Below are positions 1 through 64,000 of a DNA stretch of 64,000 bases, piece after piece (position 1 is the stretch's first letter; every line of letters begins with the position of its first letter). The notes beneath the pieces were generated by a model. The model saw only the letters and a list, made by a program, of their open reading frames with translations, had not been told where the DNA came from and made no database searches. The DNA is from an uncultured Bacilli bacterium (GTDB lineage Bacteria; Bacillota_I; Bacilli_A; ML615J-28; CAG-698): the NCBI GenBank assembly GCA_947627195.1, contig CANQVC010000003.1, forward strand, positions 9,871 to 73,870, given 5' to 3'. Position numbers and translations under genes: made by a program.

Positions 1-826
1 AAGTGAACTTTGTATCGATTGCTTTCATTTGCATGCAATCACTGACAATTAAACCTTTAAAATTGAATTTATGGCGTAAAATATCTGTTAGAATAGTTTT
101 TGATAAAGTAGTCGGGTAATCTTTATCTATTTTATCAAAAATTATATGAGCGCTCATAATAGCATCAACACCAGATTCAATAGCTTTTTTAAATGGCAAT
201 AATTCAATTTCTTCTAATCGTTTCATGTCATGAGAAACAGTTGGTAAACCTAAATGGCTGTCAACATTAGTGTCACCATGTCCTGGAAAATGTTTTGCAG
301 TTGCAATAACATTTTCACTTTGTAAACCACGAATATAAGAAATACCATATTCACTAACAACATTAGGATCATCAGAATAACTTCTAACACCAATAACAGG
401 ATTAGCTGGATTATTATTGACATCTAATGATGGTGCAAGATTCATATTAATTCCTAAATGAGTTAATTCTTCACCCATTCCTTTACCAACAATTTCAGCA
501 TTTTGTTTATTATCAGTGGCTGTTAAAGTCATATTTCCTGGCCAAAATGTTGCACCATCCATAATTCTTGTAACCATTCCACCTTCTTGATCAATGGAAA
601 TAAAAGGAATTGTTTTAGTATTTTTAATTACTTCTTGATGAATTTTTAAATTTAATTCAATTAATTGTTTTAAGGAAGAAATATTTCTAGTAAATAAAAT
701 AATATTTGCTACTTTATATTCTTCAATTAAAATACGTAAATGTTCATCATATTCATAACCATCAAATCCAGCAATAATTAATTGTCCCAATTTTTCTTTT
801 AGTGTCATTTCTTTTATTGTTCTCAT
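1..826 (-). CDS. nagZ: GH3 beta-N-acetylhexosaminidase (NagZ-type), 3' end runs off window
   Basis: Not in ORF track. Manual translation from ATG at 826 gives MRTIKEMTLKEKLGQLIIAGFDG; contains DQEGG and KHFPGHGDTNVDSH motifs. Confidence 0.9.
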   Translation of the reverse strand, partial: MRTIKEMTLKEKLGQLIIAGFDGYEYDEHLRILIEEYKVANIILFTRNISSLKQLIELNLKIHQEVIKNTKTIPFISIDQEGGMVTRIMDGATFWPGNMTLTATDNKQNAEIVGKGMGEELTHLGINMNLAPSLDVNNNPANPVIGVRSYSDDPNVVSEYGISYIRGLQSENVIATAKHFPGHGDTNVDSHLGLPTVSHDMKRLEEIELLPFKKAIESGVDAIMSAHIIFDKIDKDYPTTLSKTILTDILRHKFNFKGLIVSDCMQMKAIDTKFT

Positions 827-838
827 AAAATTAACCTT

Positions 839-1975
839 TTAATATAACAAATATTTCTTTCTTGTCATTTTAAATTTTTCTGTATCTTCATCTATAATTT
901 CAAATTGTTTTTCTAATGGATAAAGATCATCCATAATATATTGACATCCTGTATTAAATTGTAACATGCAATGATTTCCTTCTTTATATGGTGGAAGAAT
1001 TTTAAAATCGTTTGGATACATATCACGTATAACTTTCAACATTGCCCATCCAGTATGAACAGGTAAAAAGCCATCACGATCTAATACATGTACTTGAACA
1101 CCACCACATACTACTTTTTCATGTTTAGAAAATGTTGGGGTAAAATATTGTCTACGAAAATAAACACTAGGTAAACATAAACTATTTAATTTATCAGCTA
1201 AAGATTTAGGATCAATATATGGGGCACCAACAAATTCAAATGGAGCAGTTGTTCCTCTTCCTTCACTGACATTTGTGCCTTCAAAAATACATGTAGCATT
1301 ATAAACAATAGCAGTATTAACAGATGGAAAATTTGGTGAAGGCATTATCCATAATAAACCAGTTTCATCATAATATTTTTTACGATCATAACCTTCCATT
1401 TTTATTAAATGTAATTTACAGCCAATGCCAAATTCTTCATTAAACATTTTAGCTAATTCAGCAATTGTCATACCATGACGTTGAACTATTGGATAATATC
1501 CAACAAATGAACGATAATTAATATCTAATATATTTCCTTCAACATCTACACCATTAATTGGATTTGGTCGATCAAATACCACAAATTCTTTATTATGCTC
1601 TTTACAAGCCATCATGGCATATGCCATTGTATAAATATATGTATAAAATCTAGATCCACCATCTTGAATATCAATACATAATACATCAATTGTATCTAAC
1701 ATTTCTTTTGTTGGACGTTTATCTTTTGTATATAGACTATATACAATAATACCTGTTTCTTCATCAATATATGAATCGAAACGAACACCAGCTTGCATAT
1801 GTCCTCTTACGCCATGTTCTGGTGAAAACAAACAAACTAAATTAACTTTTTCTTTTAAAACATCAATTGAAGAGCGAAAAGAACTATCTACACCAGTAGG
1901 ATTTGTAATAAGTCCTACTCTTTTTCCTTTGAAAAAATCTAAATGTTGGTCAATACAATCAATTCCTAATTTCAT
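839..1975 (-). CDS. namZ: Exo-beta-N-acetylmuramidase NamZ (DUF1343/YbbC family)
   Basis: GLITNPTG, FSPEHG, DIQDGGSRFYTY, DRPNP, SEGRGT..PFE motifs; no signal peptide. Confidence 0.9.
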   Translation of the reverse strand: MKLGIDCIDQHLDFFKGKRVGLITNPTGVDSSFRSSIDVLKEKVNLVCLFSPEHGVRGHMQAGVRFDSYIDEETGIIVYSLYTKDKRPTKEMLDTIDVLCIDIQDGGSRFYTYIYTMAYAMMACKEHNKEFVVFDRPNPINGVDVEGNILDINYRSFVGYYPIVQRHGMTIAELAKMFNEEFGIGCKLHLIKMEGYDRKKYYDETGLLWIMPSPNFPSVNTAIVYNATCIFEGTNVSEGRGTTAPFEFVGAPYIDPKSLADKLNSLCLPSVYFRRQYFTPTFSKHEKVVCGGVQVHVLDRDGFLPVHTGWAMLKVIRDMYPNDFKILPPYKEGNHCMLQFNTGCQYIMDDLYPLEKQFEIIDEDTEKFKMTRKKYLLY

Positions 1976-2718
1976 TTTTTATCTCCTTTATTTGTTTTTG
2001 TATCATCTTCATAATTTTCTCTAACATCTTCATCTTTATTATCTAATTCATCTTTAGAAGAAAAACCATTATCTTGTAAATATGTATAAATTCTTCGCGA
2101 AATTAAATAAATGAGAAATAATGGAACACTAATACCAAAGAAAATCCAAATTGGTAAAAGTGGTAAATATATTATTAACATTAAAAAAGCCACAATAACT
2201 ACTACTTCTAAAAGAGTTGAGGGAATATATTTAAAAGCCATAAAGAATGATAATCTTATTTTTTGCATGAATGTTGCTCTAAAATATACGGTAACAATTA
2301 TTGTTTGAATACCAGCCATTAATATAACAAAAGCAAAACCCATCATTAAAAATACACATATAAATGCAATTGTATACCAAGTACTATCTCCTGGATATAA
2401 ATCCTGAGATGTTTCACCTAAAACACCATCATACCATAAATATGCATATCCTGAAATGCCTATCAGAGCAACTAATAAAATTCCAAAGCCAATTGTTTCT
2501 TTAAAAAGTAAGGCAAAATTACGAAAATATGGTTTGATTACTTCTCTTGTATATTCATCTTTAGCATCTTTAATTGATTTAAAACAAGCCGATATTGATG
2601 TAAAGATAGTGATGATACCAAGTGATGTAATTAATGTCAATACATTTAAGACAAATAATCGCCATAACCAATCAAAGAAAGTAAATAATTTACCATTACC
2701 AATATTTTCTTCTTTCAT
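1972..2718 (-). CDS. DUF624/YesL-like membrane protein
   Basis: Multi-TM; N-terminal 'DWLWRLFVLNVLTL..SLGIIT' and 'YFRNF' pattern typical of this sugar-ABC-associated family. Confidence 0.7.
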   Translation of the reverse strand: MKEENIGNGKLFTFFDWLWRLFVLNVLTLITSLGIITIFTSISACFKSIKDAKDEYTREVIKPYFRNFALLFKETIGFGILLVALIGISGYAYLWYDGVLGETSQDLYPGDSTWYTIAFICVFLMMGFAFVILMAGIQTIIVTVYFRATFMQKIRLSFFMAFKYIPSTLLEVVVIVAFLMLIIYLPLLPIWIFFGISVPLFLIYLISRRIYTYLQDNGFSSKDELDNKDEDVRENYEDDTKTNKGDKK

Positions 2719-2755
2719 TATTTCACCACCTTTTTTACTTCTTTTATTTTAGCAT

Positions 2756-2784
2756 ATTCTAGCAAAAAATACAATAAAAATCAA
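2756..2784 (-). promoter_or_regulatory. Sigma70 promoter for DUF624-namZ-nagZ
   Basis: TTGATT-17 nt-TAGAAT with extended -10 TG. Confidence 0.55.
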
Positions 2785-2799
2785 CGAGAATGAAGCCAC

Positions 2800-2830
2800 A
2801 AAAAAAGACCTAAGGAAAACCTTAGATCTT
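2800..2830 (-). terminator. Intrinsic terminator after SBP gene
   Basis: AAGATCTAAGG-TTTT-CCTTAGGTCTT followed by T run. Confidence 0.75.
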
Positions 2831-2842
2831 TATTTTCAATCA

Positions 2843-4636
2843 TTAGCTATAAGCAGCTGCTAATAAGTTTTGAATTCTATCAGCTTCACCAGCTATAGCA
2901 TCAGCCCATGAGCTTTTTTTACCTGTCATATATCCTCTAATATTTTCTACAAATGTACCAGAATATGTACTTACAACAGGGTTATCTGAAGTTGATAATG
3001 GTTCAAAGAATGAAATATCTTTTAATCTTGATTTAACGTAAACCATGGCATCAACACTTGCTGGAGAATCAGTGAATTTTTGAACAGTTCTTAGTCTTGC
3101 AGCTTCTTCATCATATCCACTATCTGGACCTTTATAAAATTCTCTAGTCTTCTTGTAATACATCATAACTGCTAGGTAAATATTTTCAGGATTAACTTCG
3201 TTTCCATATTTTGCATATTCGTTTTGTCTACCAACAGGCATTACCCATGTAGCAGTTCCACCAAGACCAACATGATAATCTTCTTTCTTACCAGTTAATG
3301 ATGGGAATGGAACATATCCATATTGAGTTGTACCTTCACCCCATTGATTATTAGTCCATCTACCAGCATCTCTTACGAACCATAAGTCACCAGTATTGAA
3401 TAATGCTGTTTGATTATTCCATGATTCAACAGAACCATCAACTGCTGATAAACTACCATCAACTAATTGAGCATCATATAAGTTTTTCATTAAATCTGCT
3501 GCTTTAGATTCAGCTTCTGCTTCTAGATAAACTTTCATTGCATATGGATCACAAATGTTAGTTCCACTAGCATTTACTAATCCAACCCAGTAATAAACAA
3601 CATGACCAGCTACTGCATGGTATTCTTTTTGTTGTGCATCTGGTAATGAATTCATAGCAGCTTGTGCTTTTGTACAATATGTTAAGAAATCATCATAACT
3701 CCATTCATCATCTAAGAATGCTTGTGCAGGTTCTTTTAATGATGGGTCAATTGCATTTAAAGATTTCCATAAGTTAACATTGTAATACATAACATTGTAA
3801 ATATCTGCATCACCATTTGTTACAGAATATAATTTACCTTGATATGTTCCTGATTTTTTATAAACAGGGTCTAAAATTTCTGTATTATCATCATATGTTC
3901 CATATTTTTGATAGAAATCAGATACATCGATTAAGCAGTTACCAGCAACGAATGTTGGAATTTGACTGTCTGGAACAGTAAGGAAATCAAAATCAGATAT
4001 ATTTTTTCTTCCTTGGTCAAGAATATAATTCCATCTTGCAGGTCCCCAATCGGCATTTGAAGGATATGCTACAGCTTCAAGTGAACAGTTGAATGTTTGT
4101 TCAACCCAGTTCCAAGCTGCAACTCTTGCATCTTTATCATCACCAGCATATGTTAATGAACCAGGAATTGGATTACCTTGATCATCTACATAAACAAATG
4201 TTGGGTCAGTTTCATGTAATGCATGTGATGCATTAGCAATTTTAATTGTATAACCACCTAGGTCTGGATATGATCCTACAGCACCAGCTGTATTTACACT
4301 AAATCTAACAACTGCTGTATTTCCATCTTTATCTTCAGCTCCGATTACAACAATACCTTTACCAGTTGCTACACCTGTAACAAGTCCATTTTGGTCAACT
4401 GTTGCAGCTTCTGGTTTATCAGATGTCCATGTAACTGAAACTTCTTTTAATGTTTTAGCATCTACAGCTTTTAATTGTACTTGTGCATTAACAGCAATAG
4501 AGCTAACAGTAAGAGTTTTGCCATTTGATTGAATTAGAATTTTTCCAGTGCTACCATTAGTTTGTTCAGTATTACCACAACCAACTAAAACGAAAGCAAA
4601 GAAAAGCATCAAAAACATAGCCATAAACTTTTTCAT
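2843..4636 (-). CDS. Sugar ABC solute-binding lipoprotein with N-terminal Ig-like (Big_2) domain
   Basis: Lipobox LVGC; 'VTWTSDKPEAATVDQNGLVTGV' Big_2 signature; family-1 SBP features (MYYNVNL, YGYVPFP). Confidence 0.8.
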   Translation of the reverse strand: MKKFMAMFLMLFFAFVLVGCGNTEQTNGSTGKILIQSNGKTLTVSSIAVNAQVQLKAVDAKTLKEVSVTWTSDKPEAATVDQNGLVTGVATGKGIVVIGAEDKDGNTAVVRFSVNTAGAVGSYPDLGGYTIKIANASHALHETDPTFVYVDDQGNPIPGSLTYAGDDKDARVAAWNWVEQTFNCSLEAVAYPSNADWGPARWNYILDQGRKNISDFDFLTVPDSQIPTFVAGNCLIDVSDFYQKYGTYDDNTEILDPVYKKSGTYQGKLYSVTNGDADIYNVMYYNVNLWKSLNAIDPSLKEPAQAFLDDEWSYDDFLTYCTKAQAAMNSLPDAQQKEYHAVAGHVVYYWVGLVNASGTNICDPYAMKVYLEAEAESKAADLMKNLYDAQLVDGSLSAVDGSVESWNNQTALFNTGDLWFVRDAGRWTNNQWGEGTTQYGYVPFPSLTGKKEDYHVGLGGTATWVMPVGRQNEYAKYGNEVNPENIYLAVMMYYKKTREFYKGPDSGYDEEAARLRTVQKFTDSPASVDAMVYVKSRLKDISFFEPLSTSDNPVVSTYSGTFVENIRGYMTGKKSSWADAIAGEADRIQNLLAAAYS

Positions 4637-4656
4637 TTTTCTTCCTCCTTGTTTTT

Positions 4657-4728
4657 ATTGTGTTATATCACAATAGTGTGAAAATGTTTACACATTATCA
4701 TTATACAACACATTTGTTTTTTTGGCAA
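4657..4728 (-). promoter_or_regulatory. Promoter with two palindromic operator candidates
   Basis: TTGCCA(4723-4728)-17-TATAAT(4700-4705); LacI/cre-like TGTGAAAATGTTTACACA 4677-4694; ATTGTG-N6-CACAAT 4657-4674. Confidence 0.6.
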
Positions 4729-4744
4729 GCATTTTTTACTTTTT

Positions 4745-5755
4745 TTATTTTTTTGTAATTATCTTATTAAGGTATTTATAAGATTTCCATACTTCAAAAT
4801 AAAATTTTTGATAAAACTCCATCAAACCAGTCCAATCGATCATCACTTCAGTGCATCCATCATGTCGCAATGAAGATATGGAAAATTGTAATAAATCATT
4901 TCCAAATCCATGTTTACGATATTTTTGATCAACACCAAGTGGACCGATTCCACCTAACGATTTAAACCTTTCCTTCCACATCATATTATATGCAATTATT
5001 TTAGTTTTTGCCCTATTTACACGGGAAAAAGCAATGATTGGATAATTTAAATCATTAGGATCACGAATTAATAAATAGTCGTCACCATTTCCACCTAAGG
5101 TGAAATAATCTTTAACTTCATATGCCCATCGATTCCAATGATTATTTAACATCATTTTTATCATTTCTTCTTGATCATCTATTGTCGCTTTAACATAATC
5201 ATAATTTTTATTTATAATATTATTTTCAATATTATTAATGTTATTAATATTGATATTAATATTATTATTATCATTAAATCTACAAATCAAATCGTGAGTA
5301 TAACGAGACCCTTGATACCCTCTTTTTTCCAACCAGACATCTGTTAGATTATCGAAGTCAGTTGCAACACCTGGAAAAAAATTACGAATATCTTTACCAA
5401 TGTGAATTTGCATTTCATCAAATGAACTTTCATTTAATATATTATGACAAATTTCTTCAGAAATATTAAATAATTTAGAACCTATTCCTTGTTTTCGATA
5501 TTTCTTTGCTACATAAAATAATGATATAAAAGCCATTTTTTTATAATCAGGTATTAAATCATCATCAAAGAATTTTAAAATGATAAAGCCAACTAAATTA
5601 TTATTAGAATCATATGCACATATTATTCTTTTTAATTTATAACAATCAATAGATTGATAAAACCAATCTTGGGGAATGGGATAAATCATTCCCATTTCCT
5701 GATTCCATAAAGATAAAATTTTTTCTTCTTTTTCTACTTCTTTAAAATACATCAA
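4745..5755 (-). CDS. Tandem-GNAT N-acetyltransferase (possibly glucosamine/glucosaminide acetyltransferase)
   Basis: Two acetyl-CoA motifs (YRKQGIGS, YRKHGFG), GIGPLGV; downstream of nagZ-nagB. Confidence 0.75.
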   Translation of the reverse strand: MMYFKEVEKEEKILSLWNQEMGMIYPIPQDWFYQSIDCYKLKRIICAYDSNNNLVGFIILKFFDDDLIPDYKKMAFISLFYVAKKYRKQGIGSKLFNISEEICHNILNESSFDEMQIHIGKDIRNFFPGVATDFDNLTDVWLEKRGYQGSRYTHDLICRFNDNNNINININNINNIENNIINKNYDYVKATIDDQEEMIKMMLNNHWNRWAYEVKDYFTLGGNGDDYLLIRDPNDLNYPIIAFSRVNRAKTKIIAYNMMWKERFKSLGGIGPLGVDQKYRKHGFGNDLLQFSISSLRHDGCTEVMIDWTGLMEFYQKFYFEVWKSYKYLNKIITKK

Positions 5756-5792
5756 TTTAAATTATTTTACTTTAGTATATTACTTAAGTATA

Positions 5793-6527
5793 TTACTTTA
5801 GTAATGAACATGCTTCTTCATCAGCTACAACAGTAACAACACCAGGATGTTTCTTTAATGCTGATGCTGGAAATTCTTCTGTAACTGGTCCATTAACTAA
5901 TTGATAAATTGCTTCAGCTTTGTTTTTACCACTTGCTACTAATAATACTGATTTAGCATTCATTATATTTTTAATACCCATTGTAATTGCATGTGTTGGA
6001 ACTTGATTAATATCATTATCAAAGAAACGTGCATTATCTTTTCTTGTCTTTTCAGTTAATGTCACAACTAATGTTTCACTTTCAAATGAAGTTCCTGGTT
6101 CATTGAAACCAATATGTCCATTAGCACCAATTCCTAATAATTGTAAATCAACAGTTACTTTATTTAAAGCATCACTATATTCTTGACAATTTTTTTGTAA
6201 ATCTTTACCTAATGATGAAGGTAAATGAACATTTTCTTCTTCAATATCAACATGATTGAATAAATTTGTATGCATGAATGAATAATAACTTTCAGGATGT
6301 TCTCTTGGTAAATCACAATATTCATCCAAATTGTATGTTTTCACATTCTTAAAGGAAACTTCACCTTTTTTATAGGCATCAATTAAATATTGATACAATC
6401 CTACTGGACTACTTCCTGTTGCTAAACCTAATACACAATTGGGTTTTTCTTTGATTTGATGAAGCATGATTTCTCCTGCAACTTTACTTAATTCTTGATA
6501 ATCTTTAACTTTGATGAATTTAATCAT
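5793..6527 (-). CDS. nagB: Glucosamine-6-phosphate deaminase
   Basis: GLATGSSP, NLDEY, LGIGANGHIGFNEP motifs. Confidence 0.95.
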   Translation of the reverse strand: MIKFIKVKDYQELSKVAGEIMLHQIKEKPNCVLGLATGSSPVGLYQYLIDAYKKGEVSFKNVKTYNLDEYCDLPREHPESYYSFMHTNLFNHVDIEEENVHLPSSLGKDLQKNCQEYSDALNKVTVDLQLLGIGANGHIGFNEPGTSFESETLVVTLTEKTRKDNARFFDNDINQVPTHAITMGIKNIMNAKSVLLVASGKNKAEAIYQLVNGPVTEEFPASALKKHPGVVTVVADEEACSLLK

Positions 6528-6528
6528 T

Positions 6529-8115
6529 TTACTTCTCCTCTTTTTTGTTATTCATCTTAATTGGTAACTTGCCATAAAAAACATTAGATTGTAAACAATT
6601 TGCTAAAGCTTTTAAAGATTCTTTTGTACAATCATATGTACAAATATAATCTTTACAATTAGGTAATAAATTAATATCATAAGGTGATCTTAAACTTATA
6701 ACAATTAATTTATCTTTGTCTAATGCTTCATACAACTTTGTTTGTATATCATCTTTTTTAAGGTTGTAAGTTACTAACAATATTTTATCATATTTTTGCT
6801 CTTTTTGCACTATATTTTCAAAATTTTTTAAGTCTTGATTAATAATTATTTCATCATAATTTAAATATTGATTTAAAGTTTCACATTTATTATTTGCATT
6901 ATCAACTAATGATGCTAAGTGAATTTCTGGAAATAAAATTAAAACTTTATCATTTTTCTTTAATGGTAATAAAGAATTGTCCACAACATGAGTAATACTT
7001 TTATTTGTTAATTCTATACTTAATTTTTCATTATTAATATTATTAATGATATTAATATTATTATTATTTAGATATTTTTGTTTTAATTTTAATATTTTTG
7101 TTACTGATTCATTAATTCTTGAAATGGAAATTTTTTTATCTTTAACTAAAGTTTGAAAAGCTTTAATAATTTCTAATTGTTCATTAATATCAGCTTTCCC
7201 ACAAAACATTAGTATATCATTTCCTGCCATTATACCATGATAAACAATTTCAGGAATGGAATATTTTTGCCATATAGCAGCCATTGTTAATGAATCAGTA
7301 ATAATAAGTCCTTTAAAATTCATCTTTTCTTTTAATAATTTAGTAATTATTTGATAAGATAATGATGCTGGTAAATTTTCATCAATTGAAGAATACAAAA
7401 TATGAGAAATCATAATACCATCAATATTTTCTTTTATACTTTTTTCAAATGGTATAAATTCACATTTTTTTAAATCTTCGATTGTTTTAGAAACAATTGG
7501 TAAGCCTAAATGACTATCAACATTTGTATCACCATGTCCAGGAAAATGTTTAAGTGTTGGTAATATTCCGCCATCTTGTAAAGCTTTTGCGGAAAGTGTA
7601 CAATATTTTGCCACAACTTCAGGATCATCTGCATAACTTCTAGAATTAATAACTGGATTTAAAGGATTATTATTAACATCAGCAACAGGAGCAAAATCTA
7701 AATCAAATCCTAATTTTTTTAAATCCATTCCTAATAATTTATTAACTAAATATATCTTATTAGGATCATCATAACAACTTGCACTTAAAGCCATTGCCCC
7801 TGGTACATATGTTATCCCACTTTCGATTCTTCTAACCATTCCTCCTTCTTGATCTAAACCAATCCATAAAGGATAAGTGGCATGACTTCTAATTGTGTCA
7901 TTTAATAATTTAACTTGTTCATTGTTTTCAATATTCCTTGCAAAATAAATAATTGAACCTATTTTTTCTTTTTCAATTAATATTTCTAATTGTTCATTCC
8001 AAGTTGTACCATGAAAAGCAAAGCATAACATTTGGGCAATTTTTTCTTCTAATGTCATTTTATCTAGCAATTCATTTATATTATTAATATTATTAATGTT
8101 GTTAATATTGTTCAT
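6529..8115 (-). CDS. nagZ: GH3 beta-N-acetylhexosaminidase, second paralog
   Basis: DQEGG, KHFPGHGDTNVDSH, ITDSLTM; C-terminal GH3 domain. Confidence 0.9.
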   Translation of the reverse strand: MNNINNINNINNINELLDKMTLEEKIAQMLCFAFHGTTWNEQLEILIEKEKIGSIIYFARNIENNEQVKLLNDTIRSHATYPLWIGLDQEGGMVRRIESGITYVPGAMALSASCYDDPNKIYLVNKLLGMDLKKLGFDLDFAPVADVNNNPLNPVINSRSYADDPEVVAKYCTLSAKALQDGGILPTLKHFPGHGDTNVDSHLGLPIVSKTIEDLKKCEFIPFEKSIKENIDGIMISHILYSSIDENLPASLSYQIITKLLKEKMNFKGLIITDSLTMAAIWQKYSIPEIVYHGIMAGNDILMFCGKADINEQLEIIKAFQTLVKDKKISISRINESVTKILKLKQKYLNNNNINIINNINNEKLSIELTNKSITHVVDNSLLPLKKNDKVLILFPEIHLASLVDNANNKCETLNQYLNYDEIIINQDLKNFENIVQKEQKYDKILLVTYNLKKDDIQTKLYEALDKDKLIVISLRSPYDINLLPNCKDYICTYDCTKESLKALANCLQSNVFYGKLPIKMNNKKEEK

Positions 8116-8161
8116 ATTATTATATTATAAATACCTCCATTCTATTATTTAAATTAAATAA

Positions 8162-8192
8162 GCGGCATATTTATATGATTCTTATATGCCGC
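8162..8192. terminator. Hairpin/terminator after dut
   Basis: GCGGCATAT...ATATGCCGC inverted repeat with AT flanks. Confidence 0.6.
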
Positions 8193-8197
8193 ATTTT

Positions 8198-8743
8198 TTA
8201 TTTAGTTGTACTGCCAAAACCACCATCACGGATAGATGTACATTCATCATCAATAGTTATACCATATTCAATAAATATTCCTTGCATAAATCCAGTATTT
8301 TTTTCTATGAAAATTGTTTTATTTTCATTGGTATCATTAGTTATTTTGGAAAATATATGTCCTTCGTTTGATGAATAATAATAATCACTATCAATAATAC
8401 CAACAGTGTTATTTAATTGTAATCGATATTTAAATCCTAATCCACTACGAGGAAAACATTGTAATACCCATTCTTCATTCATGTAGACTCTAATTCCTGT
8501 AGGGATTTTACATGTTTCATTAGGTTTTAATGTTATGTCATATGGGGCAAAGAAATCATATCCAGCTGAACCAATTGTTGCTCTTTTTGGTAAAAGAATT
8601 GCATCATAAATTTGTTGAATTTCTTCGATACTTTTATTAGGAAATATTTCTTTTACATCTTTTAAATATTGATTAAAACTTACTTTTTCGAATTTCGCAA
8701 TTCTTTTAGGGCTATTATTATGAATAAATATTTTGTTGTTCAT
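8198..8743 (-). CDS. dut: dUTP diphosphatase
   Basis: SAGYD, IPTG, PRSGLG, GIIDSDY, RDGGFGST. Confidence 0.95.
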   Translation of the reverse strand: MNNKIFIHNNSPKRIAKFEKVSFNQYLKDVKEIFPNKSIEEIQQIYDAILLPKRATIGSAGYDFFAPYDITLKPNETCKIPTGIRVYMNEEWVLQCFPRSGLGFKYRLQLNNTVGIIDSDYYYSSNEGHIFSKITNDTNENKTIFIEKNTGFMQGIFIEYGITIDDECTSIRDGGFGSTTK

Positions 8744-8746
8744 ATT

Positions 8747-9241
8747 TTATTTTCCTTCATATAAAACAATTTCTTTTGTTGATAATGATTTTTGGACATC
8801 AATAACTCTTTGATTAGTACTGCCAGCCCATGGATATTTTTCATCTAAAAGTTCTTTGACAAATGGTCCATCTACTAATACATCAATATGTTTTAACAAT
8901 GGCATATTTTCAATATCTTCAAATAAAAATCCTGTATATAGCCAGATTGTTTTTGTTGGGAAAAGTTTTTTAACTTCGGAAACTAATTTACCAACATCTT
9001 TAAAATTTAAAGGATGTAATGGATCTCCACCACTTAATGTCAATCCTGATACATAATCTTTATTAAGTTCAGTAAATATTTCTTCTTTTGCTGCTTCATC
9101 AAAAATAAGACCACCATTAATATCCCATGTTATGGGATTATGGCATCCATCACAATGATGAGTGCAACCACTTACCCATAATACGACACGTAAGCCACTT
9201 CCATTTAACATATCATCTTTTGTGATATTATGATATCTCAT
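8747..9241 (-). CDS. nrdG: Anaerobic RNR activase (radical SAM)
   Basis: CxxxCxxC (CTHHCDGC), SGGDP, GSTNQR. Confidence 0.95.
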   Translation of the reverse strand: MRYHNITKDDMLNGSGLRVVLWVSGCTHHCDGCHNPITWDINGGLIFDEAAKEEIFTELNKDYVSGLTLSGGDPLHPLNFKDVGKLVSEVKKLFPTKTIWLYTGFLFEDIENMPLLKHIDVLVDGPFVKELLDEKYPWAGSTNQRVIDVQKSLSTKEIVLYEGK

Positions 9242-9242
9242 G

Positions 9243-11381
9243 TTACATGCTCTTTCTTTCTTTTATCTCTGCCATTTTTGCAGCATTTAATCTTGTATCA
9301 CCTTTAACACGAGAATATGATAAATAACCATTCATACGATCTATTTTTGTTAAATTGGTGCTACCACATTTTGGGCATACATCCATATTTAATTCTTCAT
9401 GTCCACAATCTTCACAATATGCTAAACTAAGATTTACTCCTTCATAAAATCCCATTTTCATTGCCCTACGAACTAAAGTACGAACAGCATCAACATTATA
9501 ATCAATTGGATATTTAACATATTGAATTTTTCCTCCATTGGATAATTCCCAGAATCGACCTTCTAAGTCTTGTTTTTGAATTGGGGTGATTGATTCTGTA
9601 ACATGACAATGGAAACTATTGGAAACATATGGTCTATCTGATACACCTTCAATTATACCATATTTTTTACGGAATTGTTCAACTTGTAATCCACATAAAC
9701 TTTCCGCAGGTGTTCCATAAATTGCGTATAAATTACCATCAATTTTTTTGAATTCTTGAATTTTTTTATTGATGTAACTTAATACTTCATGAGCAAATTC
9801 TCCATCTTCAACTAATGATTTACCATTATATAACATTTGCAATTCATTCAATGCTGTATAACCAAATGAAGCAGTTGCTGTTTTTAATAATGGTTTAATT
9901 TTATCATGGATTCCTAAATGTCCACCATAAAAGCCACCTTCACAATAAGCAATTGGATTAATTGATGCTCTCATTTCACCTAAATATGCATATGTTTTAA
10001 TATGTAATTGACGAATTAATTCTAAATAATAATCTAATACTTCATAAAAATCTTTACTTTCTTGGCGAGCTTTTGCTAAAATCATTGGTAAATGCAAACT
10101 AATAGCACCAATATTGAAACGACCAACAAATACTGGCTTGTCATCTTCATCAGCTGGTTCCATTCCACCTCTTTCATACCATGGACTTAAGAAAGCACGG
10201 CAACCCATTGGACTAATAATTTTACCATATTTTTTATACATACTAGCAACATATCCTTCACCTGTTAGACTTAACCAATCAGGATACATTGTTTTACATG
10301 AACATTGAATTCCTTCTTCAAATACATCTTCTAATTCTTTACCTGGTCCATGTAAGTTTTCATCATATAAAAAGACAATTTTAGGGAATAACACAGCTTT
10401 TTTAAATCCTGGTTTACCTTGTCCACCTTTACGAGTACGTAACATTTGAATAGATGCCATTTTCGCAAATCTTCCTGTACCAGTACCCATTGTCATAGTA
10501 ATAAAAGGATAATCGCCACGACTAGATCCAATAGTATTAAATTTATATTCAAATCCTTGAAATCCTTGTTTGAATGTTTCTTCAACATCTTTTAAAGCTT
10601 GTTCTTCTGATGTTTTTTCATCTAAGCCTAAAGATAAATATTTTTCATAAGCTTTATCATAAGATTTTTGGGCATAAGGTTCTAATACTAAATCAATTGA
10701 TGGAACTGTAAAACCACCATATTGTTGACTTGCTGCACTTAAGACAACATCACCAATAACATCAAAAGCTACATCTAATGATTTAGGTTCGTTATACCAA
10801 ACATTTCCCATCTCAAAACCACCATGTAAGACTGTTTCGATATCAAACAAACAACAATTCATTGTATCACGTCTTGCTGACATATCATGAATATATATAT
10901 ATCCATCATTACATGCTTGCAATTCTTCTGTTGTTAAAAAGAATTTTTTGTAAAGTTCTTTGTTTAATTGATTAAAAATTAAACTACGCTTCGTGGAAAC
11001 AAGAGCACTATCGGTGTTACTATTTTCTTTATCACCTATATACATAATTGCTTGACTTTTAACATATACATCGTCCAACATTTTAACAAAGTCTTGTTTA
11101 TAATTACGATAATCACGATAACTTTTGGCTACTTGAGGAAAACTTTCTTCTAATGCATTTTCAACAAGATAATGCATAGTAGAAATATTAATTTCTTTCA
11201 TATCCATTTCTTGGATTTTACCAATAACACTGCCGATTATTTTTTGATAATCATCATCATTGAATTTAACCAACACTCTTTGTGCTGATTTTGTAATTGC
11301 ATTAACAATTTTTTGCGCATTAAACGCTTCTTTTGTACCATCTTTTTTGATGATAAAAACATTTTCCAACTTTTGTTCCAC
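9243..11381 (-). CDS. nrdD: Class III anaerobic ribonucleoside-triphosphate reductase
   Basis: ATP cone (IKKDG), MGCR, TPAES, CxxC/CxxC, RMNGY glycyl loop; GTG start. Confidence 0.95.
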   Translation of the reverse strand: MEQKLENVFIIKKDGTKEAFNAQKIVNAITKSAQRVLVKFNDDDYQKIIGSVIGKIQEMDMKEINISTMHYLVENALEESFPQVAKSYRDYRNYKQDFVKMLDDVYVKSQAIMYIGDKENSNTDSALVSTKRSLIFNQLNKELYKKFFLTTEELQACNDGYIYIHDMSARRDTMNCCLFDIETVLHGGFEMGNVWYNEPKSLDVAFDVIGDVVLSAASQQYGGFTVPSIDLVLEPYAQKSYDKAYEKYLSLGLDEKTSEEQALKDVEETFKQGFQGFEYKFNTIGSSRGDYPFITMTMGTGTGRFAKMASIQMLRTRKGGQGKPGFKKAVLFPKIVFLYDENLHGPGKELEDVFEEGIQCSCKTMYPDWLSLTGEGYVASMYKKYGKIISPMGCRAFLSPWYERGGMEPADEDDKPVFVGRFNIGAISLHLPMILAKARQESKDFYEVLDYYLELIRQLHIKTYAYLGEMRASINPIAYCEGGFYGGHLGIHDKIKPLLKTATASFGYTALNELQMLYNGKSLVEDGEFAHEVLSYINKKIQEFKKIDGNLYAIYGTPAESLCGLQVEQFRKKYGIIEGVSDRPYVSNSFHCHVTESITPIQKQDLEGRFWELSNGGKIQYVKYPIDYNVDAVRTLVRRAMKMGFYEGVNLSLAYCEDCGHEELNMDVCPKCGSTNLTKIDRMNGYLSYSRVKGDTRLNAAKMAEIKERKSM

Positions 11382-11420
11382 GATTCTACCCTCCCCAAAA
11401 AATTAACATATATCGACAAG

Positions 11421-11449
11421 AGTTTATCATTTTTTTTTATTGTTTGCAA
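11421..11449 (-). promoter_or_regulatory. nrdD promoter
   Basis: TTGCAA-17-TAAACT with extended TG. Confidence 0.55.
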
Positions 11450-11593
11450 GGGAAATGTATATGAAAATTTTTCATTTATTTTTTTGTATTTTTTAAGTTT
11501 TTTGTATTTTTTTTTGATTATTTCCTATAGGATTATTATAGTAAAAAAGATGTTTATAAATCATATAATAATTTATCAAACATCTAATATATA

Positions 11594-12463
11594 TTATGTT
11601 TTATCAAATAATTTTCTTTTAGCTTTTGATGAAGAAAATTTCATTTTTAAACTTTCACTATTATCTTCTTCAATATCTTTTTTTATCTTTTCTAATTCAA
11701 TAATGAATTGATTTATTTCACTGATTAAATAATCTTTATTTGATAAAAACAATTCACTCCATAATTCTTCATTTACTTTCGCAATTCTTGTTAAATCACG
11801 AAATGAATCTCCTGTATATTTAATATAATTTTCTGCTTCATGAGAATTCATTAAACTAACAGCTATAGCATGAGGAAGCTGGGATAAGAAACCAATAATT
11901 TCATCATGTTGTTCAGGGGTTAATATTTCAATATATTTGCATCCTAATAATAAAGCAAATTGTTTTAATAATTCAATTGCTTCTAAAGAATTTTTATTTG
12001 TTGGGGTAATAATGAAATTAGCTTTTTTAAATAAATCACCACTACTATTCATTATACCACTTGTTTCTTTTCCTGCCATAGGATGACTAGCAATAAATTC
12101 TAAATCATCTCTTAATATCATTTGTGCTTTTTCAATAATTTTTCTTTTAACACCAGTACAATCAGTAATAATAGTATGCGGTTTAATTTTATTTTGATTA
12201 TTTTCTAACCACGTCATTACATTATTAGGATATAAACCTAAAATGATAAAATCTGCTTCTTTAATACAATCATCAAAAGAAAGATTATGATTATCAATTA
12301 TATTATTTTTTATAGCATATTGCATTGTTTGTTGATTAATATCTATACCCATAGGTATTATATTATTTTCATTTAATACTTTGGCATAGCTACCACCAAT
12401 AAGACCTAAACCAACAATAAGAATTTTTTTCATTGAAAATATTTTAGTATTATTTATATTCAT
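11594..12463 (-). CDS. tyrA: Prephenate dehydrogenase
   Basis: GLGLIGGS Rossmann motif, HPMAG, SQLPH; start may be the later Met (MKKILIV). Confidence 0.9.
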   Translation of the reverse strand: MNINNTKIFSMKKILIVGLGLIGGSYAKVLNENNIIPMGIDINQQTMQYAIKNNIIDNHNLSFDDCIKEADFIILGLYPNNVMTWLENNQNKIKPHTIITDCTGVKRKIIEKAQMILRDDLEFIASHPMAGKETSGIMNSSGDLFKKANFIITPTNKNSLEAIELLKQFALLLGCKYIEILTPEQHDEIIGFLSQLPHAIAVSLMNSHEAENYIKYTGDSFRDLTRIAKVNEELWSELFLSNKDYLISEINQFIIELEKIKKDIEEDNSESLKMKFSSSKAKRKLFDKT

Positions 12464-13716
12464 ATTAGTTCAACTTTAACTCCTAATTTTCTTAAATCAG
12501 TAAAAAATGTTGGATATGATTTATTTATACATTCAACACCTGTTAATTTAACTGGATTAGCTGAAATTGTTGCCATAATTGCCATTGCCATACAAATGCG
12601 ATGATCATTATGACAATCAATTACTTCATTTGTTTTTATTTCATCTTTACCAGTTATAATAACTTTATCGGGATAAACGCAAAATGAAATATTAAATTTT
12701 TGTAATTCCTGTTGCATTGAAAGAATTCTATCAGATTCTTTTAAACGTAATCTTTCGATATTATAAAATGTTGTTTGACCATTTGCATGAGCACTTGCAA
12801 CCATTAAAATTGGTCCTAAATCTGGACAATCTTCTAAAGATATTTCAACATTCTTTAGTTTAGATGGATAAACTGTATGAGTAAGATCATCTATTCTACC
12901 ATTCATTTGCTTTAATATTTTTTCAATTGCTTTATCACCTTGTAAACTATTATTATTTAATCCTTGAATTGTTAATTCTTGATTAAATAAACCAAAAACA
13001 TAAAAGAAAGCAGCTTGTGAATAATCTCCTTCAACAATATAATTACAAGGTTTATATTGTTGCATACCTGGAATATAAAATAAATATTGAGATTTTCTTT
13101 CTATGTTTATGCCAAATTTATTTAATACATCTAATGTTAATTCTAAATATGAACCTGATTCAAGAGGAGGAATTATTTCAATTGAGGAAGATGTAGGAAG
13201 TAATGGAAGACTAAATAATAATCCAGTAATAAATTGACTCGAAACATTTCCTAATATCGAATAATGATTTCCTTTTAAACATGGTTTTACTTCTAAATAA
13301 TTTTCATAAATTTTTAAATTATCTTTAAATATATCTTGATATATACTAAGTGGTCTTGATAATAATTTAGGTGTTCCATATATCTTAGTATTTAAAGAAA
13401 ATAAAGAACAAATAGGAATCATGAAACGCAATGTAGATCCTGATTCATTGCAAGAAAAAGAAAGAGAATCTAATATTTTATTACTTCTACCAATAATTTC
13501 TAAATTATTATTTATAATATTAATATTTGCACCAAGATTTTTTACTGCATTAATGGTAGCTATAATATCATCACTTAAATTAACATTACTAATAATACTT
13601 TTACCATTTGCTAGGGAAGCACTAATAATACTGCGATGTGCTAAACTTTTTGATGTTGGCACTTTTATAAAATTAGTTTCATCTACTTTTTGATATGGAT
13701 AGATAATAGCATCCAT
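12460..13716 (-). CDS. aroA: EPSP synthase
   Basis: SKSLAHR, ESGSTLR, SSQF, KESDR, NDHRICM, KSYP. Confidence 0.95.
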   Translation of the reverse strand: MDAIIYPYQKVDETNFIKVPTSKSLAHRSIISASLANGKSIISNVNLSDDIIATINAVKNLGANINIINNNLEIIGRSNKILDSLSFSCNESGSTLRFMIPICSLFSLNTKIYGTPKLLSRPLSIYQDIFKDNLKIYENYLEVKPCLKGNHYSILGNVSSQFITGLLFSLPLLPTSSSIEIIPPLESGSYLELTLDVLNKFGINIERKSQYLFYIPGMQQYKPCNYIVEGDYSQAAFFYVFGLFNQELTIQGLNNNSLQGDKAIEKILKQMNGRIDDLTHTVYPSKLKNVEISLEDCPDLGPILMVASAHANGQTTFYNIERLRLKESDRILSMQQELQKFNISFCVYPDKVIITGKDEIKTNEVIDCHNDHRICMAMAIMATISANPVKLTGVECINKSYPTFFTDLRKLGVKVELI

Positions 13717-14732
13717 TACATATCACGTCCTATTATTTTCGCAATAGCTTTTCCTTTTCTAATCAATTCTGTAAAATGTTCAACAGTTAATGATTGTTGT
13801 CCATCACTTAAGGCTTTTTCTGGATGATTATGAACTTCAATAATTAAACCATCACATCCTGCAGCAATTGCCGCTAAAGACATCGATTCCACAAGTTCCC
13901 AATGTCCTGTGGCATGAGATGGATCAATAATAATTGGTAAATGACTTAATTTTTTAATTTGAGGAACAACTGATAAATCTAAGGTATTTCTTGTCGATCT
14001 TTCAAAAGTTCTAATTCCTCTTTCACATAATATGACATTAGGATTTCCTTCAGACATTATATATTCAGCACTCATTAACCATTCTTCTAAAGTATTAGCT
14101 AATCCTCTTTTTAATAAAATTGGTTTATTTGTTTTACCTAATGCACGCAATAAATCAAAGTTTTGCATATTTCTTGCCCCAACTTGAATTATATCAACAT
14201 TCTTAACGAATTCATCAATTTTATCAACTGACATAATTTCAGTAACTATTGGTAAATTAGTTTTTTCTCTTGCTTCGCATAAATATTTAATACCTTCACT
14301 TTTTAATCCTTGAAAAACATAAGGAGATGTTCTTGGTTTATATGCCCCACCTCTTAACATTTTAGCGCCAGCTTCTTTTACACCACTAGCTATTTCCATA
14401 ATTTGTTCTTCACTTTCCACAGAACAAGGTCCACCAATAACTACTACTGGTTCATTTCCACCAATTTTTATACCATTGACATCAATAATTGTATCTTCAG
14501 GATGAAATTGTCTACTTACTTTTTTATATGGAGTAGCAATATGAGTGACACTAATGACCCATGGATACATCCCTAGTCTACTTTCATCAACAATTGTTGT
14601 ATCACCAATTAAACCTAAAATATTAACAGTTTCTCCAACTATTTCTTGAACTTTTAAACCTTTACTTTCTATATCATGAATGACTGCCTCAACTTCTTCT
14701 CTTGGGGCTTTACTTTGGATTGTTATAACCAT
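13716..14732 (-). CDS. aroF: DAHP synthase class I-beta with N-terminal regulatory domain
   Basis: GPCSVE, KPRTSPY, GARNMQN, DPSH. Confidence 0.95.
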   Translation of the reverse strand: MVITIQSKAPREEVEAVIHDIESKGLKVQEIVGETVNILGLIGDTTIVDESRLGMYPWVISVTHIATPYKKVSRQFHPEDTIIDVNGIKIGGNEPVVVIGGPCSVESEEQIMEIASGVKEAGAKMLRGGAYKPRTSPYVFQGLKSEGIKYLCEAREKTNLPIVTEIMSVDKIDEFVKNVDIIQVGARNMQNFDLLRALGKTNKPILLKRGLANTLEEWLMSAEYIMSEGNPNVILCERGIRTFERSTRNTLDLSVVPQIKKLSHLPIIIDPSHATGHWELVESMSLAAIAAGCDGLIIEVHNHPEKALSDGQQSLTVEHFTELIRKGKAIAKIIGRDM

Positions 14733-15988
14733 TTTAATTCACCTAATATTCCTTTCACAGCATCAATTATATTATCATCATTTTTAATAACAATATCAGC
14801 ATATTGTTTATATAAATCTTTTCTTTCTTGATATCTCTTTTCTAAATCTTCTTTATTTTTAGTTAATGGTCTAGATTCTTCATCAACAATTATTTTATCA
14901 ATTGAACGGTCTATCCATATAATTATTCCATTACCTTTTAAATTATTGATATTATTTTGTCTTAAAATTACTCCTCCACCTGAAGAAATAATTTTTTGTT
15001 TTTCTAGTGATACTTCTTTTATCACATTTTCTTCTAAATCACGAAAATATTGTTCACCATATTTTTTAAATATTTCAGGAATTGTCATTTTAGCTTTTTC
15101 TTCAATGATTTTGTCACATTCTAATACATCCATATCGATACCATTAGAATGTAAAACTTTTTGTAGTTGTGATGCAATTGTTGACTTACCTGATCCAGGC
15201 ATACCAATTAATACAATATTTAATACTTCAGTTTTTAATTTTTGATAAATTCTAGTAATTTCATCATTATTAATTGGTGAATTATGAAAAAATATTTCAC
15301 TAGCAACTTTAGCTTGTGTTACTAACATTTCTAAACCAGAAACAGCTTTTATTTTCCTTTTTTCCGCCTCTAAAATGAGCTGTGTTCGAATTGGATTATA
15401 TACCACATCAATTATTGCTTCCACATTTTTATAACAATCTAGGTCAATAATTAGTTTACCTAAATTGGGATACATGCCAACAGGCGTTGTATTAACAAAT
15501 ATTTCAATTTCATTATGTAGAGCTAATTCTTCATATGTTAATAAATTTTCTTCATCTAAATCTTCAATTGTTGCTTTATAAACAATTTTAGCTTGTAAAT
15601 CTTCTAAAACACATTTAGCTGTTTTACTTGTTCCCCCAGTTCCTAAAATACAAACAGTTTTACCTTTTACTTCAATATTATGTTTCTTAATTAAATATAA
15701 AAAACCATCATAATCAGTATTATAACCATATAATTTACCATTATCATTAACAATGGTATTAACAGCTCCTATTTTTTTAGCACTTTCGCTTATTGTATCT
15801 AAATAAGGAATTACTTTTTGTTTATAGGGAATAGTTACATTAATTCCATCAAAGTCTTTTTTATCCATGAATTTATGAAAATCATCTTCATTTAATGGCC
15901 ATAATTCATAAGGTTCATTTCTTAATTCTTCATGAATAATTTTTGAATAAGAATGCCCAAGTTTACCACCTATTAATCCTAATTTCAT
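14723..15988 (-). CDS. aroE-aroK: Fused shikimate dehydrogenase-shikimate kinase
   Basis: N-term HSYS, NVTIPYK, AVNT, NTD; C-term GMPGSGKST, FRDLE, SGGG, RPL. Confidence 0.9.
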   Translation of the reverse strand: MKLGLIGGKLGHSYSKIIHEELRNEPYELWPLNEDDFHKFMDKKDFDGINVTIPYKQKVIPYLDTISESAKKIGAVNTIVNDNGKLYGYNTDYDGFLYLIKKHNIEVKGKTVCILGTGGTSKTAKCVLEDLQAKIVYKATIEDLDEENLLTYEELALHNEIEIFVNTTPVGMYPNLGKLIIDLDCYKNVEAIIDVVYNPIRTQLILEAEKRKIKAVSGLEMLVTQAKVASEIFFHNSPINNDEITRIYQKLKTEVLNIVLIGMPGSGKSTIASQLQKVLHSNGIDMDVLECDKIIEEKAKMTIPEIFKKYGEQYFRDLEENVIKEVSLEKQKIISSGGGVILRQNNINNLKGNGIIIWIDRSIDKIIVDEESRPLTKNKEDLEKRYQERKDLYKQYADIVIKNDDNIIDAVKGILGELKWL

Positions 15989-17080
15989 TTATTCCATCCA
16001 CATATAGCCATATCTTGATACATACAAATCTAATAAACCAATTGCTGTCATACTATCGACAACAACTCTTGCTCGATGAACAATGCATGGATCATGACGG
16101 CCTTTTCCTTTCATTATTATTTCTTTACTTGTCAATAAATCAACTGTTTGTTGTTCTTTACCGATTGATGGAGTAGGTTTAATAACAGTTTTAAAACGAA
16201 TTGGCATACCATTACTAATTCCTCCATTTATACCACCATTATTATTTGTTTTTGTTTCAATTTTATTATTAAAGATAAATGAATCATTAGCTTCACTACC
16301 ATATAAATTAGCAAATTCAAATCCTAAACCAAATTCAACACCTTTAACAGCAGGAATTGAAAATAATAGTGAAGAAAGTACAGATTCAATTGAGGAAAAG
16401 AATGGTTCACCAATTCCTCCTTCAATATTTAAAATAGCTGTTTCTAAAATGCCACCAACTGAATCTAAATTTTCTTTAGCTTTTTTTATTTCATCTAACA
16501 TTTTATTTTTAGAAGTAGATGATATAACAGCAAAATATGAATCATTTATTTTATCAATTTGTTTTTCTAATTCTTGAGGATTAACAGCAAAATCAACATC
16601 AATTGTATGATGAATTTGTTTGATATGAGTTGCTATTTTAATATGTTTATTTAATAAAATTTGTTTACAAATTGCTCCTGCAATAACAATTGGTGCCGTA
16701 ATTCTTCCCGAAAAATGGCCTCCACCACGATAATCTTGATAACCATCATATTTTAAAAAGGCAGTATAATCAGCATGTCCAGGACGAAGTATATTAGGTT
16801 GATAATCTGTTGATTTCGTATCTTCATTAGGAATTAAAATTGTTAATGGAGTACCTGTTGTATAACCATTAAAATAACCACTAATAATTTTAAAAGAATC
16901 TTTTTCTTGCCTTGATGTTGATATTGAACCTTGAGGTTTCCTTTTGTTTAATTCTTTTTCGATATTATCAATATCTAACATAATACCTTGTTTTAATCCA
17001 TCAATAACAACACCTATTGCCTCACCATGAGATTCACCAAATAAAGATATGTGAATGTTTTTACCAAATGATGATGCCAT
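15989..17080 (-). CDS. aroC: Chorismate synthase
   Basis: GESHG, RPGHAD, RGGGHFSGR, GRHDPC. Confidence 0.95.
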   Translation of the reverse strand: MASSFGKNIHISLFGESHGEAIGVVIDGLKQGIMLDIDNIEKELNKRKPQGSISTSRQEKDSFKIISGYFNGYTTGTPLTILIPNEDTKSTDYQPNILRPGHADYTAFLKYDGYQDYRGGGHFSGRITAPIVIAGAICKQILLNKHIKIATHIKQIHHTIDVDFAVNPQELEKQIDKINDSYFAVISSTSKNKMLDEIKKAKENLDSVGGILETAILNIEGGIGEPFFSSIESVLSSLLFSIPAVKGVEFGLGFEFANLYGSEANDSFIFNNKIETKTNNNGGINGGISNGMPIRFKTVIKPTPSIGKEQQTVDLLTSKEIIMKGKGRHDPCIVHRARVVVDSMTAIGLLDLYVSRYGYMWME

Positions 17081-17081
17081 A

Positions 17082-18089
17082 TTATTCCATCTCCTTTATT
17101 TTTTGATATAATTCATTAATAGAAATATTAACCATTTTGTATTTTTCAATTGCTTCTAATTGAATAATGGTAATTTCATTTTGCTGTCTTTTTTTATCAT
17201 TTAAAACAGCTTGATATATTTGATCTGTTTTATTTAGAATTGGTTTTTTTATATTCATTTTATTTAAGTAATTTAAGACTTGATTTTTAAGTTCTAAATC
17301 TTTTATCCATGGTATCATCCCAAAACCAACAGCTTCGCCATGGTAAATTTCTCCTAAATAAGCACTTTCAATTCCATGACCAATTGTATGGCCAAAATTT
17401 AATATTTTACGTAAGCCTGTTTCTTTTTCATCTTCTTCAACAATTTTTCTTTTAGCATCTAATGATCGATAAATAATTTCTTCTAAATTATTATCTATAT
17501 CATCAAATAAAGATAATAATGTTTTATCCATTATTAATCCCATTTTCATTGCTTCAACAAGTCCATTATAATATTGTCTTTTAGGTAAACTTTTTAATGT
17601 TTCAAAATCTATTAAAACACATAATGGTTGATAAAATGCCCCTACAACATTTTTCACATGTTCTAAATTGACAGCAACTTTTCCGCCAATTGAACTATCA
17701 ACCATAGAAAGTGTTGATGTAGGAATATTAATAAATTTACAGCCTCTTTTATATGATGAAGCTACAAATCCAGCTAAATCACCAACTACTCCCCCACCTA
17801 AAGCAATAATAGTATCAGTTCGAGAAAATTGTTTTTCTAATAATGATTTTAAGATTTTTTCATAAGTTTGTAATGTTTTACTAACTTCTCCTGGATGAAT
17901 AATATATTCATAACCATATTTTATCTTATCTAAAATTTTTTTACGATATGATGAAGGAATATTTTCATCACTTATTATCATAACTTTATTATTCAAAACA
18001 TTAGATGGAATATACTCATCTATTTTTTCTAATAAATTATGACCAAAATAAATATCATAACCTTGTTCTAAATTAACATGTAATTTCAT
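17082..18089 (-). CDS. aroB: 3-dehydroquinate synthase (start re-assigned to ATG 18089 behind AGGAGGT)
   Basis: GGGVVGD, DSSIGGK, LNFGHT, HGEAV; the ORF-track start at 18119 lies inside a terminator hairpin. Confidence 0.93.
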   Translation of the reverse strand: MKLHVNLEQGYDIYFGHNLLEKIDEYIPSNVLNNKVMIISDENIPSSYRKKILDKIKYGYEYIIHPGEVSKTLQTYEKILKSLLEKQFSRTDTIIALGGGVVGDLAGFVASSYKRGCKFINIPTSTLSMVDSSIGGKVAVNLEHVKNVVGAFYQPLCVLIDFETLKSLPKRQYYNGLVEAMKMGLIMDKTLLSLFDDIDNNLEEIIYRSLDAKRKIVEEDEKETGLRKILNFGHTIGHGIESAYLGEIYHGEAVGFGMIPWIKDLELKNQVLNYLNKMNIKKPILNKTDQIYQAVLNDKKRQQNEITIIQLEAIEKYKMVNISINELYQKIKEME

Positions 18090-18102
18090 AATACCTCCTA
18101 AC

Positions 18103-18133
18103 AAAAAATGTGTTACCATTTAGATAACACATT
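18103..18133 (-). terminator. Attenuator terminator just upstream of aroB RBS
   Basis: AATGTGTTATC-TAAAT-GGTAACACATT then TTTT. Confidence 0.8.
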
Positions 18134-18243
18134 AAATATTTATATTTATAAATCCGTGTTATCCCTGATATTGTTTATCGAATCAAGAATAACTTACAGA
18201 TATTTATCATGGCATTACTAAAATACCAAGATATGAGAGTAAA

Positions 18244-18318
18244 TTAAACTCGACTCTTTCTTGGATTAAAGTAATAGTAATAAAACATATTATTTATAAT
18301 ATTGTTTATAATGTTCAT
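18244..18318 (-). CDS. Phe/Tyr-rich leader peptide MNIINNIINNMFYYYYFNPRKSRV
   Basis: 24-codon ORF with six consecutive Phe/Tyr codons between promoter and terminator of the aro operon. Confidence 0.75.
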   Translation of the reverse strand: MNIINNIINNMFYYYYFNPRKSRV

Positions 18319-18371
18319 GTGCCACTTTTTAATGTCAATTAATGTATTGACATCTTCTCCATTCTACTAGT

Positions 18372-18400
18372 AGTATATCATATTATTCTTTTATTTGCAA
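18372..18400 (-). promoter_or_regulatory. aro operon promoter
   Basis: TTGCAA-17-TATACT with extended TG. Confidence 0.75.
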
Positions 18401-18438
18401 TAATAATTTGAAATATTACAATAATAATTACAATATTT

Positions 18439-19155
18439 TTATAATAATAATAGTGCTCCGAAGGCAAGCGTTGCTAATGCGGAAAGAGCATTATTGATAT
18501 AATGAAGAATAAATGGGATATATATTGAATCAGTTGCATATTCTAAGAATCCTAAAACAAGACCCATTACAATATATGGAAATACCATAATATAATCTTT
18601 ACCACTATAAACATGTAAAAAACCAAACACAAGAGCAACAATAAATACCACAACAAGACGAGGTATTTTAAAACTTCTTAAGACATCTGTAAGTGCTCTT
18701 CTAAAAACAAGTTCTTCAACAACAGGTCCAACAAAGGCAATAATAAAGAAGTAAGGTACACCATATGCACTTCTTAAAACTAAATCAAGACCTTCTTCAT
18801 TAATTGAATCACTTGGTAATTTCGCAATTTCAGAAATTAGATTAAAAATGACATTAAACATAATAGATATAGCAAATCCAATAGTCACTAAAATTAAACA
18901 TTTAATAGCATTTTGTTTGTTTAATGCGAGATAATCTTTTTTAATATCTTTATGTAATAAAACAACTGTAAAAATAAACATAAAAATATATATAATAAAA
19001 TTGACAAGAAAAGACGCTAACATTGGATTATCAGGATAAGCTTTTCTAAGTGCAGTAGCTAAATACTTTCCAAGCCATAAAAATACTAAAGCATATATAA
19101 CAACAACTATTATTTTAACTACTTCAAATCTTTTCACAAATTCTTTAAACTTCAT
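18439..19155 (-). CDS. CPBP (CAAX/Abi) intramembrane glutamic protease
   Basis: EELVFR, FGFLH, HYINN motifs; multi-TM. Confidence 0.9.
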   Translation of the reverse strand: MKFKEFVKRFEVVKIIVVVIYALVFLWLGKYLATALRKAYPDNPMLASFLVNFIIYIFMFIFTVVLLHKDIKKDYLALNKQNAIKCLILVTIGFAISIMFNVIFNLISEIAKLPSDSINEEGLDLVLRSAYGVPYFFIIAFVGPVVEELVFRRALTDVLRSFKIPRLVVVFIVALVFGFLHVYSGKDYIMVFPYIVMGLVLGFLEYATDSIYIPFILHYINNALSALATLAFGALLLL

Positions 19156-19164
19156 TTATTCCTC

Positions 19165-19872
19165 CTATAAATATTTTTTTATCGTTGATACAATTTCATT
19201 TAAAGCAATTGTAGGACAATCAATATTTTGTTCAGGATGTAAAATTAAATTATTACCAACTAAATAACATCTTAAAGAAGATTGTTTACAACATAAATAA
19301 TCTTCTATATCATTGTTACCAAATACTATTACTTCATCAGGTTTTAAATTAAATTTATCTAATAATGTTTGAAAATATTTAGGATTTGGCTTACAATATG
19401 AACTATTTTCATAACAAGTAATGTAATCAAAATCTTTTTCTGTTAAGCCAATGAAATTCATTCTTGTAAGAGTTCCAGATAAAGGAAAAATAGGGTTTGT
19501 TGATAAAATGGATAAAAGATTATTTTCCTTCACAAACTTAATTATATCTTTTACATATGGATTATCACTGCAAGTTTCTTTGGTATTTTTAAATTCATTA
19601 ACATAAAATGAATTAAATATTTCTTTGTCTTTTATTTTTTCATTACCATATTGACTAATAAAATATTGCCAAAAAGCTTCTTCATTTGTTTTGGATCCAT
19701 TATTATGATACATGGCATTTACTCCACCCCAAACTACTTCAATAAGTTTTTGTGGTTCATAACCATATGGTTTTGCTTTTTTGCATAATAAATTAAAATA
19801 TGATTTGGTAAATATATTTTCATCCATTGGTAGAAGTGTACCATCTAAATCAAAAAATACACTTTTCAACAT
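19165..19872 (-). CDS. HAD-family hydrolase
   Basis: DLDGTL, STN, KP, GNNDIED. Confidence 0.85.
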   Translation of the reverse strand: MLKSVFFDLDGTLLPMDENIFTKSYFNLLCKKAKPYGYEPQKLIEVVWGGVNAMYHNNGSKTNEEAFWQYFISQYGNEKIKDKEIFNSFYVNEFKNTKETCSDNPYVKDIIKFVKENNLLSILSTNPIFPLSGTLTRMNFIGLTEKDFDYITCYENSSYCKPNPKYFQTLLDKFNLKPDEVIVFGNNDIEDYLCCKQSSLRCYLVGNNLILHPEQNIDCPTIALNEIVSTIKKYL

Positions 19873-20034
19873 TCTTCTATTTCCTCCTTGTATAACAAGA
19901 TTTATAACATTTATTCTAGCAAGATATTATAATTTTGTCAATGATATTCAAATTTTTTTTAATTTTATTTCTTTTCTTACCATTTTATGATAAACTATTG
20001 TAAACAAAATATATTAAAAAAGGAATTAAACTAT

Positions 20035-21102
20035 ATGAAAGATTTAAAAGAAATTAGAAAAGAAATTAATCAAATTGATGAAGAGATGTTAAAACTATTT
20101 GAAAAGAGAATGGATGTTGTGAATGATGTCGCTTTATATAAAAAAGAAAATAATATTCCTATTTTAGATATATCTAGAGAAAAAAAAGTTATTGATGATA
20201 ATTGTAATAAAATTTATAACAAAGAATATCTTCCTTATTATGAAACATTTATTAAAGATATAATGGATATATCTAAAGAATATCAAAAAACAAAAATTGA
20301 AACTTTTCATATAGCATATCAAGGAAGTGAAGGAGCATTTTCTCATTTAGCAAGTCTAGCATGTTTTCCTAATGCTTCTTTCACATCTTTTCCAACATTT
20401 GAAGATGTTTTTATTGCAGTAAAAAATAATATAGTTGATTATGGAATTGTGCCATTTGAAAATTCATATACGGGTGAAGTTGGCGAAGTATTAGATTTAT
20501 TAGTAAAATATGATTTATATTTTAATAAAATATATGATTTAAAGATCCAACAAAATCTATTAGGTATTCCTGGAGCAACAATTAATGATATAACTGATGT
20601 TTATTCAAAAGATCAAGCAATTGCTCAATCTAGTAAATTTTTAAAAAATCGTAATTTCACAATTCATGAATTTTTAAATACAGCTTTAGCAGCTAAATAT
20701 GTTCATGAACAAAACGATAAATCTAAAGCAGCTATCGCATCTTTAGAAACTGCAAAATTATATCAATTAGAAGTAATTGCACAAGATATTAATACTGCTC
20801 AATCAAACACAACAAGATTTATAGTTTTATCGAAAAAACTTGATAAAACAGGTAATCGTATTAATCTTTCTTTTACTTTGTCTAATGAAGTTGGTTCATT
20901 AGCTAAGATTATTAATATTATTACTAATCATCATTTTAATATGGAAAAAATTCAATCAAGAGCTATTAAAGATTTGCCTTGGGAATATTATTTTCAAATT
21001 GAAATTGTTGGTGAATTAATTTCAAAATATACTGAAGAATTGTTAAATGAATTAAAAGAACATACTAAAGAACTTAAAATATTAGGTTGTTATACAAAAT
21101 AA
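20035..21102 (+). CDS. pheA: Chorismate mutase/prephenate dehydratase
   Basis: CM domain (LKEIRKEINQID), PFENS, NTTRF, ACT domain; start moved to ATG 20035 after AAGGAA. Confidence 0.93.
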   Translation: MKDLKEIRKEINQIDEEMLKLFEKRMDVVNDVALYKKENNIPILDISREKKVIDDNCNKIYNKEYLPYYETFIKDIMDISKEYQKTKIETFHIAYQGSEGAFSHLASLACFPNASFTSFPTFEDVFIAVKNNIVDYGIVPFENSYTGEVGEVLDLLVKYDLYFNKIYDLKIQQNLLGIPGATINDITDVYSKDQAIAQSSKFLKNRNFTIHEFLNTALAAKYVHEQNDKSKAAIASLETAKLYQLEVIAQDINTAQSNTTRFIVLSKKLDKTGNRINLSFTLSNEVGSLAKIINIITNHHFNMEKIQSRAIKDLPWEYYFQIEIVGELISKYTEELLNELKEHTKELKILGCYTK

Positions 21103-21107
21103 ATATC

Positions 21108-21142
21108 AAAAAAGTTGACTTTATAATAAGGTCAACTTTTTT
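21108..21142. terminator. Bidirectional terminator between convergent genes
   Basis: AAAAAAGTTGAC...GTCAACTTTTTT. Confidence 0.85.
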
Positions 21143-21926
21143 AATTAATATTATTTGCTTCAACTTTATTAGGATAATATTTATAATAGCGCATAATGTT
21201 TATAATTGATAAAATAATTGAAACAAGAGAAAATACTAAAAATAAAATAAAATATACTGATATAATTTCTAAATCAATCATATAACAAATAAAATATATG
21301 ACAAATAATAATTGTGATATAATTGTAAACATTGATAAGAAAATATTTTTATGAATATTTTTAACTAATTGACTTTCAACGATTCCTTCGATTTCTTCTT
21401 TATTATCTTTTAAAACTTTGGTATCTATTGATACTATATAACTACGATTAAAATATAATTTCAATGCAGGAAGAGCAATAAATAATAATGGGGTTACAAA
21501 TAATTCAATTAAGAAAACAAATCTTAATATTGTTAATATGGCTATTGTTCCTTCTTCAATAGGTAATTTTTTTAATATAGCACATAGTAACAAAAATATA
21601 ACAACTAAAATATCTGATATAAATGATATTAAAGGAAATATATGTCTTTTACATTCAATGACATGGTATTTTAAATAAGTATAATTAGTACCATATATTT
21701 TCTTTTTTCTTAAATCAATTGTTTCAAATGATTCATTACTAAATGATAAATAATCAACATGAAATAAATTAGCTAATATTTTTATTTGTTCTTCTGTTGG
21801 ATCATCTTTTTCTTTTTCCCATTGATATATAGTTTTTTTAGAAACATTTAAAATTGAAGAAATTTCTTTAATACTTATTTTATATTCTTTACGATATTTA
21901 TATAAATTATATGCAACAAAATTCAT
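21141..21926 (-). CDS. XRE-family HTH protein with C-terminal TM helices
   Basis: LNVSKKTIYQWE HTH followed by about 4 hydrophobic segments; own promoter TTCCAA-17-TATAAT at 21973-22001. Confidence 0.8.
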   Translation of the reverse strand: MNFVAYNLYKYRKEYKISIKEISSILNVSKKTIYQWEKEKDDPTEEQIKILANLFHVDYLSFSNESFETIDLRKKKIYGTNYTYLKYHVIECKRHIFPLISFISDILVVIFLLLCAILKKLPIEEGTIAILTILRFVFLIELFVTPLLFIALPALKLYFNRSYIVSIDTKVLKDNKEEIEGIVESQLVKNIHKNIFLSMFTIISQLLFVIYFICYMIDLEIISVYFILFLVFSLVSIILSIINIMRYYKYYPNKVEANNIN

Positions 21927-22020
21927 TTTCTAATCTTTATTACCTTTATTTCATTATCTTTTTATATCATTGATTATACCACATGTTACTTTATTTTGGA
22001 ATAATATTTTATTAAATTTA

Positions 22021-22049
22021 AAAAAGAACAGAGTGATATCTGTTCTTTT
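22021..22049. terminator. Intrinsic terminator-like hairpin
   Basis: AAAAGAACAGA-GTGATA-TCTGTTCTTTT. Confidence 0.75.
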
Positions 22050-22235
22050 GCAAAATGGTTCGTTATTGTTTTGATATACAATAAGTTGACCATATCTAAT
22101 ATACTCATTAATTTAGGAGTGAGTATTGCTCCTTCGAATTCAATTTAGTGAATGTTCCCTAGGCCTCGATTCACTTTTATACTAAAATGAATTGGCGAAG
22201 TTCATTTAGTAATTATCATAGGATTTCCTATCTAT
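22050..22235. ncRNA. Unclassified structured RNA candidate
   Basis: Four consecutive stem-loops, GC-richer than flanks, bounded by a terminator; family not recognised. Confidence 0.35.
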
Positions 22236-22308
22236 TTAATATAAAAGTTATTTTTGCCTTAAATAATCTTTTATACAATAATATTATGGATAATATTTAA
22301 ATTATTAT

Positions 22309-24099
22309 TCATTTTTTTTGAAAAAATTTTTCAAAGTCAGTTAATTCATTATATTTATTTGAATTATCTTTAAAAATAATATTTGAATAAAATTTTTCTA
22401 AAATTGTTTTATAATCAAGTCCTTGAGAAGCATATCCATTTGCACCATATTGAGACATACCTACTCCATGTCCATATCCACCACCATAAAAATGTAAAGT
22501 ATCATTTTGCCATTCTAAGGCAAAGAATCCTGAACCTAATACATTGTCATTAGTTGTTTGCGATGAATATGTATTATCAGAACTTTTCGCATGTTCAGTT
22601 ATAACAGTGCTTTTAGCATCTTTAGGACGTATAGTAAAACGAATATTATATTGATTTATAATACGAAATGTTAATTTATCAGTTGTAATTTTTAAACTAA
22701 TTACAACACCACTTTTACTTCTTTGGTCGACTTCTATATTTTGAATATTACCAATATCATTAGGAAATTCTTTAATTACCCATTGATTATTTTCTAATTG
22801 AGGATAAGATGTTGGATATGTATTAGTCATATTTTCAATATTAGCATTAATTGTATTTTTTAATTGTTCTTTGGTTAATGAAACATGCCAACGATGATTT
22901 GATGAATTACCACATGGGGAATCCATTTTAATTGTTTTAAAGAAATTAAGCATCCTTTCTTCATTTGTTGGATCAAAACTAATTGGATTACCATTTGAAT
23001 CTTTTGTTAAATTATGACCTAATAAATAAGGGATTTCTTCAATTGGTTTATCTTCTATCCAAACATCATTACCATCAGCTGTTAAACCACATGAACAAGA
23101 ATAATAATATGCTATAATTGGTTCATCTAGATAAAACATGGTTATTCCTTTAGTATTATTGACAGCATTTGTGGACGATGGGGCAGTATTAATATTATTA
23201 TATACTTGACTTTGTTCACTATCGTCTACAGCATATCCATATTGAGGAAATTTTCGATTGTAAATATCACGATATGCATAAGTTCTAGCGGCAACTGCTT
23301 GAGCTTTTAAAGCTTCCATATTCCATGATGAAGGCATTTCAGATGGAACAACTTTTGTTAAATAGTTTTCCATATCTACTTCATTGATTAATAATAATCT
23401 ATTATTACAAATAGATATTTCCATATTACCTTGATAAAATGGATTACCAACATTTCTTCTAATAGATGTTACTTGAACTTCATGATTACCACCTTTTAAT
23501 ATTAATCGTTTATCACTTTTAATTAATGTATTGCCAATCCATGTAACAATATTACCATCTTTAATTTCAAATTTTAAAGTAGAATGATCAGGAATTTGAT
23601 ATTTTTCTAATCCATCAAATGTCATCATTTCTATCGAAAATGGACATAATATAGTTATTTCATCATGATATAAATTATTGATATTAGCAATATCAGCTAT
23701 TGAATTTCTTATAGCAACTCTAATTGTATTAAATACTGGTTCATTATCAATTAAGATTTTTTTGATATTTGTTTTATCATATTGGACATATACATTATTC
23801 ATACCTATTAATAAATCATTTAATGTACCATAAACTATATTATTATTTTGTAATAATAAAATTTCTATTGAATCATCAAATGATGTTGTTGGACAATTTA
23901 ATAATTCCATATAATGATTTTCTTCATCTATTAATAAAACTTCAGTATGAATAATGTTTTCTTCTGTTTCTGAAGGATTATCAGAAATAGTTGGATTAGG
24001 ATTAGTTGGTTTATTTTCTTTACAACTAAATAAAAAGAAAGATAAAATAAATATAAGAACTAAATTGAAAATTTTCTGAAAATTACATCTTTTAAACAT
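22309..24099 (-). CDS. SpoIID/LytB-domain lipoprotein (putative lytic transglycosylase)
   Basis: Lipobox LFSC; YLTKVVPSEMP, EALKAQAVAARTY, QVY, GHGVGMSQYGA. Confidence 0.9.
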   Translation of the reverse strand: MFKRCNFQKIFNLVLIFILSFFLFSCKENKPTNPNPTISDNPSETEENIIHTEVLLIDEENHYMELLNCPTTSFDDSIEILLLQNNNIVYGTLNDLLIGMNNVYVQYDKTNIKKILIDNEPVFNTIRVAIRNSIADIANINNLYHDEITILCPFSIEMMTFDGLEKYQIPDHSTLKFEIKDGNIVTWIGNTLIKSDKRLILKGGNHEVQVTSIRRNVGNPFYQGNMEISICNNRLLLINEVDMENYLTKVVPSEMPSSWNMEALKAQAVAARTYAYRDIYNRKFPQYGYAVDDSEQSQVYNNINTAPSSTNAVNNTKGITMFYLDEPIIAYYYSCSCGLTADGNDVWIEDKPIEEIPYLLGHNLTKDSNGNPISFDPTNEERMLNFFKTIKMDSPCGNSSNHRWHVSLTKEQLKNTINANIENMTNTYPTSYPQLENNQWVIKEFPNDIGNIQNIEVDQRSKSGVVISLKITTDKLTFRIINQYNIRFTIRPKDAKSTVITEHAKSSDNTYSSQTTNDNVLGSGFFALEWQNDTLHFYGGGYGHGVGMSQYGANGYASQGLDYKTILEKFYSNIIFKDNSNKYNELTDFEKFFQKK

Positions 24100-24282
24100 A
24101 TGTCATCACCTCTAATTAAAAAAGCTTTTATATAATATATGATATCATAATATTTTAAGTATTGTCAACTTTATCATTTTAAAAAAATTATAAATTAAGA
24201 CAACATTAATAATTTAATTTGATTAGTTGTGAAAAAAACTACCAATGATTTAACATTAGTAGGTTTCTTGATAATTATAATT

Positions 24283-25719
24283 TTAATAATCTACTTCTAT
24301 AACACGAATAGTATTTGTACCACCAATTGAACCACCCATTCCTGATGTAATAATTACTTTAGATCCTATTGGTAATCTTTTTCTACGAGCAATTTCATTA
24401 GCAACACCATCATATCCAGCAATATTACGAATGTTTTCAACAATAGTAGGGAACACTCCCCAATAATGTTCTAATTGTAAACACACTTCTTCTTTTTCTG
24501 TGCAAGCAATAATTGGTACATTAGGTCGATACATACTAATTCTTCTAGCTGTTGAACCTGTTTCTGTAAATGCAATAATTGCACTTACATTATCTAAATT
24601 TAATGTACATTCCACAACAGATATACAAATAGCATCATTAATAGTTCTTTGTCGTTTTTCTATTGCTTTATTTAATCTTTCACGATAAGGAATAAATGGT
24701 TCAATTGAAGAGGCAATTTTAACCATCATTTCTACTGATTCCACAGGATATTCACCTGCAGCACTTTCACCACTTAACATAACAGCATCTGTACCATCTA
24801 ATATAGCATTGGCAACATCACTTGCTTCTGCTCTAGTTGGGGTGGGATTTGCACACATTGAATCTAACATATGGGTTGCTGTAACAACAGGTTTACCTAA
24901 TTGATTACATAATTTGATGATTTGTTTTTGATATACTGGTACATCTTCAGGTTCAGTTTCAACTGCTAAATCTCCACGGGCAACCATAATAGCATCACTT
25001 GCTTGAATAACTTCATTTAAATTTTGTACAGCTTCTTTACTTTCAATTTTGGCCATAATAGTTAGTGATGGAGCACCTAATTGTTTTAAATAATTTTTTA
25101 CTTCATAAATATCTTCAGGACATCTTACAAAAGATAAAGATAAAATATCAACATCTTCTTGTACCCCAAAAGCAATATCGTCCATATCTTTTTGACTTAA
25201 AAATGGCATATTAATATGAACATCAGGAATATTAACACCTTTACGATCTTTTAACCATCCATGTGTCAGTACTTTACATGTGAAGCCATCTTCTTCAATG
25301 GAAATAATTTCAAAACGCATTTTACCATCATCAAACAATATTAAGTTTCCAATATTTACATCACTAAACACTTCTTTACATTGTAAAGTGAATCTTTCTT
25401 TTGTACCAATTACATCATCACGAACAATACGAACAATGTCATCTTTAGAAAAATAAGCTTTTCCATCAGTAAATAAACCAGTTCTAATTTCTGGTCCTTT
25501 AGTATCTAGCATAATGGCAATTTTTTTATTTTTTTTACGACTTACATTGCGAATATTTTTTATTCTTTTGCCATGTTCTTGATAATCGCCATGTGAAAAA
25601 TTAAGTCTAGCTATATTCATTCCTGCATCAACTAATTTACCTAACATTTCAATAGATTCACTAGCAGGTCCTATGGTACAAACAATTTTAGTTTTAATTT
25701 GATTTTCCATATATATCAC
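24283..25719 (-). CDS. pyk: Pyruvate kinase
   Basis: TIGPAS, RLNFSHG, DTKGPEIR, MVARGDL. Confidence 0.97.
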   Translation of the reverse strand: MIYMENQIKTKIVCTIGPASESIEMLGKLVDAGMNIARLNFSHGDYQEHGKRIKNIRNVSRKKNKKIAIMLDTKGPEIRTGLFTDGKAYFSKDDIVRIVRDDVIGTKERFTLQCKEVFSDVNIGNLILFDDGKMRFEIISIEEDGFTCKVLTHGWLKDRKGVNIPDVHINMPFLSQKDMDDIAFGVQEDVDILSLSFVRCPEDIYEVKNYLKQLGAPSLTIMAKIESKEAVQNLNEVIQASDAIMVARGDLAVETEPEDVPVYQKQIIKLCNQLGKPVVTATHMLDSMCANPTPTRAEASDVANAILDGTDAVMLSGESAAGEYPVESVEMMVKIASSIEPFIPYRERLNKAIEKRQRTINDAICISVVECTLNLDNVSAIIAFTETGSTARRISMYRPNVPIIACTEKEEVCLQLEHYWGVFPTIVENIRNIAGYDGVANEIARRKRLPIGSKVIITSGMGGSIGGTNTIRVIEVDY

Positions 25720-25809
25720 TCCATAAATTAAATAAATTATACTATAAATAACAAAAAAAAGAAATACATAAATATCGTTTTCATGTATTTCTTAATATTT
25801 ATTAAAATA

Positions 25810-26124
25810 TCATACTAATAAAGAAACAACACCAGCACCTAAAAGGGCAAAAGAAATAATAGAAATAACTATAGAAACTCCTAAGTCAATTAAAAACCCA
25901 ATAAGTCCACCTTTTTTAGCATCTTCATCACCTAAACAAAGAGCAAGAATTAAGCCAATTAGACCAAGTAGTAATCCTAATAATATACCTATTCCTTTTC
26001 CTTTAATTGGTTTATCTGAACTATTATTTACTTGAACATTTAGATTTGCATTACATGGGGTGCCACAATTAGGGCAAAATGTTGCATCATCATTTATTTC
26101 TTGTCCACAATTTTTACAATACAT
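25810..26124 (-). CDS. Zinc-ribbon domain membrane protein
   Basis: CKNCG...FCPNCG followed by two TM helices. Confidence 0.8.
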   Translation of the reverse strand: MYCKNCGQEINDDATFCPNCGTPCNANLNVQVNNSSDKPIKGKGIGILLGLLLGLIGLILALCLGDEDAKKGGLIGFLIDLGVSIVISIISFALLGAGVVSLLV

Positions 26125-26206
26125 ATATAATTCCTCCTATAACTTAAATTATATACTAAATATTAAATATTTGTCAACAAAAAATGAAAGTTTCATTAGA
26201 TTAATT

Positions 26207-26240
26207 TAAAAAATGAAGTTATCAGAATATAACTTCATTT
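26207..26240 (-). terminator. Intrinsic terminator
   Basis: AAATGAAGTTAT...ATAACTTCATTT inverted repeat with T run. Confidence 0.7.
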
Positions 26241-26247
26241 ATATATT

Positions 26248-26700
26248 TTAGGCATTTTTTCTTAAGAATGATTGGATTTTATCATCAGTTGAACGATAAT
26301 CATCTAATACAGACTGAACTCTTGATATGAAGTTTTTATTCATTTCTTTATTATCGTGAAGAAACCGAATTGAACCAATTATACCCATATGAACTGCTTT
26401 CAATGATGCAATGCATATTCTAAAATCATTACTTAATAATTTAACTTTTGAACTTTCCATTGCTACTGACATTGATTCAAATACAGTAAGTTCATCAGTC
26501 GGATTTCCTCCAACATGTTCAATAATAGATGTCATTTTTTCTTCATGAGTTTTAAAAATTTCAGATATTTCGGAAAACAATTTTTTTAATTCTTCATTTT
26601 CAGCTTTTTCAAAATAAATTCGAAAAACATTATTTCCCATATGAATACCTGATAAAAATTTATTCATTCTTTTGATATCTTTTGTTGATGCTTTATTCAT
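26248..26700 (-). CDS. Ferritin-like (DUF2383-type) protein
   Basis: Four-helix pattern, 'KFLSGIHMG', 'H...GGNP'. Confidence 0.55.
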   Translation of the reverse strand: MNKASTKDIKRMNKFLSGIHMGNNVFRIYFEKAENEELKKLFSEISEIFKTHEEKMTSIIEHVGGNPTDELTVFESMSVAMESSKVKLLSNDFRICIASLKAVHMGIIGSIRFLHDNKEMNKNFISRVQSVLDDYRSTDDKIQSFLRKNA

Positions 26701-26750
26701 TTATTTTACACCTCAACAATATGATATCCAAAATATATTATTCAATACAA

Positions 26751-27986
26751 TTAAAATACAAAATTACCATTAATAAATATTTTGACATTTTTTCCATCTT
26801 TAGTAGTACCAACAATTTCCATATCTTTACTACCAAACATGAAATCAACATGAACAATTGATTTATTATAACCTTTTTTCATCAATTCTTCTTCACTTAA
26901 ATTATTACCATCTTTAATATTCATTGTATAAGCATTTCCTAATGCTAAATGACAAGAAGCATTTTCATCAAATAAAGTATTATAAAACAATATATTCATA
27001 TTAGATATAGGTGAATCATGAGATATCAAAGCAACTTCACCTAATCTAGAACTACCACTATCTGTTTCAAGTAATGCTTTTAATGTTTCTTTTTCTTTTT
27101 TAGCATCAAAATCAACTACTTTTCCATCTTTAAAAATCAAATAAAAATCTTCAATTAATTTGCCTTGATAATTAAGAGGTTTTGTGGCAACTACTTTACC
27201 ATTTACACCATGAGAATGAGGCATTGAAAATGTTTCTTCTGTTGGAATATTAGGGGCAAAATAGACACCTTTTTGCGAATATTCTCCACCTCCACCCCAA
27301 ATATGTCCATCAACAAGTTTAACTTCTAAATCAGTTCCTAAATTATTTTTAAAATGTAATTTATCAAAAGCATACTTATTTAACATATCATTATGTTTAG
27401 CAAGTCTATCCATATGTTCTTGCCAAGCTTCTACAGGATTATTATCTTTAGTAACTCTACTTGCATTTAAAATTGCTTCTAATAATTTATCTTGGGCAAT
27501 TTCATCATCACAATTTGGAAAAACTTTTTTCGCCCAAGCAAGTGTTGGATAAGCTACAACAACCCATTGAGTAGCATTACTCATCGTGAATTTTCTAAAA
27601 AATCCTAATTTGTTTTGCGAAGCAATATTTGCTAATTTAATTTTATTGGGATCAACATCCTTCATTAATCCAGGTGTTGGTGAAGAAATACTTATTAAAC
27701 AAGCATTTTGATCTACAAAATAATGATTCTTTTCAATAACATATTGTGGAACATCTTTTAATACTTCTTCATCAACATTTTCATAATATTCTTTATTTAC
27801 ATAATCATCAGACCATTCAACAATCACATTTTTAGCTTTAGCTTCATATGCAGCTTTAACTAATTCTCTAACAAATAATACACATTCAACATTTGAACGA
27901 ATAACAACGAGTTGATTTTTTTGAACATTAACACCTACTTGAATTGTTAGAGTAGCGTACTTTTTTAATAATTCTTGATTAACCAT
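26751..27986 (-). CDS. pepS: M29 family aminopeptidase
   Basis: NIPTEE, RLGEVAL, DENASCHLALG, HVDFM. Confidence 0.9.
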   Translation of the reverse strand: MVNQELLKKYATLTIQVGVNVQKNQLVVIRSNVECVLFVRELVKAAYEAKAKNVIVEWSDDYVNKEYYENVDEEVLKDVPQYVIEKNHYFVDQNACLISISSPTPGLMKDVDPNKIKLANIASQNKLGFFRKFTMSNATQWVVVAYPTLAWAKKVFPNCDDEIAQDKLLEAILNASRVTKDNNPVEAWQEHMDRLAKHNDMLNKYAFDKLHFKNNLGTDLEVKLVDGHIWGGGGEYSQKGVYFAPNIPTEETFSMPHSHGVNGKVVATKPLNYQGKLIEDFYLIFKDGKVVDFDAKKEKETLKALLETDSGSSRLGEVALISHDSPISNMNILFYNTLFDENASCHLALGNAYTMNIKDGNNLSEEELMKKGYNKSIVHVDFMFGSKDMEIVGTTKDGKNVKIFINGNFVF

Positions 27987-27998
27987 TTAATAACTCCT

Positions 27999-29792
27999 TT
28001 ATTGATTATTTTTTAGGTTACTTTCATATTGTAATCGATACAATTTATAATAATAACCATGTAACTTTAATAATTCTTGATGATTTCCTTCTTCAATAAT
28101 TGTTCCTTTTTGCATAACAATAATATTATCAGCATGTTGAATAGTTGATAGACGATGAGCAACAATTAACATAGTACCAATATTTTTCATCTTTTCTAAA
28201 GAATCTTGAATTAATAATTCTGTTTCTGTATCAATATTTGCCGTTGCTTCATCTAATATCATTACTTTAGGTTTATGAACAATAGTTCTAGCAAATGATA
28301 ACAATTGTCTTTGTCCACTCGAAAAATTATTTCCTCTTTCTCTTACTTCTTCATCATATCCATTAGGTAATTGATCGATAAAATGATTAGCATTTACATA
28401 TGTTGATGCTTTTTTAACATCATCTAAAGAAATACTTTCTTCACGCATTTGAATATTAGAAAATATTGTACCACTAAATAAGAATACATCTTGTAACATT
28501 TGTCCAATTTGTTTACGTAAACTAGCAATTTTAATATGTTTAATATCAATGCCATCAATTAATATTTCTCCTTTTTGGATATCATAATTTCGAACAATTA
28601 ATGATAAAATTGTCGTTTTACCGCTACCTGTTGCCCCAACAAATGCAACAGTATCACCAGCATTAATTTTAAACGAAACATCTTTTAATATCCATTCATC
28701 AGGAATATAACTAAACCATACATGTTTAAATTCTATATCACCACGAATATTATTTAATTCAATGGCATCAGGACTATCAACGATTACAGGTTTAGTGTCT
28801 AATACTTCAAATATTCTTTCACTTGCCGCAAATGCACTTTGCATTACATTAAATTGATCAGCTAATTGTTGAATAGGATCAAACAATTTAGTAATATATT
28901 GTTGGAATATAATTATAATGGCAAATGTTACTACACCACTTGTTAATGCCATTTTACAGCCAATATAAATAACCAAAATTAAAGTAGTAATATATAATAC
29001 ATATATAATTGGTCTAAAGATAGCAAATACCCAAATTTCTTTCATTGAACTTTTTCTTAATTGTTTATTTCTATCTTGAAATTCATTAAACTTTTTCTTT
29101 TCTTGATTAAATACTTGAGTTATTTTCATTCCACTTAAATTTTCAGAAAGAAAAGCATTAATATTACTTACATTGGCTCTTACTTCGGAATAAGCTTTTC
29201 TTGATACTTTTCTAAATATAATAGAAACTACAACTAATAATGGTGCAAATGCTAAAACAATTAAAGCTAACTTCCATTGAATTACAAACATAATAATAAT
29301 GACAACTATAATTGTTAATATATTTTTAATTAAATTAATAACAATATTAGTATACATTTCATTAACTGCATTTGTATCACTTGTTACTCTTGTAACTAAT
29401 TTACCAACAAGAATAACATTTAATTGTTCATTAGAAAATGTTTCAATAGTTCTAAAAACATCTTCACGAATTGTATACATAATTTCTTGCCCAACTTTTT
29501 GTAATGATATTGATTGAATATATTGAATAATATATTCAACAATCATAAATATAGCATATAAAATTATATATAATAAAACAACTGAAAATTTAATAACATC
29601 TTTTCCTAATTCATCGACAATTTTACCTGTAAATATTGGTAAAGATGTATCTAAACCAACTACAATAACCATTAAGAAAAAAGCAATAACAAATGATTTT
29701 ACATGTCCATTAATATAATGTAATAATCTTTTCATTAAACCTTTTTGTTGAGGTGTTTTTGTTTTCTTAACTAATATTTTCATATTATTCAT
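27999..29792 (-). CDS. ABC exporter (TMD+NBD), heterodimer subunit
   Basis: GATGSGKT, FSSGQRQ, ILDEAT. Confidence 0.9.
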   Translation of the reverse strand: MNNMKILVKKTKTPQQKGLMKRLLHYINGHVKSFVIAFFLMVIVVGLDTSLPIFTGKIVDELGKDVIKFSVVLLYIILYAIFMIVEYIIQYIQSISLQKVGQEIMYTIREDVFRTIETFSNEQLNVILVGKLVTRVTSDTNAVNEMYTNIVINLIKNILTIIVVIIIMFVIQWKLALIVLAFAPLLVVVSIIFRKVSRKAYSEVRANVSNINAFLSENLSGMKITQVFNQEKKKFNEFQDRNKQLRKSSMKEIWVFAIFRPIIYVLYITTLILVIYIGCKMALTSGVVTFAIIIIFQQYITKLFDPIQQLADQFNVMQSAFAASERIFEVLDTKPVIVDSPDAIELNNIRGDIEFKHVWFSYIPDEWILKDVSFKINAGDTVAFVGATGSGKTTILSLIVRNYDIQKGEILIDGIDIKHIKIASLRKQIGQMLQDVFLFSGTIFSNIQMREESISLDDVKKASTYVNANHFIDQLPNGYDEEVRERGNNFSSGQRQLLSFARTIVHKPKVMILDEATANIDTETELLIQDSLEKMKNIGTMLIVAHRLSTIQHADNIIVMQKGTIIEEGNHQELLKLHGYYYKLYRLQYESNLKNNQ

Positions 29793-31545
29793 TCACCTCA
29801 TCTTCTAGTTTTTGTAAATAAACCATTCTTTCATATTCTTTACATGTCTTTAATAATTCATCATGGCTACCATATCCTATTATCTTTCCATCATCAATTA
29901 ATAATATTTTATCCATTTGTTTGATTGTGGAAATACGATGAGCAATTAAAATTGTTGTTTTATCTTTTCTTATATTTTTAAGATTTCTTAAAATACTTTC
30001 TTCTGTTTTAGTATCAACAGCTGATACAGAATCATCTAAAATTAATATTTTAGCATCTTTTATTAATGCTCTTGCAATACTTATTCTTTGCTTTTGACCA
30101 CCAGAGACTGTTACACCTCTTTCACCTAAAATAGTATCATAGCCATCTTTAAATTCAATAATATTATCATGAACATCACTATATTTTGCTGCTTCAATTA
30201 CTTGTTCTATATTTGTCTTTTCTTGACAAAAGGCAATGTTATTAGAAATTTTATCGCTAAATAAAAAGTTGTCTTGAGGTACATAAGCTATTATATTACG
30301 AAGTTCTTTAATTGGTAATTTCATAATATCAATATCATCAATAAATAATGAGGCTTTTTCATTAGTTGGTAAATTATAAATACGTAATAATAAATCAACT
30401 AATGTTGTTTTACCACTACCAGTTCGACCAATAATACCAACACTTTGTCCAGCTTCAATAGTAAATGTAACATCATGTAGTACTTCTCTTTCTGAATCAG
30501 GATAAGTAAATGATAAATGATTGAATGATATTTTACCTTGATATGAATGATTTTTAACAACATCATTTGCATCATTTATTTCCACAGGATAATTTAATAA
30601 TTGATCGACACGATTCAATGATGCTCTAGCTTGAGAATGTAAATTAATTAATTGTCCTAATGCCATCATTGGCCATGTTAAAGTAGTAAAATATGATAAA
30701 TATGCAGTTAAATCACCGATAGTAAATCCTGTTTTATTTTGATATACTATCCAACCACCATAGGCATATATAGCAACACCAACCATTCCTATTAATGTTC
30801 CATATAATAAAACATTAACTAATGTGGACATTTTTATATAATCGACATTTTTATCTTGGTTATCTTTATTAACTATCGCAAATGCTTTTAATTCATGTAC
30901 TTCTTTTACAAAAGCTTTTATAACACTTAATCCCGAAAAACTTTCTTGAGCAAAATCTGATAAGTCACCATATGCTTTTTGTCTAATTTGGAATTTCTTA
31001 CGCATAAATCTTCCCGCAATTAAACTAGCAATAGCTAACATAATTAAAGGAATAATACATATTATAGATAATCTAACATCCTTACGAATCATTTTTATAA
31101 AAGAAATAATTCCTAAAAATGTTGCATCAACAAACATCATAGTTCCACTTGCAAATGAAGCACGTATTGTTTGTAAATCATTAGTATATAATGCCATTAA
31201 ATTACCTGTTTTATTATGTTGATAAAATCTTTGACTTAATAATTCAGAATGAGCAAATAATTTAGCACGCATATCTGCTTCTATGCGCACCCCATTACCA
31301 AAAATACAAATACGCCAAGTAAATCTTCCAAGAAAGATTGCTAAAACAATTAATGCCATTTTTTTAGTATAATCAGCAAGTAGTTCAAGGCTAAATGTAT
31401 TATTATTTAAGTGGTCAACAATTTTTCCAATATAATCAGGAATTTGTAATTGTAATATATCAACAACAATTAAGGCAATAATTCCAATGACAAAAAAGTG
31501 TAAATATTTTAAATAATAGATATTAACATTTCTTCCTATTAGCAT
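29785..31545 (-). CDS. ABC exporter (TMD+NBD), degenerate-site subunit
   Basis: GRTGSGKT, VSGGQKQ, ILDDS. Confidence 0.9.
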   Translation of the reverse strand: MLIGRNVNIYYLKYLHFFVIGIIALIVVDILQLQIPDYIGKIVDHLNNNTFSLELLADYTKKMALIVLAIFLGRFTWRICIFGNGVRIEADMRAKLFAHSELLSQRFYQHNKTGNLMALYTNDLQTIRASFASGTMMFVDATFLGIISFIKMIRKDVRLSIICIIPLIMLAIASLIAGRFMRKKFQIRQKAYGDLSDFAQESFSGLSVIKAFVKEVHELKAFAIVNKDNQDKNVDYIKMSTLVNVLLYGTLIGMVGVAIYAYGGWIVYQNKTGFTIGDLTAYLSYFTTLTWPMMALGQLINLHSQARASLNRVDQLLNYPVEINDANDVVKNHSYQGKISFNHLSFTYPDSEREVLHDVTFTIEAGQSVGIIGRTGSGKTTLVDLLLRIYNLPTNEKASLFIDDIDIMKLPIKELRNIIAYVPQDNFLFSDKISNNIAFCQEKTNIEQVIEAAKYSDVHDNIIEFKDGYDTILGERGVTVSGGQKQRISIARALIKDAKILILDDSVSAVDTKTEESILRNLKNIRKDKTTILIAHRISTIKQMDKILLIDDGKIIGYGSHDELLKTCKEYERMVYLQKLEDEVNE

Positions 31546-31682
31546 ATGTAATTCCTTTCATTATAATACAATATTATATCACTTTTATAACTAAAAATAA
31601 AGATATTTATACTAGTACTTTTAATAACAAAAAAAGAGCTGATTATGAATAACCAACTCTTTATAATATTATTTATAATATT

Positions 31683-33008
31683 TTACATACCTGTAATACC
31701 AGTACGTTCAATAGATTCAACAAATTGTCTTTGAACAAAGAAATAAGCAATTATTAATGGTAGCATCATTAGTAATGCAGCTGTATTTAAGATTAATCCA
31801 TAGAACATTCTATCTTCAGTAATCTTTCCAAGTTCTTGTGACAAAGATCTAAATGATGTTTCAAATAATGAATTGAATGATTCAGCACTACTTGCTAATG
31901 CTGTAGTTAATACTGGTAAAACTTTTTTATCACGGAAGCCGAATAATGTTGCAAAATAGTAATCATTATATTGCCATACAAATGAGAACAAACCAACAGT
32001 AATGATAGCTCCACGAGCATTAGGAAGCATTACACTCCAGAATGTTCTAATTACACCAGCACCATCAATTTCCGCAGATTCTTCAAGTTCAATTGGAACA
32101 CCACGGAAGAATTGTCTAAACAAATATATGAAAATAGCTGAACGTAATCCCATACCAAATGCTGACATTATAAATATAGCAAACATATTATTCATTAATT
32201 GAATTCCGAAGAATGGTAGTTCAACATAAAGAATTTTTCTGGCAATATTTAAAGCTTCATTTGGAACTATTAAAGTAATAATTACTGTATAGAAGAAAAT
32301 ATTACTAAAATATTTAACTTTTAAACGAGCAAATGCATATCCTGCAACAGCTGTAGCCATAATTTGAATAAACATTGTTACCGTTGATAAGAAAACAGTA
32401 TTAAGAAATACGTTATTTGATTCAAGCGTTAAATATTTATAGGCGATTTGAATATTTAAAACGCTCCATTCGGCTGGTATCCAAACTACTTCAGGTCTAG
32501 TAATATCTGTAGGATAACGACAAGCATATGATATTTTTTCTAGAATTGGTAAGATAATGACAAAACATAAACCAATTAGAATAAATGTTCTAAAAATGGC
32601 ACCTAAGATTTGTAAAGTTTTACGACTTCTAACCATTCTTAATGTTGGATCATGCCAATCAGATTTTGCTTTCGCAATTCTGTATTTAATTTCTTGACCA
32701 ACTGTCATATTATCTAATGCTAATTCAACCGTTTCTTGTGTTTCTTCTTTTCTTGTTAAAGCACTATCTTCATCTTCATCTAAGATTTGTTGCAAAGCAC
32801 GTTCAGCACAAAGTTTAGTAATATATGCATCACGTTCAGCTTTCGCAAGTTCTTCTTTTTCTTGTGGTGTTAATTCATCAGATGTAGTAGCTTCATTTAC
32901 ATCATTTGCATCTTCAAGATTTTCTTCATTAGAAACTTCTTGTTCTTGAATATTTTCTTGTTCAGTTATAGCGATTTTTTCTTTTTCTTCTTTATTTTTA
33001 TTCGTCAT
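31683..33008 (-). CDS. Carbohydrate ABC permease (MalG-like) with acidic N-terminal extension
   Basis: ELEESAEIDGA EAA loop, WQYNDY. Confidence 0.88.
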   Translation of the reverse strand: MTNKNKEEKEKIAITEQENIQEQEVSNEENLEDANDVNEATTSDELTPQEKEELAKAERDAYITKLCAERALQQILDEDEDSALTRKEETQETVELALDNMTVGQEIKYRIAKAKSDWHDPTLRMVRSRKTLQILGAIFRTFILIGLCFVIILPILEKISYACRYPTDITRPEVVWIPAEWSVLNIQIAYKYLTLESNNVFLNTVFLSTVTMFIQIMATAVAGYAFARLKVKYFSNIFFYTVIITLIVPNEALNIARKILYVELPFFGIQLMNNMFAIFIMSAFGMGLRSAIFIYLFRQFFRGVPIELEESAEIDGAGVIRTFWSVMLPNARGAIITVGLFSFVWQYNDYYFATLFGFRDKKVLPVLTTALASSAESFNSLFETSFRSLSQELGKITEDRMFYGLILNTAALLMMLPLIIAYFFVQRQFVESIERTGITGM

Positions 33009-34158
33009 AATAGAACACCACCTTTGACAATACTCCTAATACAATAGCTAATAATATTCCAATAACAACTGTAAAAATTAAGGAAATTGATGCACCAATA
33101 CCATAATTTGATAATACATTTTTGCCATCAATTAATAATCCTAAATCTTCACTTGTAACTTCTTGAGTACCAGGTTTAGAGAATTTATCTAAAATTGTAA
33201 TCATTGGTGAACGCAAGAAGGAATCGACGACTGTATACACAGCTGCCGCGAGCAGCATTGGCGAAACCATCGGGAAAGTAATTTTCCAGAACATTTCATA
33301 TTGGGTTGCCCCTTCCATTTTTGCCGCTTCATACAAATGTCTCGGAACAGACTGAATAGCTGATAAGAATATTAATATTTGAATACCTGAATATGCAATA
33401 ATATCATAAATCTTTTGCGATGCATTTCCTAAAAAGTCGACGAGCCATTTCGGGAAATTAGCATTCGTTAAAAAGTCTTTAAAACTAAACATTTGTTCAA
33501 ACAAATCTTTAGTAGCGCCACTTGTCGACTCATCTAAAACTGTATATGCTTTGGTTGCAACGTCAATGGCTTGAGAGTTAAAGATTACAGGAACAAAGAA
33601 TACAGCACGAACAAAGGCACGTCCTTTAAATTTAGAATTCAAAACTACAGCCATGATTAAACTAAAGATCAATATAATTGGAATATCAGTTAATATTGAA
33701 ATAATTGATTGTGTTAAGAATTCTAAGAATGTTAATTCTGATTCACCTCTAGGAGTAGCTGTTGCTTCGGTGAATACATAAATATAATTCTTAATACCAA
33801 CAAAACTAACTTTAAGTCCAACACTTCCTCCTGATTCAATAAAACCTAAACTAAACCAAATAGTATAGATAAATGGAATTAAGAAGAAATAAACAAATCC
33901 AATTAACAATGGAAGAACAAAAATAATTCCCCAAATAGTTTTACGTGTATGGTTTGTAAGTTCGCCAAACTTTCTTGGAATGAAAGTTACAACTGGTCCT
34001 ACTTTCTTACCAAATTTGGATTCGGCAATTTTATGAAACAAATTTTTAATAGCATCCATGCATATATGATAAACATGTGCTATCTTACTGCCAATAAACG
34101 AAAAGAAACTTTTTATTTTATTTTTAATATTGGCAAAGAAACTTTTAATTTTTTTCAT
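32998..34158 (-). CDS. Carbohydrate ABC permease (MalF-like)
   Basis: LYEAAKMEGA EAA loop, RAVFFVP. Confidence 0.88.
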   Translation of the reverse strand: MKKIKSFFANIKNKIKSFFSFIGSKIAHVYHICMDAIKNLFHKIAESKFGKKVGPVVTFIPRKFGELTNHTRKTIWGIIFVLPLLIGFVYFFLIPFIYTIWFSLGFIESGGSVGLKVSFVGIKNYIYVFTEATATPRGESELTFLEFLTQSIISILTDIPIILIFSLIMAVVLNSKFKGRAFVRAVFFVPVIFNSQAIDVATKAYTVLDESTSGATKDLFEQMFSFKDFLTNANFPKWLVDFLGNASQKIYDIIAYSGIQILIFLSAIQSVPRHLYEAAKMEGATQYEMFWKITFPMVSPMLLAAAVYTVVDSFLRSPMITILDKFSKPGTQEVTSEDLGLLIDGKNVLSNYGIGASISLIFTVVIGILLAIVLGVLSKVVFYYDE

Positions 34159-37100
34159 TAGTCCTCCTCCCCTTTTACTTTATAACTTTCTTTAGGATAA
34201 GTTTTTCCTTCATATGTTGTGTCCATATTTGTTGAATTGATATAAATACCAATACGTGAACCATCTTTTTTCTCGTATTCAACAAATACTAAATTTGGGT
34301 TAAGAATTTCATGATTAACTAATCTAGCATTATAAATACCTAATTGTTCTAATTCATTGATTTGATTAATCATAGTTTCCTTAATGTTTTGATAATATGC
34401 TTGGAAATAATATGTATAATCAGTTTTTAATAATGTACTTGGATCTTCATATGAAACTAAATAATTTATGTTACTACCTGTTTCAATTGCTTTTAATAAG
34501 AACCATTTTTCATTATGTCCAGCAGTATTAGAATTAATAGCAATTGTTGAATAATCAAATAAACCATTGACAACTAATTGATAGAATGGAATCATTTGAT
34601 CAAACATACCATACATAGAAGATGTAACAGGAACATCAACTGCTGTTGTTACATATTTAAATGCATAATCATATGGAGCAGATAATTTTAATTGGTTTTG
34701 TTCAGCTAAAATATCTAATGCTTTCATTTGATATTCTAGTGATTGTTGACCATAAACTTCTTTATTTTTTGCATAATTAGGAATAAATGAATTTCCTAAA
34801 TCAGAAACAAATAATCCACCATAAGCTTTGTTTGAGTCATTCCAAACTTTTAATTTGTTAATTGATTTATTTAATTTAGTTGCAATGCTTTCATAATATT
34901 GTGGAGCAATGATATATGTACGAGGAGCTTTTTTATCTTGTCTTAAAGTACCTGGATCAAATGTATATCTTATTGCTGTATCATTACTTACACTTCTTGT
35001 TGAATATTTTTGATTACCAAAATTAAGATCATATCCTTTTGTTGTGGTAACAAACATTTCAGGATAGAATGTAATAGTATTGTCAACACAATATTGGAAG
35101 AACTTCTTCATAGAAGTTGCTTTTCCTAAAACACTTGAAACTTTCACAGCTCCACCAAGTTCATATTCAAAGTTTTCTTTTGTCCAACCAGTATATGAAA
35201 TATTAAAATTATTAACATTATTAGCTTTTAATTCTTCAATAATTTCTTGAGCTTGATTAAATGTTGTTAATGAATCAGATGTCTTATATTTAATACCAAT
35301 TGCTAAGGCATATTTATCATATGAGCCTAGGAAATTAAGATTTAATACAGGACTTGTAGTTGTATCTTTTAATTCTAATCCATCACGTTCAATTAAATAA
35401 TTACGATAAATATTAGCTAGATCAACATAATCTAATTCAGTTTCATCAAGGAAAATGTAACGATAAATAAGATCATTATCAGCTATATTCTTACTCCATT
35501 TTTCATAAGTTCTTGATTCATAAACAGTACCAACTTGAACTGATTCTTTAATACGAAGATTTGCTGAAAAATATGCATAATTTGTACCAACGGCAGCAGC
35601 TGCAAGTACTGTTTGAGCTCCACCTTTTTCAACAATTCCCATATATCCTTTAGGAACATCAGATGCACCGTTAGTGCTATTTCTATTAACAACAAAACCA
35701 AACATACCTAATAACATATTTCCTTGTTCAATTGTATATGTTTTAGAAATATATGCACTATCTTCACCATAATAATTATTAACATAACCACGATAGCCCA
35801 TTTCTTCATTCTTTTTATTATTGAAATCAATGATAGCACCAGATCCATCAGGAACAAGAATATATCCATCAGTATCAACACTTTGACTAGCAAGTGGAAC
35901 ATTTGTCATATTTTGTAAAATACTAATTTGTGATAATGAATGATCTCCTTTAATTAAATCATAATTAAAATCATCTTCTGTTGCGTTTTGACCATCACGT
36001 AAAGAATCACCTAAGATTGTTGTAACTAAGCCCTTATCGGTAATTTTAAATTCAACACATACATTAAAGATAGGTAAAGATGTTTCAGTTGCAACACCAA
36101 ACATTTCGTTATCTAATGCAACTTGTTCCAATGAGTAAATAGTATTTTTAATATAACCATCTTCATAAATTACAGTTCCGTCACTATTTCTAGCAATAAT
36201 TCCACCACCAACAAATGGTGTCATTTCATCTTTATATAGTGGAAAGCCTCTTGTTTGATTTTGTAATAATTCTCCATAATTATATAATATTGCATATCCA
36301 CCTCTGATGTTTTCTAAAGCACCACTTTTTAATTCATAAAATGGATATGGAAATTCTTTAGAAGGATATTGCGAATCAAATATACCCTTTAAAAAGTTCC
36401 ATTGTTGTTCAGGTAAAAATGGATTATTTGTTAATGGAGAATCAGGATTATTAAAATATTTTTTGTATAATTCACCATCAACATCTAATAATTCTAAAGG
36501 TAGACCGACGAATTTAAAATATTTAGTATTACCATAATTACCATATGATGTATCTTCACCAAGAGTGCTGTCAACGATTGGATTACCTTCAAAAGTATAG
36601 AATCCTTCTTCTTCACTTCCCAAAATTAATCCCATATCAGCTAAATCAGGTAGAACTGTATGTAACATATATTCATACCCTTCTTTAGTATAGACATTCA
36701 TCTTTCCATCATATTTAACTATTCTAATTTCTTGACCATCAACATTAACAGCTTTAGCTTGGGTTGATCTTAATAAAGTATTACCTCTAAATCTTTCTTC
36801 AAAAGTATTACCTAAATTACCAACATAATTCATATATTCTTCCCAAGCATCATGGGCATTTTTAAATGCTTCTTCATCTAATTCCAATGTTTGAGCATTA
36901 ATATATGCTTCTTCAAATGGTTCATACCAAGTATTATACATTCTAGTTGGGAAATAACCAGCACCAGCACTAAAATTACCAATAGTATATAGAACTTGTA
37001 CAGCATCATATCCATTTTGTTCTTTTGTTAAATAACGTAAACGATAATGTTTTTCACTACCTTCAGTTAGTGAATTAAGGTAAGAAACACTATTTGTATA

Positions 37101-37586
37101 ACTATCAAGAACAATTGAACTTGCTGTACCAGTCTCAGTTTGGAAATAACTAAGGCTTACATTAGCAGCAGTTCTATCACTTTTAGTAGGATCAGCTGTT
37201 GTATATTTTAATTTATAACTATTAGGATTATCAGCTGGTTGACCAGCAATCAATGTAGTAGTATCAACAACAGTAACAATAGTTGAATCTTCATCAAAGA
37301 ACATTTTATATTTACCAGCTGTACCAATAACCACATTATTATTTAATTCTAATAAATCACCAGTATAACTTGGACTTAAATACCATTCAGTTTTATCTTT
37401 CTGACGATAAGCTTCCATATCTTTAAATTCTTCAGGTAAGAATTCAATATTATCTGACTTTTCATATTTATAATTTAATTGATCAACATAATACATACAA
37501 AGTACAGTAACAATTAAAACAACAAGTATGAAGGCAACAATGTTTCTTAATCTAAATATTCTACGTAATATTTTTCTTGTTTTCAT
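34158..37586 (-). CDS. Large membrane-anchored DUF5696-like protein
   Basis: N-terminal TM; 'GYILVPDGSGAII', 'YVDLANIYRNYL', 'IPFYQLV.NG' pattern; position after YIP1 gene. Confidence 0.7.
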   Translation of the reverse strand: MKTRKILRRIFRLRNIVAFILVVLIVTVLCMYYVDQLNYKYEKSDNIEFLPEEFKDMEAYRQKDKTEWYLSPSYTGDLLELNNNVVIGTAGKYKMFFDEDSTIVTVVDTTTLIAGQPADNPNSYKLKYTTADPTKSDRTAANVSLSYFQTETGTASSIVLDSYTNSVSYLNSLTEGSEKHYRLRYLTKEQNGYDAVQVLYTIGNFSAGAGYFPTRMYNTWYEPFEEAYINAQTLELDEEAFKNAHDAWEEYMNYVGNLGNTFEERFRGNTLLRSTQAKAVNVDGQEIRIVKYDGKMNVYTKEGYEYMLHTVLPDLADMGLILGSEEEGFYTFEGNPIVDSTLGEDTSYGNYGNTKYFKFVGLPLELLDVDGELYKKYFNNPDSPLTNNPFLPEQQWNFLKGIFDSQYPSKEFPYPFYELKSGALENIRGGYAILYNYGELLQNQTRGFPLYKDEMTPFVGGGIIARNSDGTVIYEDGYIKNTIYSLEQVALDNEMFGVATETSLPIFNVCVEFKITDKGLVTTILGDSLRDGQNATEDDFNYDLIKGDHSLSQISILQNMTNVPLASQSVDTDGYILVPDGSGAIIDFNNKKNEEMGYRGYVNNYYGEDSAYISKTYTIEQGNMLLGMFGFVVNRNSTNGASDVPKGYMGIVEKGGAQTVLAAAAVGTNYAYFSANLRIKESVQVGTVYESRTYEKWSKNIADNDLIYRYIFLDETELDYVDLANIYRNYLIERDGLELKDTTTSPVLNLNFLGSYDKYALAIGIKYKTSDSLTTFNQAQEIIEELKANNVNNFNISYTGWTKENFEYELGGAVKVSSVLGKATSMKKFFQYCVDNTITFYPEMFVTTTKGYDLNFGNQKYSTRSVSNDTAIRYTFDPGTLRQDKKAPRTYIIAPQYYESIATKLNKSINKLKVWNDSNKAYGGLFVSDLGNSFIPNYAKNKEVYGQQSLEYQMKALDILAEQNQLKLSAPYDYAFKYVTTAVDVPVTSSMYGMFDQMIPFYQLVVNGLFDYSTIAINSNTAGHNEKWFLLKAIETGSNINYLVSYEDPSTLLKTDYTYYFQAYYQNIKETMINQINELEQLGIYNARLVNHEILNPNLVFVEYEKKDGSRIGIYINSTNMDTTYEGKTYPKESYKVKGEED

Positions 37587-37599
37587 TATCTCAACCTCC

Positions 37600-38280
37600 C
37601 TACAATAAGTCCCTTAACGTTATTTCACGGTAAATTGTATAAACAAATCCATACATTCTTTGGAATAAATCAAAGAACAATAAACATGCAAAGATTACAA
37701 TCATAACAGCAATAACAGTAGCTAAAATTGTTAATACACATTGTAATAATCCATATTCATGAATACTAATAATGCCAAAGAAGAACATATAGAATGTTAA
37801 GAACGCACCTAAAGCAATAACTAATGTATAAAGAGCCATTTCATCTTCCGCAAGCACATTACTTAAAATCATTCCAATTGATGTTGCCCAAATTAATGGA
37901 TAAGTACAATAACATACCATCATAAAGATTTCTTTCATATTACCTTTTCCATCAAATAAGGTTGTAACAGACCAGTTAGCAACAGTAACAACAGCAATTA
38001 TTCCTACAACATAAGCTAATTGAGTAAATGTATTTAAATCTTGAACATCATTATCATTTACTAAAAATCCATTGTATTGGAAGCTTAAAATATTAACAAT
38101 AATCATGATAACTGCAAAAGCAATTGCTACAGATAGTTTTGCTCTTTTATAACGTTTAAATTCATCAAAACCTTTTAATGGGTGAATCAAAATGTATGCA
38201 GGAAATTTAATCATTTCTGTATAAACAAATTTGAAAAATTGTTTAATTTTTTGACCAACTAATTTCATTTTTTCATTCAT
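37600..38280 (-). CDS. YIP1-family membrane protein
   Basis: HPLKGF, NWSVTTLFDGKG, IHEY; about 5 TM. Confidence 0.75.
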   Translation of the reverse strand: MNEKMKLVGQKIKQFFKFVYTEMIKFPAYILIHPLKGFDEFKRYKRAKLSVAIAFAVIMIIVNILSFQYNGFLVNDNDVQDLNTFTQLAYVVGIIAVVTVANWSVTTLFDGKGNMKEIFMMVCYCTYPLIWATSIGMILSNVLAEDEMALYTLVIALGAFLTFYMFFFGIISIHEYGLLQCVLTILATVIAVMIVIFACLLFFDLFQRMYGFVYTIYREITLRDLL

Positions 38281-40145
38281 TATTCATCACCTATTCCTGT
38301 CTCTTCTTCTTTCACAATGCCAAGTTTTTTTCTACGAATGTGGATTAAAACTTCAACACCAACAATAACTACTACTATTGTTATTACTACGGCAGAAAAG
38401 TATTTTTTAATAAGAGCATCACGATATTGTTTAAATGCTTTTCCATAATAAACACGATCAGCACCTAATTTGAAATATTTCATTGCTTCTTTATAATCAC
38501 CAAGTTCATTATATTTTTTACCAATACCAACATATGCATATTCATAATTAGCATTTAAGGCAATAACTTGTTCCCAATAATCAGCTGCTGCTAATTCTTC
38601 AGTTTCTATACCAGTATCTTCATTTCCAATAATCCAATGACCATTTGCTTCTGTCACATCTTTATTTGGATCAGTAATTTTAGTATTGTAACTACCTATC
38701 CACCATGTCTTAGTGTTTTTGTTATAGGTAGGAATTTCACGAATGCTTCTACCGTTATATTCTTCTTTAACTGCTTTATTAATTATTTTCGCAATTTCAG
38801 TTGGTTCAAACTTAATAATTGTTTTGTAATATTTATCTAATACAAGAATTGTTTCACCTAAATATTGAACAGCAACAGGGTTTTGAATATTATCTGTATA
38901 TACATCACCTTTTTCACCAGAGATGTATAATAAGTTACCTTCATTGTCGTATGTAAATAAACGTCCACGTTTAGAATCTACAACTGTATATACACCATAA
39001 TCATTAACAGTAATACCATCAAATGTTGATGGATTAGTTGTACCTTGACCATCATTTGTTTTGATATATTTTGCATCACCTTTTGGAGCTGAATAACCAT
39101 TACGACGTAATACATCTTTTCCAGATGGATTAATCTTTTTAATCATAATGTTATCATTTGTAATTCCTCCTGATTTAGGATCAGTAATGGCATATGATGT
39201 TGCATAAATCATGAAATTTGTATATACCATATCAGTAAATGATGTATTATGATAAGTTGTCATTTTTTCTCTTTGTGCTTGAGAAGCAAAGTTTCTCCAG
39301 AAAATATCCCATGCACTTAATGTTACATAGTTAACACCTACATAAGCATTAAATTGACCATCTTTACCAAACTGCATAATTCCTTCACCAACATTATCAC
39401 AAATAACATAAATTCTTCCAGCTGTATCTGATAATACTTCAGAAGGTGAAAACTTTTTATTTTCTAGTTGTTCTTCAGGTGCTGAGATAACTTGATATAC
39501 ATGAAATGTACCTTTTTCTTCATCAAATGAATTAGGATCAATAACTACAATTTGTTCATTTCCATTATCACAAATATAAATTAAATCAGAAAGTTCTCCT
39601 TTTTCTTTATCAGCATTAGGATTAATACCACGATGAATGCTTAATGGAGAATTCAAATAAAGTTCTCCTTTTTTTATTGTGTCTTCATCTTTTTGTGTTT
39701 CACCTGGAGCTTGTTCTTCAGGAGTCGTTTCGCCTGGAGTTGGTTCTTCTGGTTCTTCTTCTTTTTCTGCTTGGACACCATTGACATCATCATCATTTGT
39801 ATAACGTAATGTATCCGCATCATAAATGAATTTATTTGTTTTTAAAATCAAATTCAAGTTTTCATCAAAAACAAACATATAATTTGATTTACTATCTAAT
39901 GCATAAATCAATGTTTCATCTTCACCATTAAATACAAATAAGTCTGATGGTGAACTAAAATCACTAGCTTCAATACCTAACTTTTTATAATTATAAGGCA
40001 TCTCATTAACTGTAAATCCTTCAGCTGAATAAATTACTTCACTTTTATGATTATAAGTGTAACCTGTAGCAGCTGAAACATGAGGTGTTGTAAAACAAAC
40101 AAGAGCTAATAAAACAATGATATAAAATCTAATTTTTTTCTTCAT
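38280..40145 (-). CDS. NHL-repeat beta-propeller/TPR protein with C-terminal membrane anchor
   Basis: Signal peptide, repeated P.D/S..V...IY..D units, TPR-like 'AYVGIGK...AMKYF', C-terminal TM. Confidence 0.7.
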   Translation of the reverse strand: MKKKIRFYIIVLLALVCFTTPHVSAATGYTYNHKSEVIYSAEGFTVNEMPYNYKKLGIEASDFSSPSDLFVFNGEDETLIYALDSKSNYMFVFDENLNLILKTNKFIYDADTLRYTNDDDVNGVQAEKEEEPEEPTPGETTPEEQAPGETQKDEDTIKKGELYLNSPLSIHRGINPNADKEKGELSDLIYICDNGNEQIVVIDPNSFDEEKGTFHVYQVISAPEEQLENKKFSPSEVLSDTAGRIYVICDNVGEGIMQFGKDGQFNAYVGVNYVTLSAWDIFWRNFASQAQREKMTTYHNTSFTDMVYTNFMIYATSYAITDPKSGGITNDNIMIKKINPSGKDVLRRNGYSAPKGDAKYIKTNDGQGTTNPSTFDGITVNDYGVYTVVDSKRGRLFTYDNEGNLLYISGEKGDVYTDNIQNPVAVQYLGETILVLDKYYKTIIKFEPTEIAKIINKAVKEEYNGRSIREIPTYNKNTKTWWIGSYNTKITDPNKDVTEANGHWIIGNEDTGIETEELAAADYWEQVIALNANYEYAYVGIGKKYNELGDYKEAMKYFKLGADRVYYGKAFKQYRDALIKKYFSAVVITIVVVIVGVEVLIHIRRKKLGIVKEEETGIGDE

Positions 40146-40155
40146 TTGTTTCCTC

Positions 40156-41136
40156 CTATTTCATTCCTGAATGTGCCATTGTTTCCATAACTTGTGATTG
40201 AGAAATAACAAACACAACAATTGGAATAATAATCATAATTAAACTTACAGCAGCAAGTGTTCCTTGTCTTGCAGCACCAGCTGTCGCAATTTGACTTAAA
40301 GCATAACTTACCATCTTGAAATCTTCACGATAGATTGTTGTGGAACCTGAGTTTGCCCACAAACTTTGGAATAGTAAGATTATTAATGTAACCCACGCAG
40401 GTTTAACAAGTGGCATTACAATTGTCCAATAAATTCTAAATTCACTAGCGCCATCTATTTTAGCTGCTTCTATTAAACTTGTTGGTATTTGTTCCATGAA
40501 TTGTTTCATTAAGAATAATCCCATTGAATAAGCAAAGGCAGGTAAAATAATTGACCAATATGAATCAATCAAATGTAACCAATTTAATACCATATAGTTT
40601 GGAATAGCTGTTACTGATGATGGGAACATCAATGAATAAACAACAAGACCAAATATTAATGCACCACCTGGTACTTTATATTTTGCAAGTGGATAAGCAC
40701 ACATTGAAGCAATTATTACATGTCCAAATGTTCCAAGAATTGTTACAAAAATAGTATTGAAGAAGTAACGACTAAATGGAACAAGTGATGAGCCTAAGGC
40801 GTTTGCTAAATCAGAAAAGTTATCAAGAGTTGGGTTCTTTACAAAAAATCTTGGAGGGTATAGGAAAATTTCATCTAGAGGTTTAAAAGCATTTGATACT
40901 GTTAAAACTAAAGGTAAAATACTTAATATACCAAATAATGCTAAAAAGACAAATAAGGCAATATCTCCACGAAGAGAACGGTTAACTCTTTTTCTTTTCT
41001 TTGAACGCATTTGAACTTTTAAATCACTGATTTCGGCGAAAGGACGGGAATCAATTTTTTTCGACTTACGTTCATTACGGTCAAGCTTTTGCTTTTTTTC
41101 TTTTTTCTCTTTCTTCTCTTTAGCCACCCTAATCAC
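40156..41136 (-). CDS. Carbohydrate ABC permease (MalG-like)
   Basis: IEAAKIDGA EAA loop. Confidence 0.9.
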   Translation of the reverse strand: MIRVAKEKKEKKEKKQKLDRNERKSKKIDSRPFAEISDLKVQMRSKKRKRVNRSLRGDIALFVFLALFGILSILPLVLTVSNAFKPLDEIFLYPPRFFVKNPTLDNFSDLANALGSSLVPFSRYFFNTIFVTILGTFGHVIIASMCAYPLAKYKVPGGALIFGLVVYSLMFPSSVTAIPNYMVLNWLHLIDSYWSIILPAFAYSMGLFLMKQFMEQIPTSLIEAAKIDGASEFRIYWTIVMPLVKPAWVTLIILLFQSLWANSGSTTIYREDFKMVSYALSQIATAGAARQGTLAAVSLIMIIIPIVVFVISQSQVMETMAHSGMK

Positions 41137-42124
41137 CCAACTTTCTAATAATCTTTTGAATTAATTTGTTCAATAAAATTGATGCGACAAACAATATCGT
41201 TGCAATAGCTGATGCATAACCCATTTCAAAACGTAAACTACCATAATCTGTTAAGTGGTTTACAATTGTATGACCAGCATAAGATACTGAAGGGAAACCA
41301 GCTAAAGATGTTGTAATAGAACCTACTCCTAAAGCAGAAGATATTTGAATAACGGCACTAAACATTAGTTGTGGTTTTAATTGTGGTAAAGTAATATACC
41401 ATAATTCTTGCCAACGATTCTTTACTCCATCGACAGCTGCTGCTTCATATAGTGTTTTATCTACACCTTTTAAACCAGCTATTAATGCTAAGAAGTTAAC
41501 ACCTAAACTCATCCATAATTGAACAATAATTACGATTGGTAAAATGTATTTCGCATTTGTTAACCAAGTAATTGGTTGAGAAATAAATCCCCATGACATT
41601 AAGAACGAGTTAGCATATCCATACATATCACTTGAGAATATTAATGTCCAAATAGTAATGGCATTTCCTGAAAGAGATGGTGCATAGAAAACTAAGGTCA
41701 TGATGGTTCTTAATTTACCAGGTAATTCATTAATTAACCATGCCATAACAAATGACATTAAATAACCAAGTGGTCCACATATAACTGCTATAATTAATGT
41801 ATTCTTAACAGCTGTTATAAATATTTCATCATCTAAAAATAAAGTTAAATAGTTTTTAAATCCTAACCATGAAGGAGCTTCTAACATATTAAAGTAGGTG
41901 AAACTTAAGCAGAAACTCATAACTACAGGAACGACTGTAAATAATGTAAATAGAATAACATAAGGTAACATCATTAAATATAATGTTCTATTTAAATATA
42001 ATTTACGTCTTAATGGTTTTTTTCTACTCCAATGGTCGATTTTAATACCAGTTCGATGTTTCCAATCTAAGAATTGGTGCCATTTTTCTTTGAACCAGTT
42101 TTCTTTTTTTACTGTTTCTTCCAT
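41129..42124 (-). CDS. Carbohydrate ABC permease (MalF-like)
   Basis: LYEAAAVDG EAA loop, MGYASA. Confidence 0.9.
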   Translation of the reverse strand: MEETVKKENWFKEKWHQFLDWKHRTGIKIDHWSRKKPLRRKLYLNRTLYLMMLPYVILFTLFTVVPVVMSFCLSFTYFNMLEAPSWLGFKNYLTLFLDDEIFITAVKNTLIIAVICGPLGYLMSFVMAWLINELPGKLRTIMTLVFYAPSLSGNAITIWTLIFSSDMYGYANSFLMSWGFISQPITWLTNAKYILPIVIIVQLWMSLGVNFLALIAGLKGVDKTLYEAAAVDGVKNRWQELWYITLPQLKPQLMFSAVIQISSALGVGSITTSLAGFPSVSYAGHTIVNHLTDYGSLRFEMGYASAIATILFVASILLNKLIQKIIRKLGD

Positions 42125-42134
42125 TATTTTCCTC

Positions 42135-45100
42135 CTACTTCTTTGCTGCTTTCGTTGATGTTGCTAAACCAAATTCTTCACGTTTTCTGTCAATTTCACT
42201 ATTGATTGTTAAGATGTAATCAGATAATGTTTGACGTGGGTTTTCGTTATTATTAACAACATAACGGAATGCATTTTCAAGGTTACGTCCAGTATAATAT
42301 CCACCAGCAACTTCTGGAACACCAATTGTTTGTTCCCATTGATCTAACAATACGGCTTGTTCTTTTGTCGTCCATGATAAACGTTTAAATGCTTCAACAT
42401 TTGCAGTATTATGACGAGCTGCAGCTCCTAAAATTGCTTCAATTTCACGAGCATATCCAGCTTGTGTATCAGCACTTGTGAACCATTGCATGAACTTCCA
42501 TGATTCAAATGGTACATCTGTTTGTTTCATCATTATTAATGCTGTACCACTTGCAGCACCTAAATAATCAATTTCACCATTTTCTTTTTCAATACCAGGA
42601 AGTAATGCAAAATCCCATTTACCACGAATTTCTGGTGCAGAAACAGCTAATGTATTATAAATATCATAATTAACAATACCAATTGGTGTTTCACCACTAC
42701 GGAAACGGTTAACGAAACTTGCTTGAAGTGGGAAACTATAATCAGTATAGAAACTAGTCCAAAATTCGAATGCTCTCATTGCAGCTTCAGAATCAAAATT
42801 TGATTCAACATATTCTTCACCAAATTCATTAATAGATGTTCTATAAAATGCTGATTCTCTAGCATTATCAACTGATTGATATAAATATGATGCAAATATT
42901 TGGTTAACAACACTTGATGAACCTACTGTATTCAATGGTAAATAACATTCAAAATGTTGAATCTGTAATTCAGGAATTAAATTGATTAAATTATCCCAAG
43001 TTCTTGGAACTGACCAATCATATTCTTCAAACATATCAGTACGATAGAATAATACTAAGAAACTTTGAGTATATGGAAGAGCATAATAACCACCTTCAAA
43101 TTCATATGGTACCATCGCACTTTGTTTGAACCACATTGTTTCTTCATTTAAGGCAATTTCTTCAAATGAAGGGACATTATTATAACCAATTTCATCTAAT
43201 GCAGATCTTGAGAAAGTTGTTAAATCAAATGTAGCACCACGTAAAGCATAATTTACAGGAGTACCATTTGCTACGTTAATTGCAACATCTGGACCACGCC
43301 CTGCAAGTGTTGCCGTTAATAATACATCTGGAGAAACAACTTTTAGACTTACATTAACTCCATTTAATACACTATTAGGATTACTTCTTTCTTCATTAAT
43401 CATACTACTAATTGCATTAGCTTGTTCACGTCCTTGGTTTTCACTAGTTAATAGCCATACATCTACATCTTTCCATTCACTATTAGCTTCAGTCAAACCA
43501 ACACTTTCATAATCATAGAAGAATGATAAAACAAATCCTTTAATATTAAACCATAGACTACCAAAGGCATTTGGATTTGCTTTTGGAAGTTTGTAATCAG
43601 AACTATGAACTACAAGATAATCAATTGATAAAGCTTGTTGACTTACATCTAGAATCCATGTTCCTAATGAAGAAATATTTGTACTAAAATCAGATAGATT
43701 TTTTTGAATTTTATAATGATCTTTAATAAATTGTTTTAATTGAACTGACATTGTTTCAAGTGATGCTGTTTCACTACTCTTTTCTCCAGAAATTTCAGTA
43801 ATTTTTTTGGAAACATCAGTTAATGTATCAACAGCTTCTTGGAATTTTTCTTTTGCTTCAGCAATGAATTCTTTTCCACTGTCACCACCAAAATAATTAA
43901 TGTATGGGTCAGGATTAATACCAGTCTTTTGAATGATACGACGATATAATTTATTTAAATCATCAATGACATATTGAACACGACTAATTTGTGTTGCATA
44001 ATCACCTAAAGTACATTCTAATGTAATTGTATGTTTTCCTTTAGTTAGGTAGAATAAGAATGCTTCTTTATCAGTACCTAATGTAACGATACTCCAGTCA
44101 CTATTGTAAACAAATTTACAATTTTGTGCTTCTGCAAAAGGTGTTTCACCATCAATAGCAAGTTTTCTTGTTGAGAATAATCCACGGGAAACATTTTGTT
44201 TACAACGAAGTGATATTTCATACATGCCTTCTTCTTGAACTTCAAAGTCCCATGTAATCCAATCACCTGGTGTACTCCATTTAGCACCACCAATTGTATT
44301 TAATACTAATTTAACTGGTGATGATTTTGTTTTATTATGGTTTTCATCAATACAAACATTATATGCACTTGTTCTATCAGATACAGCATAAATTGTTGAA
44401 GAAGATCTAACAACATTAGTTGTACGACCATCTTCTTCAGGTCCACCTTCACCTTGAATTTGATATGCTACTTTACCACTAACAACTGGTTTACCTTGAT
44501 ATTGTGCTTTGTATTCTTCATATGAAATATATTTTTCAATACTTGTAACAAATACTTTAGAAACTAACATATTTTCACGAATTGATTCAATACCAATTGT
44601 ATGAGCACCAGCTGTAAAATAAATCATATATGGTTCTGTCACATATCCAACTTGATCATATACATATGAAGCTCTTAATTCAGGTTTTTCAACTTGTTTT
44701 GGTTTAATTTCATTTCCAGCTAAATCGACTAATTTACTACTTCCATCAGTAAATATTCTTTGGAATGCAACATTTGATAAATCGCTATATGGTATTTCTC
44801 CATCTATTTCAATTGCACGTTCAATATTAGCACCACCACTTGGTTCACCATCAGGATATACTTCTTCAGTTGATGGCATATATTCTAACAATAAATTATA
44901 AAAACCATTTTCAGGAATAACAACATCATAAATTAATTTTCCTAATGTTCCACTATAATTATAACTAACTTCATTAATTGTATGTGTAGCTCCTGTTGTA
45001 GTATCAAGTCCACTATTAGCATCTTGAGTTAATGTTGCATTATATTCAGCAGGAATTGCTTTATTTTCACCATTAACAACATAAGGATGATTTTCTGGGA

Positions 45101-45302
45101 AATTTTGTGGATAACTTTCCACATATTCTTTGTATTCACCACTTAATTCACTACCTCTAAGTGGAGTTGAATTAGACAATTTATGTCCACTACCAAAGCT
45201 TTGAATAACAACAACAAGAAGAAAAACAAATACAGCAACGCCTATAGCAATTAACGCTATTCTTTTTATCATCTTGCTCGATATTTTAATTTTGCGTTTC
45301 AT
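42135..45302 (-). CDS. Giant solute-binding protein with N-terminal CBM-like domains
   Basis: N-terminal TM; two beta-sandwich-like repeats; helical linker; C-terminal family-1 SBP (GPDV, LFYRTD, WDFALLPG); start set at ATG 45302 after GAAGGAGG. Confidence 0.8.
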   Translation of the reverse strand: MKRKIKISSKMIKRIALIAIGVAVFVFLLVVVIQSFGSGHKLSNSTPLRGSELSGEYKEYVESYPQNFPENHPYVVNGENKAIPAEYNATLTQDANSGLDTTTGATHTINEVSYNYSGTLGKLIYDVVIPENGFYNLLLEYMPSTEEVYPDGEPSGGANIERAIEIDGEIPYSDLSNVAFQRIFTDGSSKLVDLAGNEIKPKQVEKPELRASYVYDQVGYVTEPYMIYFTAGAHTIGIESIRENMLVSKVFVTSIEKYISYEEYKAQYQGKPVVSGKVAYQIQGEGGPEEDGRTTNVVRSSSTIYAVSDRTSAYNVCIDENHNKTKSSPVKLVLNTIGGAKWSTPGDWITWDFEVQEEGMYEISLRCKQNVSRGLFSTRKLAIDGETPFAEAQNCKFVYNSDWSIVTLGTDKEAFLFYLTKGKHTITLECTLGDYATQISRVQYVIDDLNKLYRRIIQKTGINPDPYINYFGGDSGKEFIAEAKEKFQEAVDTLTDVSKKITEISGEKSSETASLETMSVQLKQFIKDHYKIQKNLSDFSTNISSLGTWILDVSQQALSIDYLVVHSSDYKLPKANPNAFGSLWFNIKGFVLSFFYDYESVGLTEANSEWKDVDVWLLTSENQGREQANAISSMINEERSNPNSVLNGVNVSLKVVSPDVLLTATLAGRGPDVAINVANGTPVNYALRGATFDLTTFSRSALDEIGYNNVPSFEEIALNEETMWFKQSAMVPYEFEGGYYALPYTQSFLVLFYRTDMFEEYDWSVPRTWDNLINLIPELQIQHFECYLPLNTVGSSSVVNQIFASYLYQSVDNARESAFYRTSINEFGEEYVESNFDSEAAMRAFEFWTSFYTDYSFPLQASFVNRFRSGETPIGIVNYDIYNTLAVSAPEIRGKWDFALLPGIEKENGEIDYLGAASGTALIMMKQTDVPFESWKFMQWFTSADTQAGYAREIEAILGAAARHNTANVEAFKRLSWTTKEQAVLLDQWEQTIGVPEVAGGYYTGRNLENAFRYVVNNNENPRQTLSDYILTINSEIDRKREEFGLATSTKAAKK

Positions 45303-47139
45303 GAGCTCCTCCTTCATAAAAATCTAAACTCTTTATAGCAAATTCTTTCAGTTTTTCTAAATTTAAAATAGTTTTATCTAAACCACTATATTTATTACGA
45401 ATTAACCAAATTCTTTTTAATTCCAATATTAATCCATCTATCGAACCAATTGCTTCTTTTAGACAAGCAAGGCGATATTCGATATCAACTTTTGGTTGAT
45501 GAGCTAGACTAACTTTCATAATTGTTTTTAAAACATTAATTGAATGAATAATTTCATCTTTAACTAATGAATCAACATCAGCAAATGATAATTCTTTACA
45601 TTTTTGTTCAAAGAAATCATTCAATAAAATAAATTCTTCTAAACTTAAATAATTATATTTCATTTTAGAAGTGAAATATTGAATTGGATCTTTTTCTTTT
45701 AAAGCATTTAATGCCCAAACCATTGAATAAAATGTTACACTACCATTACCTGTATAATGTGGTTCATATTTAAAATATGTACCAATATCCATCAATATAT
45801 CAGAAATTAATTCTTTGGAATCATGGAAGATATAATGATTTAAATAATATTTTAAATCTTTATAAGTTCCTTCTTTACAACGATAACTTAATAAACCAGC
45901 ATAAGCTAAAGGAGCAAATGAAATTGGTAAATGTTGCAAATGACCAACATCTCCCCAATCAGTAAGAATAACTCCCATTCCACCTAATTTATAAATATCC
46001 CAAACAGCATTATTAATTGTTTCTAACCAGTCTTGAGTTCGACCTAATAATGTGCACCATGTAGTAGTTCCTGGAGCAGCCATAAATTTAACCCCAGCAT
46101 TTTTTAATTTTGATAAATGATCGTAGAAAGGATATTCAGCATCATATCCCCAATCAACAAATATCATATCTTTAGGAATTTTTGATAAGACATTGTCATG
46201 ACGAATAAGAACATCTCCCCAAATTAATGGTGTTTTATGATATTTCTTTATTTCTTCATATGCTTTTATTGTATAATCTAAATATACATTTTCTTCGCCA
46301 TATTTTTCACATTCTTCTTTAGATTTATCTTTTCCTAATTCGAATGGTTCATCAAAATTCATATGAAAATAAGATGATTTAAAATGAGGGAGCATATCGT
46401 GATACATTTTTTTAACTAATTCAATTGACTTTTCATCTAAAGGATTTAAAGTACTAGGTTTCCGATGTGAGCCCCATAAATCAATTCCATTAGGTGCTTC
46501 AGCAAGTTCTTTAAATTCATCTTTTTCAAGCCAATCAGTCATATGTCCAAATCCATTTTGATTTGGTACAAAATCTATTTCGTGTAATAAAGCATAATCT
46601 TCAATTTCATGATATTCATCAAGACTTAAATATGAATCTTTTTCTAGATATTGTTTAAATGATTTATATTCAAAACTAAATCCTTCAACATATAATTCTA
46701 AATGATTCATTTTTAAATCACTCATTATATCAATAATTTTCTTTACAGTTTCTACCTTTGGCACTTTATTACGACTAATATCGTAAGTAAATCCTCTAAT
46801 TTCAATATCAGGACCATCTTCAATATGAACACATTTCATAAAAGGGTGATATATCTGTTTTAACGTTTTCACAGCATAATAAAAACCACTATTACTATTA
46901 GCATATATTGTAATTTTGTTTGGTTCAATATCAAGTTCGTAATATTGATCTTTTAAAGATTTTTTTGTTATTAATAAAAAGTTGCTTTCCTCTTTAGATA
47001 CTTGTTTATATTTTATAAATTCATTTAATTCTTGTATAACAGATTTTATGTTTATATCAAAGTAAATAAAGAATTCTGTTATATTTAATTCACCAAGTAA
47101 ATCCTTTTGAATTTTTACTCTAGGGTAAATGAGATACAT
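45286..47139 (-). CDS. GH20 beta-N-acetylhexosaminidase
   Basis: RGFTYDISR, GH, HMNFDE catalytic pair, WGD, TDWGD; no signal peptide. Confidence 0.88.
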   Translation of the reverse strand: MYLIYPRVKIQKDLLGELNITEFFIYFDINIKSVIQELNEFIKYKQVSKEESNFLLITKKSLKDQYYELDIEPNKITIYANSNSGFYYAVKTLKQIYHPFMKCVHIEDGPDIEIRGFTYDISRNKVPKVETVKKIIDIMSDLKMNHLELYVEGFSFEYKSFKQYLEKDSYLSLDEYHEIEDYALLHEIDFVPNQNGFGHMTDWLEKDEFKELAEAPNGIDLWGSHRKPSTLNPLDEKSIELVKKMYHDMLPHFKSSYFHMNFDEPFELGKDKSKEECEKYGEENVYLDYTIKAYEEIKKYHKTPLIWGDVLIRHDNVLSKIPKDMIFVDWGYDAEYPFYDHLSKLKNAGVKFMAAPGTTTWCTLLGRTQDWLETINNAVWDIYKLGGMGVILTDWGDVGHLQHLPISFAPLAYAGLLSYRCKEGTYKDLKYYLNHYIFHDSKELISDILMDIGTYFKYEPHYTGNGSVTFYSMVWALNALKEKDPIQYFTSKMKYNYLSLEEFILLNDFFEQKCKELSFADVDSLVKDEIIHSINVLKTIMKVSLAHQPKVDIEYRLACLKEAIGSIDGLILELKRIWLIRNKYSGLDKTILNLEKLKEFAIKSLDFYEGGAHETQN

Positions 47140-47153
47140 GATTCCTCCTTTCT

Positions 47154-47209
47154 AGAAAAAGCGTTTTTTCTCTTATGTTTATTATACCATAGTATACCAT
47201 TTTTTTCAA
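47154..47209 (-). promoter_or_regulatory. Promoter and cre/LacI-like operator of the GH20-ABC operon
   Basis: TTGAAA(47204-47209)-17-TATAAT(47181-47186) with TG; near-palindrome AGAAAAAGCGTTTTTTCT 47154-47171. Confidence 0.65.
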
Positions 47210-47617
47210 GGCATATTTCAATTTTTGTTAATACTTTTTCAAAATGATACCAGTTTCTCATTTTTCAAAATGATACCACCTATTTGATATTTTTTTAATT
47301 GTTTTAATATATATGACCATATATTCAATAATATTTGAAATTGTATTTATTTCATAAATTGTTTTAAAATTAATGATTTTATTAACACATATAACTCTTT
47401 TTAATTAAAAACAGCTAATAAATAAAGTATTTTATCTAAAAAAAAGTCAATTTAAAATTTAAATTATATTTCAAATAAAAATAATCAATAGCTAAAGATT
47501 ACTAAATATTTTAAAAAAATTATTTTACTTAACTAAAACAATATTATATTTTTACTAATTTCAAATATTTAAATGGTATCATTTTGATTAATGATTAACA
47601 GGCATATTTCAATTTTT
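47209..47617. repeat. Two families of exact intergenic repeats
   Basis: AGGCATATTTCAATTTTT at 47209-47226 and 47600-47617; TTTTTCAAAATGATACCA at 47235-47252 and 47261-47278, inverted 14-mer at 47574-47587. Confidence 0.85.
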
Positions 47618-47717
47618 ATGTGCAATGTGCACATTTTTATTTTTTGTTTAAGATATAATAAAAAAATAATTAATTAAAAATTTCCTACTTATAAATATAA
47701 TAAAAAAGCTGATAATG

Positions 47718-48335
47718 TCATTTAAGATCATTATCAACTTTATTACTTTCTAACAAAGAATATTTACATCCACAATATTCTTGACGGTATAAATTATATT
47801 TTTTCGATAATTGAATAGATTTTTTATATCCTTCTTTTTTCTTAAAATTGGAATAGAAAAAAGGAATATCATAAACTTTAGAAAAATGTTCACCAAGTTC
47901 ATTTATCCAATCACTATTTTTATAAGGGCTAATTGAAAGAGTTGTTGTGAAAAAATCATAACCTAATCTTTTAGCTTCTTTAGCTGTTTCTTCTAAACGG
48001 AAGCTATAACAACAATAACATCTTTTACTTCCTTCTTTTAAATGTTCAAACCCTAATATAGCATTATCATATCTAAGTGGGTCATACTTTCCCTCGATGA
48101 ATTTAAATTCTAGAGGAATCTTTTTAAATTGTTCTTTTCTTTTATCATATTCTTCTTTAGGAAAAATATTAGGATTATCATAAAAAATAGTAATTGCAAA
48201 ATATTTATTTAAAATGTCCAATACTTCAGTAGAACAAGGTGCACAACAAGCATGAATTAATATTTTAGGTTTAGGATTTTGTGGTTCTGATTTAAGAAAT
48301 TCAGTATAAGCTAAATAGCTATCAACTTTAAACAT
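47718..48335 (-). CDS. queH: Epoxyqueuosine reductase QueH (DUF208)
   Basis: HACCAPCS, NPNI, RC..C...RL, YRQEYCGC. Confidence 0.92.
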   Translation of the reverse strand: MFKVDSYLAYTEFLKSEPQNPKPKILIHACCAPCSTEVLDILNKYFAITIFYDNPNIFPKEEYDKRKEQFKKIPLEFKFIEGKYDPLRYDNAILGFEHLKEGSKRCYCCYSFRLEETAKEAKRLGYDFFTTTLSISPYKNSDWINELGEHFSKVYDIPFFYSNFKKKEGYKKSIQLSKKYNLYRQEYCGCKYSLLESNKVDNDLK

Positions 48336-48336
48336 T

Positions 48337-49662
48337 TTAATAAGGTTTTACATCCTTTGTCCAAGCTTTTAATAATAATTCTCTAGCTTTAACTAATGTT
48401 GGTTTATCATTTTTAACAAAGTCATGATATGTAAAGAAAACACATCCTTTAACATTTTCATATAAATCATTAACTTTCAATTGGTTAATTATTTCTTCAG
48501 GATTTCCCCAATTGCCATGATCAGTATAACGATAAATTCCTTGACCAATATATAATTTAACATTAGTCTTTTTTGCTGCCCAACTCCACCAATCAACTAA
48601 ATCAGCATATTTCACAATTTCAATTGTTTTGCCATCTTCTGCTACTTTAAAACTATCTAAGGAAAAATAATCTTGAGGAACAACATAATCTATCCAACCT
48701 TTTTCCATCCATAGATATATATCAGCATATAATCCTTCATAACATTGGAAACATGAATGATGATTATGTGAGCCATATTCCCATCCGCCTTCTTTACCAG
48801 CTTCAGCGAAATGACTAGAATGAGTACGATAAATACCAAATGGACTAATACCAAATTCTACTTTATGATCTAACGTATTTAACGCATCATGAATTTTCTT
48901 AATCATGGTATTAACATTTTCTCTTCTAAAATCATCTAAAGAAAGTTCAGGGTGTAATGCTTGATGTTTTTTTTCTTCAAGTGGATCACTAATTGGATCA
49001 TATGGATAAAAATAATCATCGATATGAATAGCTTTAATTGGATATTTTTTCGCAATTTCTAATACTGTATCAACAAGATAATCTTGAACTTTCGAACTAG
49101 CTGGATCTAATATTAATTTATGTTCAGATGTTTCAATAACACAATCAGGATATTTACGAGCAAAATTTTTAGGACTTAATTTTTCTTGTAAGAATTGTTC
49201 TTTTGTCATGTTAATTTCATTTAATTTTGTACCTCTAACACGATAAGGATTCATCCATGCATGTACATCAATTTCAGCTTCTTTTGCTTTATTAACAAAA
49301 TAACCAAATAAATCAAATCCAGGATCTTCATCTTCAGTTTTTGTCTTACTTAAATAACAACTCCATGGATTAATATCTGATTGGTAAAAGGCATCACATC
49401 CTGGACGTACTTGAAATACAACAGTATTTAAATGATATTTTTTACAAGTTTTAATGACATCATCCATTTGTTCTTTGTATTCTTCAATAGAATCACAAGG
49501 ATGTATATCAATATTTTCCACAGTAGAAAACCAAACACCTCTAGTTTCTTGCTTTTTTTCTTTCACATTTTCGTTAATCATGACAGGTTTATCAGTACCA
49601 TAATATGTAATAAATCCTTCACGTTCAACACATTCAATTTTCTTCATCATTATTCTCCTCAT
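48337..49662 (-). CDS. GHL10 (YddW/DigH-like) glycosyl hydrolase, cytoplasmic
   Basis: RGVW, FQVRP, HAWMNPYR, HIDDYFYP, FGISPFG, DYVVPQ. Confidence 0.85.
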   Translation of the reverse strand: MRRIMMKKIECVEREGFITYYGTDKPVMINENVKEKKQETRGVWFSTVENIDIHPCDSIEEYKEQMDDVIKTCKKYHLNTVVFQVRPGCDAFYQSDINPWSCYLSKTKTEDEDPGFDLFGYFVNKAKEAEIDVHAWMNPYRVRGTKLNEINMTKEQFLQEKLSPKNFARKYPDCVIETSEHKLILDPASSKVQDYLVDTVLEIAKKYPIKAIHIDDYFYPYDPISDPLEEKKHQALHPELSLDDFRRENVNTMIKKIHDALNTLDHKVEFGISPFGIYRTHSSHFAEAGKEGGWEYGSHNHHSCFQCYEGLYADIYLWMEKGWIDYVVPQDYFSLDSFKVAEDGKTIEIVKYADLVDWWSWAAKKTNVKLYIGQGIYRYTDHGNWGNPEEIINQLKVNDLYENVKGCVFFTYHDFVKNDKPTLVKARELLLKAWTKDVKPY

Positions 49663-50593
49663 ATAATTCTTCTAAAATTGTTATTTCTTGTTTATTAGCA
49701 TCTAATCTTACTTTTAAGCCAATTGGTAAATTAATAAAAGGAAATTGATGACCAGATGCAAAATGATAAATAACAGGTTTATTTAAATTTTGAAAATATT
49801 CTTGAATTAATTCATCAACTTCAGGTTCATCATCATCTTTATGACAATTTGTGAAATGTCCAAAGATAAATCCTTTAGCTTCATCAAGATATCCCCCTAA
49901 TCTTAATTGAGCAAACATCCGATCAATATTATATGGTTGTTCATCAACTTCTTCAATAAAAACAATTTTATCTTTAAAATCAATTTCATAAGGAGTACCT
50001 ATCAAATCGGATATTAAACATAAGTTGCCACCACTCATTTCTCCTTCAACAATTCCTCCACATAATGTTTTAGCATCATTATAAGGATTTTTTAAAACAC
50101 GGTTTAAAGTGTTAGTTGTCAATAATGTTTTAAATTCATTTAAGGAAAATTCATCACATTTAGGACTTGATATAAATATTCCAACTTGTCCATGAACCGT
50201 TGGTAAATAACTATATTTATATAAATTATTTAATAATACAGTAATATCACTAAATCCCATAAATAATTTAGGATGTTTTTTAATCATTTCATAATCTATT
50301 TTATCAACAATTCTACTTGCTCCACAGCCACCTTTATAACATATAATAGCTTTTATATTAGGATCTAAAAACATTTGATGAATGTCATTTATTCTTTCTT
50401 CATCATTTCCTGCTAAATAGCCATGTTGTAAATAACATGTTTTGCCAAATTGAACATTATAACCAAAAGAAGAAAAAATATCTTCAATTTTTTTCATTCT
50501 TTCTTGTTGTTTATTTCTTGAAGAAGGGCAAATAAAACCAATTGTATCCCCTTTCTTCAACATTCTTACTTGACATTTATTCATATTAATCAC
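49634..50593 (-). CDS. ldcA: S66 LD-carboxypeptidase
   Basis: GFSDIT, GGNL, FIEEVDE, SGH triad motifs. Confidence 0.9.
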   Translation of the reverse strand: MINMNKCQVRMLKKGDTIGFICPSSRNKQQERMKKIEDIFSSFGYNVQFGKTCYLQHGYLAGNDEERINDIHQMFLDPNIKAIICYKGGCGASRIVDKIDYEMIKKHPKLFMGFSDITVLLNNLYKYSYLPTVHGQVGIFISSPKCDEFSLNEFKTLLTTNTLNRVLKNPYNDAKTLCGGIVEGEMSGGNLCLISDLIGTPYEIDFKDKIVFIEEVDEQPYNIDRMFAQLRLGGYLDEAKGFIFGHFTNCHKDDDEPEVDELIQEYFQNLNKPVIYHFASGHQFPFINLPIGLKVRLDANKQEITILEELYEENNDEEN

Positions 50594-51284
50594 TAAATGA
50601 ATTAGGTTTTACAGTAAATTTGCCATAATCTTGGACATTAAATGCTTGAGCATGTTCACATTTAGCTAAGCATCCACGAACATAAGTTAAATGAGTATAA
50701 TAATTATAATATTTAAAATCTTTACTGTTCATAATAAACCAATGTTTAGCAATAGCTTTTGTCCATAAATCATAACCTTCAGAACAATTAACTAAAATAT
50801 ATGGATCAAATCCTATTCTATCTTCCCAGTTTTCACAGAAATATACTGGAGAATACCATCTTTCAAGAGGTACTTTATCCCCCATATCAATGCCTGCATA
50901 AAATTGAGCATCAACTACAATTTTAGAACATGTTGCATGATCTTTATGCATACTATTTTTCCAATGAGTGAAAATTGCATTTGGACGATATTTACGAATT
51001 AAAGCTGCAACTTGTAATCTAACTTCATCATTATCAGGAAGTTCACCATCACAATAAGGGAATACAATTGATTCACCATTTAACATTTCCGCAAATTCTT
51101 TTGCTTCTTTTACTTTTTGCACACGATATTCTTCAACAGTCATTGTTTTGGGATTTCCTCTTTCACCTGCTGTTAAAGCAACAGTAATAATTCTATCACC
51201 TATTAATGCTTGTGTAGCTAATACACAACCACATGTTAACTCCATATCACCGATATGTCCACCAATTGCCATAAATGTTTTCAT
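50586..51284 (-). CDS. PIG-L/LmbE family de-N-acetylase
   Basis: GHIGDME variant of HPDDE, TAGE, HKDH. Confidence 0.8.
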   Translation of the reverse strand: MKTFMAIGGHIGDMELTCGCVLATQALIGDRIITVALTAGERGNPKTMTVEEYRVQKVKEAKEFAEMLNGESIVFPYCDGELPDNDEVRLQVAALIRKYRPNAIFTHWKNSMHKDHATCSKIVVDAQFYAGIDMGDKVPLERWYSPVYFCENWEDRIGFDPYILVNCSEGYDLWTKAIAKHWFIMNSKDFKYYNYYTHLTYVRGCLAKCEHAQAFNVQDYGKFTVKPNSFSD

Positions 51285-51314
51285 TTTTTAATTCTCCTTT
51301 TTTATATTTATTTT

Positions 51315-52370
51315 TTATTCAAACATTGTATCTAAATGAGTAAAGATATAATTTGCTAATCTTGCTCTGAATGGAATAATTTTATTATTTTGTCTTGTAG
51401 GATGTACACGGTTACTTAAAACGCAATATGCTACTTTATTTTGACGATCAATGACAATATTAGTGCCAGTAAAACCTGTATGCATAATCGTTTCATCACT
51501 AGCAAATTCTCCACAACAACATTGTTTTCCTTTCACAATCCAACCTATTCCTCTTCGATATGTATCTAAACTAATTCCTTCTTTTTCTTCTACTTGGGGT
51601 TTAAAGAATAAATCGATACTTTGTTTAGACAATATTCTTTTTCCTTTGTACATACCATTATCTAAAATCATTTTAAGAAAATGACTTAAATCTTTAACAC
51701 AACTGAATAAACCAGCATGGCCTGCAACACCATCTAATGTATGAGCAACTTCATCATGAACATAGCCACGATCTATTTTGTCACCTCTATCTTCAGTAGG
51801 GGCACATCTATTTACATCAGTTGGACAATACCCTGAATCAAACATTTCTAAAGGTTCAAGCAAGTTCTCTTTCACAAACTTATCTAATGGCATATTACTT
51901 ACTTTTTCAATAATCCATCCAAGTAAAATAAATCCTAAATCAGAATAAACCATTTTAGTGTTTTTTTCATATTCCTTTTCACAACTCATGATATTATCAT
52001 ATAATTCTTGTTTGGACAAGAAATGTCCATTTATTAAATCAGCTGGTAAACCAGAAGTATGAGTTAATAAATCCCATATTGTAACATCTTTATGAATAAA
52101 ATCAGGAAGAAATACTGATACATAATCATATAAACGAATCAATCCTCTTTCAGCTAACATCATTATTGAACTTGTTGTGGCAACAACTTTTGTACATGAT
52201 GCCATATCATAAAGAGTATTAATATCATTATCTTCTTCAACTGGATATAAACTCTTTTTGCCATATGCATGAAAATAAGTTTTGTCATTAATTATTAAAC
52301 ATAATGTTGCTCCAGGAAATACTCCATCTTTAACTGCTTTAGTCATTATTTCATTAACTTTTTCAATCAT
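51315..52370 (-). CDS. Beta-lactamase-fold serine hydrolase (AmiE-like)
   Basis: SCTK, LLTHTSG, YSD, GHAGLFS, HTGFTG. Confidence 0.8.
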   Translation of the reverse strand: MIEKVNEIMTKAVKDGVFPGATLCLIINDKTYFHAYGKKSLYPVEEDNDINTLYDMASCTKVVATTSSIMMLAERGLIRLYDYVSVFLPDFIHKDVTIWDLLTHTSGLPADLINGHFLSKQELYDNIMSCEKEYEKNTKMVYSDLGFILLGWIIEKVSNMPLDKFVKENLLEPLEMFDSGYCPTDVNRCAPTEDRGDKIDRGYVHDEVAHTLDGVAGHAGLFSCVKDLSHFLKMILDNGMYKGKRILSKQSIDLFFKPQVEEKEGISLDTYRRGIGWIVKGKQCCCGEFASDETIMHTGFTGTNIVIDRQNKVAYCVLSNRVHPTRQNNKIIPFRARLANYIFTHLDTMFE

Positions 52371-52378
52371 ATTGCCTC

Positions 52379-54583
52379 CTAATCTTCTGATGTCATAACT
52401 ATCTTATCATGATAACGACGATAGAAATTTTGGTAACATATTTTATCAATATCTTCTTCACTTAATCCTATTTTTTGCATTCCTTCTATAATACGATAAG
52501 CAAATGTTGCATCTTTTACTTCTTCTAAATTACTATTAGGAAAATCAGATAAATAATCCATAAAATCAAATCCAAAGCACACATTATCAACGCCCATAAT
52601 AGAAATAGCATATTTTAAATGTTCTAAAAAGCGATCTAATGTTTGATTGTTTTCATCTTTATCAACAAAATTATTAGCTAATGTCAATCCTAATAAACCA
52701 TCAACTTTCTTTAAAGCTTTCATTTGATCATCAGTGACATTTCTAACATGAGAACATAATTTCTTTACATTTCCATGGGAATAAATAATATTTTTATTAA
52801 CTACTTTTAAAGCATCATAAAAACTTTTTTCGTTTAGATGAGCTAAATCAATAATCATTCCTAATTGTTCCATTCTTTTTAGTAGACGAATTCCTTCTTC
52901 AGTAAAGCCTCTTTCAGGATTAGATTTAGCTCCTGTTGCATATTTATTTTCTTCATTCCATGTTACCATAGCATGACGAAATCCCATATTGTATAAAATA
53001 TCAATATCTTCAACACATTTTAAATTTCTTAAGCCTTCTAGTCCTAATACTACTTTAAAATTGGCAAGTTCTTTTAAATTGATTTCTTTTAATGCTATTT
53101 TACATGCTTCAATTAAGTCAAAGTCATTTGGTGAATACATTGTAAATATACTACCTTTAATAACACTTTGTGATAATTGTGGGACATGATATTTTTCAAA
53201 ACGATGATCAATTCCTTTTGTTTTGTTTGTCCATAAATCATATAACATATCACTATGACAATCAAACATACGTTTTATCGGAGTAGAAATCATTGTTCGA
53301 CATAAATCTTCATATTCTTCACGACGGATTGTTAAATGGACATGATCATTATTAACAAAAATAACAGCTCCACGTACCATGCCATTGTAATTTGAACTCA
53401 TAGAATAACCATATGCTCCAGTACAATATGTAACTAAAACATCATTTTCTTTAACTTTTGTTAATGGATAATCAGTAACAATAATATCCCCAGATTCACA
53501 GCATGGTCCAACTACATCAACAATTTCTTTATCTTGAATATTTTCATCAACATGATTAGCTATATCAACACTATATTTGGCTTGATATAAAGCAGGGCGA
53601 ATATTATCAGTCATTCCGCCATCAACGAAAACATATTTTTTACCTCCATATGTTTTCTTTGTTCCACCAACTGTATATAATGTGAAGCCAGCATCACCAA
53701 CAATACTTCGACCAGGTTCAATCATGACTTTTTTTAAACTTAAATGATATTTATCAATAAATGAATCAATAGTATTAGTAATGGCTTTAACCATTGATGC
53801 TAAATCTATTTCAGTATCTTCATTAGTATATTGAATGCCAAATCCTCCACCAAGATTTAAAACTTCAAATGAACAATTATTTCTTTCTTCTACATCTTTC
53901 ATGAAATTTAAAAGGGTACTTGTGGCATCTTGAAAACTTTTAGGTTGATGAATATTCGAACCAATATGACTATGAAAACCTAATAATGTTAAATATTGGC
54001 TTTCATTTGCTTTTTTAACTATTTTATCAATTTTATCTTTATCAAAAATTGATTCACCAAACTTACTACTTAATAAAGATGTTTGAATATATTCATGAGT
54101 ATGAGCACTAATACCAGGATTAACGCGTAATAAAATGGATACTTTAGTATTTTCTTCTTGAGCAATCTTTTCTAACTCTTCTATTTCTTCTAAATGGTCA
54201 ACAACAATATAACCAACATGATGTTTAATTGCATATTTTAATTCACTTGTCGTTTTATTGTTTCCATGTAAAACTACTTTTTCCATTGGAAATCCACTAC
54301 GATTAATTATGTATAAATCTCCTTCACTTACACTATCTAATCCCATACCATATTCATGTATTATTTGCATCATATATGGACATAAAAAAGCTTTAGTAGC
54401 ATAAACTGTCATACATTCATATTTATTACTTTGAAAATTTTCTTTTAAAACATCTAATTTATGACGAATGTGTTTTTCATCATAAACATATAATGGTGTT
54501 TTATATCTAGTTGCTAATTCTTGCAATTTAAATGAACCAACATATAATTCATTATTTTGAACTTTCATAGAGATTGTTCTCAT
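52379..54583 (-). CDS. lysA: Diaminopimelate decarboxylase fused to M19 metallo-dipeptidase
   Basis: N-half YATKAF, HSHIGS, EPGR, CESGD, GAYG; C-half DCHSD, LEG, DLAH, YSHGN, RN, GFDF. Confidence 0.9.
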   Translation of the reverse strand: MRTISMKVQNNELYVGSFKLQELATRYKTPLYVYDEKHIRHKLDVLKENFQSNKYECMTVYATKAFLCPYMMQIIHEYGMGLDSVSEGDLYIINRSGFPMEKVVLHGNNKTTSELKYAIKHHVGYIVVDHLEEIEELEKIAQEENTKVSILLRVNPGISAHTHEYIQTSLLSSKFGESIFDKDKIDKIVKKANESQYLTLLGFHSHIGSNIHQPKSFQDATSTLLNFMKDVEERNNCSFEVLNLGGGFGIQYTNEDTEIDLASMVKAITNTIDSFIDKYHLSLKKVMIEPGRSIVGDAGFTLYTVGGTKKTYGGKKYVFVDGGMTDNIRPALYQAKYSVDIANHVDENIQDKEIVDVVGPCCESGDIIVTDYPLTKVKENDVLVTYCTGAYGYSMSSNYNGMVRGAVIFVNNDHVHLTIRREEYEDLCRTMISTPIKRMFDCHSDMLYDLWTNKTKGIDHRFEKYHVPQLSQSVIKGSIFTMYSPNDFDLIEACKIALKEINLKELANFKVVLGLEGLRNLKCVEDIDILYNMGFRHAMVTWNEENKYATGAKSNPERGFTEEGIRLLKRMEQLGMIIDLAHLNEKSFYDALKVVNKNIIYSHGNVKKLCSHVRNVTDDQMKALKKVDGLLGLTLANNFVDKDENNQTLDRFLEHLKYAISIMGVDNVCFGFDFMDYLSDFPNSNLEEVKDATFAYRIIEGMQKIGLSEEDIDKICYQNFYRRYHDKIVMTSED

Positions 54584-54621
54584 TATAAATCACTCTCCTA
54601 GTTTTTATTATATCATATTTA

Positions 54622-55593
54622 TTAGTAATTGTTAATCAAATCATTTGTAAGATTATTAATTAAATCTAAAAATTCATCTTTTGTATGAACATACATAAGT
54701 TTTGTTTTAAATTCTTTAGCATTTGCCATTCCTTTAACATACCAAGCTGCTAATGTTCTCATTTCTAAAACTGCTATTTTTTCAGTCTTTAATTCAACTA
54801 AATCTAAAAAATGTTTTTTAAGAACATTTAGTTTTTCCATATTTGTTGGTGGAGTATATAAAACGTTTTGTAAATGACATTGAAATTCTTTAAATATCCA
54901 AGGATTACCTAATGATGCTCTACCAATCATTACAGCATCTACTCCTGTCTTTAACATATTATCTAAATCATCAGTTGTCTTAATATCACCATTACCAATA
55001 ACAGGAATATTGACACTTTCCTTGACTTTTTTAATAATATCTAAAGATGCAGAGCCATGGTATAAATCACTTTTGGTTCTACCATGAATGGTAATACCAC
55101 TAGCGCCAGCTTCCTCCATGGCTTTGGCCATTTCAACACAATTAATACTTTGATGATCCCATCCTGTTCTCATTTTTACTGTTACTGGTTTAGCTATATT
55201 ATTAACTATTTTATTAACAATTTCTTTGGCATGAGAAATGTTTTTCATTAAATAAGATCCACTTTCAGCTTTAATGACTTTTTTAACAGGGCAACCCATA
55301 TTTATATCAATAATATCACAATTAGTTCTTTTTTCAATTTCTTTAGAAGCTTTAACCATTTCATCAATATTGGAACCAAATAATTGAATACTAACTGGAT
55401 GTTCATTTTCATCTATTTTACACATTTCCCATGTTTTATCATTTTCATATAATAATCCTTTATCACTTATCATTTCTGATGTTGTTAATGAAGCACCATA
55501 TTGATGACATAATAAACGATATACTTGATTAGTATATCCTGCCATTGGGGCTAATACTAATTTACCTTGAATATTAACATTACCAATTTTCAT
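54622..55593 (-). CDS. dusB: tRNA-dihydrouridine synthase
   Basis: LAPMAG, DINMGCP, IHGRT, GNGDI, MIGR. Confidence 0.92.
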   Translation of the reverse strand: MKIGNVNIQGKLVLAPMAGYTNQVYRLLCHQYGASLTTSEMISDKGLLYENDKTWEMCKIDENEHPVSIQLFGSNIDEMVKASKEIEKRTNCDIIDINMGCPVKKVIKAESGSYLMKNISHAKEIVNKIVNNIAKPVTVKMRTGWDHQSINCVEMAKAMEEAGASGITIHGRTKSDLYHGSASLDIIKKVKESVNIPVIGNGDIKTTDDLDNMLKTGVDAVMIGRASLGNPWIFKEFQCHLQNVLYTPPTNMEKLNVLKKHFLDLVELKTEKIAVLEMRTLAAWYVKGMANAKEFKTKLMYVHTKDEFLDLINNLTNDLINNY

Positions 55594-55607
55594 TTTAACA
55601 CCTATAA

Positions 55608-57164
55608 TTATAATAACAATATTGTTGCTAATAAGAAATATGTAGCAATTGCTATCATATCATTTAATGTTGTAATAAGAGGACCACTAGCAGCAGTTGG
55701 ATCTATATGAATCATGTTAAAGAATATTGGCATTAAACTACCAAATAAACTTGAAAGAGACATTGATAAAAAGATTGAAACAGCAACAATTAAGGAAATC
55801 ATCCAAATTGGATTGTTATCTTTAGATGATATTAGTAAATATAAATATACGACAATAAATGAACCTATTCCTAAAAAGAATCCTAATGATATACCATTTC
55901 TTAGTTCTTTTAAAATATATATTATTTTTTGTTTTTTGGTTTGAATCAGTTGACTAGAAATATTTCTAACACAAATAGCTAAACTTTGCGTACCAACATT
56001 TCCAGCTAATCCTAAAACAATTGGTTGAAATAATACTAATATTGTAGCTTTATTAATCATATTTTCAAATGAAGATATGACTAAACAAACAAATATATCT
56101 AATATACATAAAATTAATAACCAAGAAATACGTCTCTTTAATTTAGAAAAAATACTTTCTTCTGATTCATGTTCACCACTTAAACCAGCTAATTGATTAT
56201 ATTCTTCTTCTCTTGTTTCATGTAAGGCTCTAAATGCATCATCAATAGTAATAATTCCTTCAATTTGTCCATTCTTTAATACAGGAAGTGAATATATATC
56301 ATAATCATTAACAATAGAAACTACTTTTTCAACTGTATCGTCAACTTCAACTCTTTTACAATTTTCATTTGTAATATCTTTTACTAAACAAGGAGATTTA
56401 GTAACTATTAACTTTTTAAAATCTAATACACCAATAAATTTATGATCAAGTGATACAAATAAAGGATTAATATTTTCTACTTCTTTAGCTTTTTGTAATA
56501 ATATTTTCATCGCTTCTTTAACATCCATCATTCCATCTAATAAAATAAAATTAGTATCCATGATAGAACCTGCTTCATCATCAGAATATTTCGCTAATTC
56601 AGTTAATTCCTGTTTTGCTTCTTCATCCATTAAATTTAAATATTGTTCTTTATCATCTTGTTCTAATTCATTGATAATATCAACTGCATCATCAACATCA
56701 AGATTTTCTAAAACATCACTAGCTTTTTCTTGACTTAATTCAGTTATATAAATTGCAGCATCATCTTCTTCAAATTCACCAAAAATATCTGATAATTGTT
56801 CGATATTAAATAATTTATAAAAATGATTTCTTTTGTCTTCAGTCATTTCTTCTAAATATTTCGCAATATCTTTGGGATGCATTGATTTAATATTATCTTG
56901 AAATTGTTTAATATGTTCAATTGTTTTATTATCAACAATATGTAAATAATAATGATTTTTTAAAGAAGATAAAACATAATTTTTTCTTTCATCATTTAGA
57001 TATGATAAATATTCTTTTCTTTCTTGAAGATTATTTAAAAAGAATTGCCTTAATTCATAATTACTAAATGATTGCAATAATTCTTTTTTCTCTAGATCAG
57101 ATAATGAATTAATAAATTTATTTTGTTCTAATTCATTTTTCTTAAAAAATTCTTCTTTAATCAT
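55608..57164 (-). CDS. mgtE: Magnesium transporter MgtE with N-terminal extension
   Basis: CBS pair, GNVGTQS, DPTAASGPLITTLND. Confidence 0.9.
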   Translation of the reverse strand: MIKEEFFKKNELEQNKFINSLSDLEKKELLQSFSNYELRQFFLNNLQERKEYLSYLNDERKNYVLSSLKNHYYLHIVDNKTIEHIKQFQDNIKSMHPKDIAKYLEEMTEDKRNHFYKLFNIEQLSDIFGEFEEDDAAIYITELSQEKASDVLENLDVDDAVDIINELEQDDKEQYLNLMDEEAKQELTELAKYSDDEAGSIMDTNFILLDGMMDVKEAMKILLQKAKEVENINPLFVSLDHKFIGVLDFKKLIVTKSPCLVKDITNENCKRVEVDDTVEKVVSIVNDYDIYSLPVLKNGQIEGIITIDDAFRALHETREEEYNQLAGLSGEHESEESIFSKLKRRISWLLILCILDIFVCLVISSFENMINKATILVLFQPIVLGLAGNVGTQSLAICVRNISSQLIQTKKQKIIYILKELRNGISLGFFLGIGSFIVVYLYLLISSKDNNPIWMISLIVAVSIFLSMSLSSLFGSLMPIFFNMIHIDPTAASGPLITTLNDMIAIATYFLLATILLL

Positions 57165-58525
57165 TAAATGAATCCTCCAACAATTAATATTAAATATGCT
57201 AATGTATAATATATAACAACACCAAACATATCATTTAAAGTTGTAATAAATGGACCACTAGCTACAGCAGGATCAATATGAATTTTTTCTAAGAAAATAG
57301 GAACAATTGAGCCAATAAAATTAGATAATGTAATTGCTAGCATCATTGAAAGAGCAACCACTAAAGAAATCATGATAATTTTTCCATCAGTTTTCTTAAT
57401 TAACATAAATATATAAGTAATAATAAAACTACAGATTGCTAATAAAATACCACTTAATAAGCCAGATATAAATTCTTTTCTTAAATATTTGTGAATTATT
57501 TTTTTATTATTTAAATCACCTTTAGATATACTAACAACCGATGTTGCTAATGATTGAGTACCAGCATTTCCCCCCATATCTAAAATTAATGATTGAAAGA
57601 ATACTAAAGATGTAGCAACAGCAATAATTTCTTCAAAGAAGCCTAAGATTGTTGATACGAGGAAACTTAATAAAAGTAATATAAATAACCAAGGTAAACG
57701 AGAACGAAATATTGATAAAAATTCACCTTTGTTTTTACCACTTAAACCAGCTAATTTATCATAATCTTCTGTTACTTCTTCATCTAAATAATCAATTGCA
57801 TCATCAATGGTAATAATACCTACTAATTTATTATCATCTAAAACAGCAAGTACTGTTAAATGATATTCTTTTAAAAGAAAAACTGCGTCTTTGATATCAT
57901 CTTTGGCATTTATTGTTTTGAAATTTGTTATCATTATATTTTGAATATTTTCATCTTTATTGGCAACAATTAAATCTTTTAAAGAAACAATTCCTTTTAA
58001 ATGCTCATCTTCATCAACAATAAATAAATAATCAATTAATTCTTGTTCATTAGATTCTTTAATTAATTTTTTCATTACGTCTTTAGCAACCATTGGATTA
58101 TTTATACTAAAGAAATGATTATTCATAATTGAGCCAGCCATTGTTTCATCATATTTAGTTAATTCTTTTATATCCAAAAATGTGTCATCATCTAAATATT
58201 TTAAAACTTTATTTCGATTCTTATCATCTAATGCTTGAATGACATCTACTGCATCATCAGATTCCATGGCTGATAAAATTTCAGCACTATCATGTTCATC
58301 TAAATGTTCAATTATTGGTAATGTATCTTCAACATCTAAATAACTAATTATATCAGCAAATTCTAAAGGATTTAAAGCTTGTTTTATTTTTTCTTGTTGT
58401 TCTAAACTTAAATCCATAAATATATTAGCAATATCATACGGATGGTATTCGATAAGTTTATCATGCAATATTGATAAATTTTCTTCATTTAAATCTTCTA
58501 ATATTTGTTCATTAATATCAATCAT
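57164..58525 (-). CDS. mgtE: Magnesium transporter MgtE
   Basis: HPYDIA, CBS pair, GGNAGTQS, DPAVASGPFITTLND. Confidence 0.92.
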   Translation of the reverse strand: MIDINEQILEDLNEENLSILHDKLIEYHPYDIANIFMDLSLEQQEKIKQALNPLEFADIISYLDVEDTLPIIEHLDEHDSAEILSAMESDDAVDVIQALDDKNRNKVLKYLDDDTFLDIKELTKYDETMAGSIMNNHFFSINNPMVAKDVMKKLIKESNEQELIDYLFIVDEDEHLKGIVSLKDLIVANKDENIQNIMITNFKTINAKDDIKDAVFLLKEYHLTVLAVLDDNKLVGIITIDDAIDYLDEEVTEDYDKLAGLSGKNKGEFLSIFRSRLPWLFILLLLSFLVSTILGFFEEIIAVATSLVFFQSLILDMGGNAGTQSLATSVVSISKGDLNNKKIIHKYLRKEFISGLLSGILLAICSFIITYIFMLIKKTDGKIIMISLVVALSMMLAITLSNFIGSIVPIFLEKIHIDPAVASGPFITTLNDMFGVVIYYTLAYLILIVGGFI

Positions 58526-58670
58526 ATCAATACCTCCATTTCATGTAATTACTTATCATATTATACCATTTTATCCTTAGAAATAGAAGACAGAAATTAA
58601 AAATTTAAAAAATTCTACCTAACATTTGAATATTGCTTGGTAGAATATATTATTACATAATATTTAATGA

Positions 58671-59336
58671 TTAAAAATCTTCATATATTATTAATCCATC
58701 AATTAGCTTAGATATATCAGTATCATCCAAAATATTATCTTTTTCAACAACACAAGGAATGTTTTTAATATGTTTAATATTATTAATTTCATTAATATTA
58801 TTAACTTTGTTACTATTAGAAGAATTTGTTACAACATATATAAAACCTAGAGCATCTTTAGTAATCATTTCAATTCTATCTAAAGATTTACTAGAAATTA
58901 TAGATATGTAATCGACATCATATTTTTTAGAAATCAAAGAAAATTCTTCTTTTTCTTCATATGGAACATCTAATAATATAATGCCATTTACAATATTATG
59001 ACATTTTTTAAAAAATTTATCAGTACCATATGAAAATACTACATTAGCATAAGTTACAAAAACAATTAATATGTCAATATCCTTTTTAATATTTTCTAGA
59101 AAATCAAAAATATCATCTGTTGTTATTCCTTGTTTTAAAGCTCTAATACTTTGTTCTTTTATTTTATCACTTTCTAATGTTGGATCAGAAAATGGTATAC
59201 CTAATTCAATCATTTTATAACCTTTTTTATAAACGTTATAAATGATTTCTTTAGTAACATTAAGATTAGGATCACCACACATTATATATGGAATTTTAAT
59301 TTGTCCATTATTAAAAATATCCCTAATTTTATTCAT
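58671..59336 (-). CDS. trpA: Degenerate tryptophan synthase alpha subunit
   Basis: [13 protein letters not shown] present; GVTG, GFGI and GS motifs absent; start at ATG 59336 after GGGGAGG. Confidence 0.8.
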
Positions 59337-60519
59337 GAATTTCCTCCCCTCTATATCTAGCAATTGATAAACAATCTTTATCTCCTCTACCAGATATTGT
59401 AATAACTATTATTTTATCTTTACTCATTTCTTTAGCTAATTTTATGCCATAACTGACAGCATGTGATGATTCGATTGCGGGAATTATTCCTTCTGTTTTA
59501 GATAAATATTCAAATGCTTGAACAGCTTCTATATCTGTAATAGCGACATATTTTACTCTACCAATATCATGTAAATATGCATGTTCTGGACCAATGCCTG
59601 GATAATCTAATCCTGCTGATATTGAATATACTGGGGCAATTTGTCCATATTTATCTTGGCAAAAGTATGATTTCATGCCATGAAATATACCAACACTACC
59701 TGTATTGATTGTAGCAGCTGTTTCAAAAGTATCTATTCCTCTTCCAGCTGCTTCGCAACCAATTAATTCTACTTCTTTATCTTCAATAAAGTGGTAAAAT
59801 GAACCAATAGCATTAGATCCTCCTCCTACACATGCTATAATAGCATTAGGTAATCTATTTTCTTTTAATAATATTTGTTCTTTAATTTCTTTGGAAATAA
59901 CAGCTTGAAAATCACGAACAATAGTAGGAAAAGGATGAGGCCCTACTGCTGATCCTAAACAATAATGAGTATCTTCAATTCTTTTACACCATTCACCCAT
60001 TGCCATTGATACGGCATCTTTTAATGTTCCTGTGCCATTATTAACTGATATTACTTTTGCACCTAATAATCTCATTTTATAAACATTTAATGATTGACGT
60101 TTTATATCTTCTTTACCCATATATATTTCACATTCCATATCCATTAAAGCTGCAGCAGTAGCAGTTGCAACCCCATGTTGTCCAGCTCCAGTTTCCGCAA
60201 TCAATCTCTTTTTACCCATCTTTTTTGCTAGTAATGCTTGACCTAAAACATTATTAATTTTGTGAGCACCTGTATGATTTAAATCTTCTCTTTTTAAATA
60301 TATTTTAGCCCCACCTAAATCTTCTGTCATCTTTTTCGCAAAATATAATCTTGATGGTCTTGCTGCATATTCATTTAATAAAAAAGTTAATTCATTTTGA
60401 AATGATGAATCATTTTTATAATAATTATATGCCTGTTCTAATTCTATTATAGCATCCATTAACATTTCTGGTAAAAATTGCCCACCATGAATGCCAAATC
60501 TTCCTTTATTTTCTTTCAT
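59329..60519 (-). CDS. trpB: Tryptophan synthase beta subunit
   Basis: [37 protein letters not shown]. Confidence 0.97.
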
Positions 60520-60544
60520 TTTATCACCTCATTATTTAAATTTA

Positions 60545-60806
60545 AAAAAGTCCTCGATAGAAAAAAATCTATCAAGGACGAATAATATTATCCGCGGTGC
60601 CACCTTGGTTTCACGAAAATCGTGCACTTTTTAGGATACTTACATATCCCTAGCAACTTACGTATGCTTTCACGTTGCAGAATAATTTGATATAAATCAT
60701 TTCACTGCACCCTCCACGGTCCATTTGACAAACTGTATCTTACCTGACTCTCACCATCACAGGCTCTCTTTGAAGTCATATTTGCCTTTATCTCCGTATC
60801 AACGGT
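60545..60806 (-). ncRNA. Trp T-box riboswitch with terminator
   Basis: AGAGAG and GGTGAGA stem I boxes, specifier TGG at 60721-60723, T-box AACCAAGGTGGCACCGCGG 60592-60610, terminator 60550-60579 + T run. Confidence 0.92.
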
Positions 60807-60812
60807 TTAAAA

Positions 60813-62420
60813 TTATTTACTTGCTCTAAAAGCATTTGAATTTTGAACAATAGCTTTAATTAAAGTATGACTACCATCTTCTCCATATTCCCAGAACATG
60901 ATACCACCTAAATTATTATCAATAACATATTTACATTTTAAATCAATACTTTGTTCATCATCATAACTAATGAATTGTTTGTTCTTTGAATCATATAAAT
61001 ATGGAGCTTTAGCTTGATCATCCCAATATCTTTGAACTTCTCCACCTAAACGACTTATATAATCACTATATATTTTAGTATAAAGAATTGTTTCACCTTT
61101 TTTAGTAGGAGTGGCTTTTGGAGCATAACTACCAGCTTCATAAATTCTACCATAGAATGCAGCGCCAAGAACTAGCTTTTTAGAATCAATTCCTCTACTT
61201 GTATATATCTTAACAGATGCATCACAACTACATTGACTAACAGTATATTCTGAATCAAATAAGGCAGTATGATGAGTTAAAGAGCCTCTATCATCTAAAT
61301 CATAAGTCATTAAGTTAATATAATCAAAATAATCATTTAATTTTTCTAATTCGTAACGTTCAGGTCCCCATGGTCCACCTGGTAAAGCTGCTGATAATAA
61401 ATAATTAGGATTAGCTGCTTTTAATTGACGATGAATTTCTTTAACTAATTCAGTATAATTAGGTCTATCAACACTTGTATCTCTTCCTGTTTCATAACCA
61501 GGATATTCCCAGTCTAAATCAATACCATCTATTTGATATTTTATAACCATATCAACCATGTTTTTCGCTAAAGTTTCTCTTCCTTCTTTTGTTGCGGCAG
61601 CATTACTGTAACGAGTACCTTCAGCACCATATCCACCAAATGAAACCATAACACGAACACCATGATTACGCATTTCAGTAACTTCTTTAATTCTACTAAC
61701 ACCACTCATATCAATTGCAAATGTTTCAGGATCAATAGATGCAAAACAGAAATCAACGATATCAATTGTATTCATATCTGTTTCATCAAATGGTTTATAA
61801 TTATAATTTGTTAAATAAGCGATAACTACTTTACCTTTTGATATATCTCTTAATTCTACTTTTGGAACATTAACTTTTAATTCAATTGAATCAAAAACTA
61901 AAGCAACAGTAATATTAGCAGTTAAGGTAACTACTTCATCATTATATGAGCGATGAAGTTCACCAGCGATATTTATAATTTCTGGTTTATCAGAATTCCA
62001 ACCAACACGAGCACTAATTCCATTTGGGCAATCAATAACTAATGGTAAAACAATATCTTCAGTTGCTTCACTAGGTATTATTTCTTGTAAATATTCTTTC
62101 ACATAATCAATTGCTTCTAATCTTTTAGTAGATTCATCTTTTAGAGCTTGTAAAGCACTTTCGAGATTTGTTAGGACATCATAATTTGTTACTAATGCTT
62201 TTTCATCATCATTTAATGCATCGTACATAGCTCTTGTTGAAGCGATTAATTCTTCATCAGATAATTGAACTTTGCTTACATCTGGTAACATTAAAATCAT
62301 ATTTTCTACTTCGTTTACTTTATTTTGGTTAACAACTTGTTTAGATGGATTATTGCCATCACAGCCAACACAAAATGCAACACAACAAATTAATATTAAC
62401 ATCAATACTTTTTTCATCAT
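60813..62420 (-). CDS. GH18 chitinase-family lipoprotein with N-terminal helical and Ig-like domains
   Basis: Lipobox CVGC; SFGG, DGIDLDWEYP, MTYD, FYG, WE. Confidence 0.9.
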   Translation of the reverse strand: MMKKVLMLILICCVAFCVGCDGNNPSKQVVNQNKVNEVENMILMLPDVSKVQLSDEELIASTRAMYDALNDDEKALVTNYDVLTNLESALQALKDESTKRLEAIDYVKEYLQEIIPSEATEDIVLPLVIDCPNGISARVGWNSDKPEIINIAGELHRSYNDEVVTLTANITVALVFDSIELKVNVPKVELRDISKGKVVIAYLTNYNYKPFDETDMNTIDIVDFCFASIDPETFAIDMSGVSRIKEVTEMRNHGVRVMVSFGGYGAEGTRYSNAAATKEGRETLAKNMVDMVIKYQIDGIDLDWEYPGYETGRDTSVDRPNYTELVKEIHRQLKAANPNYLLSAALPGGPWGPERYELEKLNDYFDYINLMTYDLDDRGSLTHHTALFDSEYTVSQCSCDASVKIYTSRGIDSKKLVLGAAFYGRIYEAGSYAPKATPTKKGETILYTKIYSDYISRLGGEVQRYWDDQAKAPYLYDSKNKQFISYDDEQSIDLKCKYVIDNNLGGIMFWEYGEDGSHTLIKAIVQNSNAFRASK

Positions 62421-62522
62421 TTTCTCCTTCCATTATTATCATGGATACATATTAAATATACCATAATAATTTATTTTTTTCTAGTATCTATAATGTTTTT
62501 CCAAATATTACTAATTAAAAAT

Positions 62523-64000
62523 TTATTTTCGATAACGAATTGTTACAATAATTGAACAAATCATATAAATAATAAACATACTTAAAGCAGCAACAATACT
62601 TATTAAAACAGATGACGATGTGAACATTAAACGAACACGATGAATTACAGCATTTAATTCTCCATTAAAGAATGAATATGTAAATAATTGATTAATTAAC
62701 GCTACAGCACCTAATGTTAATAAGATACTAACTCCACCTAAAATAATTGTTAATACAAAATAAGTTAGGAAATGTAAAAAGTACATATGTTTAGGTCTAA
62801 CACCTAACATAGAAAGACGAACAACTGTATCTCTTTCTCTTCTCTCCTTTAAGTATACAAAACCAATAGAAATTAATATTGCAACAACTAATAAAAATAA
62901 ATACATACTACTAGCAATTTCTAGTATATAATTACCTGTATTACTTGAATCTGTTGTATAATACACTGAAAATAAATAATAAGGAGAAATATTTCCATCT
63001 GATGTATAATATGATTCATCTATTGCTAATTTCTTTAATACTGAACTTTTAATATAAACGAAATTAGGTTCAACAATATTATCTACTGTGCCAAAGACAA
63101 CATCATCATGAACAAAATATCCAACATCATCAATTGTTTGAATTTCATAGTCATAATAAAGAGAAGCTAAGCCATTAAAATCTACTTCTGCTACTGTTTC
63201 TCCTTTTCCTTCAACGAACTCTAAATATGCCCCTGGCATTACATCAACAGGTACTAATGAATAACCAACTTTAAATAATTGTTCCATTAAGGTCATTCTA
63301 TTTTTTAAATTAATATCTTTTAAATCAACTATTAATTCTTGATCTTTATTTTTGCCAAATTGAATTATATTGTAATATGTATCAAAACTTACAAAAATAT
63401 CATTTAAATCATTATCTTTTGTTATTCCAACAATTTTAAATGTGTCATGATATGTCTCATTATGCCATACAAATGATAATTCAACTTCTTTATTAGCTAT
63501 TGATTCAAAACTTTCTTGAACTGTATTGGAATTAGTAAAGGAAAGATTAGGAAATAATAGCTTAGCTAAATATTGAGTAATCATAATTTCATTATCTTCT
63601 AAATTATTGGAAGTTATTGATTTAGCTATTATTCTATTATAATAATCAATATTTAAATTATCGTCAACTCCAGCAAGTTTTTCTCCTCTTTCAGTTATCC
63701 ATCCTGTGAAATTATATTGACCAGTAAATGGAGCAATAGTAGGTTTAATATTAATATCATTTGTATATATCATATCTAATTGAATGTTTCCATAATATTG
63801 GTTAGAAACGAATTTATCTTCTAAATCATCATTTATAACAACATATCCAAATGGTTGAAACTTTGCGGAATTCATGAATTCATCATCACGATCTTGAGTC
63901 TTAAATTCAGGCAACAAAATGAAAAGATTAGAATCGGTATTATATGCATAATAATTAAGTAAACCTGTTTCAATTATTCCTGAAACAACATAACTACATG
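62523..64000 (-). CDS. FtsX/MacB-like ABC permease, 5' end beyond window
   Basis: Frame stays open to window end; C-terminal TMs with 'ERRERDTVVRLSMLGV'. Confidence 0.65.
   Translation of the reverse strand, partial: CSYVVSGIIETGLLNYYAYNTDSNLFILLPEFKTQDRDDEFMNSAKFQPFGYVVINDDLEDKFVSNQYYGNIQLDMIYTNDINIKPTIAPFTGQYNFTGWITERGEKLAGVDDNLNIDYYNRIIAKSITSNNLEDNEIMITQYLAKLLFPNLSFTNSNTVQESFESIANKEVELSFVWHNETYHDTFKIVGITKDNDLNDIFVSFDTYYNIIQFGKNKDQELIVDLKDINLKNRMTLMEQLFKVGYSLVPVDVMPGAYLEFVEGKGETVAEVDFNGLASLYYDYEIQTIDDVGYFVHDDVVFGTVDNIVEPNFVYIKSSVLKKLAIDESYYTSDGNISPYYLFSVYYTTDSSNTGNYILEIASSMYLFLLVVAILISIGFVYLKERRERDTVVRLSMLGVRPKHMYFLHFLTYFVLTIILGGVSILLTLGAVALINQLFTYSFFNGELNAVIHRVRLMFTSSSVLISIVAALSMFIIYMICSIIVTIRYRK

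What the first reader, a model, noticed from the sequence alone, without database searches (positions are those of the whole stretch)
52379..54583. LysA-M19 dipeptidase fusion: lysine from scavenged meso-DAP?
Seen: one 734-aa ORF with intact LysA motifs and intact M19 metal ligands. There is no SD before the internal Met at about 53269, which favours a true fusion. Known: LysA converts mDAP to Lys, and M19 enzymes accept dipeptides with C-terminal D-residues. Inference: the peptidase frees mDAP (or splits Ala-D-Glu / mDAP-D-Ala) from foreign stem peptides and LysA converts it to lysine, which would be a salvage route without dap genes.
Basis: partly seen in the sequence, partly recalled or inferred. 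Interest (0 to 1): 0.8.

Follow-up and report, generated by a model that had tools for sequence, protein, structure and literature searches.

The report
Lysine enzyme fused to dipeptidase
A small-genome gut bacterium that lacks the genes to make the cell-wall amino acid diaminopimelate carries one gene joining the enzyme that turns it into lysine to a zinc dipeptidase, inside an operon that looks built to import and dismantle cell-wall fragments of other bacteria.

Summary
The 734-aa ORF at 52379..54583 (-) is real. It is a true fusion of a full diaminopimelate decarboxylase (LysA, 444.8 bits against a cut-off of 297.9) and a short M19 zinc dipeptidase. It is not an assembly error: 118 protein clusters share the architecture, and contigs from two studies bridge the junction without a difference.

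It arose from two translationally coupled neighbours, lysA and M19, which are still separate in 14 related loci. Fusion or fission happened more than once.

The gene heads a conserved string: PBP4B-like hydrolase, PIG-L deacetylase, LD-carboxypeptidase, Cwp19-like glycan cleaver, GH20, ABC importer. All the enzymes lack signal peptides. MurQ lies on the same contig.

The genome (98% complete) has no dapA or dapB, but has dapF, lysA and murE. Across its order (106 genomes), counting matches over cut-off, lysA is in 90, dapF in 73, dapA in 8 and dapB in 6. Ten genera (28 genomes) have no murE, mraY or murA, yet 23 keep lysA and 25 keep the M19 gene. All 8 loci examined there hold the whole cluster.

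The salvage reading is therefore supported. The peptide bond cut by the M19 domain is unknown, and its catalytic histidine is an invariant tryptophan.

This scan found the same kind of fusion before on other DNA (e1-967735).

The parts
52379..54583 (-). Fused LysA-M19 gene, 734 aa
   Evidence: the architecture is conserved in 118 clusters
53294..54583 (-). LysA (diaminopimelate decarboxylase) domain, aa 1-430
   Evidence: TIGR01048 444.8 bits against a cut-off of 297.9; PF02784 and PF00278; invariant K64, H204, EPGR289-292, R329, Y333, CE362-363, Y391
53270..53293 (-). Short linker, aa 431-438, derived from the 3' end of lysA and the old M19 start region; no Shine-Dalgarno sequence and no stop
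   Evidence: pLDDT falls to about 70 here in the full-length model
52382..53269 (-). Short W-type M19 dipeptidase domain, aa 439-734. HxD 443/445, E516, H582, H603, R614 and D673 are kept; W542 (52960-52958) replaces the canonical His
   Evidence: PF01244 202.3 bits; PDB phmmer best hit GliJ, 1.4e-25; model pLDDT 96.2, TMq 0.73-0.83 to the 20 best PDB hits, all annotated M19 dipeptidases or amidohydrolases; alignments A1-A3
54593..54599 (-). Shine-Dalgarno AGGAGAG before the ATG of the fused gene
   Evidence: read directly
54607..54635 (-). Promoter-like site (TTAACA, 17 nt, TG-TATAAT; 11 of 12), the best on this strand in 46500-58800. It is a consensus match only
   Evidence: 113 sites found against 104 expected, so weak on its own
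51315..52370 (-). Beta-lactamase-family serine hydrolase, PBP4B-like, no signal peptide. Candidate muramoyl-L-alanine amidase or DD-peptidase
   Evidence: PF00144 175.9 bits; NF002968 PBP4B 2.2e-48, below cut-off; directly follows the M19 gene in 41 of 41 loci
50586..51284 (-). PIG-L/LmbE-family deacetylase or amidase
   Evidence: PF02585; PDB hits BshB and diacetylchitobiose deacetylase, about 1e-7
49634..50593 (-). LD-carboxypeptidase (S66, LdcA-like)
   Evidence: PF02016 and PF17676; NF008424 muramoyltetrapeptide carboxypeptidase 1.4e-40, below cut-off
48337..49662 (-). GHL10 protein, Cwp19-like, cytoplasmic
   Evidence: PF02638; PDB 5oq2 Cwp19 6.3e-63; no signal peptide
45286..47139 (-). 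GH20 beta-N-acetylhexosaminidase-like, cytoplasmic
   Evidence: PF00728 and PF02838
40156..45317 (-). ABC importer: membrane-anchored 1060-aa solute-binding protein and two permeases
   Evidence: PF13416/PF01547 and PF00528 twice; N-terminal hydrophobic anchor; conserved in related loci

Best explanation
The gene encodes a bifunctional cytoplasmic enzyme that closes a pathway for using peptidoglycan fragments.

Proposed route (inferred):
1. Fragments enter through the neighbouring ABC importer.
2. GH20, the Cwp19-like GHL10 protein, the PBP4B-like hydrolase and the LD-carboxypeptidase strip them to small D-amino-acid-containing peptides.
3. The M19 domain hydrolyses one of those peptides. Candidates are L-Ala-D-Glu (free, or as the N-terminus of the tripeptide), mDAP-D-Ala and gamma-D-Glu-mDAP.
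4. The LysA domain decarboxylates the freed meso-diaminopimelate to L-lysine.

The organism has no dapA or dapB, so this is its route to lysine. Free mDAP may also feed its own MurE.

Shown: the fusion, its conservation, the operon, the missing dap genes, and retention in wall-less relatives. Inferred: every enzymatic step and the order of steps.

The fusion came from two overlapping, translationally coupled genes. It most likely fixes 1:1 expression. Substrate channelling is possible but unsupported.
For: Fusion and domains.

Origin from coupled genes: 14 loci have separate lysA and M19 ORFs with TAATG/ATGA junctions and GGAGG inside the end of lysA.

Conserved order Dus, LysA/M19, PBP4B-like, (tandem GNAT), (PIG-L), (LdcA), GHL10, (QueH), GH20, SBP, permeases: 41 loci and 8 further cut-outs.

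Link to peptidoglycan:
- S66 LD-carboxypeptidase.
- GHL10 matches Cwp19 at 6.3e-63. Cwp19 is called a lytic transglycosylase in the title of PMC6016235 (search listing).
- MurQ scores over cut-off on the same contig.
- LysA's substrate occurs in nature mainly in peptidoglycan (established knowledge).

None of the enzymes has a signal peptide.

Own genome: no dapA, no dapB, dapF present, murE present.

Order of 106 genomes, matches over cut-off: lysA 90, dapF 73, dapA 8, dapB 6.

Ten genera (28 genomes) have no murE, mraY or murA match. Of these 28, lysA is over cut-off in 23, M19 matches in 25, and dapA and dapB are over cut-off in 2. In 8 of 8 such genomes examined the whole cluster is present.

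Independent link: in a Clostridia MAG (L047) a W-type M19 lies on one strand with an amino-acid permease, a Beta-lactamase2 protein, LysA, an M15 D-Ala-D-Ala dipeptidase and alanine racemase.

Solved bacterial M19 enzymes were crystallised with L-Xaa-D-Xaa mimics, for example 3s2j with L-Leu-D-Ala (titles).

Known precedent: E. coli grows on murein tripeptide as a Dap source via MppA (PMC3173086, passages).
Against: - No activity was measured, and no RNA run holding the gene was listed.
- W542 replaces the histidine that I recall as catalytic in renal dipeptidase (H152), so the domain may work differently or more slowly.
- The M19 gene sits in the same cluster without lysA in some Acholeplasmataceae loci (L051-L054; L053 reads Dus, M19, PBP4B-like and so on). 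In the sister family f2, lysA usually lies on another contig than M19. The M19 step is therefore not tied to lysine formation as such.
- Six genomes of the order have both dapA and dapB. Two of them (G057, G084) carry the fusion, so the fusion is not restricted to dap-less genomes.
- The importer's binding protein is of the sugar type (SBP_bac_1/8), not an Opp-type peptide binder.
- The PBP4B-like, LdcA and GH20 matches are all below their NCBIfam equivalog cut-offs.
- asd, lysC, dapL, ddh and dapD/H were not searched.
Confidence: 0.65

Rival explanations
1. Accidental fusion without functional coupling. LysA is simply the last lysine-biosynthesis enzyme, fed by imported free DAP or an unrecognised pathway. 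The M19 domain is a general nutritional dipeptidase. The two merged only because their genes overlapped.
For: - Junctions of the ATGA/TAATG type need a single base change to fuse.
- The fused or split state changed at least twice on the tree.
- M19 occurs without lysA in the same cluster in some Acholeplasmataceae.
- lysA lies elsewhere in family f2.
Against: - lysA and M19 are adjacent, between Dus and the PBP4B-like gene, in 41 loci spanning 43-82% identity.
- A fusion is kept under purifying selection in 118 clusters, with both active sites invariant.
- An independent M19/LysA neighbourhood with D-Ala-D-Ala dipeptidase and alanine racemase exists in a Clostridia MAG.
- The known gamma-D-Glu-DAP peptidase families and the Ala-Glu epimerase are missing from the genome, which leaves a step for a new enzyme.
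Confidence: 0.15
2. The operon degrades a non-peptidoglycan amino-sugar polymer or glycopeptide (host mucin or N-glycan, chitin oligomers). LysA is a passenger.
For: - GH20, a PIG-L deacetylase, a tandem GNAT in relatives and a sugar-type binding protein.
- Weak NgcE-like (chitobiose SBP) and GlcNAcase matches.
- PDB relatives of the PIG-L protein include diacetylchitobiose deacetylase.
Against: - LD-carboxypeptidase and LysA have substrates known only from peptidoglycan.
- The GHL10 protein matches the peptidoglycan-cleaving Cwp19.
- MurQ is on the same contig.
- A list of genes laterally acquired by bacterivorous ciliates groups pbp4b, NamZ, nagB-PIGL and murQ under amino sugar degradation and also holds lysA, filed under amino acid degradation (PMC13198582, table passage).
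Confidence: 0.1
3. The M19 domain is a non-catalytic binding or regulatory module, as in PvdM. It delivers or senses a D-amino-acid peptide for LysA.
For: - The canonical THN histidine is replaced by tryptophan in the whole subfamily.
- A non-hydrolytic M19 relative exists: PvdM (PMC9305348, abstract and passages).
Against: - PvdM lost four of the five zinc ligands (PMC9305348). Here H443, D445, E516, H582 and H603, plus R614 and D673, are invariant in 60 sequences.
- Stand-alone members are common and are not attached to any partner.
Confidence: 0.07
4. Assembly or frameshift artefact joining two genes.
For: Some relatives have the two genes separate.
Against: - 118 clusters from many assemblies have the same single frame.
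- 27 of 106 species genomes of the order show it.
- Contigs from two studies cross the junction with 0 differences.
- The junction has neither a stop, a Shine-Dalgarno sequence nor a conserved start.
Confidence: 0.01

Closest known systems
Diaminopimelate decarboxylase LysA (TIGR01048; fold-type III PLP enzyme)
   Same: The N-terminal 430 aa score far above the equivalog cut-off. They carry the invariant PLP lysine and the other conserved motifs.
   Different: Covalently joined to a peptidase. Encoded in a catabolic operon rather than with dap genes. In most genomes of the order it occurs without dapA and dapB.
M19 membrane/renal dipeptidase family (DPEP1, Sco3058, Lmo2462, Rsp0802, GliJ)
   Same: Amidohydrolase barrel with TMq 0.73-0.83 to the solved members. 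All binuclear-metal ligands are present. The solved bacterial members bind L-Xaa-D-Xaa mimics.
   Different: About 296 aa, with profile positions of roughly 76-103 missing. 'TWNE' stands in place of 'THN', and 'FGFDFMDY' in place of the canonical 'GxDFDG' (canonical form recalled; P0119 and P0120 read 'GTDFDG'). No member of this W-type subfamily has a tested substrate that I could find.
Murein-peptide recycling of E. coli (MppA-Opp, LdcA, MpaA, YcjG, PepD, LysA) and B. subtilis ykfABCD
   Same: The same logic: import stem peptides, trim with an LD-carboxypeptidase, free mDAP, then use it for the wall or lysine. MppA was found through growth on murein tripeptide as a Dap source (PMC3173086).
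   Different: The own genome has no M14 (MpaA), no NlpC/P60 (YkfC), no MR_MLE epimerase and no Mpl over cut-off. The importer is of the sugar type. The glycan-degrading enzymes are cytoplasmic. LysA is fused to a dipeptidase.
Peptidoglycan or MurNAc auxotrophs: Fidelibacter multiformis IA91, Tannerella forsythia
   Same: Dependence on cell-wall fragments released by neighbours. For IA91: PMC11652737, abstract and passages. For Tannerella: PMC6721243, search listing only.
   Different: Different phyla and different genes. Here the dependence is inferred for DAP and lysine only, and it extends to lineages with no wall genes at all.
Earlier finding of this scan, e1-967735 (another genome)
   Same: A 735-aa LysA-M19 fusion read as genuine, born from overlapping neighbours, in a cell-wall-fragment operon.
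   Different: Different DNA. That locus was reported with a T5 homopolymer and an internal Shine-Dalgarno sequence at the junction; this one has neither.

Membership tests
LysA, diaminopimelate decarboxylase (TIGR01048) | Score above the curated equivalog cut-off over the full model | tested here: met
   444.8 bits against 297.9, model positions 4-414 of 417
LysA, diaminopimelate decarboxylase (TIGR01048) | Two-domain fold-type III architecture (PLP barrel plus C-terminal sheet domain) | tested here: met
   PF02784 and PF00278; confident model of aa 1-430
LysA, diaminopimelate decarboxylase (TIGR01048) | PLP-binding lysine and substrate-binding motifs (motif identities recalled) | tested here: met
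   K64, H204, GGG245-247, EPGR289-292, R329, Y333, C362-E363 and Y391 are invariant in 60 sequences
LysA, diaminopimelate decarboxylase (TIGR01048) | Decarboxylates meso-DAP to L-lysine | not testable with these tools
   Needs an enzyme assay or lysA complementation
Peptidase M19 (PF01244) | Pfam score above the gathering cut-off | tested here: met
   202.3 bits against 26, but only profile positions 104-315 of 319 are matched. Relatives give weak separate matches to profile 4-75.
Peptidase M19 (PF01244) | Five ligands of the binuclear metal site (HxD, bridging E, H, H) | tested here: met
   H443, D445, E516, H582 and H603 are invariant. E, H and H align with those of GliJ. The DPEP1 numbering is recalled.
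Peptidase M19 (PF01244) | Conserved histidine of the T-H-N motif (DPEP1 H152; its role is recalled) | tested here: not met
   W542 is invariant in 60 fused proteins and is kept in stand-alone homologues down to 31% identity. Canonical C26-M19 proteins have H at this position.
Peptidase M19 (PF01244) | Amidohydrolase (beta/alpha)8 fold like the solved M19 enzymes | tested here: met
   Model pLDDT 96.2. The 20 best Foldseek PDB hits are all annotated M19 dipeptidases or amidohydrolases, TMq 0.73-0.83.
Peptidase M19 (PF01244) | Hydrolyses dipeptides | not testable with these tools
   Needs an assay
Canonical murein-peptide recycling (E. coli / B. subtilis type) | LD-carboxypeptidase | tested here: met
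   S66 N- and C-terminal domains in the gene at 49634-50593
Canonical murein-peptide recycling (E. coli / B. subtilis type) | gamma-D-Glu-mDAP peptidase of the MpaA (M14) or YkfC (NlpC/P60) type | tested here: not met
   No PF00246 and no PF00877 match in the 98%-complete genome
Canonical murein-peptide recycling (E. coli / B. subtilis type) | L-Ala-D/L-Glu epimerase (MR_MLE) | tested here: not met
   Only a 26.9-bit sub-threshold hit, which lies in the enolase gene
Canonical murein-peptide recycling (E. coli / B. subtilis type) | Mpl ligase | tested here: not met
   Best TIGR01081 match 91.9 bits against a cut-off of 388.7
Canonical murein-peptide recycling (E. coli / B. subtilis type) | MurNAc-6-P etherase MurQ | tested here: met
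   375.3 bits against 302, G000:C3:5109-5972

The most novel reading that the evidence does not exclude
An entire order of small-genome, mostly uncultured gut Bacilli has given up making diaminopimelate. It obtains its lysine, and where a wall is still made its wall mDAP, from the peptidoglycan of neighbouring bacteria. Lineages that have lost the wall altogether keep the pathway purely as a lysine source. Within it, the W-type M19 domain would be a new specificity for the M19 family. It would be the missing hydrolase that opens the L-Ala-gamma-D-Glu-mDAP peptide, taking the place of MpaA/YkfC or of YcjG plus PepD. It would be physically coupled to LysA so that released mDAP goes straight to lysine.
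Probability: 0.3. Interest if true: 0.75.

Novelty: new variant of a known kind. Interest (0 to 1): 0.6.

Why it matters
If this is right, lysine supply in a widespread group of uncultured gut bacteria depends on other bacteria's cell walls. That gives a concrete cultivation hint: supply muropeptides or DAP. It also gives a measurable cross-feeding link.

It names a candidate for an unassigned step of stem-peptide breakdown in organisms that lack MpaA, YkfC and YcjG. It defines an uncharacterised M19 subfamily (TWNE motif) with a clear substrate panel to test.

It also offers a natural experiment. Wall-less lineages retain LysA and DapF but have no DAP synthesis.

Tried and rejected
- Complex prediction of the LysA part against the M19 part returned 'no answer' (score 0.00, mark 0.32). 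This is no evidence either way on docking or channelling.
- The look-up of sequencing runs listed no RNA holder, so nothing can be said on expression.
- Papers PMC2808448 (Sco3058 substrate profile) and PMC1218635 (essential histidines of membrane dipeptidase) are not held. The role of DPEP1 H152 and the L-D preference of Sco3058 therefore rest on recall and on PDB entry titles.
- Searches for 'Lmo2462' and for 'renal dipeptidase' with 'His152' found 0 papers.
- Literature searches found no paper describing this fusion or DAP salvage in this clade. They were: RF39 with diaminopimelate; LysA with peptidoglycan recycling and lysine; LysA with dipeptidase and fusion; DAP, scavenging, muropeptide, lysine and auxotroph. 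The library lacks most subscription journals, and supplements were closed.
- A C26 gamma-glutamyl-hydrolase-like gene exists in the genome. It sits beside a catalase fragment and nrdD, so it gave no link.
- PDB sequence search of the PBP4B-like protein gave only esterases and Flp-type proteins at 1e-14 to 1e-18. Its likeness to AmiE is therefore recalled, not shown.
- The MurE 'DNPR' motif as a marker of an mDAP-type wall: the own enzyme has it. Counting the own frame, 8 of 31 MurE frames examined have it; the rest read EDPR (12), DNSR (7) or other variants (4). I do not infer the wall chemotype of the order.
- The conserved secreted 621-aa protein has no family match.
- The search of earlier findings 'near' and 'words' returned nothing.
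Full report
**Observation**

The window (about 27% G+C) holds one ORF at 52379..54583 on the - strand, 734 aa. It starts with ATG, preceded by AGGAGAG.

- Residues 8-429 match NCBIfam TIGR01048 (lysA) with 444.8 bits against a cut-off of 297.9.
- Pfam finds the two LysA-type domains, and Peptidase_M19 at residues 508-722 (202.3 bits). The M19 match covers profile positions 104-315 only.
- The N-terminal HxD of M19 is visible at H443/D445. Relatives give separate weak matches to profile 4-75. The domain is therefore complete but lacks about 30 profile positions.
- An AlphaFold model of residues 439-734 is confident (pLDDT 96.2, pTM 0.93). Its 20 best Foldseek hits in the PDB are all annotated M19 dipeptidases or amidohydrolases, with TMq 0.73-0.83.
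- The full-length model has pLDDT 90.5 but pTM 0.62. That fits two well-folded domains whose mutual position is not fixed by the model.

**Is the fusion real?**

Yes.

- Searching the M19 part among long proteins gave 120 listed hits. Of these, 118 (56-100% identical in the M19 part, mostly 725-744 aa) carry M19 together with LysA-type domains. The other two are C26-M19 proteins.
- In a library of 1.84 billion representatives at 50% identity, one fused representative appears among the best 150. The fusion is therefore one narrow clade.
- In the genome's order (106 species genomes, families f1 and f2), M19 matches lie in open frames of 700 aa or more in 26 genomes. One more has a contig-truncated frame holding both parts. 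All 27 are in f1.
- Logan contigs of two studies cross the junction with no difference. The holders are rabbit-gut and gut metagenomes.

**How it arose**

- In 14 related loci lysA and M19 are separate ORFs. Their junctions read TAATG or ATGA, or are a few bases apart, with GGAGG inside the last codons of lysA. The M19 gene starts MK(I/V)FD.
- In the window the stop, the Shine-Dalgarno sequence and the start are all gone.
- A quick maximum-likelihood tree was built from 41 rows: 26 fused including the window, and 15 split including the distant L047. Partial loci L030, L041 and L044 and the lysA-less loci L049-L084 were left out. The fused/split label needs four changes, at least two of them forced by well-supported branches.
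- Fusion or fission therefore happened repeatedly. The tree is unrooted, so the direction is not shown.

**Active sites**

- In 60 fused sequences both catalytic sets are invariant.
- There is one exception to 'intact'. The histidine of the canonical T-H-N motif aligns with W542 (GliJ 'LTHN' against 'VTWN').
- The tryptophan is invariant in the fused family. It is kept in stand-alone homologues down to 31% identity, whereas C26-M19 proteins have 'CHN'.
- This defines a W-type subfamily. I recall the histidine (H152 of human DPEP1) as catalytic. The papers that would document this are not held.
- Unlike PvdM, which lost four of five ligands and is not an enzyme (PMC9305348, passages), this domain keeps all the ligands.

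**Surroundings**

On the same strand, with gaps of 8-38 bases or overlaps, these genes follow:

- a PBP4B-like beta-lactamase-family protein
- a PIG-L deacetylase
- an S66 LD-carboxypeptidase
- a GHL10 protein that matches C. difficile Cwp19 at 6.3e-63
- QueH
- a GH20 hexosaminidase
- a membrane-anchored 1060-aa binding protein
- two ABC permeases

Further points:

- None of the enzymes has a signal peptide.
- The best promoter-like site on this strand lies just before the fused gene. No terminator-like site on this strand was found in 46500-58800. Both are consensus scans only.
- The PBP4B-like gene directly follows the M19 gene in 41 of 41 loci (L006-L048 without L030 and L047). The rest of the order is largely kept.
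- Many relatives have an extra tandem-GNAT gene that the window's cluster lacks. Homologues lie elsewhere in this genome.
- MurQ lies on the same contig, 4 kb before the window.

**Pathway context**

The genome (1.84 Mb, 98% complete) gives:

| Gene or family | Result |
|---|---|
| dapA | no match |
| dapB | no match |
| dapF | present, beside enolase |
| murE | present, with a DNPR motif |
| mraY | present |
| Mpl | none over cut-off |
| NlpC/P60, M14, MR_MLE epimerase | none |

Across the order (106 genomes), matches over cut-off unless stated:

| Gene | Genomes |
|---|---|
| lysA | 90 |
| dapF | 73 |
| dapA | 8 |
| dapB | 6 |
| murE | 61 |
| mraY | 56 |
| murA | 65 (at E <= 1e-30) |

- Ten genera (28 genomes) have none of murE, mraY and murA.
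- Of these 28, 23 have lysA over cut-off and 25 have the M19 gene. Only the two genomes of g12 have dapA and dapB.
- So 21 genomes without wall markers and without dapA/dapB keep LysA.
- murE and mraY are neighbours and so are not independent markers. murA lies on other contigs and agrees with them.
- All eight loci cut from such genomes hold the whole cluster, fused in five and split in three.
- For these organisms the only conceivable source of mDAP is other bacteria's peptidoglycan.

Results against a simple rule:

- G057 and G084 have the fusion together with dapA and dapB.
- In f2, lysA is usually on another contig than M19.
- Some Acholeplasmataceae loci have the M19 gene in the cluster without lysA.

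**Mechanism**

The most likely reading is a cytoplasmic breakdown line for imported muropeptides, which ends in the bifunctional protein.

- The LysA step is well founded by family membership.
- The M19 step is open. Solved bacterial M19 enzymes bind L-Xaa-D-Xaa mimics (titles). That fits L-Ala-D-Glu, mDAP-D-Ala, or removal of L-Ala from the tripeptide, whose D-Glu alpha-carboxylate is free.
- The known enzymes for the gamma-D-Glu-mDAP bond and for L-Ala-D-Glu are absent. At least one of these steps therefore needs a new enzyme. The M19 domain and the PIG-L protein are the candidates in the cluster.
- A second, independent neighbourhood supports a link between W-type M19 enzymes, LysA and stem-peptide catabolism. 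On one strand of a Clostridia MAG lie a W-type M19, a permease, a Beta-lactamase2 protein, LysA, an M15 D-Ala-D-Ala dipeptidase and alanine racemase. This is a single case.

**Comparison with what is known**

- Use of murein tripeptide as a Dap source is known in E. coli (PMC3173086).
- Sequential exo-degradation by NagZ, AmiE and NamZ with MurQ is known in B. subtilis (PMC8054146, passages).
- Dependence on exogenous muropeptides is known for Fidelibacter IA91 (PMC11652737).
- A table of genes laterally acquired by bacterivorous ciliates lists pbp4b, NamZ, nagB-PIGL and murQ under amino sugar degradation, and lysA under amino acid degradation (PMC13198582).
- New here are the covalent LysA-M19 enzyme, the W-type M19 subfamily in this role, and the order-wide pattern of lysA and dapF without dapA and dapB, including in wall-less lineages.
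- My searches found no paper on this. The library is partial and supplements were closed.
- The scan itself met the same kind of fusion in another genome and read it the same way (e1-967735). I re-tested its claims on this DNA.

**Verdict**

- It is a new variant of a known kind.
- Interest 0.6.

Noticed in passing
order-level searches; handles G061, G066-G068, G071, G075-G080, G083-G092, G097-G102, G017: Ten genera (28 genomes) of the window's order give no murE, mraY or murA match. Sister genera, including the window's own, have all three. Walled and apparently wall-less lineages are therefore interleaved in one order.
   Followed up: partly
window 38280-40145 (-): A 621-aa protein with a signal peptide and no Pfam or NCBIfam family. 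Its only PDB hit is a weak one to the TPR protein MamA. It is conserved right after the permeases in 7 of 7 cut-out loci long enough to show it. It may be the extracellular partner of the importer.
   Followed up: partly
L014:13264-14262 and the same position in most related loci; absent between 51284 and 51315 of the window: A tandem-GNAT acetyltransferase gene of about 325 aa sits between the PBP4B-like and PIG-L genes in most relatives but not in this window. Homologues of 36-40% identity lie on contigs C67 and C10 of the own genome. M19, PIG-L and GNAT form a triad even in Acholeplasmataceae loci without lysA (L051, L052, L054).
   Followed up: partly
L047:163-7628: A Clostridia MAG carries, on one strand, a W-type M19, an amino-acid permease, a Beta-lactamase2 protein, LysA, an M15 D-Ala-D-Ala dipeptidase and alanine racemase. 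This looks like a second, unrelated cluster for using stem-peptide amino acids.
   Followed up: partly
proteins P0119, P0120: Fusions of a C26 gamma-glutamyl-hydrolase-like domain with a canonical (His-type) M19 dipeptidase, 600-632 aa. This is another two-step peptide-trimming fusion.
   Followed up: no
window 34158-37586 (-) and 37600-38280 (-): A 1142-aa DUF5696 protein and a Yip1-domain membrane protein lie directly downstream of the cluster on the same strand.
   Followed up: no
window 47718-48335 (-): QueH (epoxyqueuosine reductase) is embedded in the cluster between GHL10 and GH20, here and in many but not all relatives. There is no obvious link to the pathway.
   Followed up: no
L090-L119: Many genomes of family f2 have two MurE paralogues. 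The motif at the DNPR position varies: DNPR 8, EDPR 12, DNSR 7, others 4, out of 31 frames including the own.
   Followed up: partly
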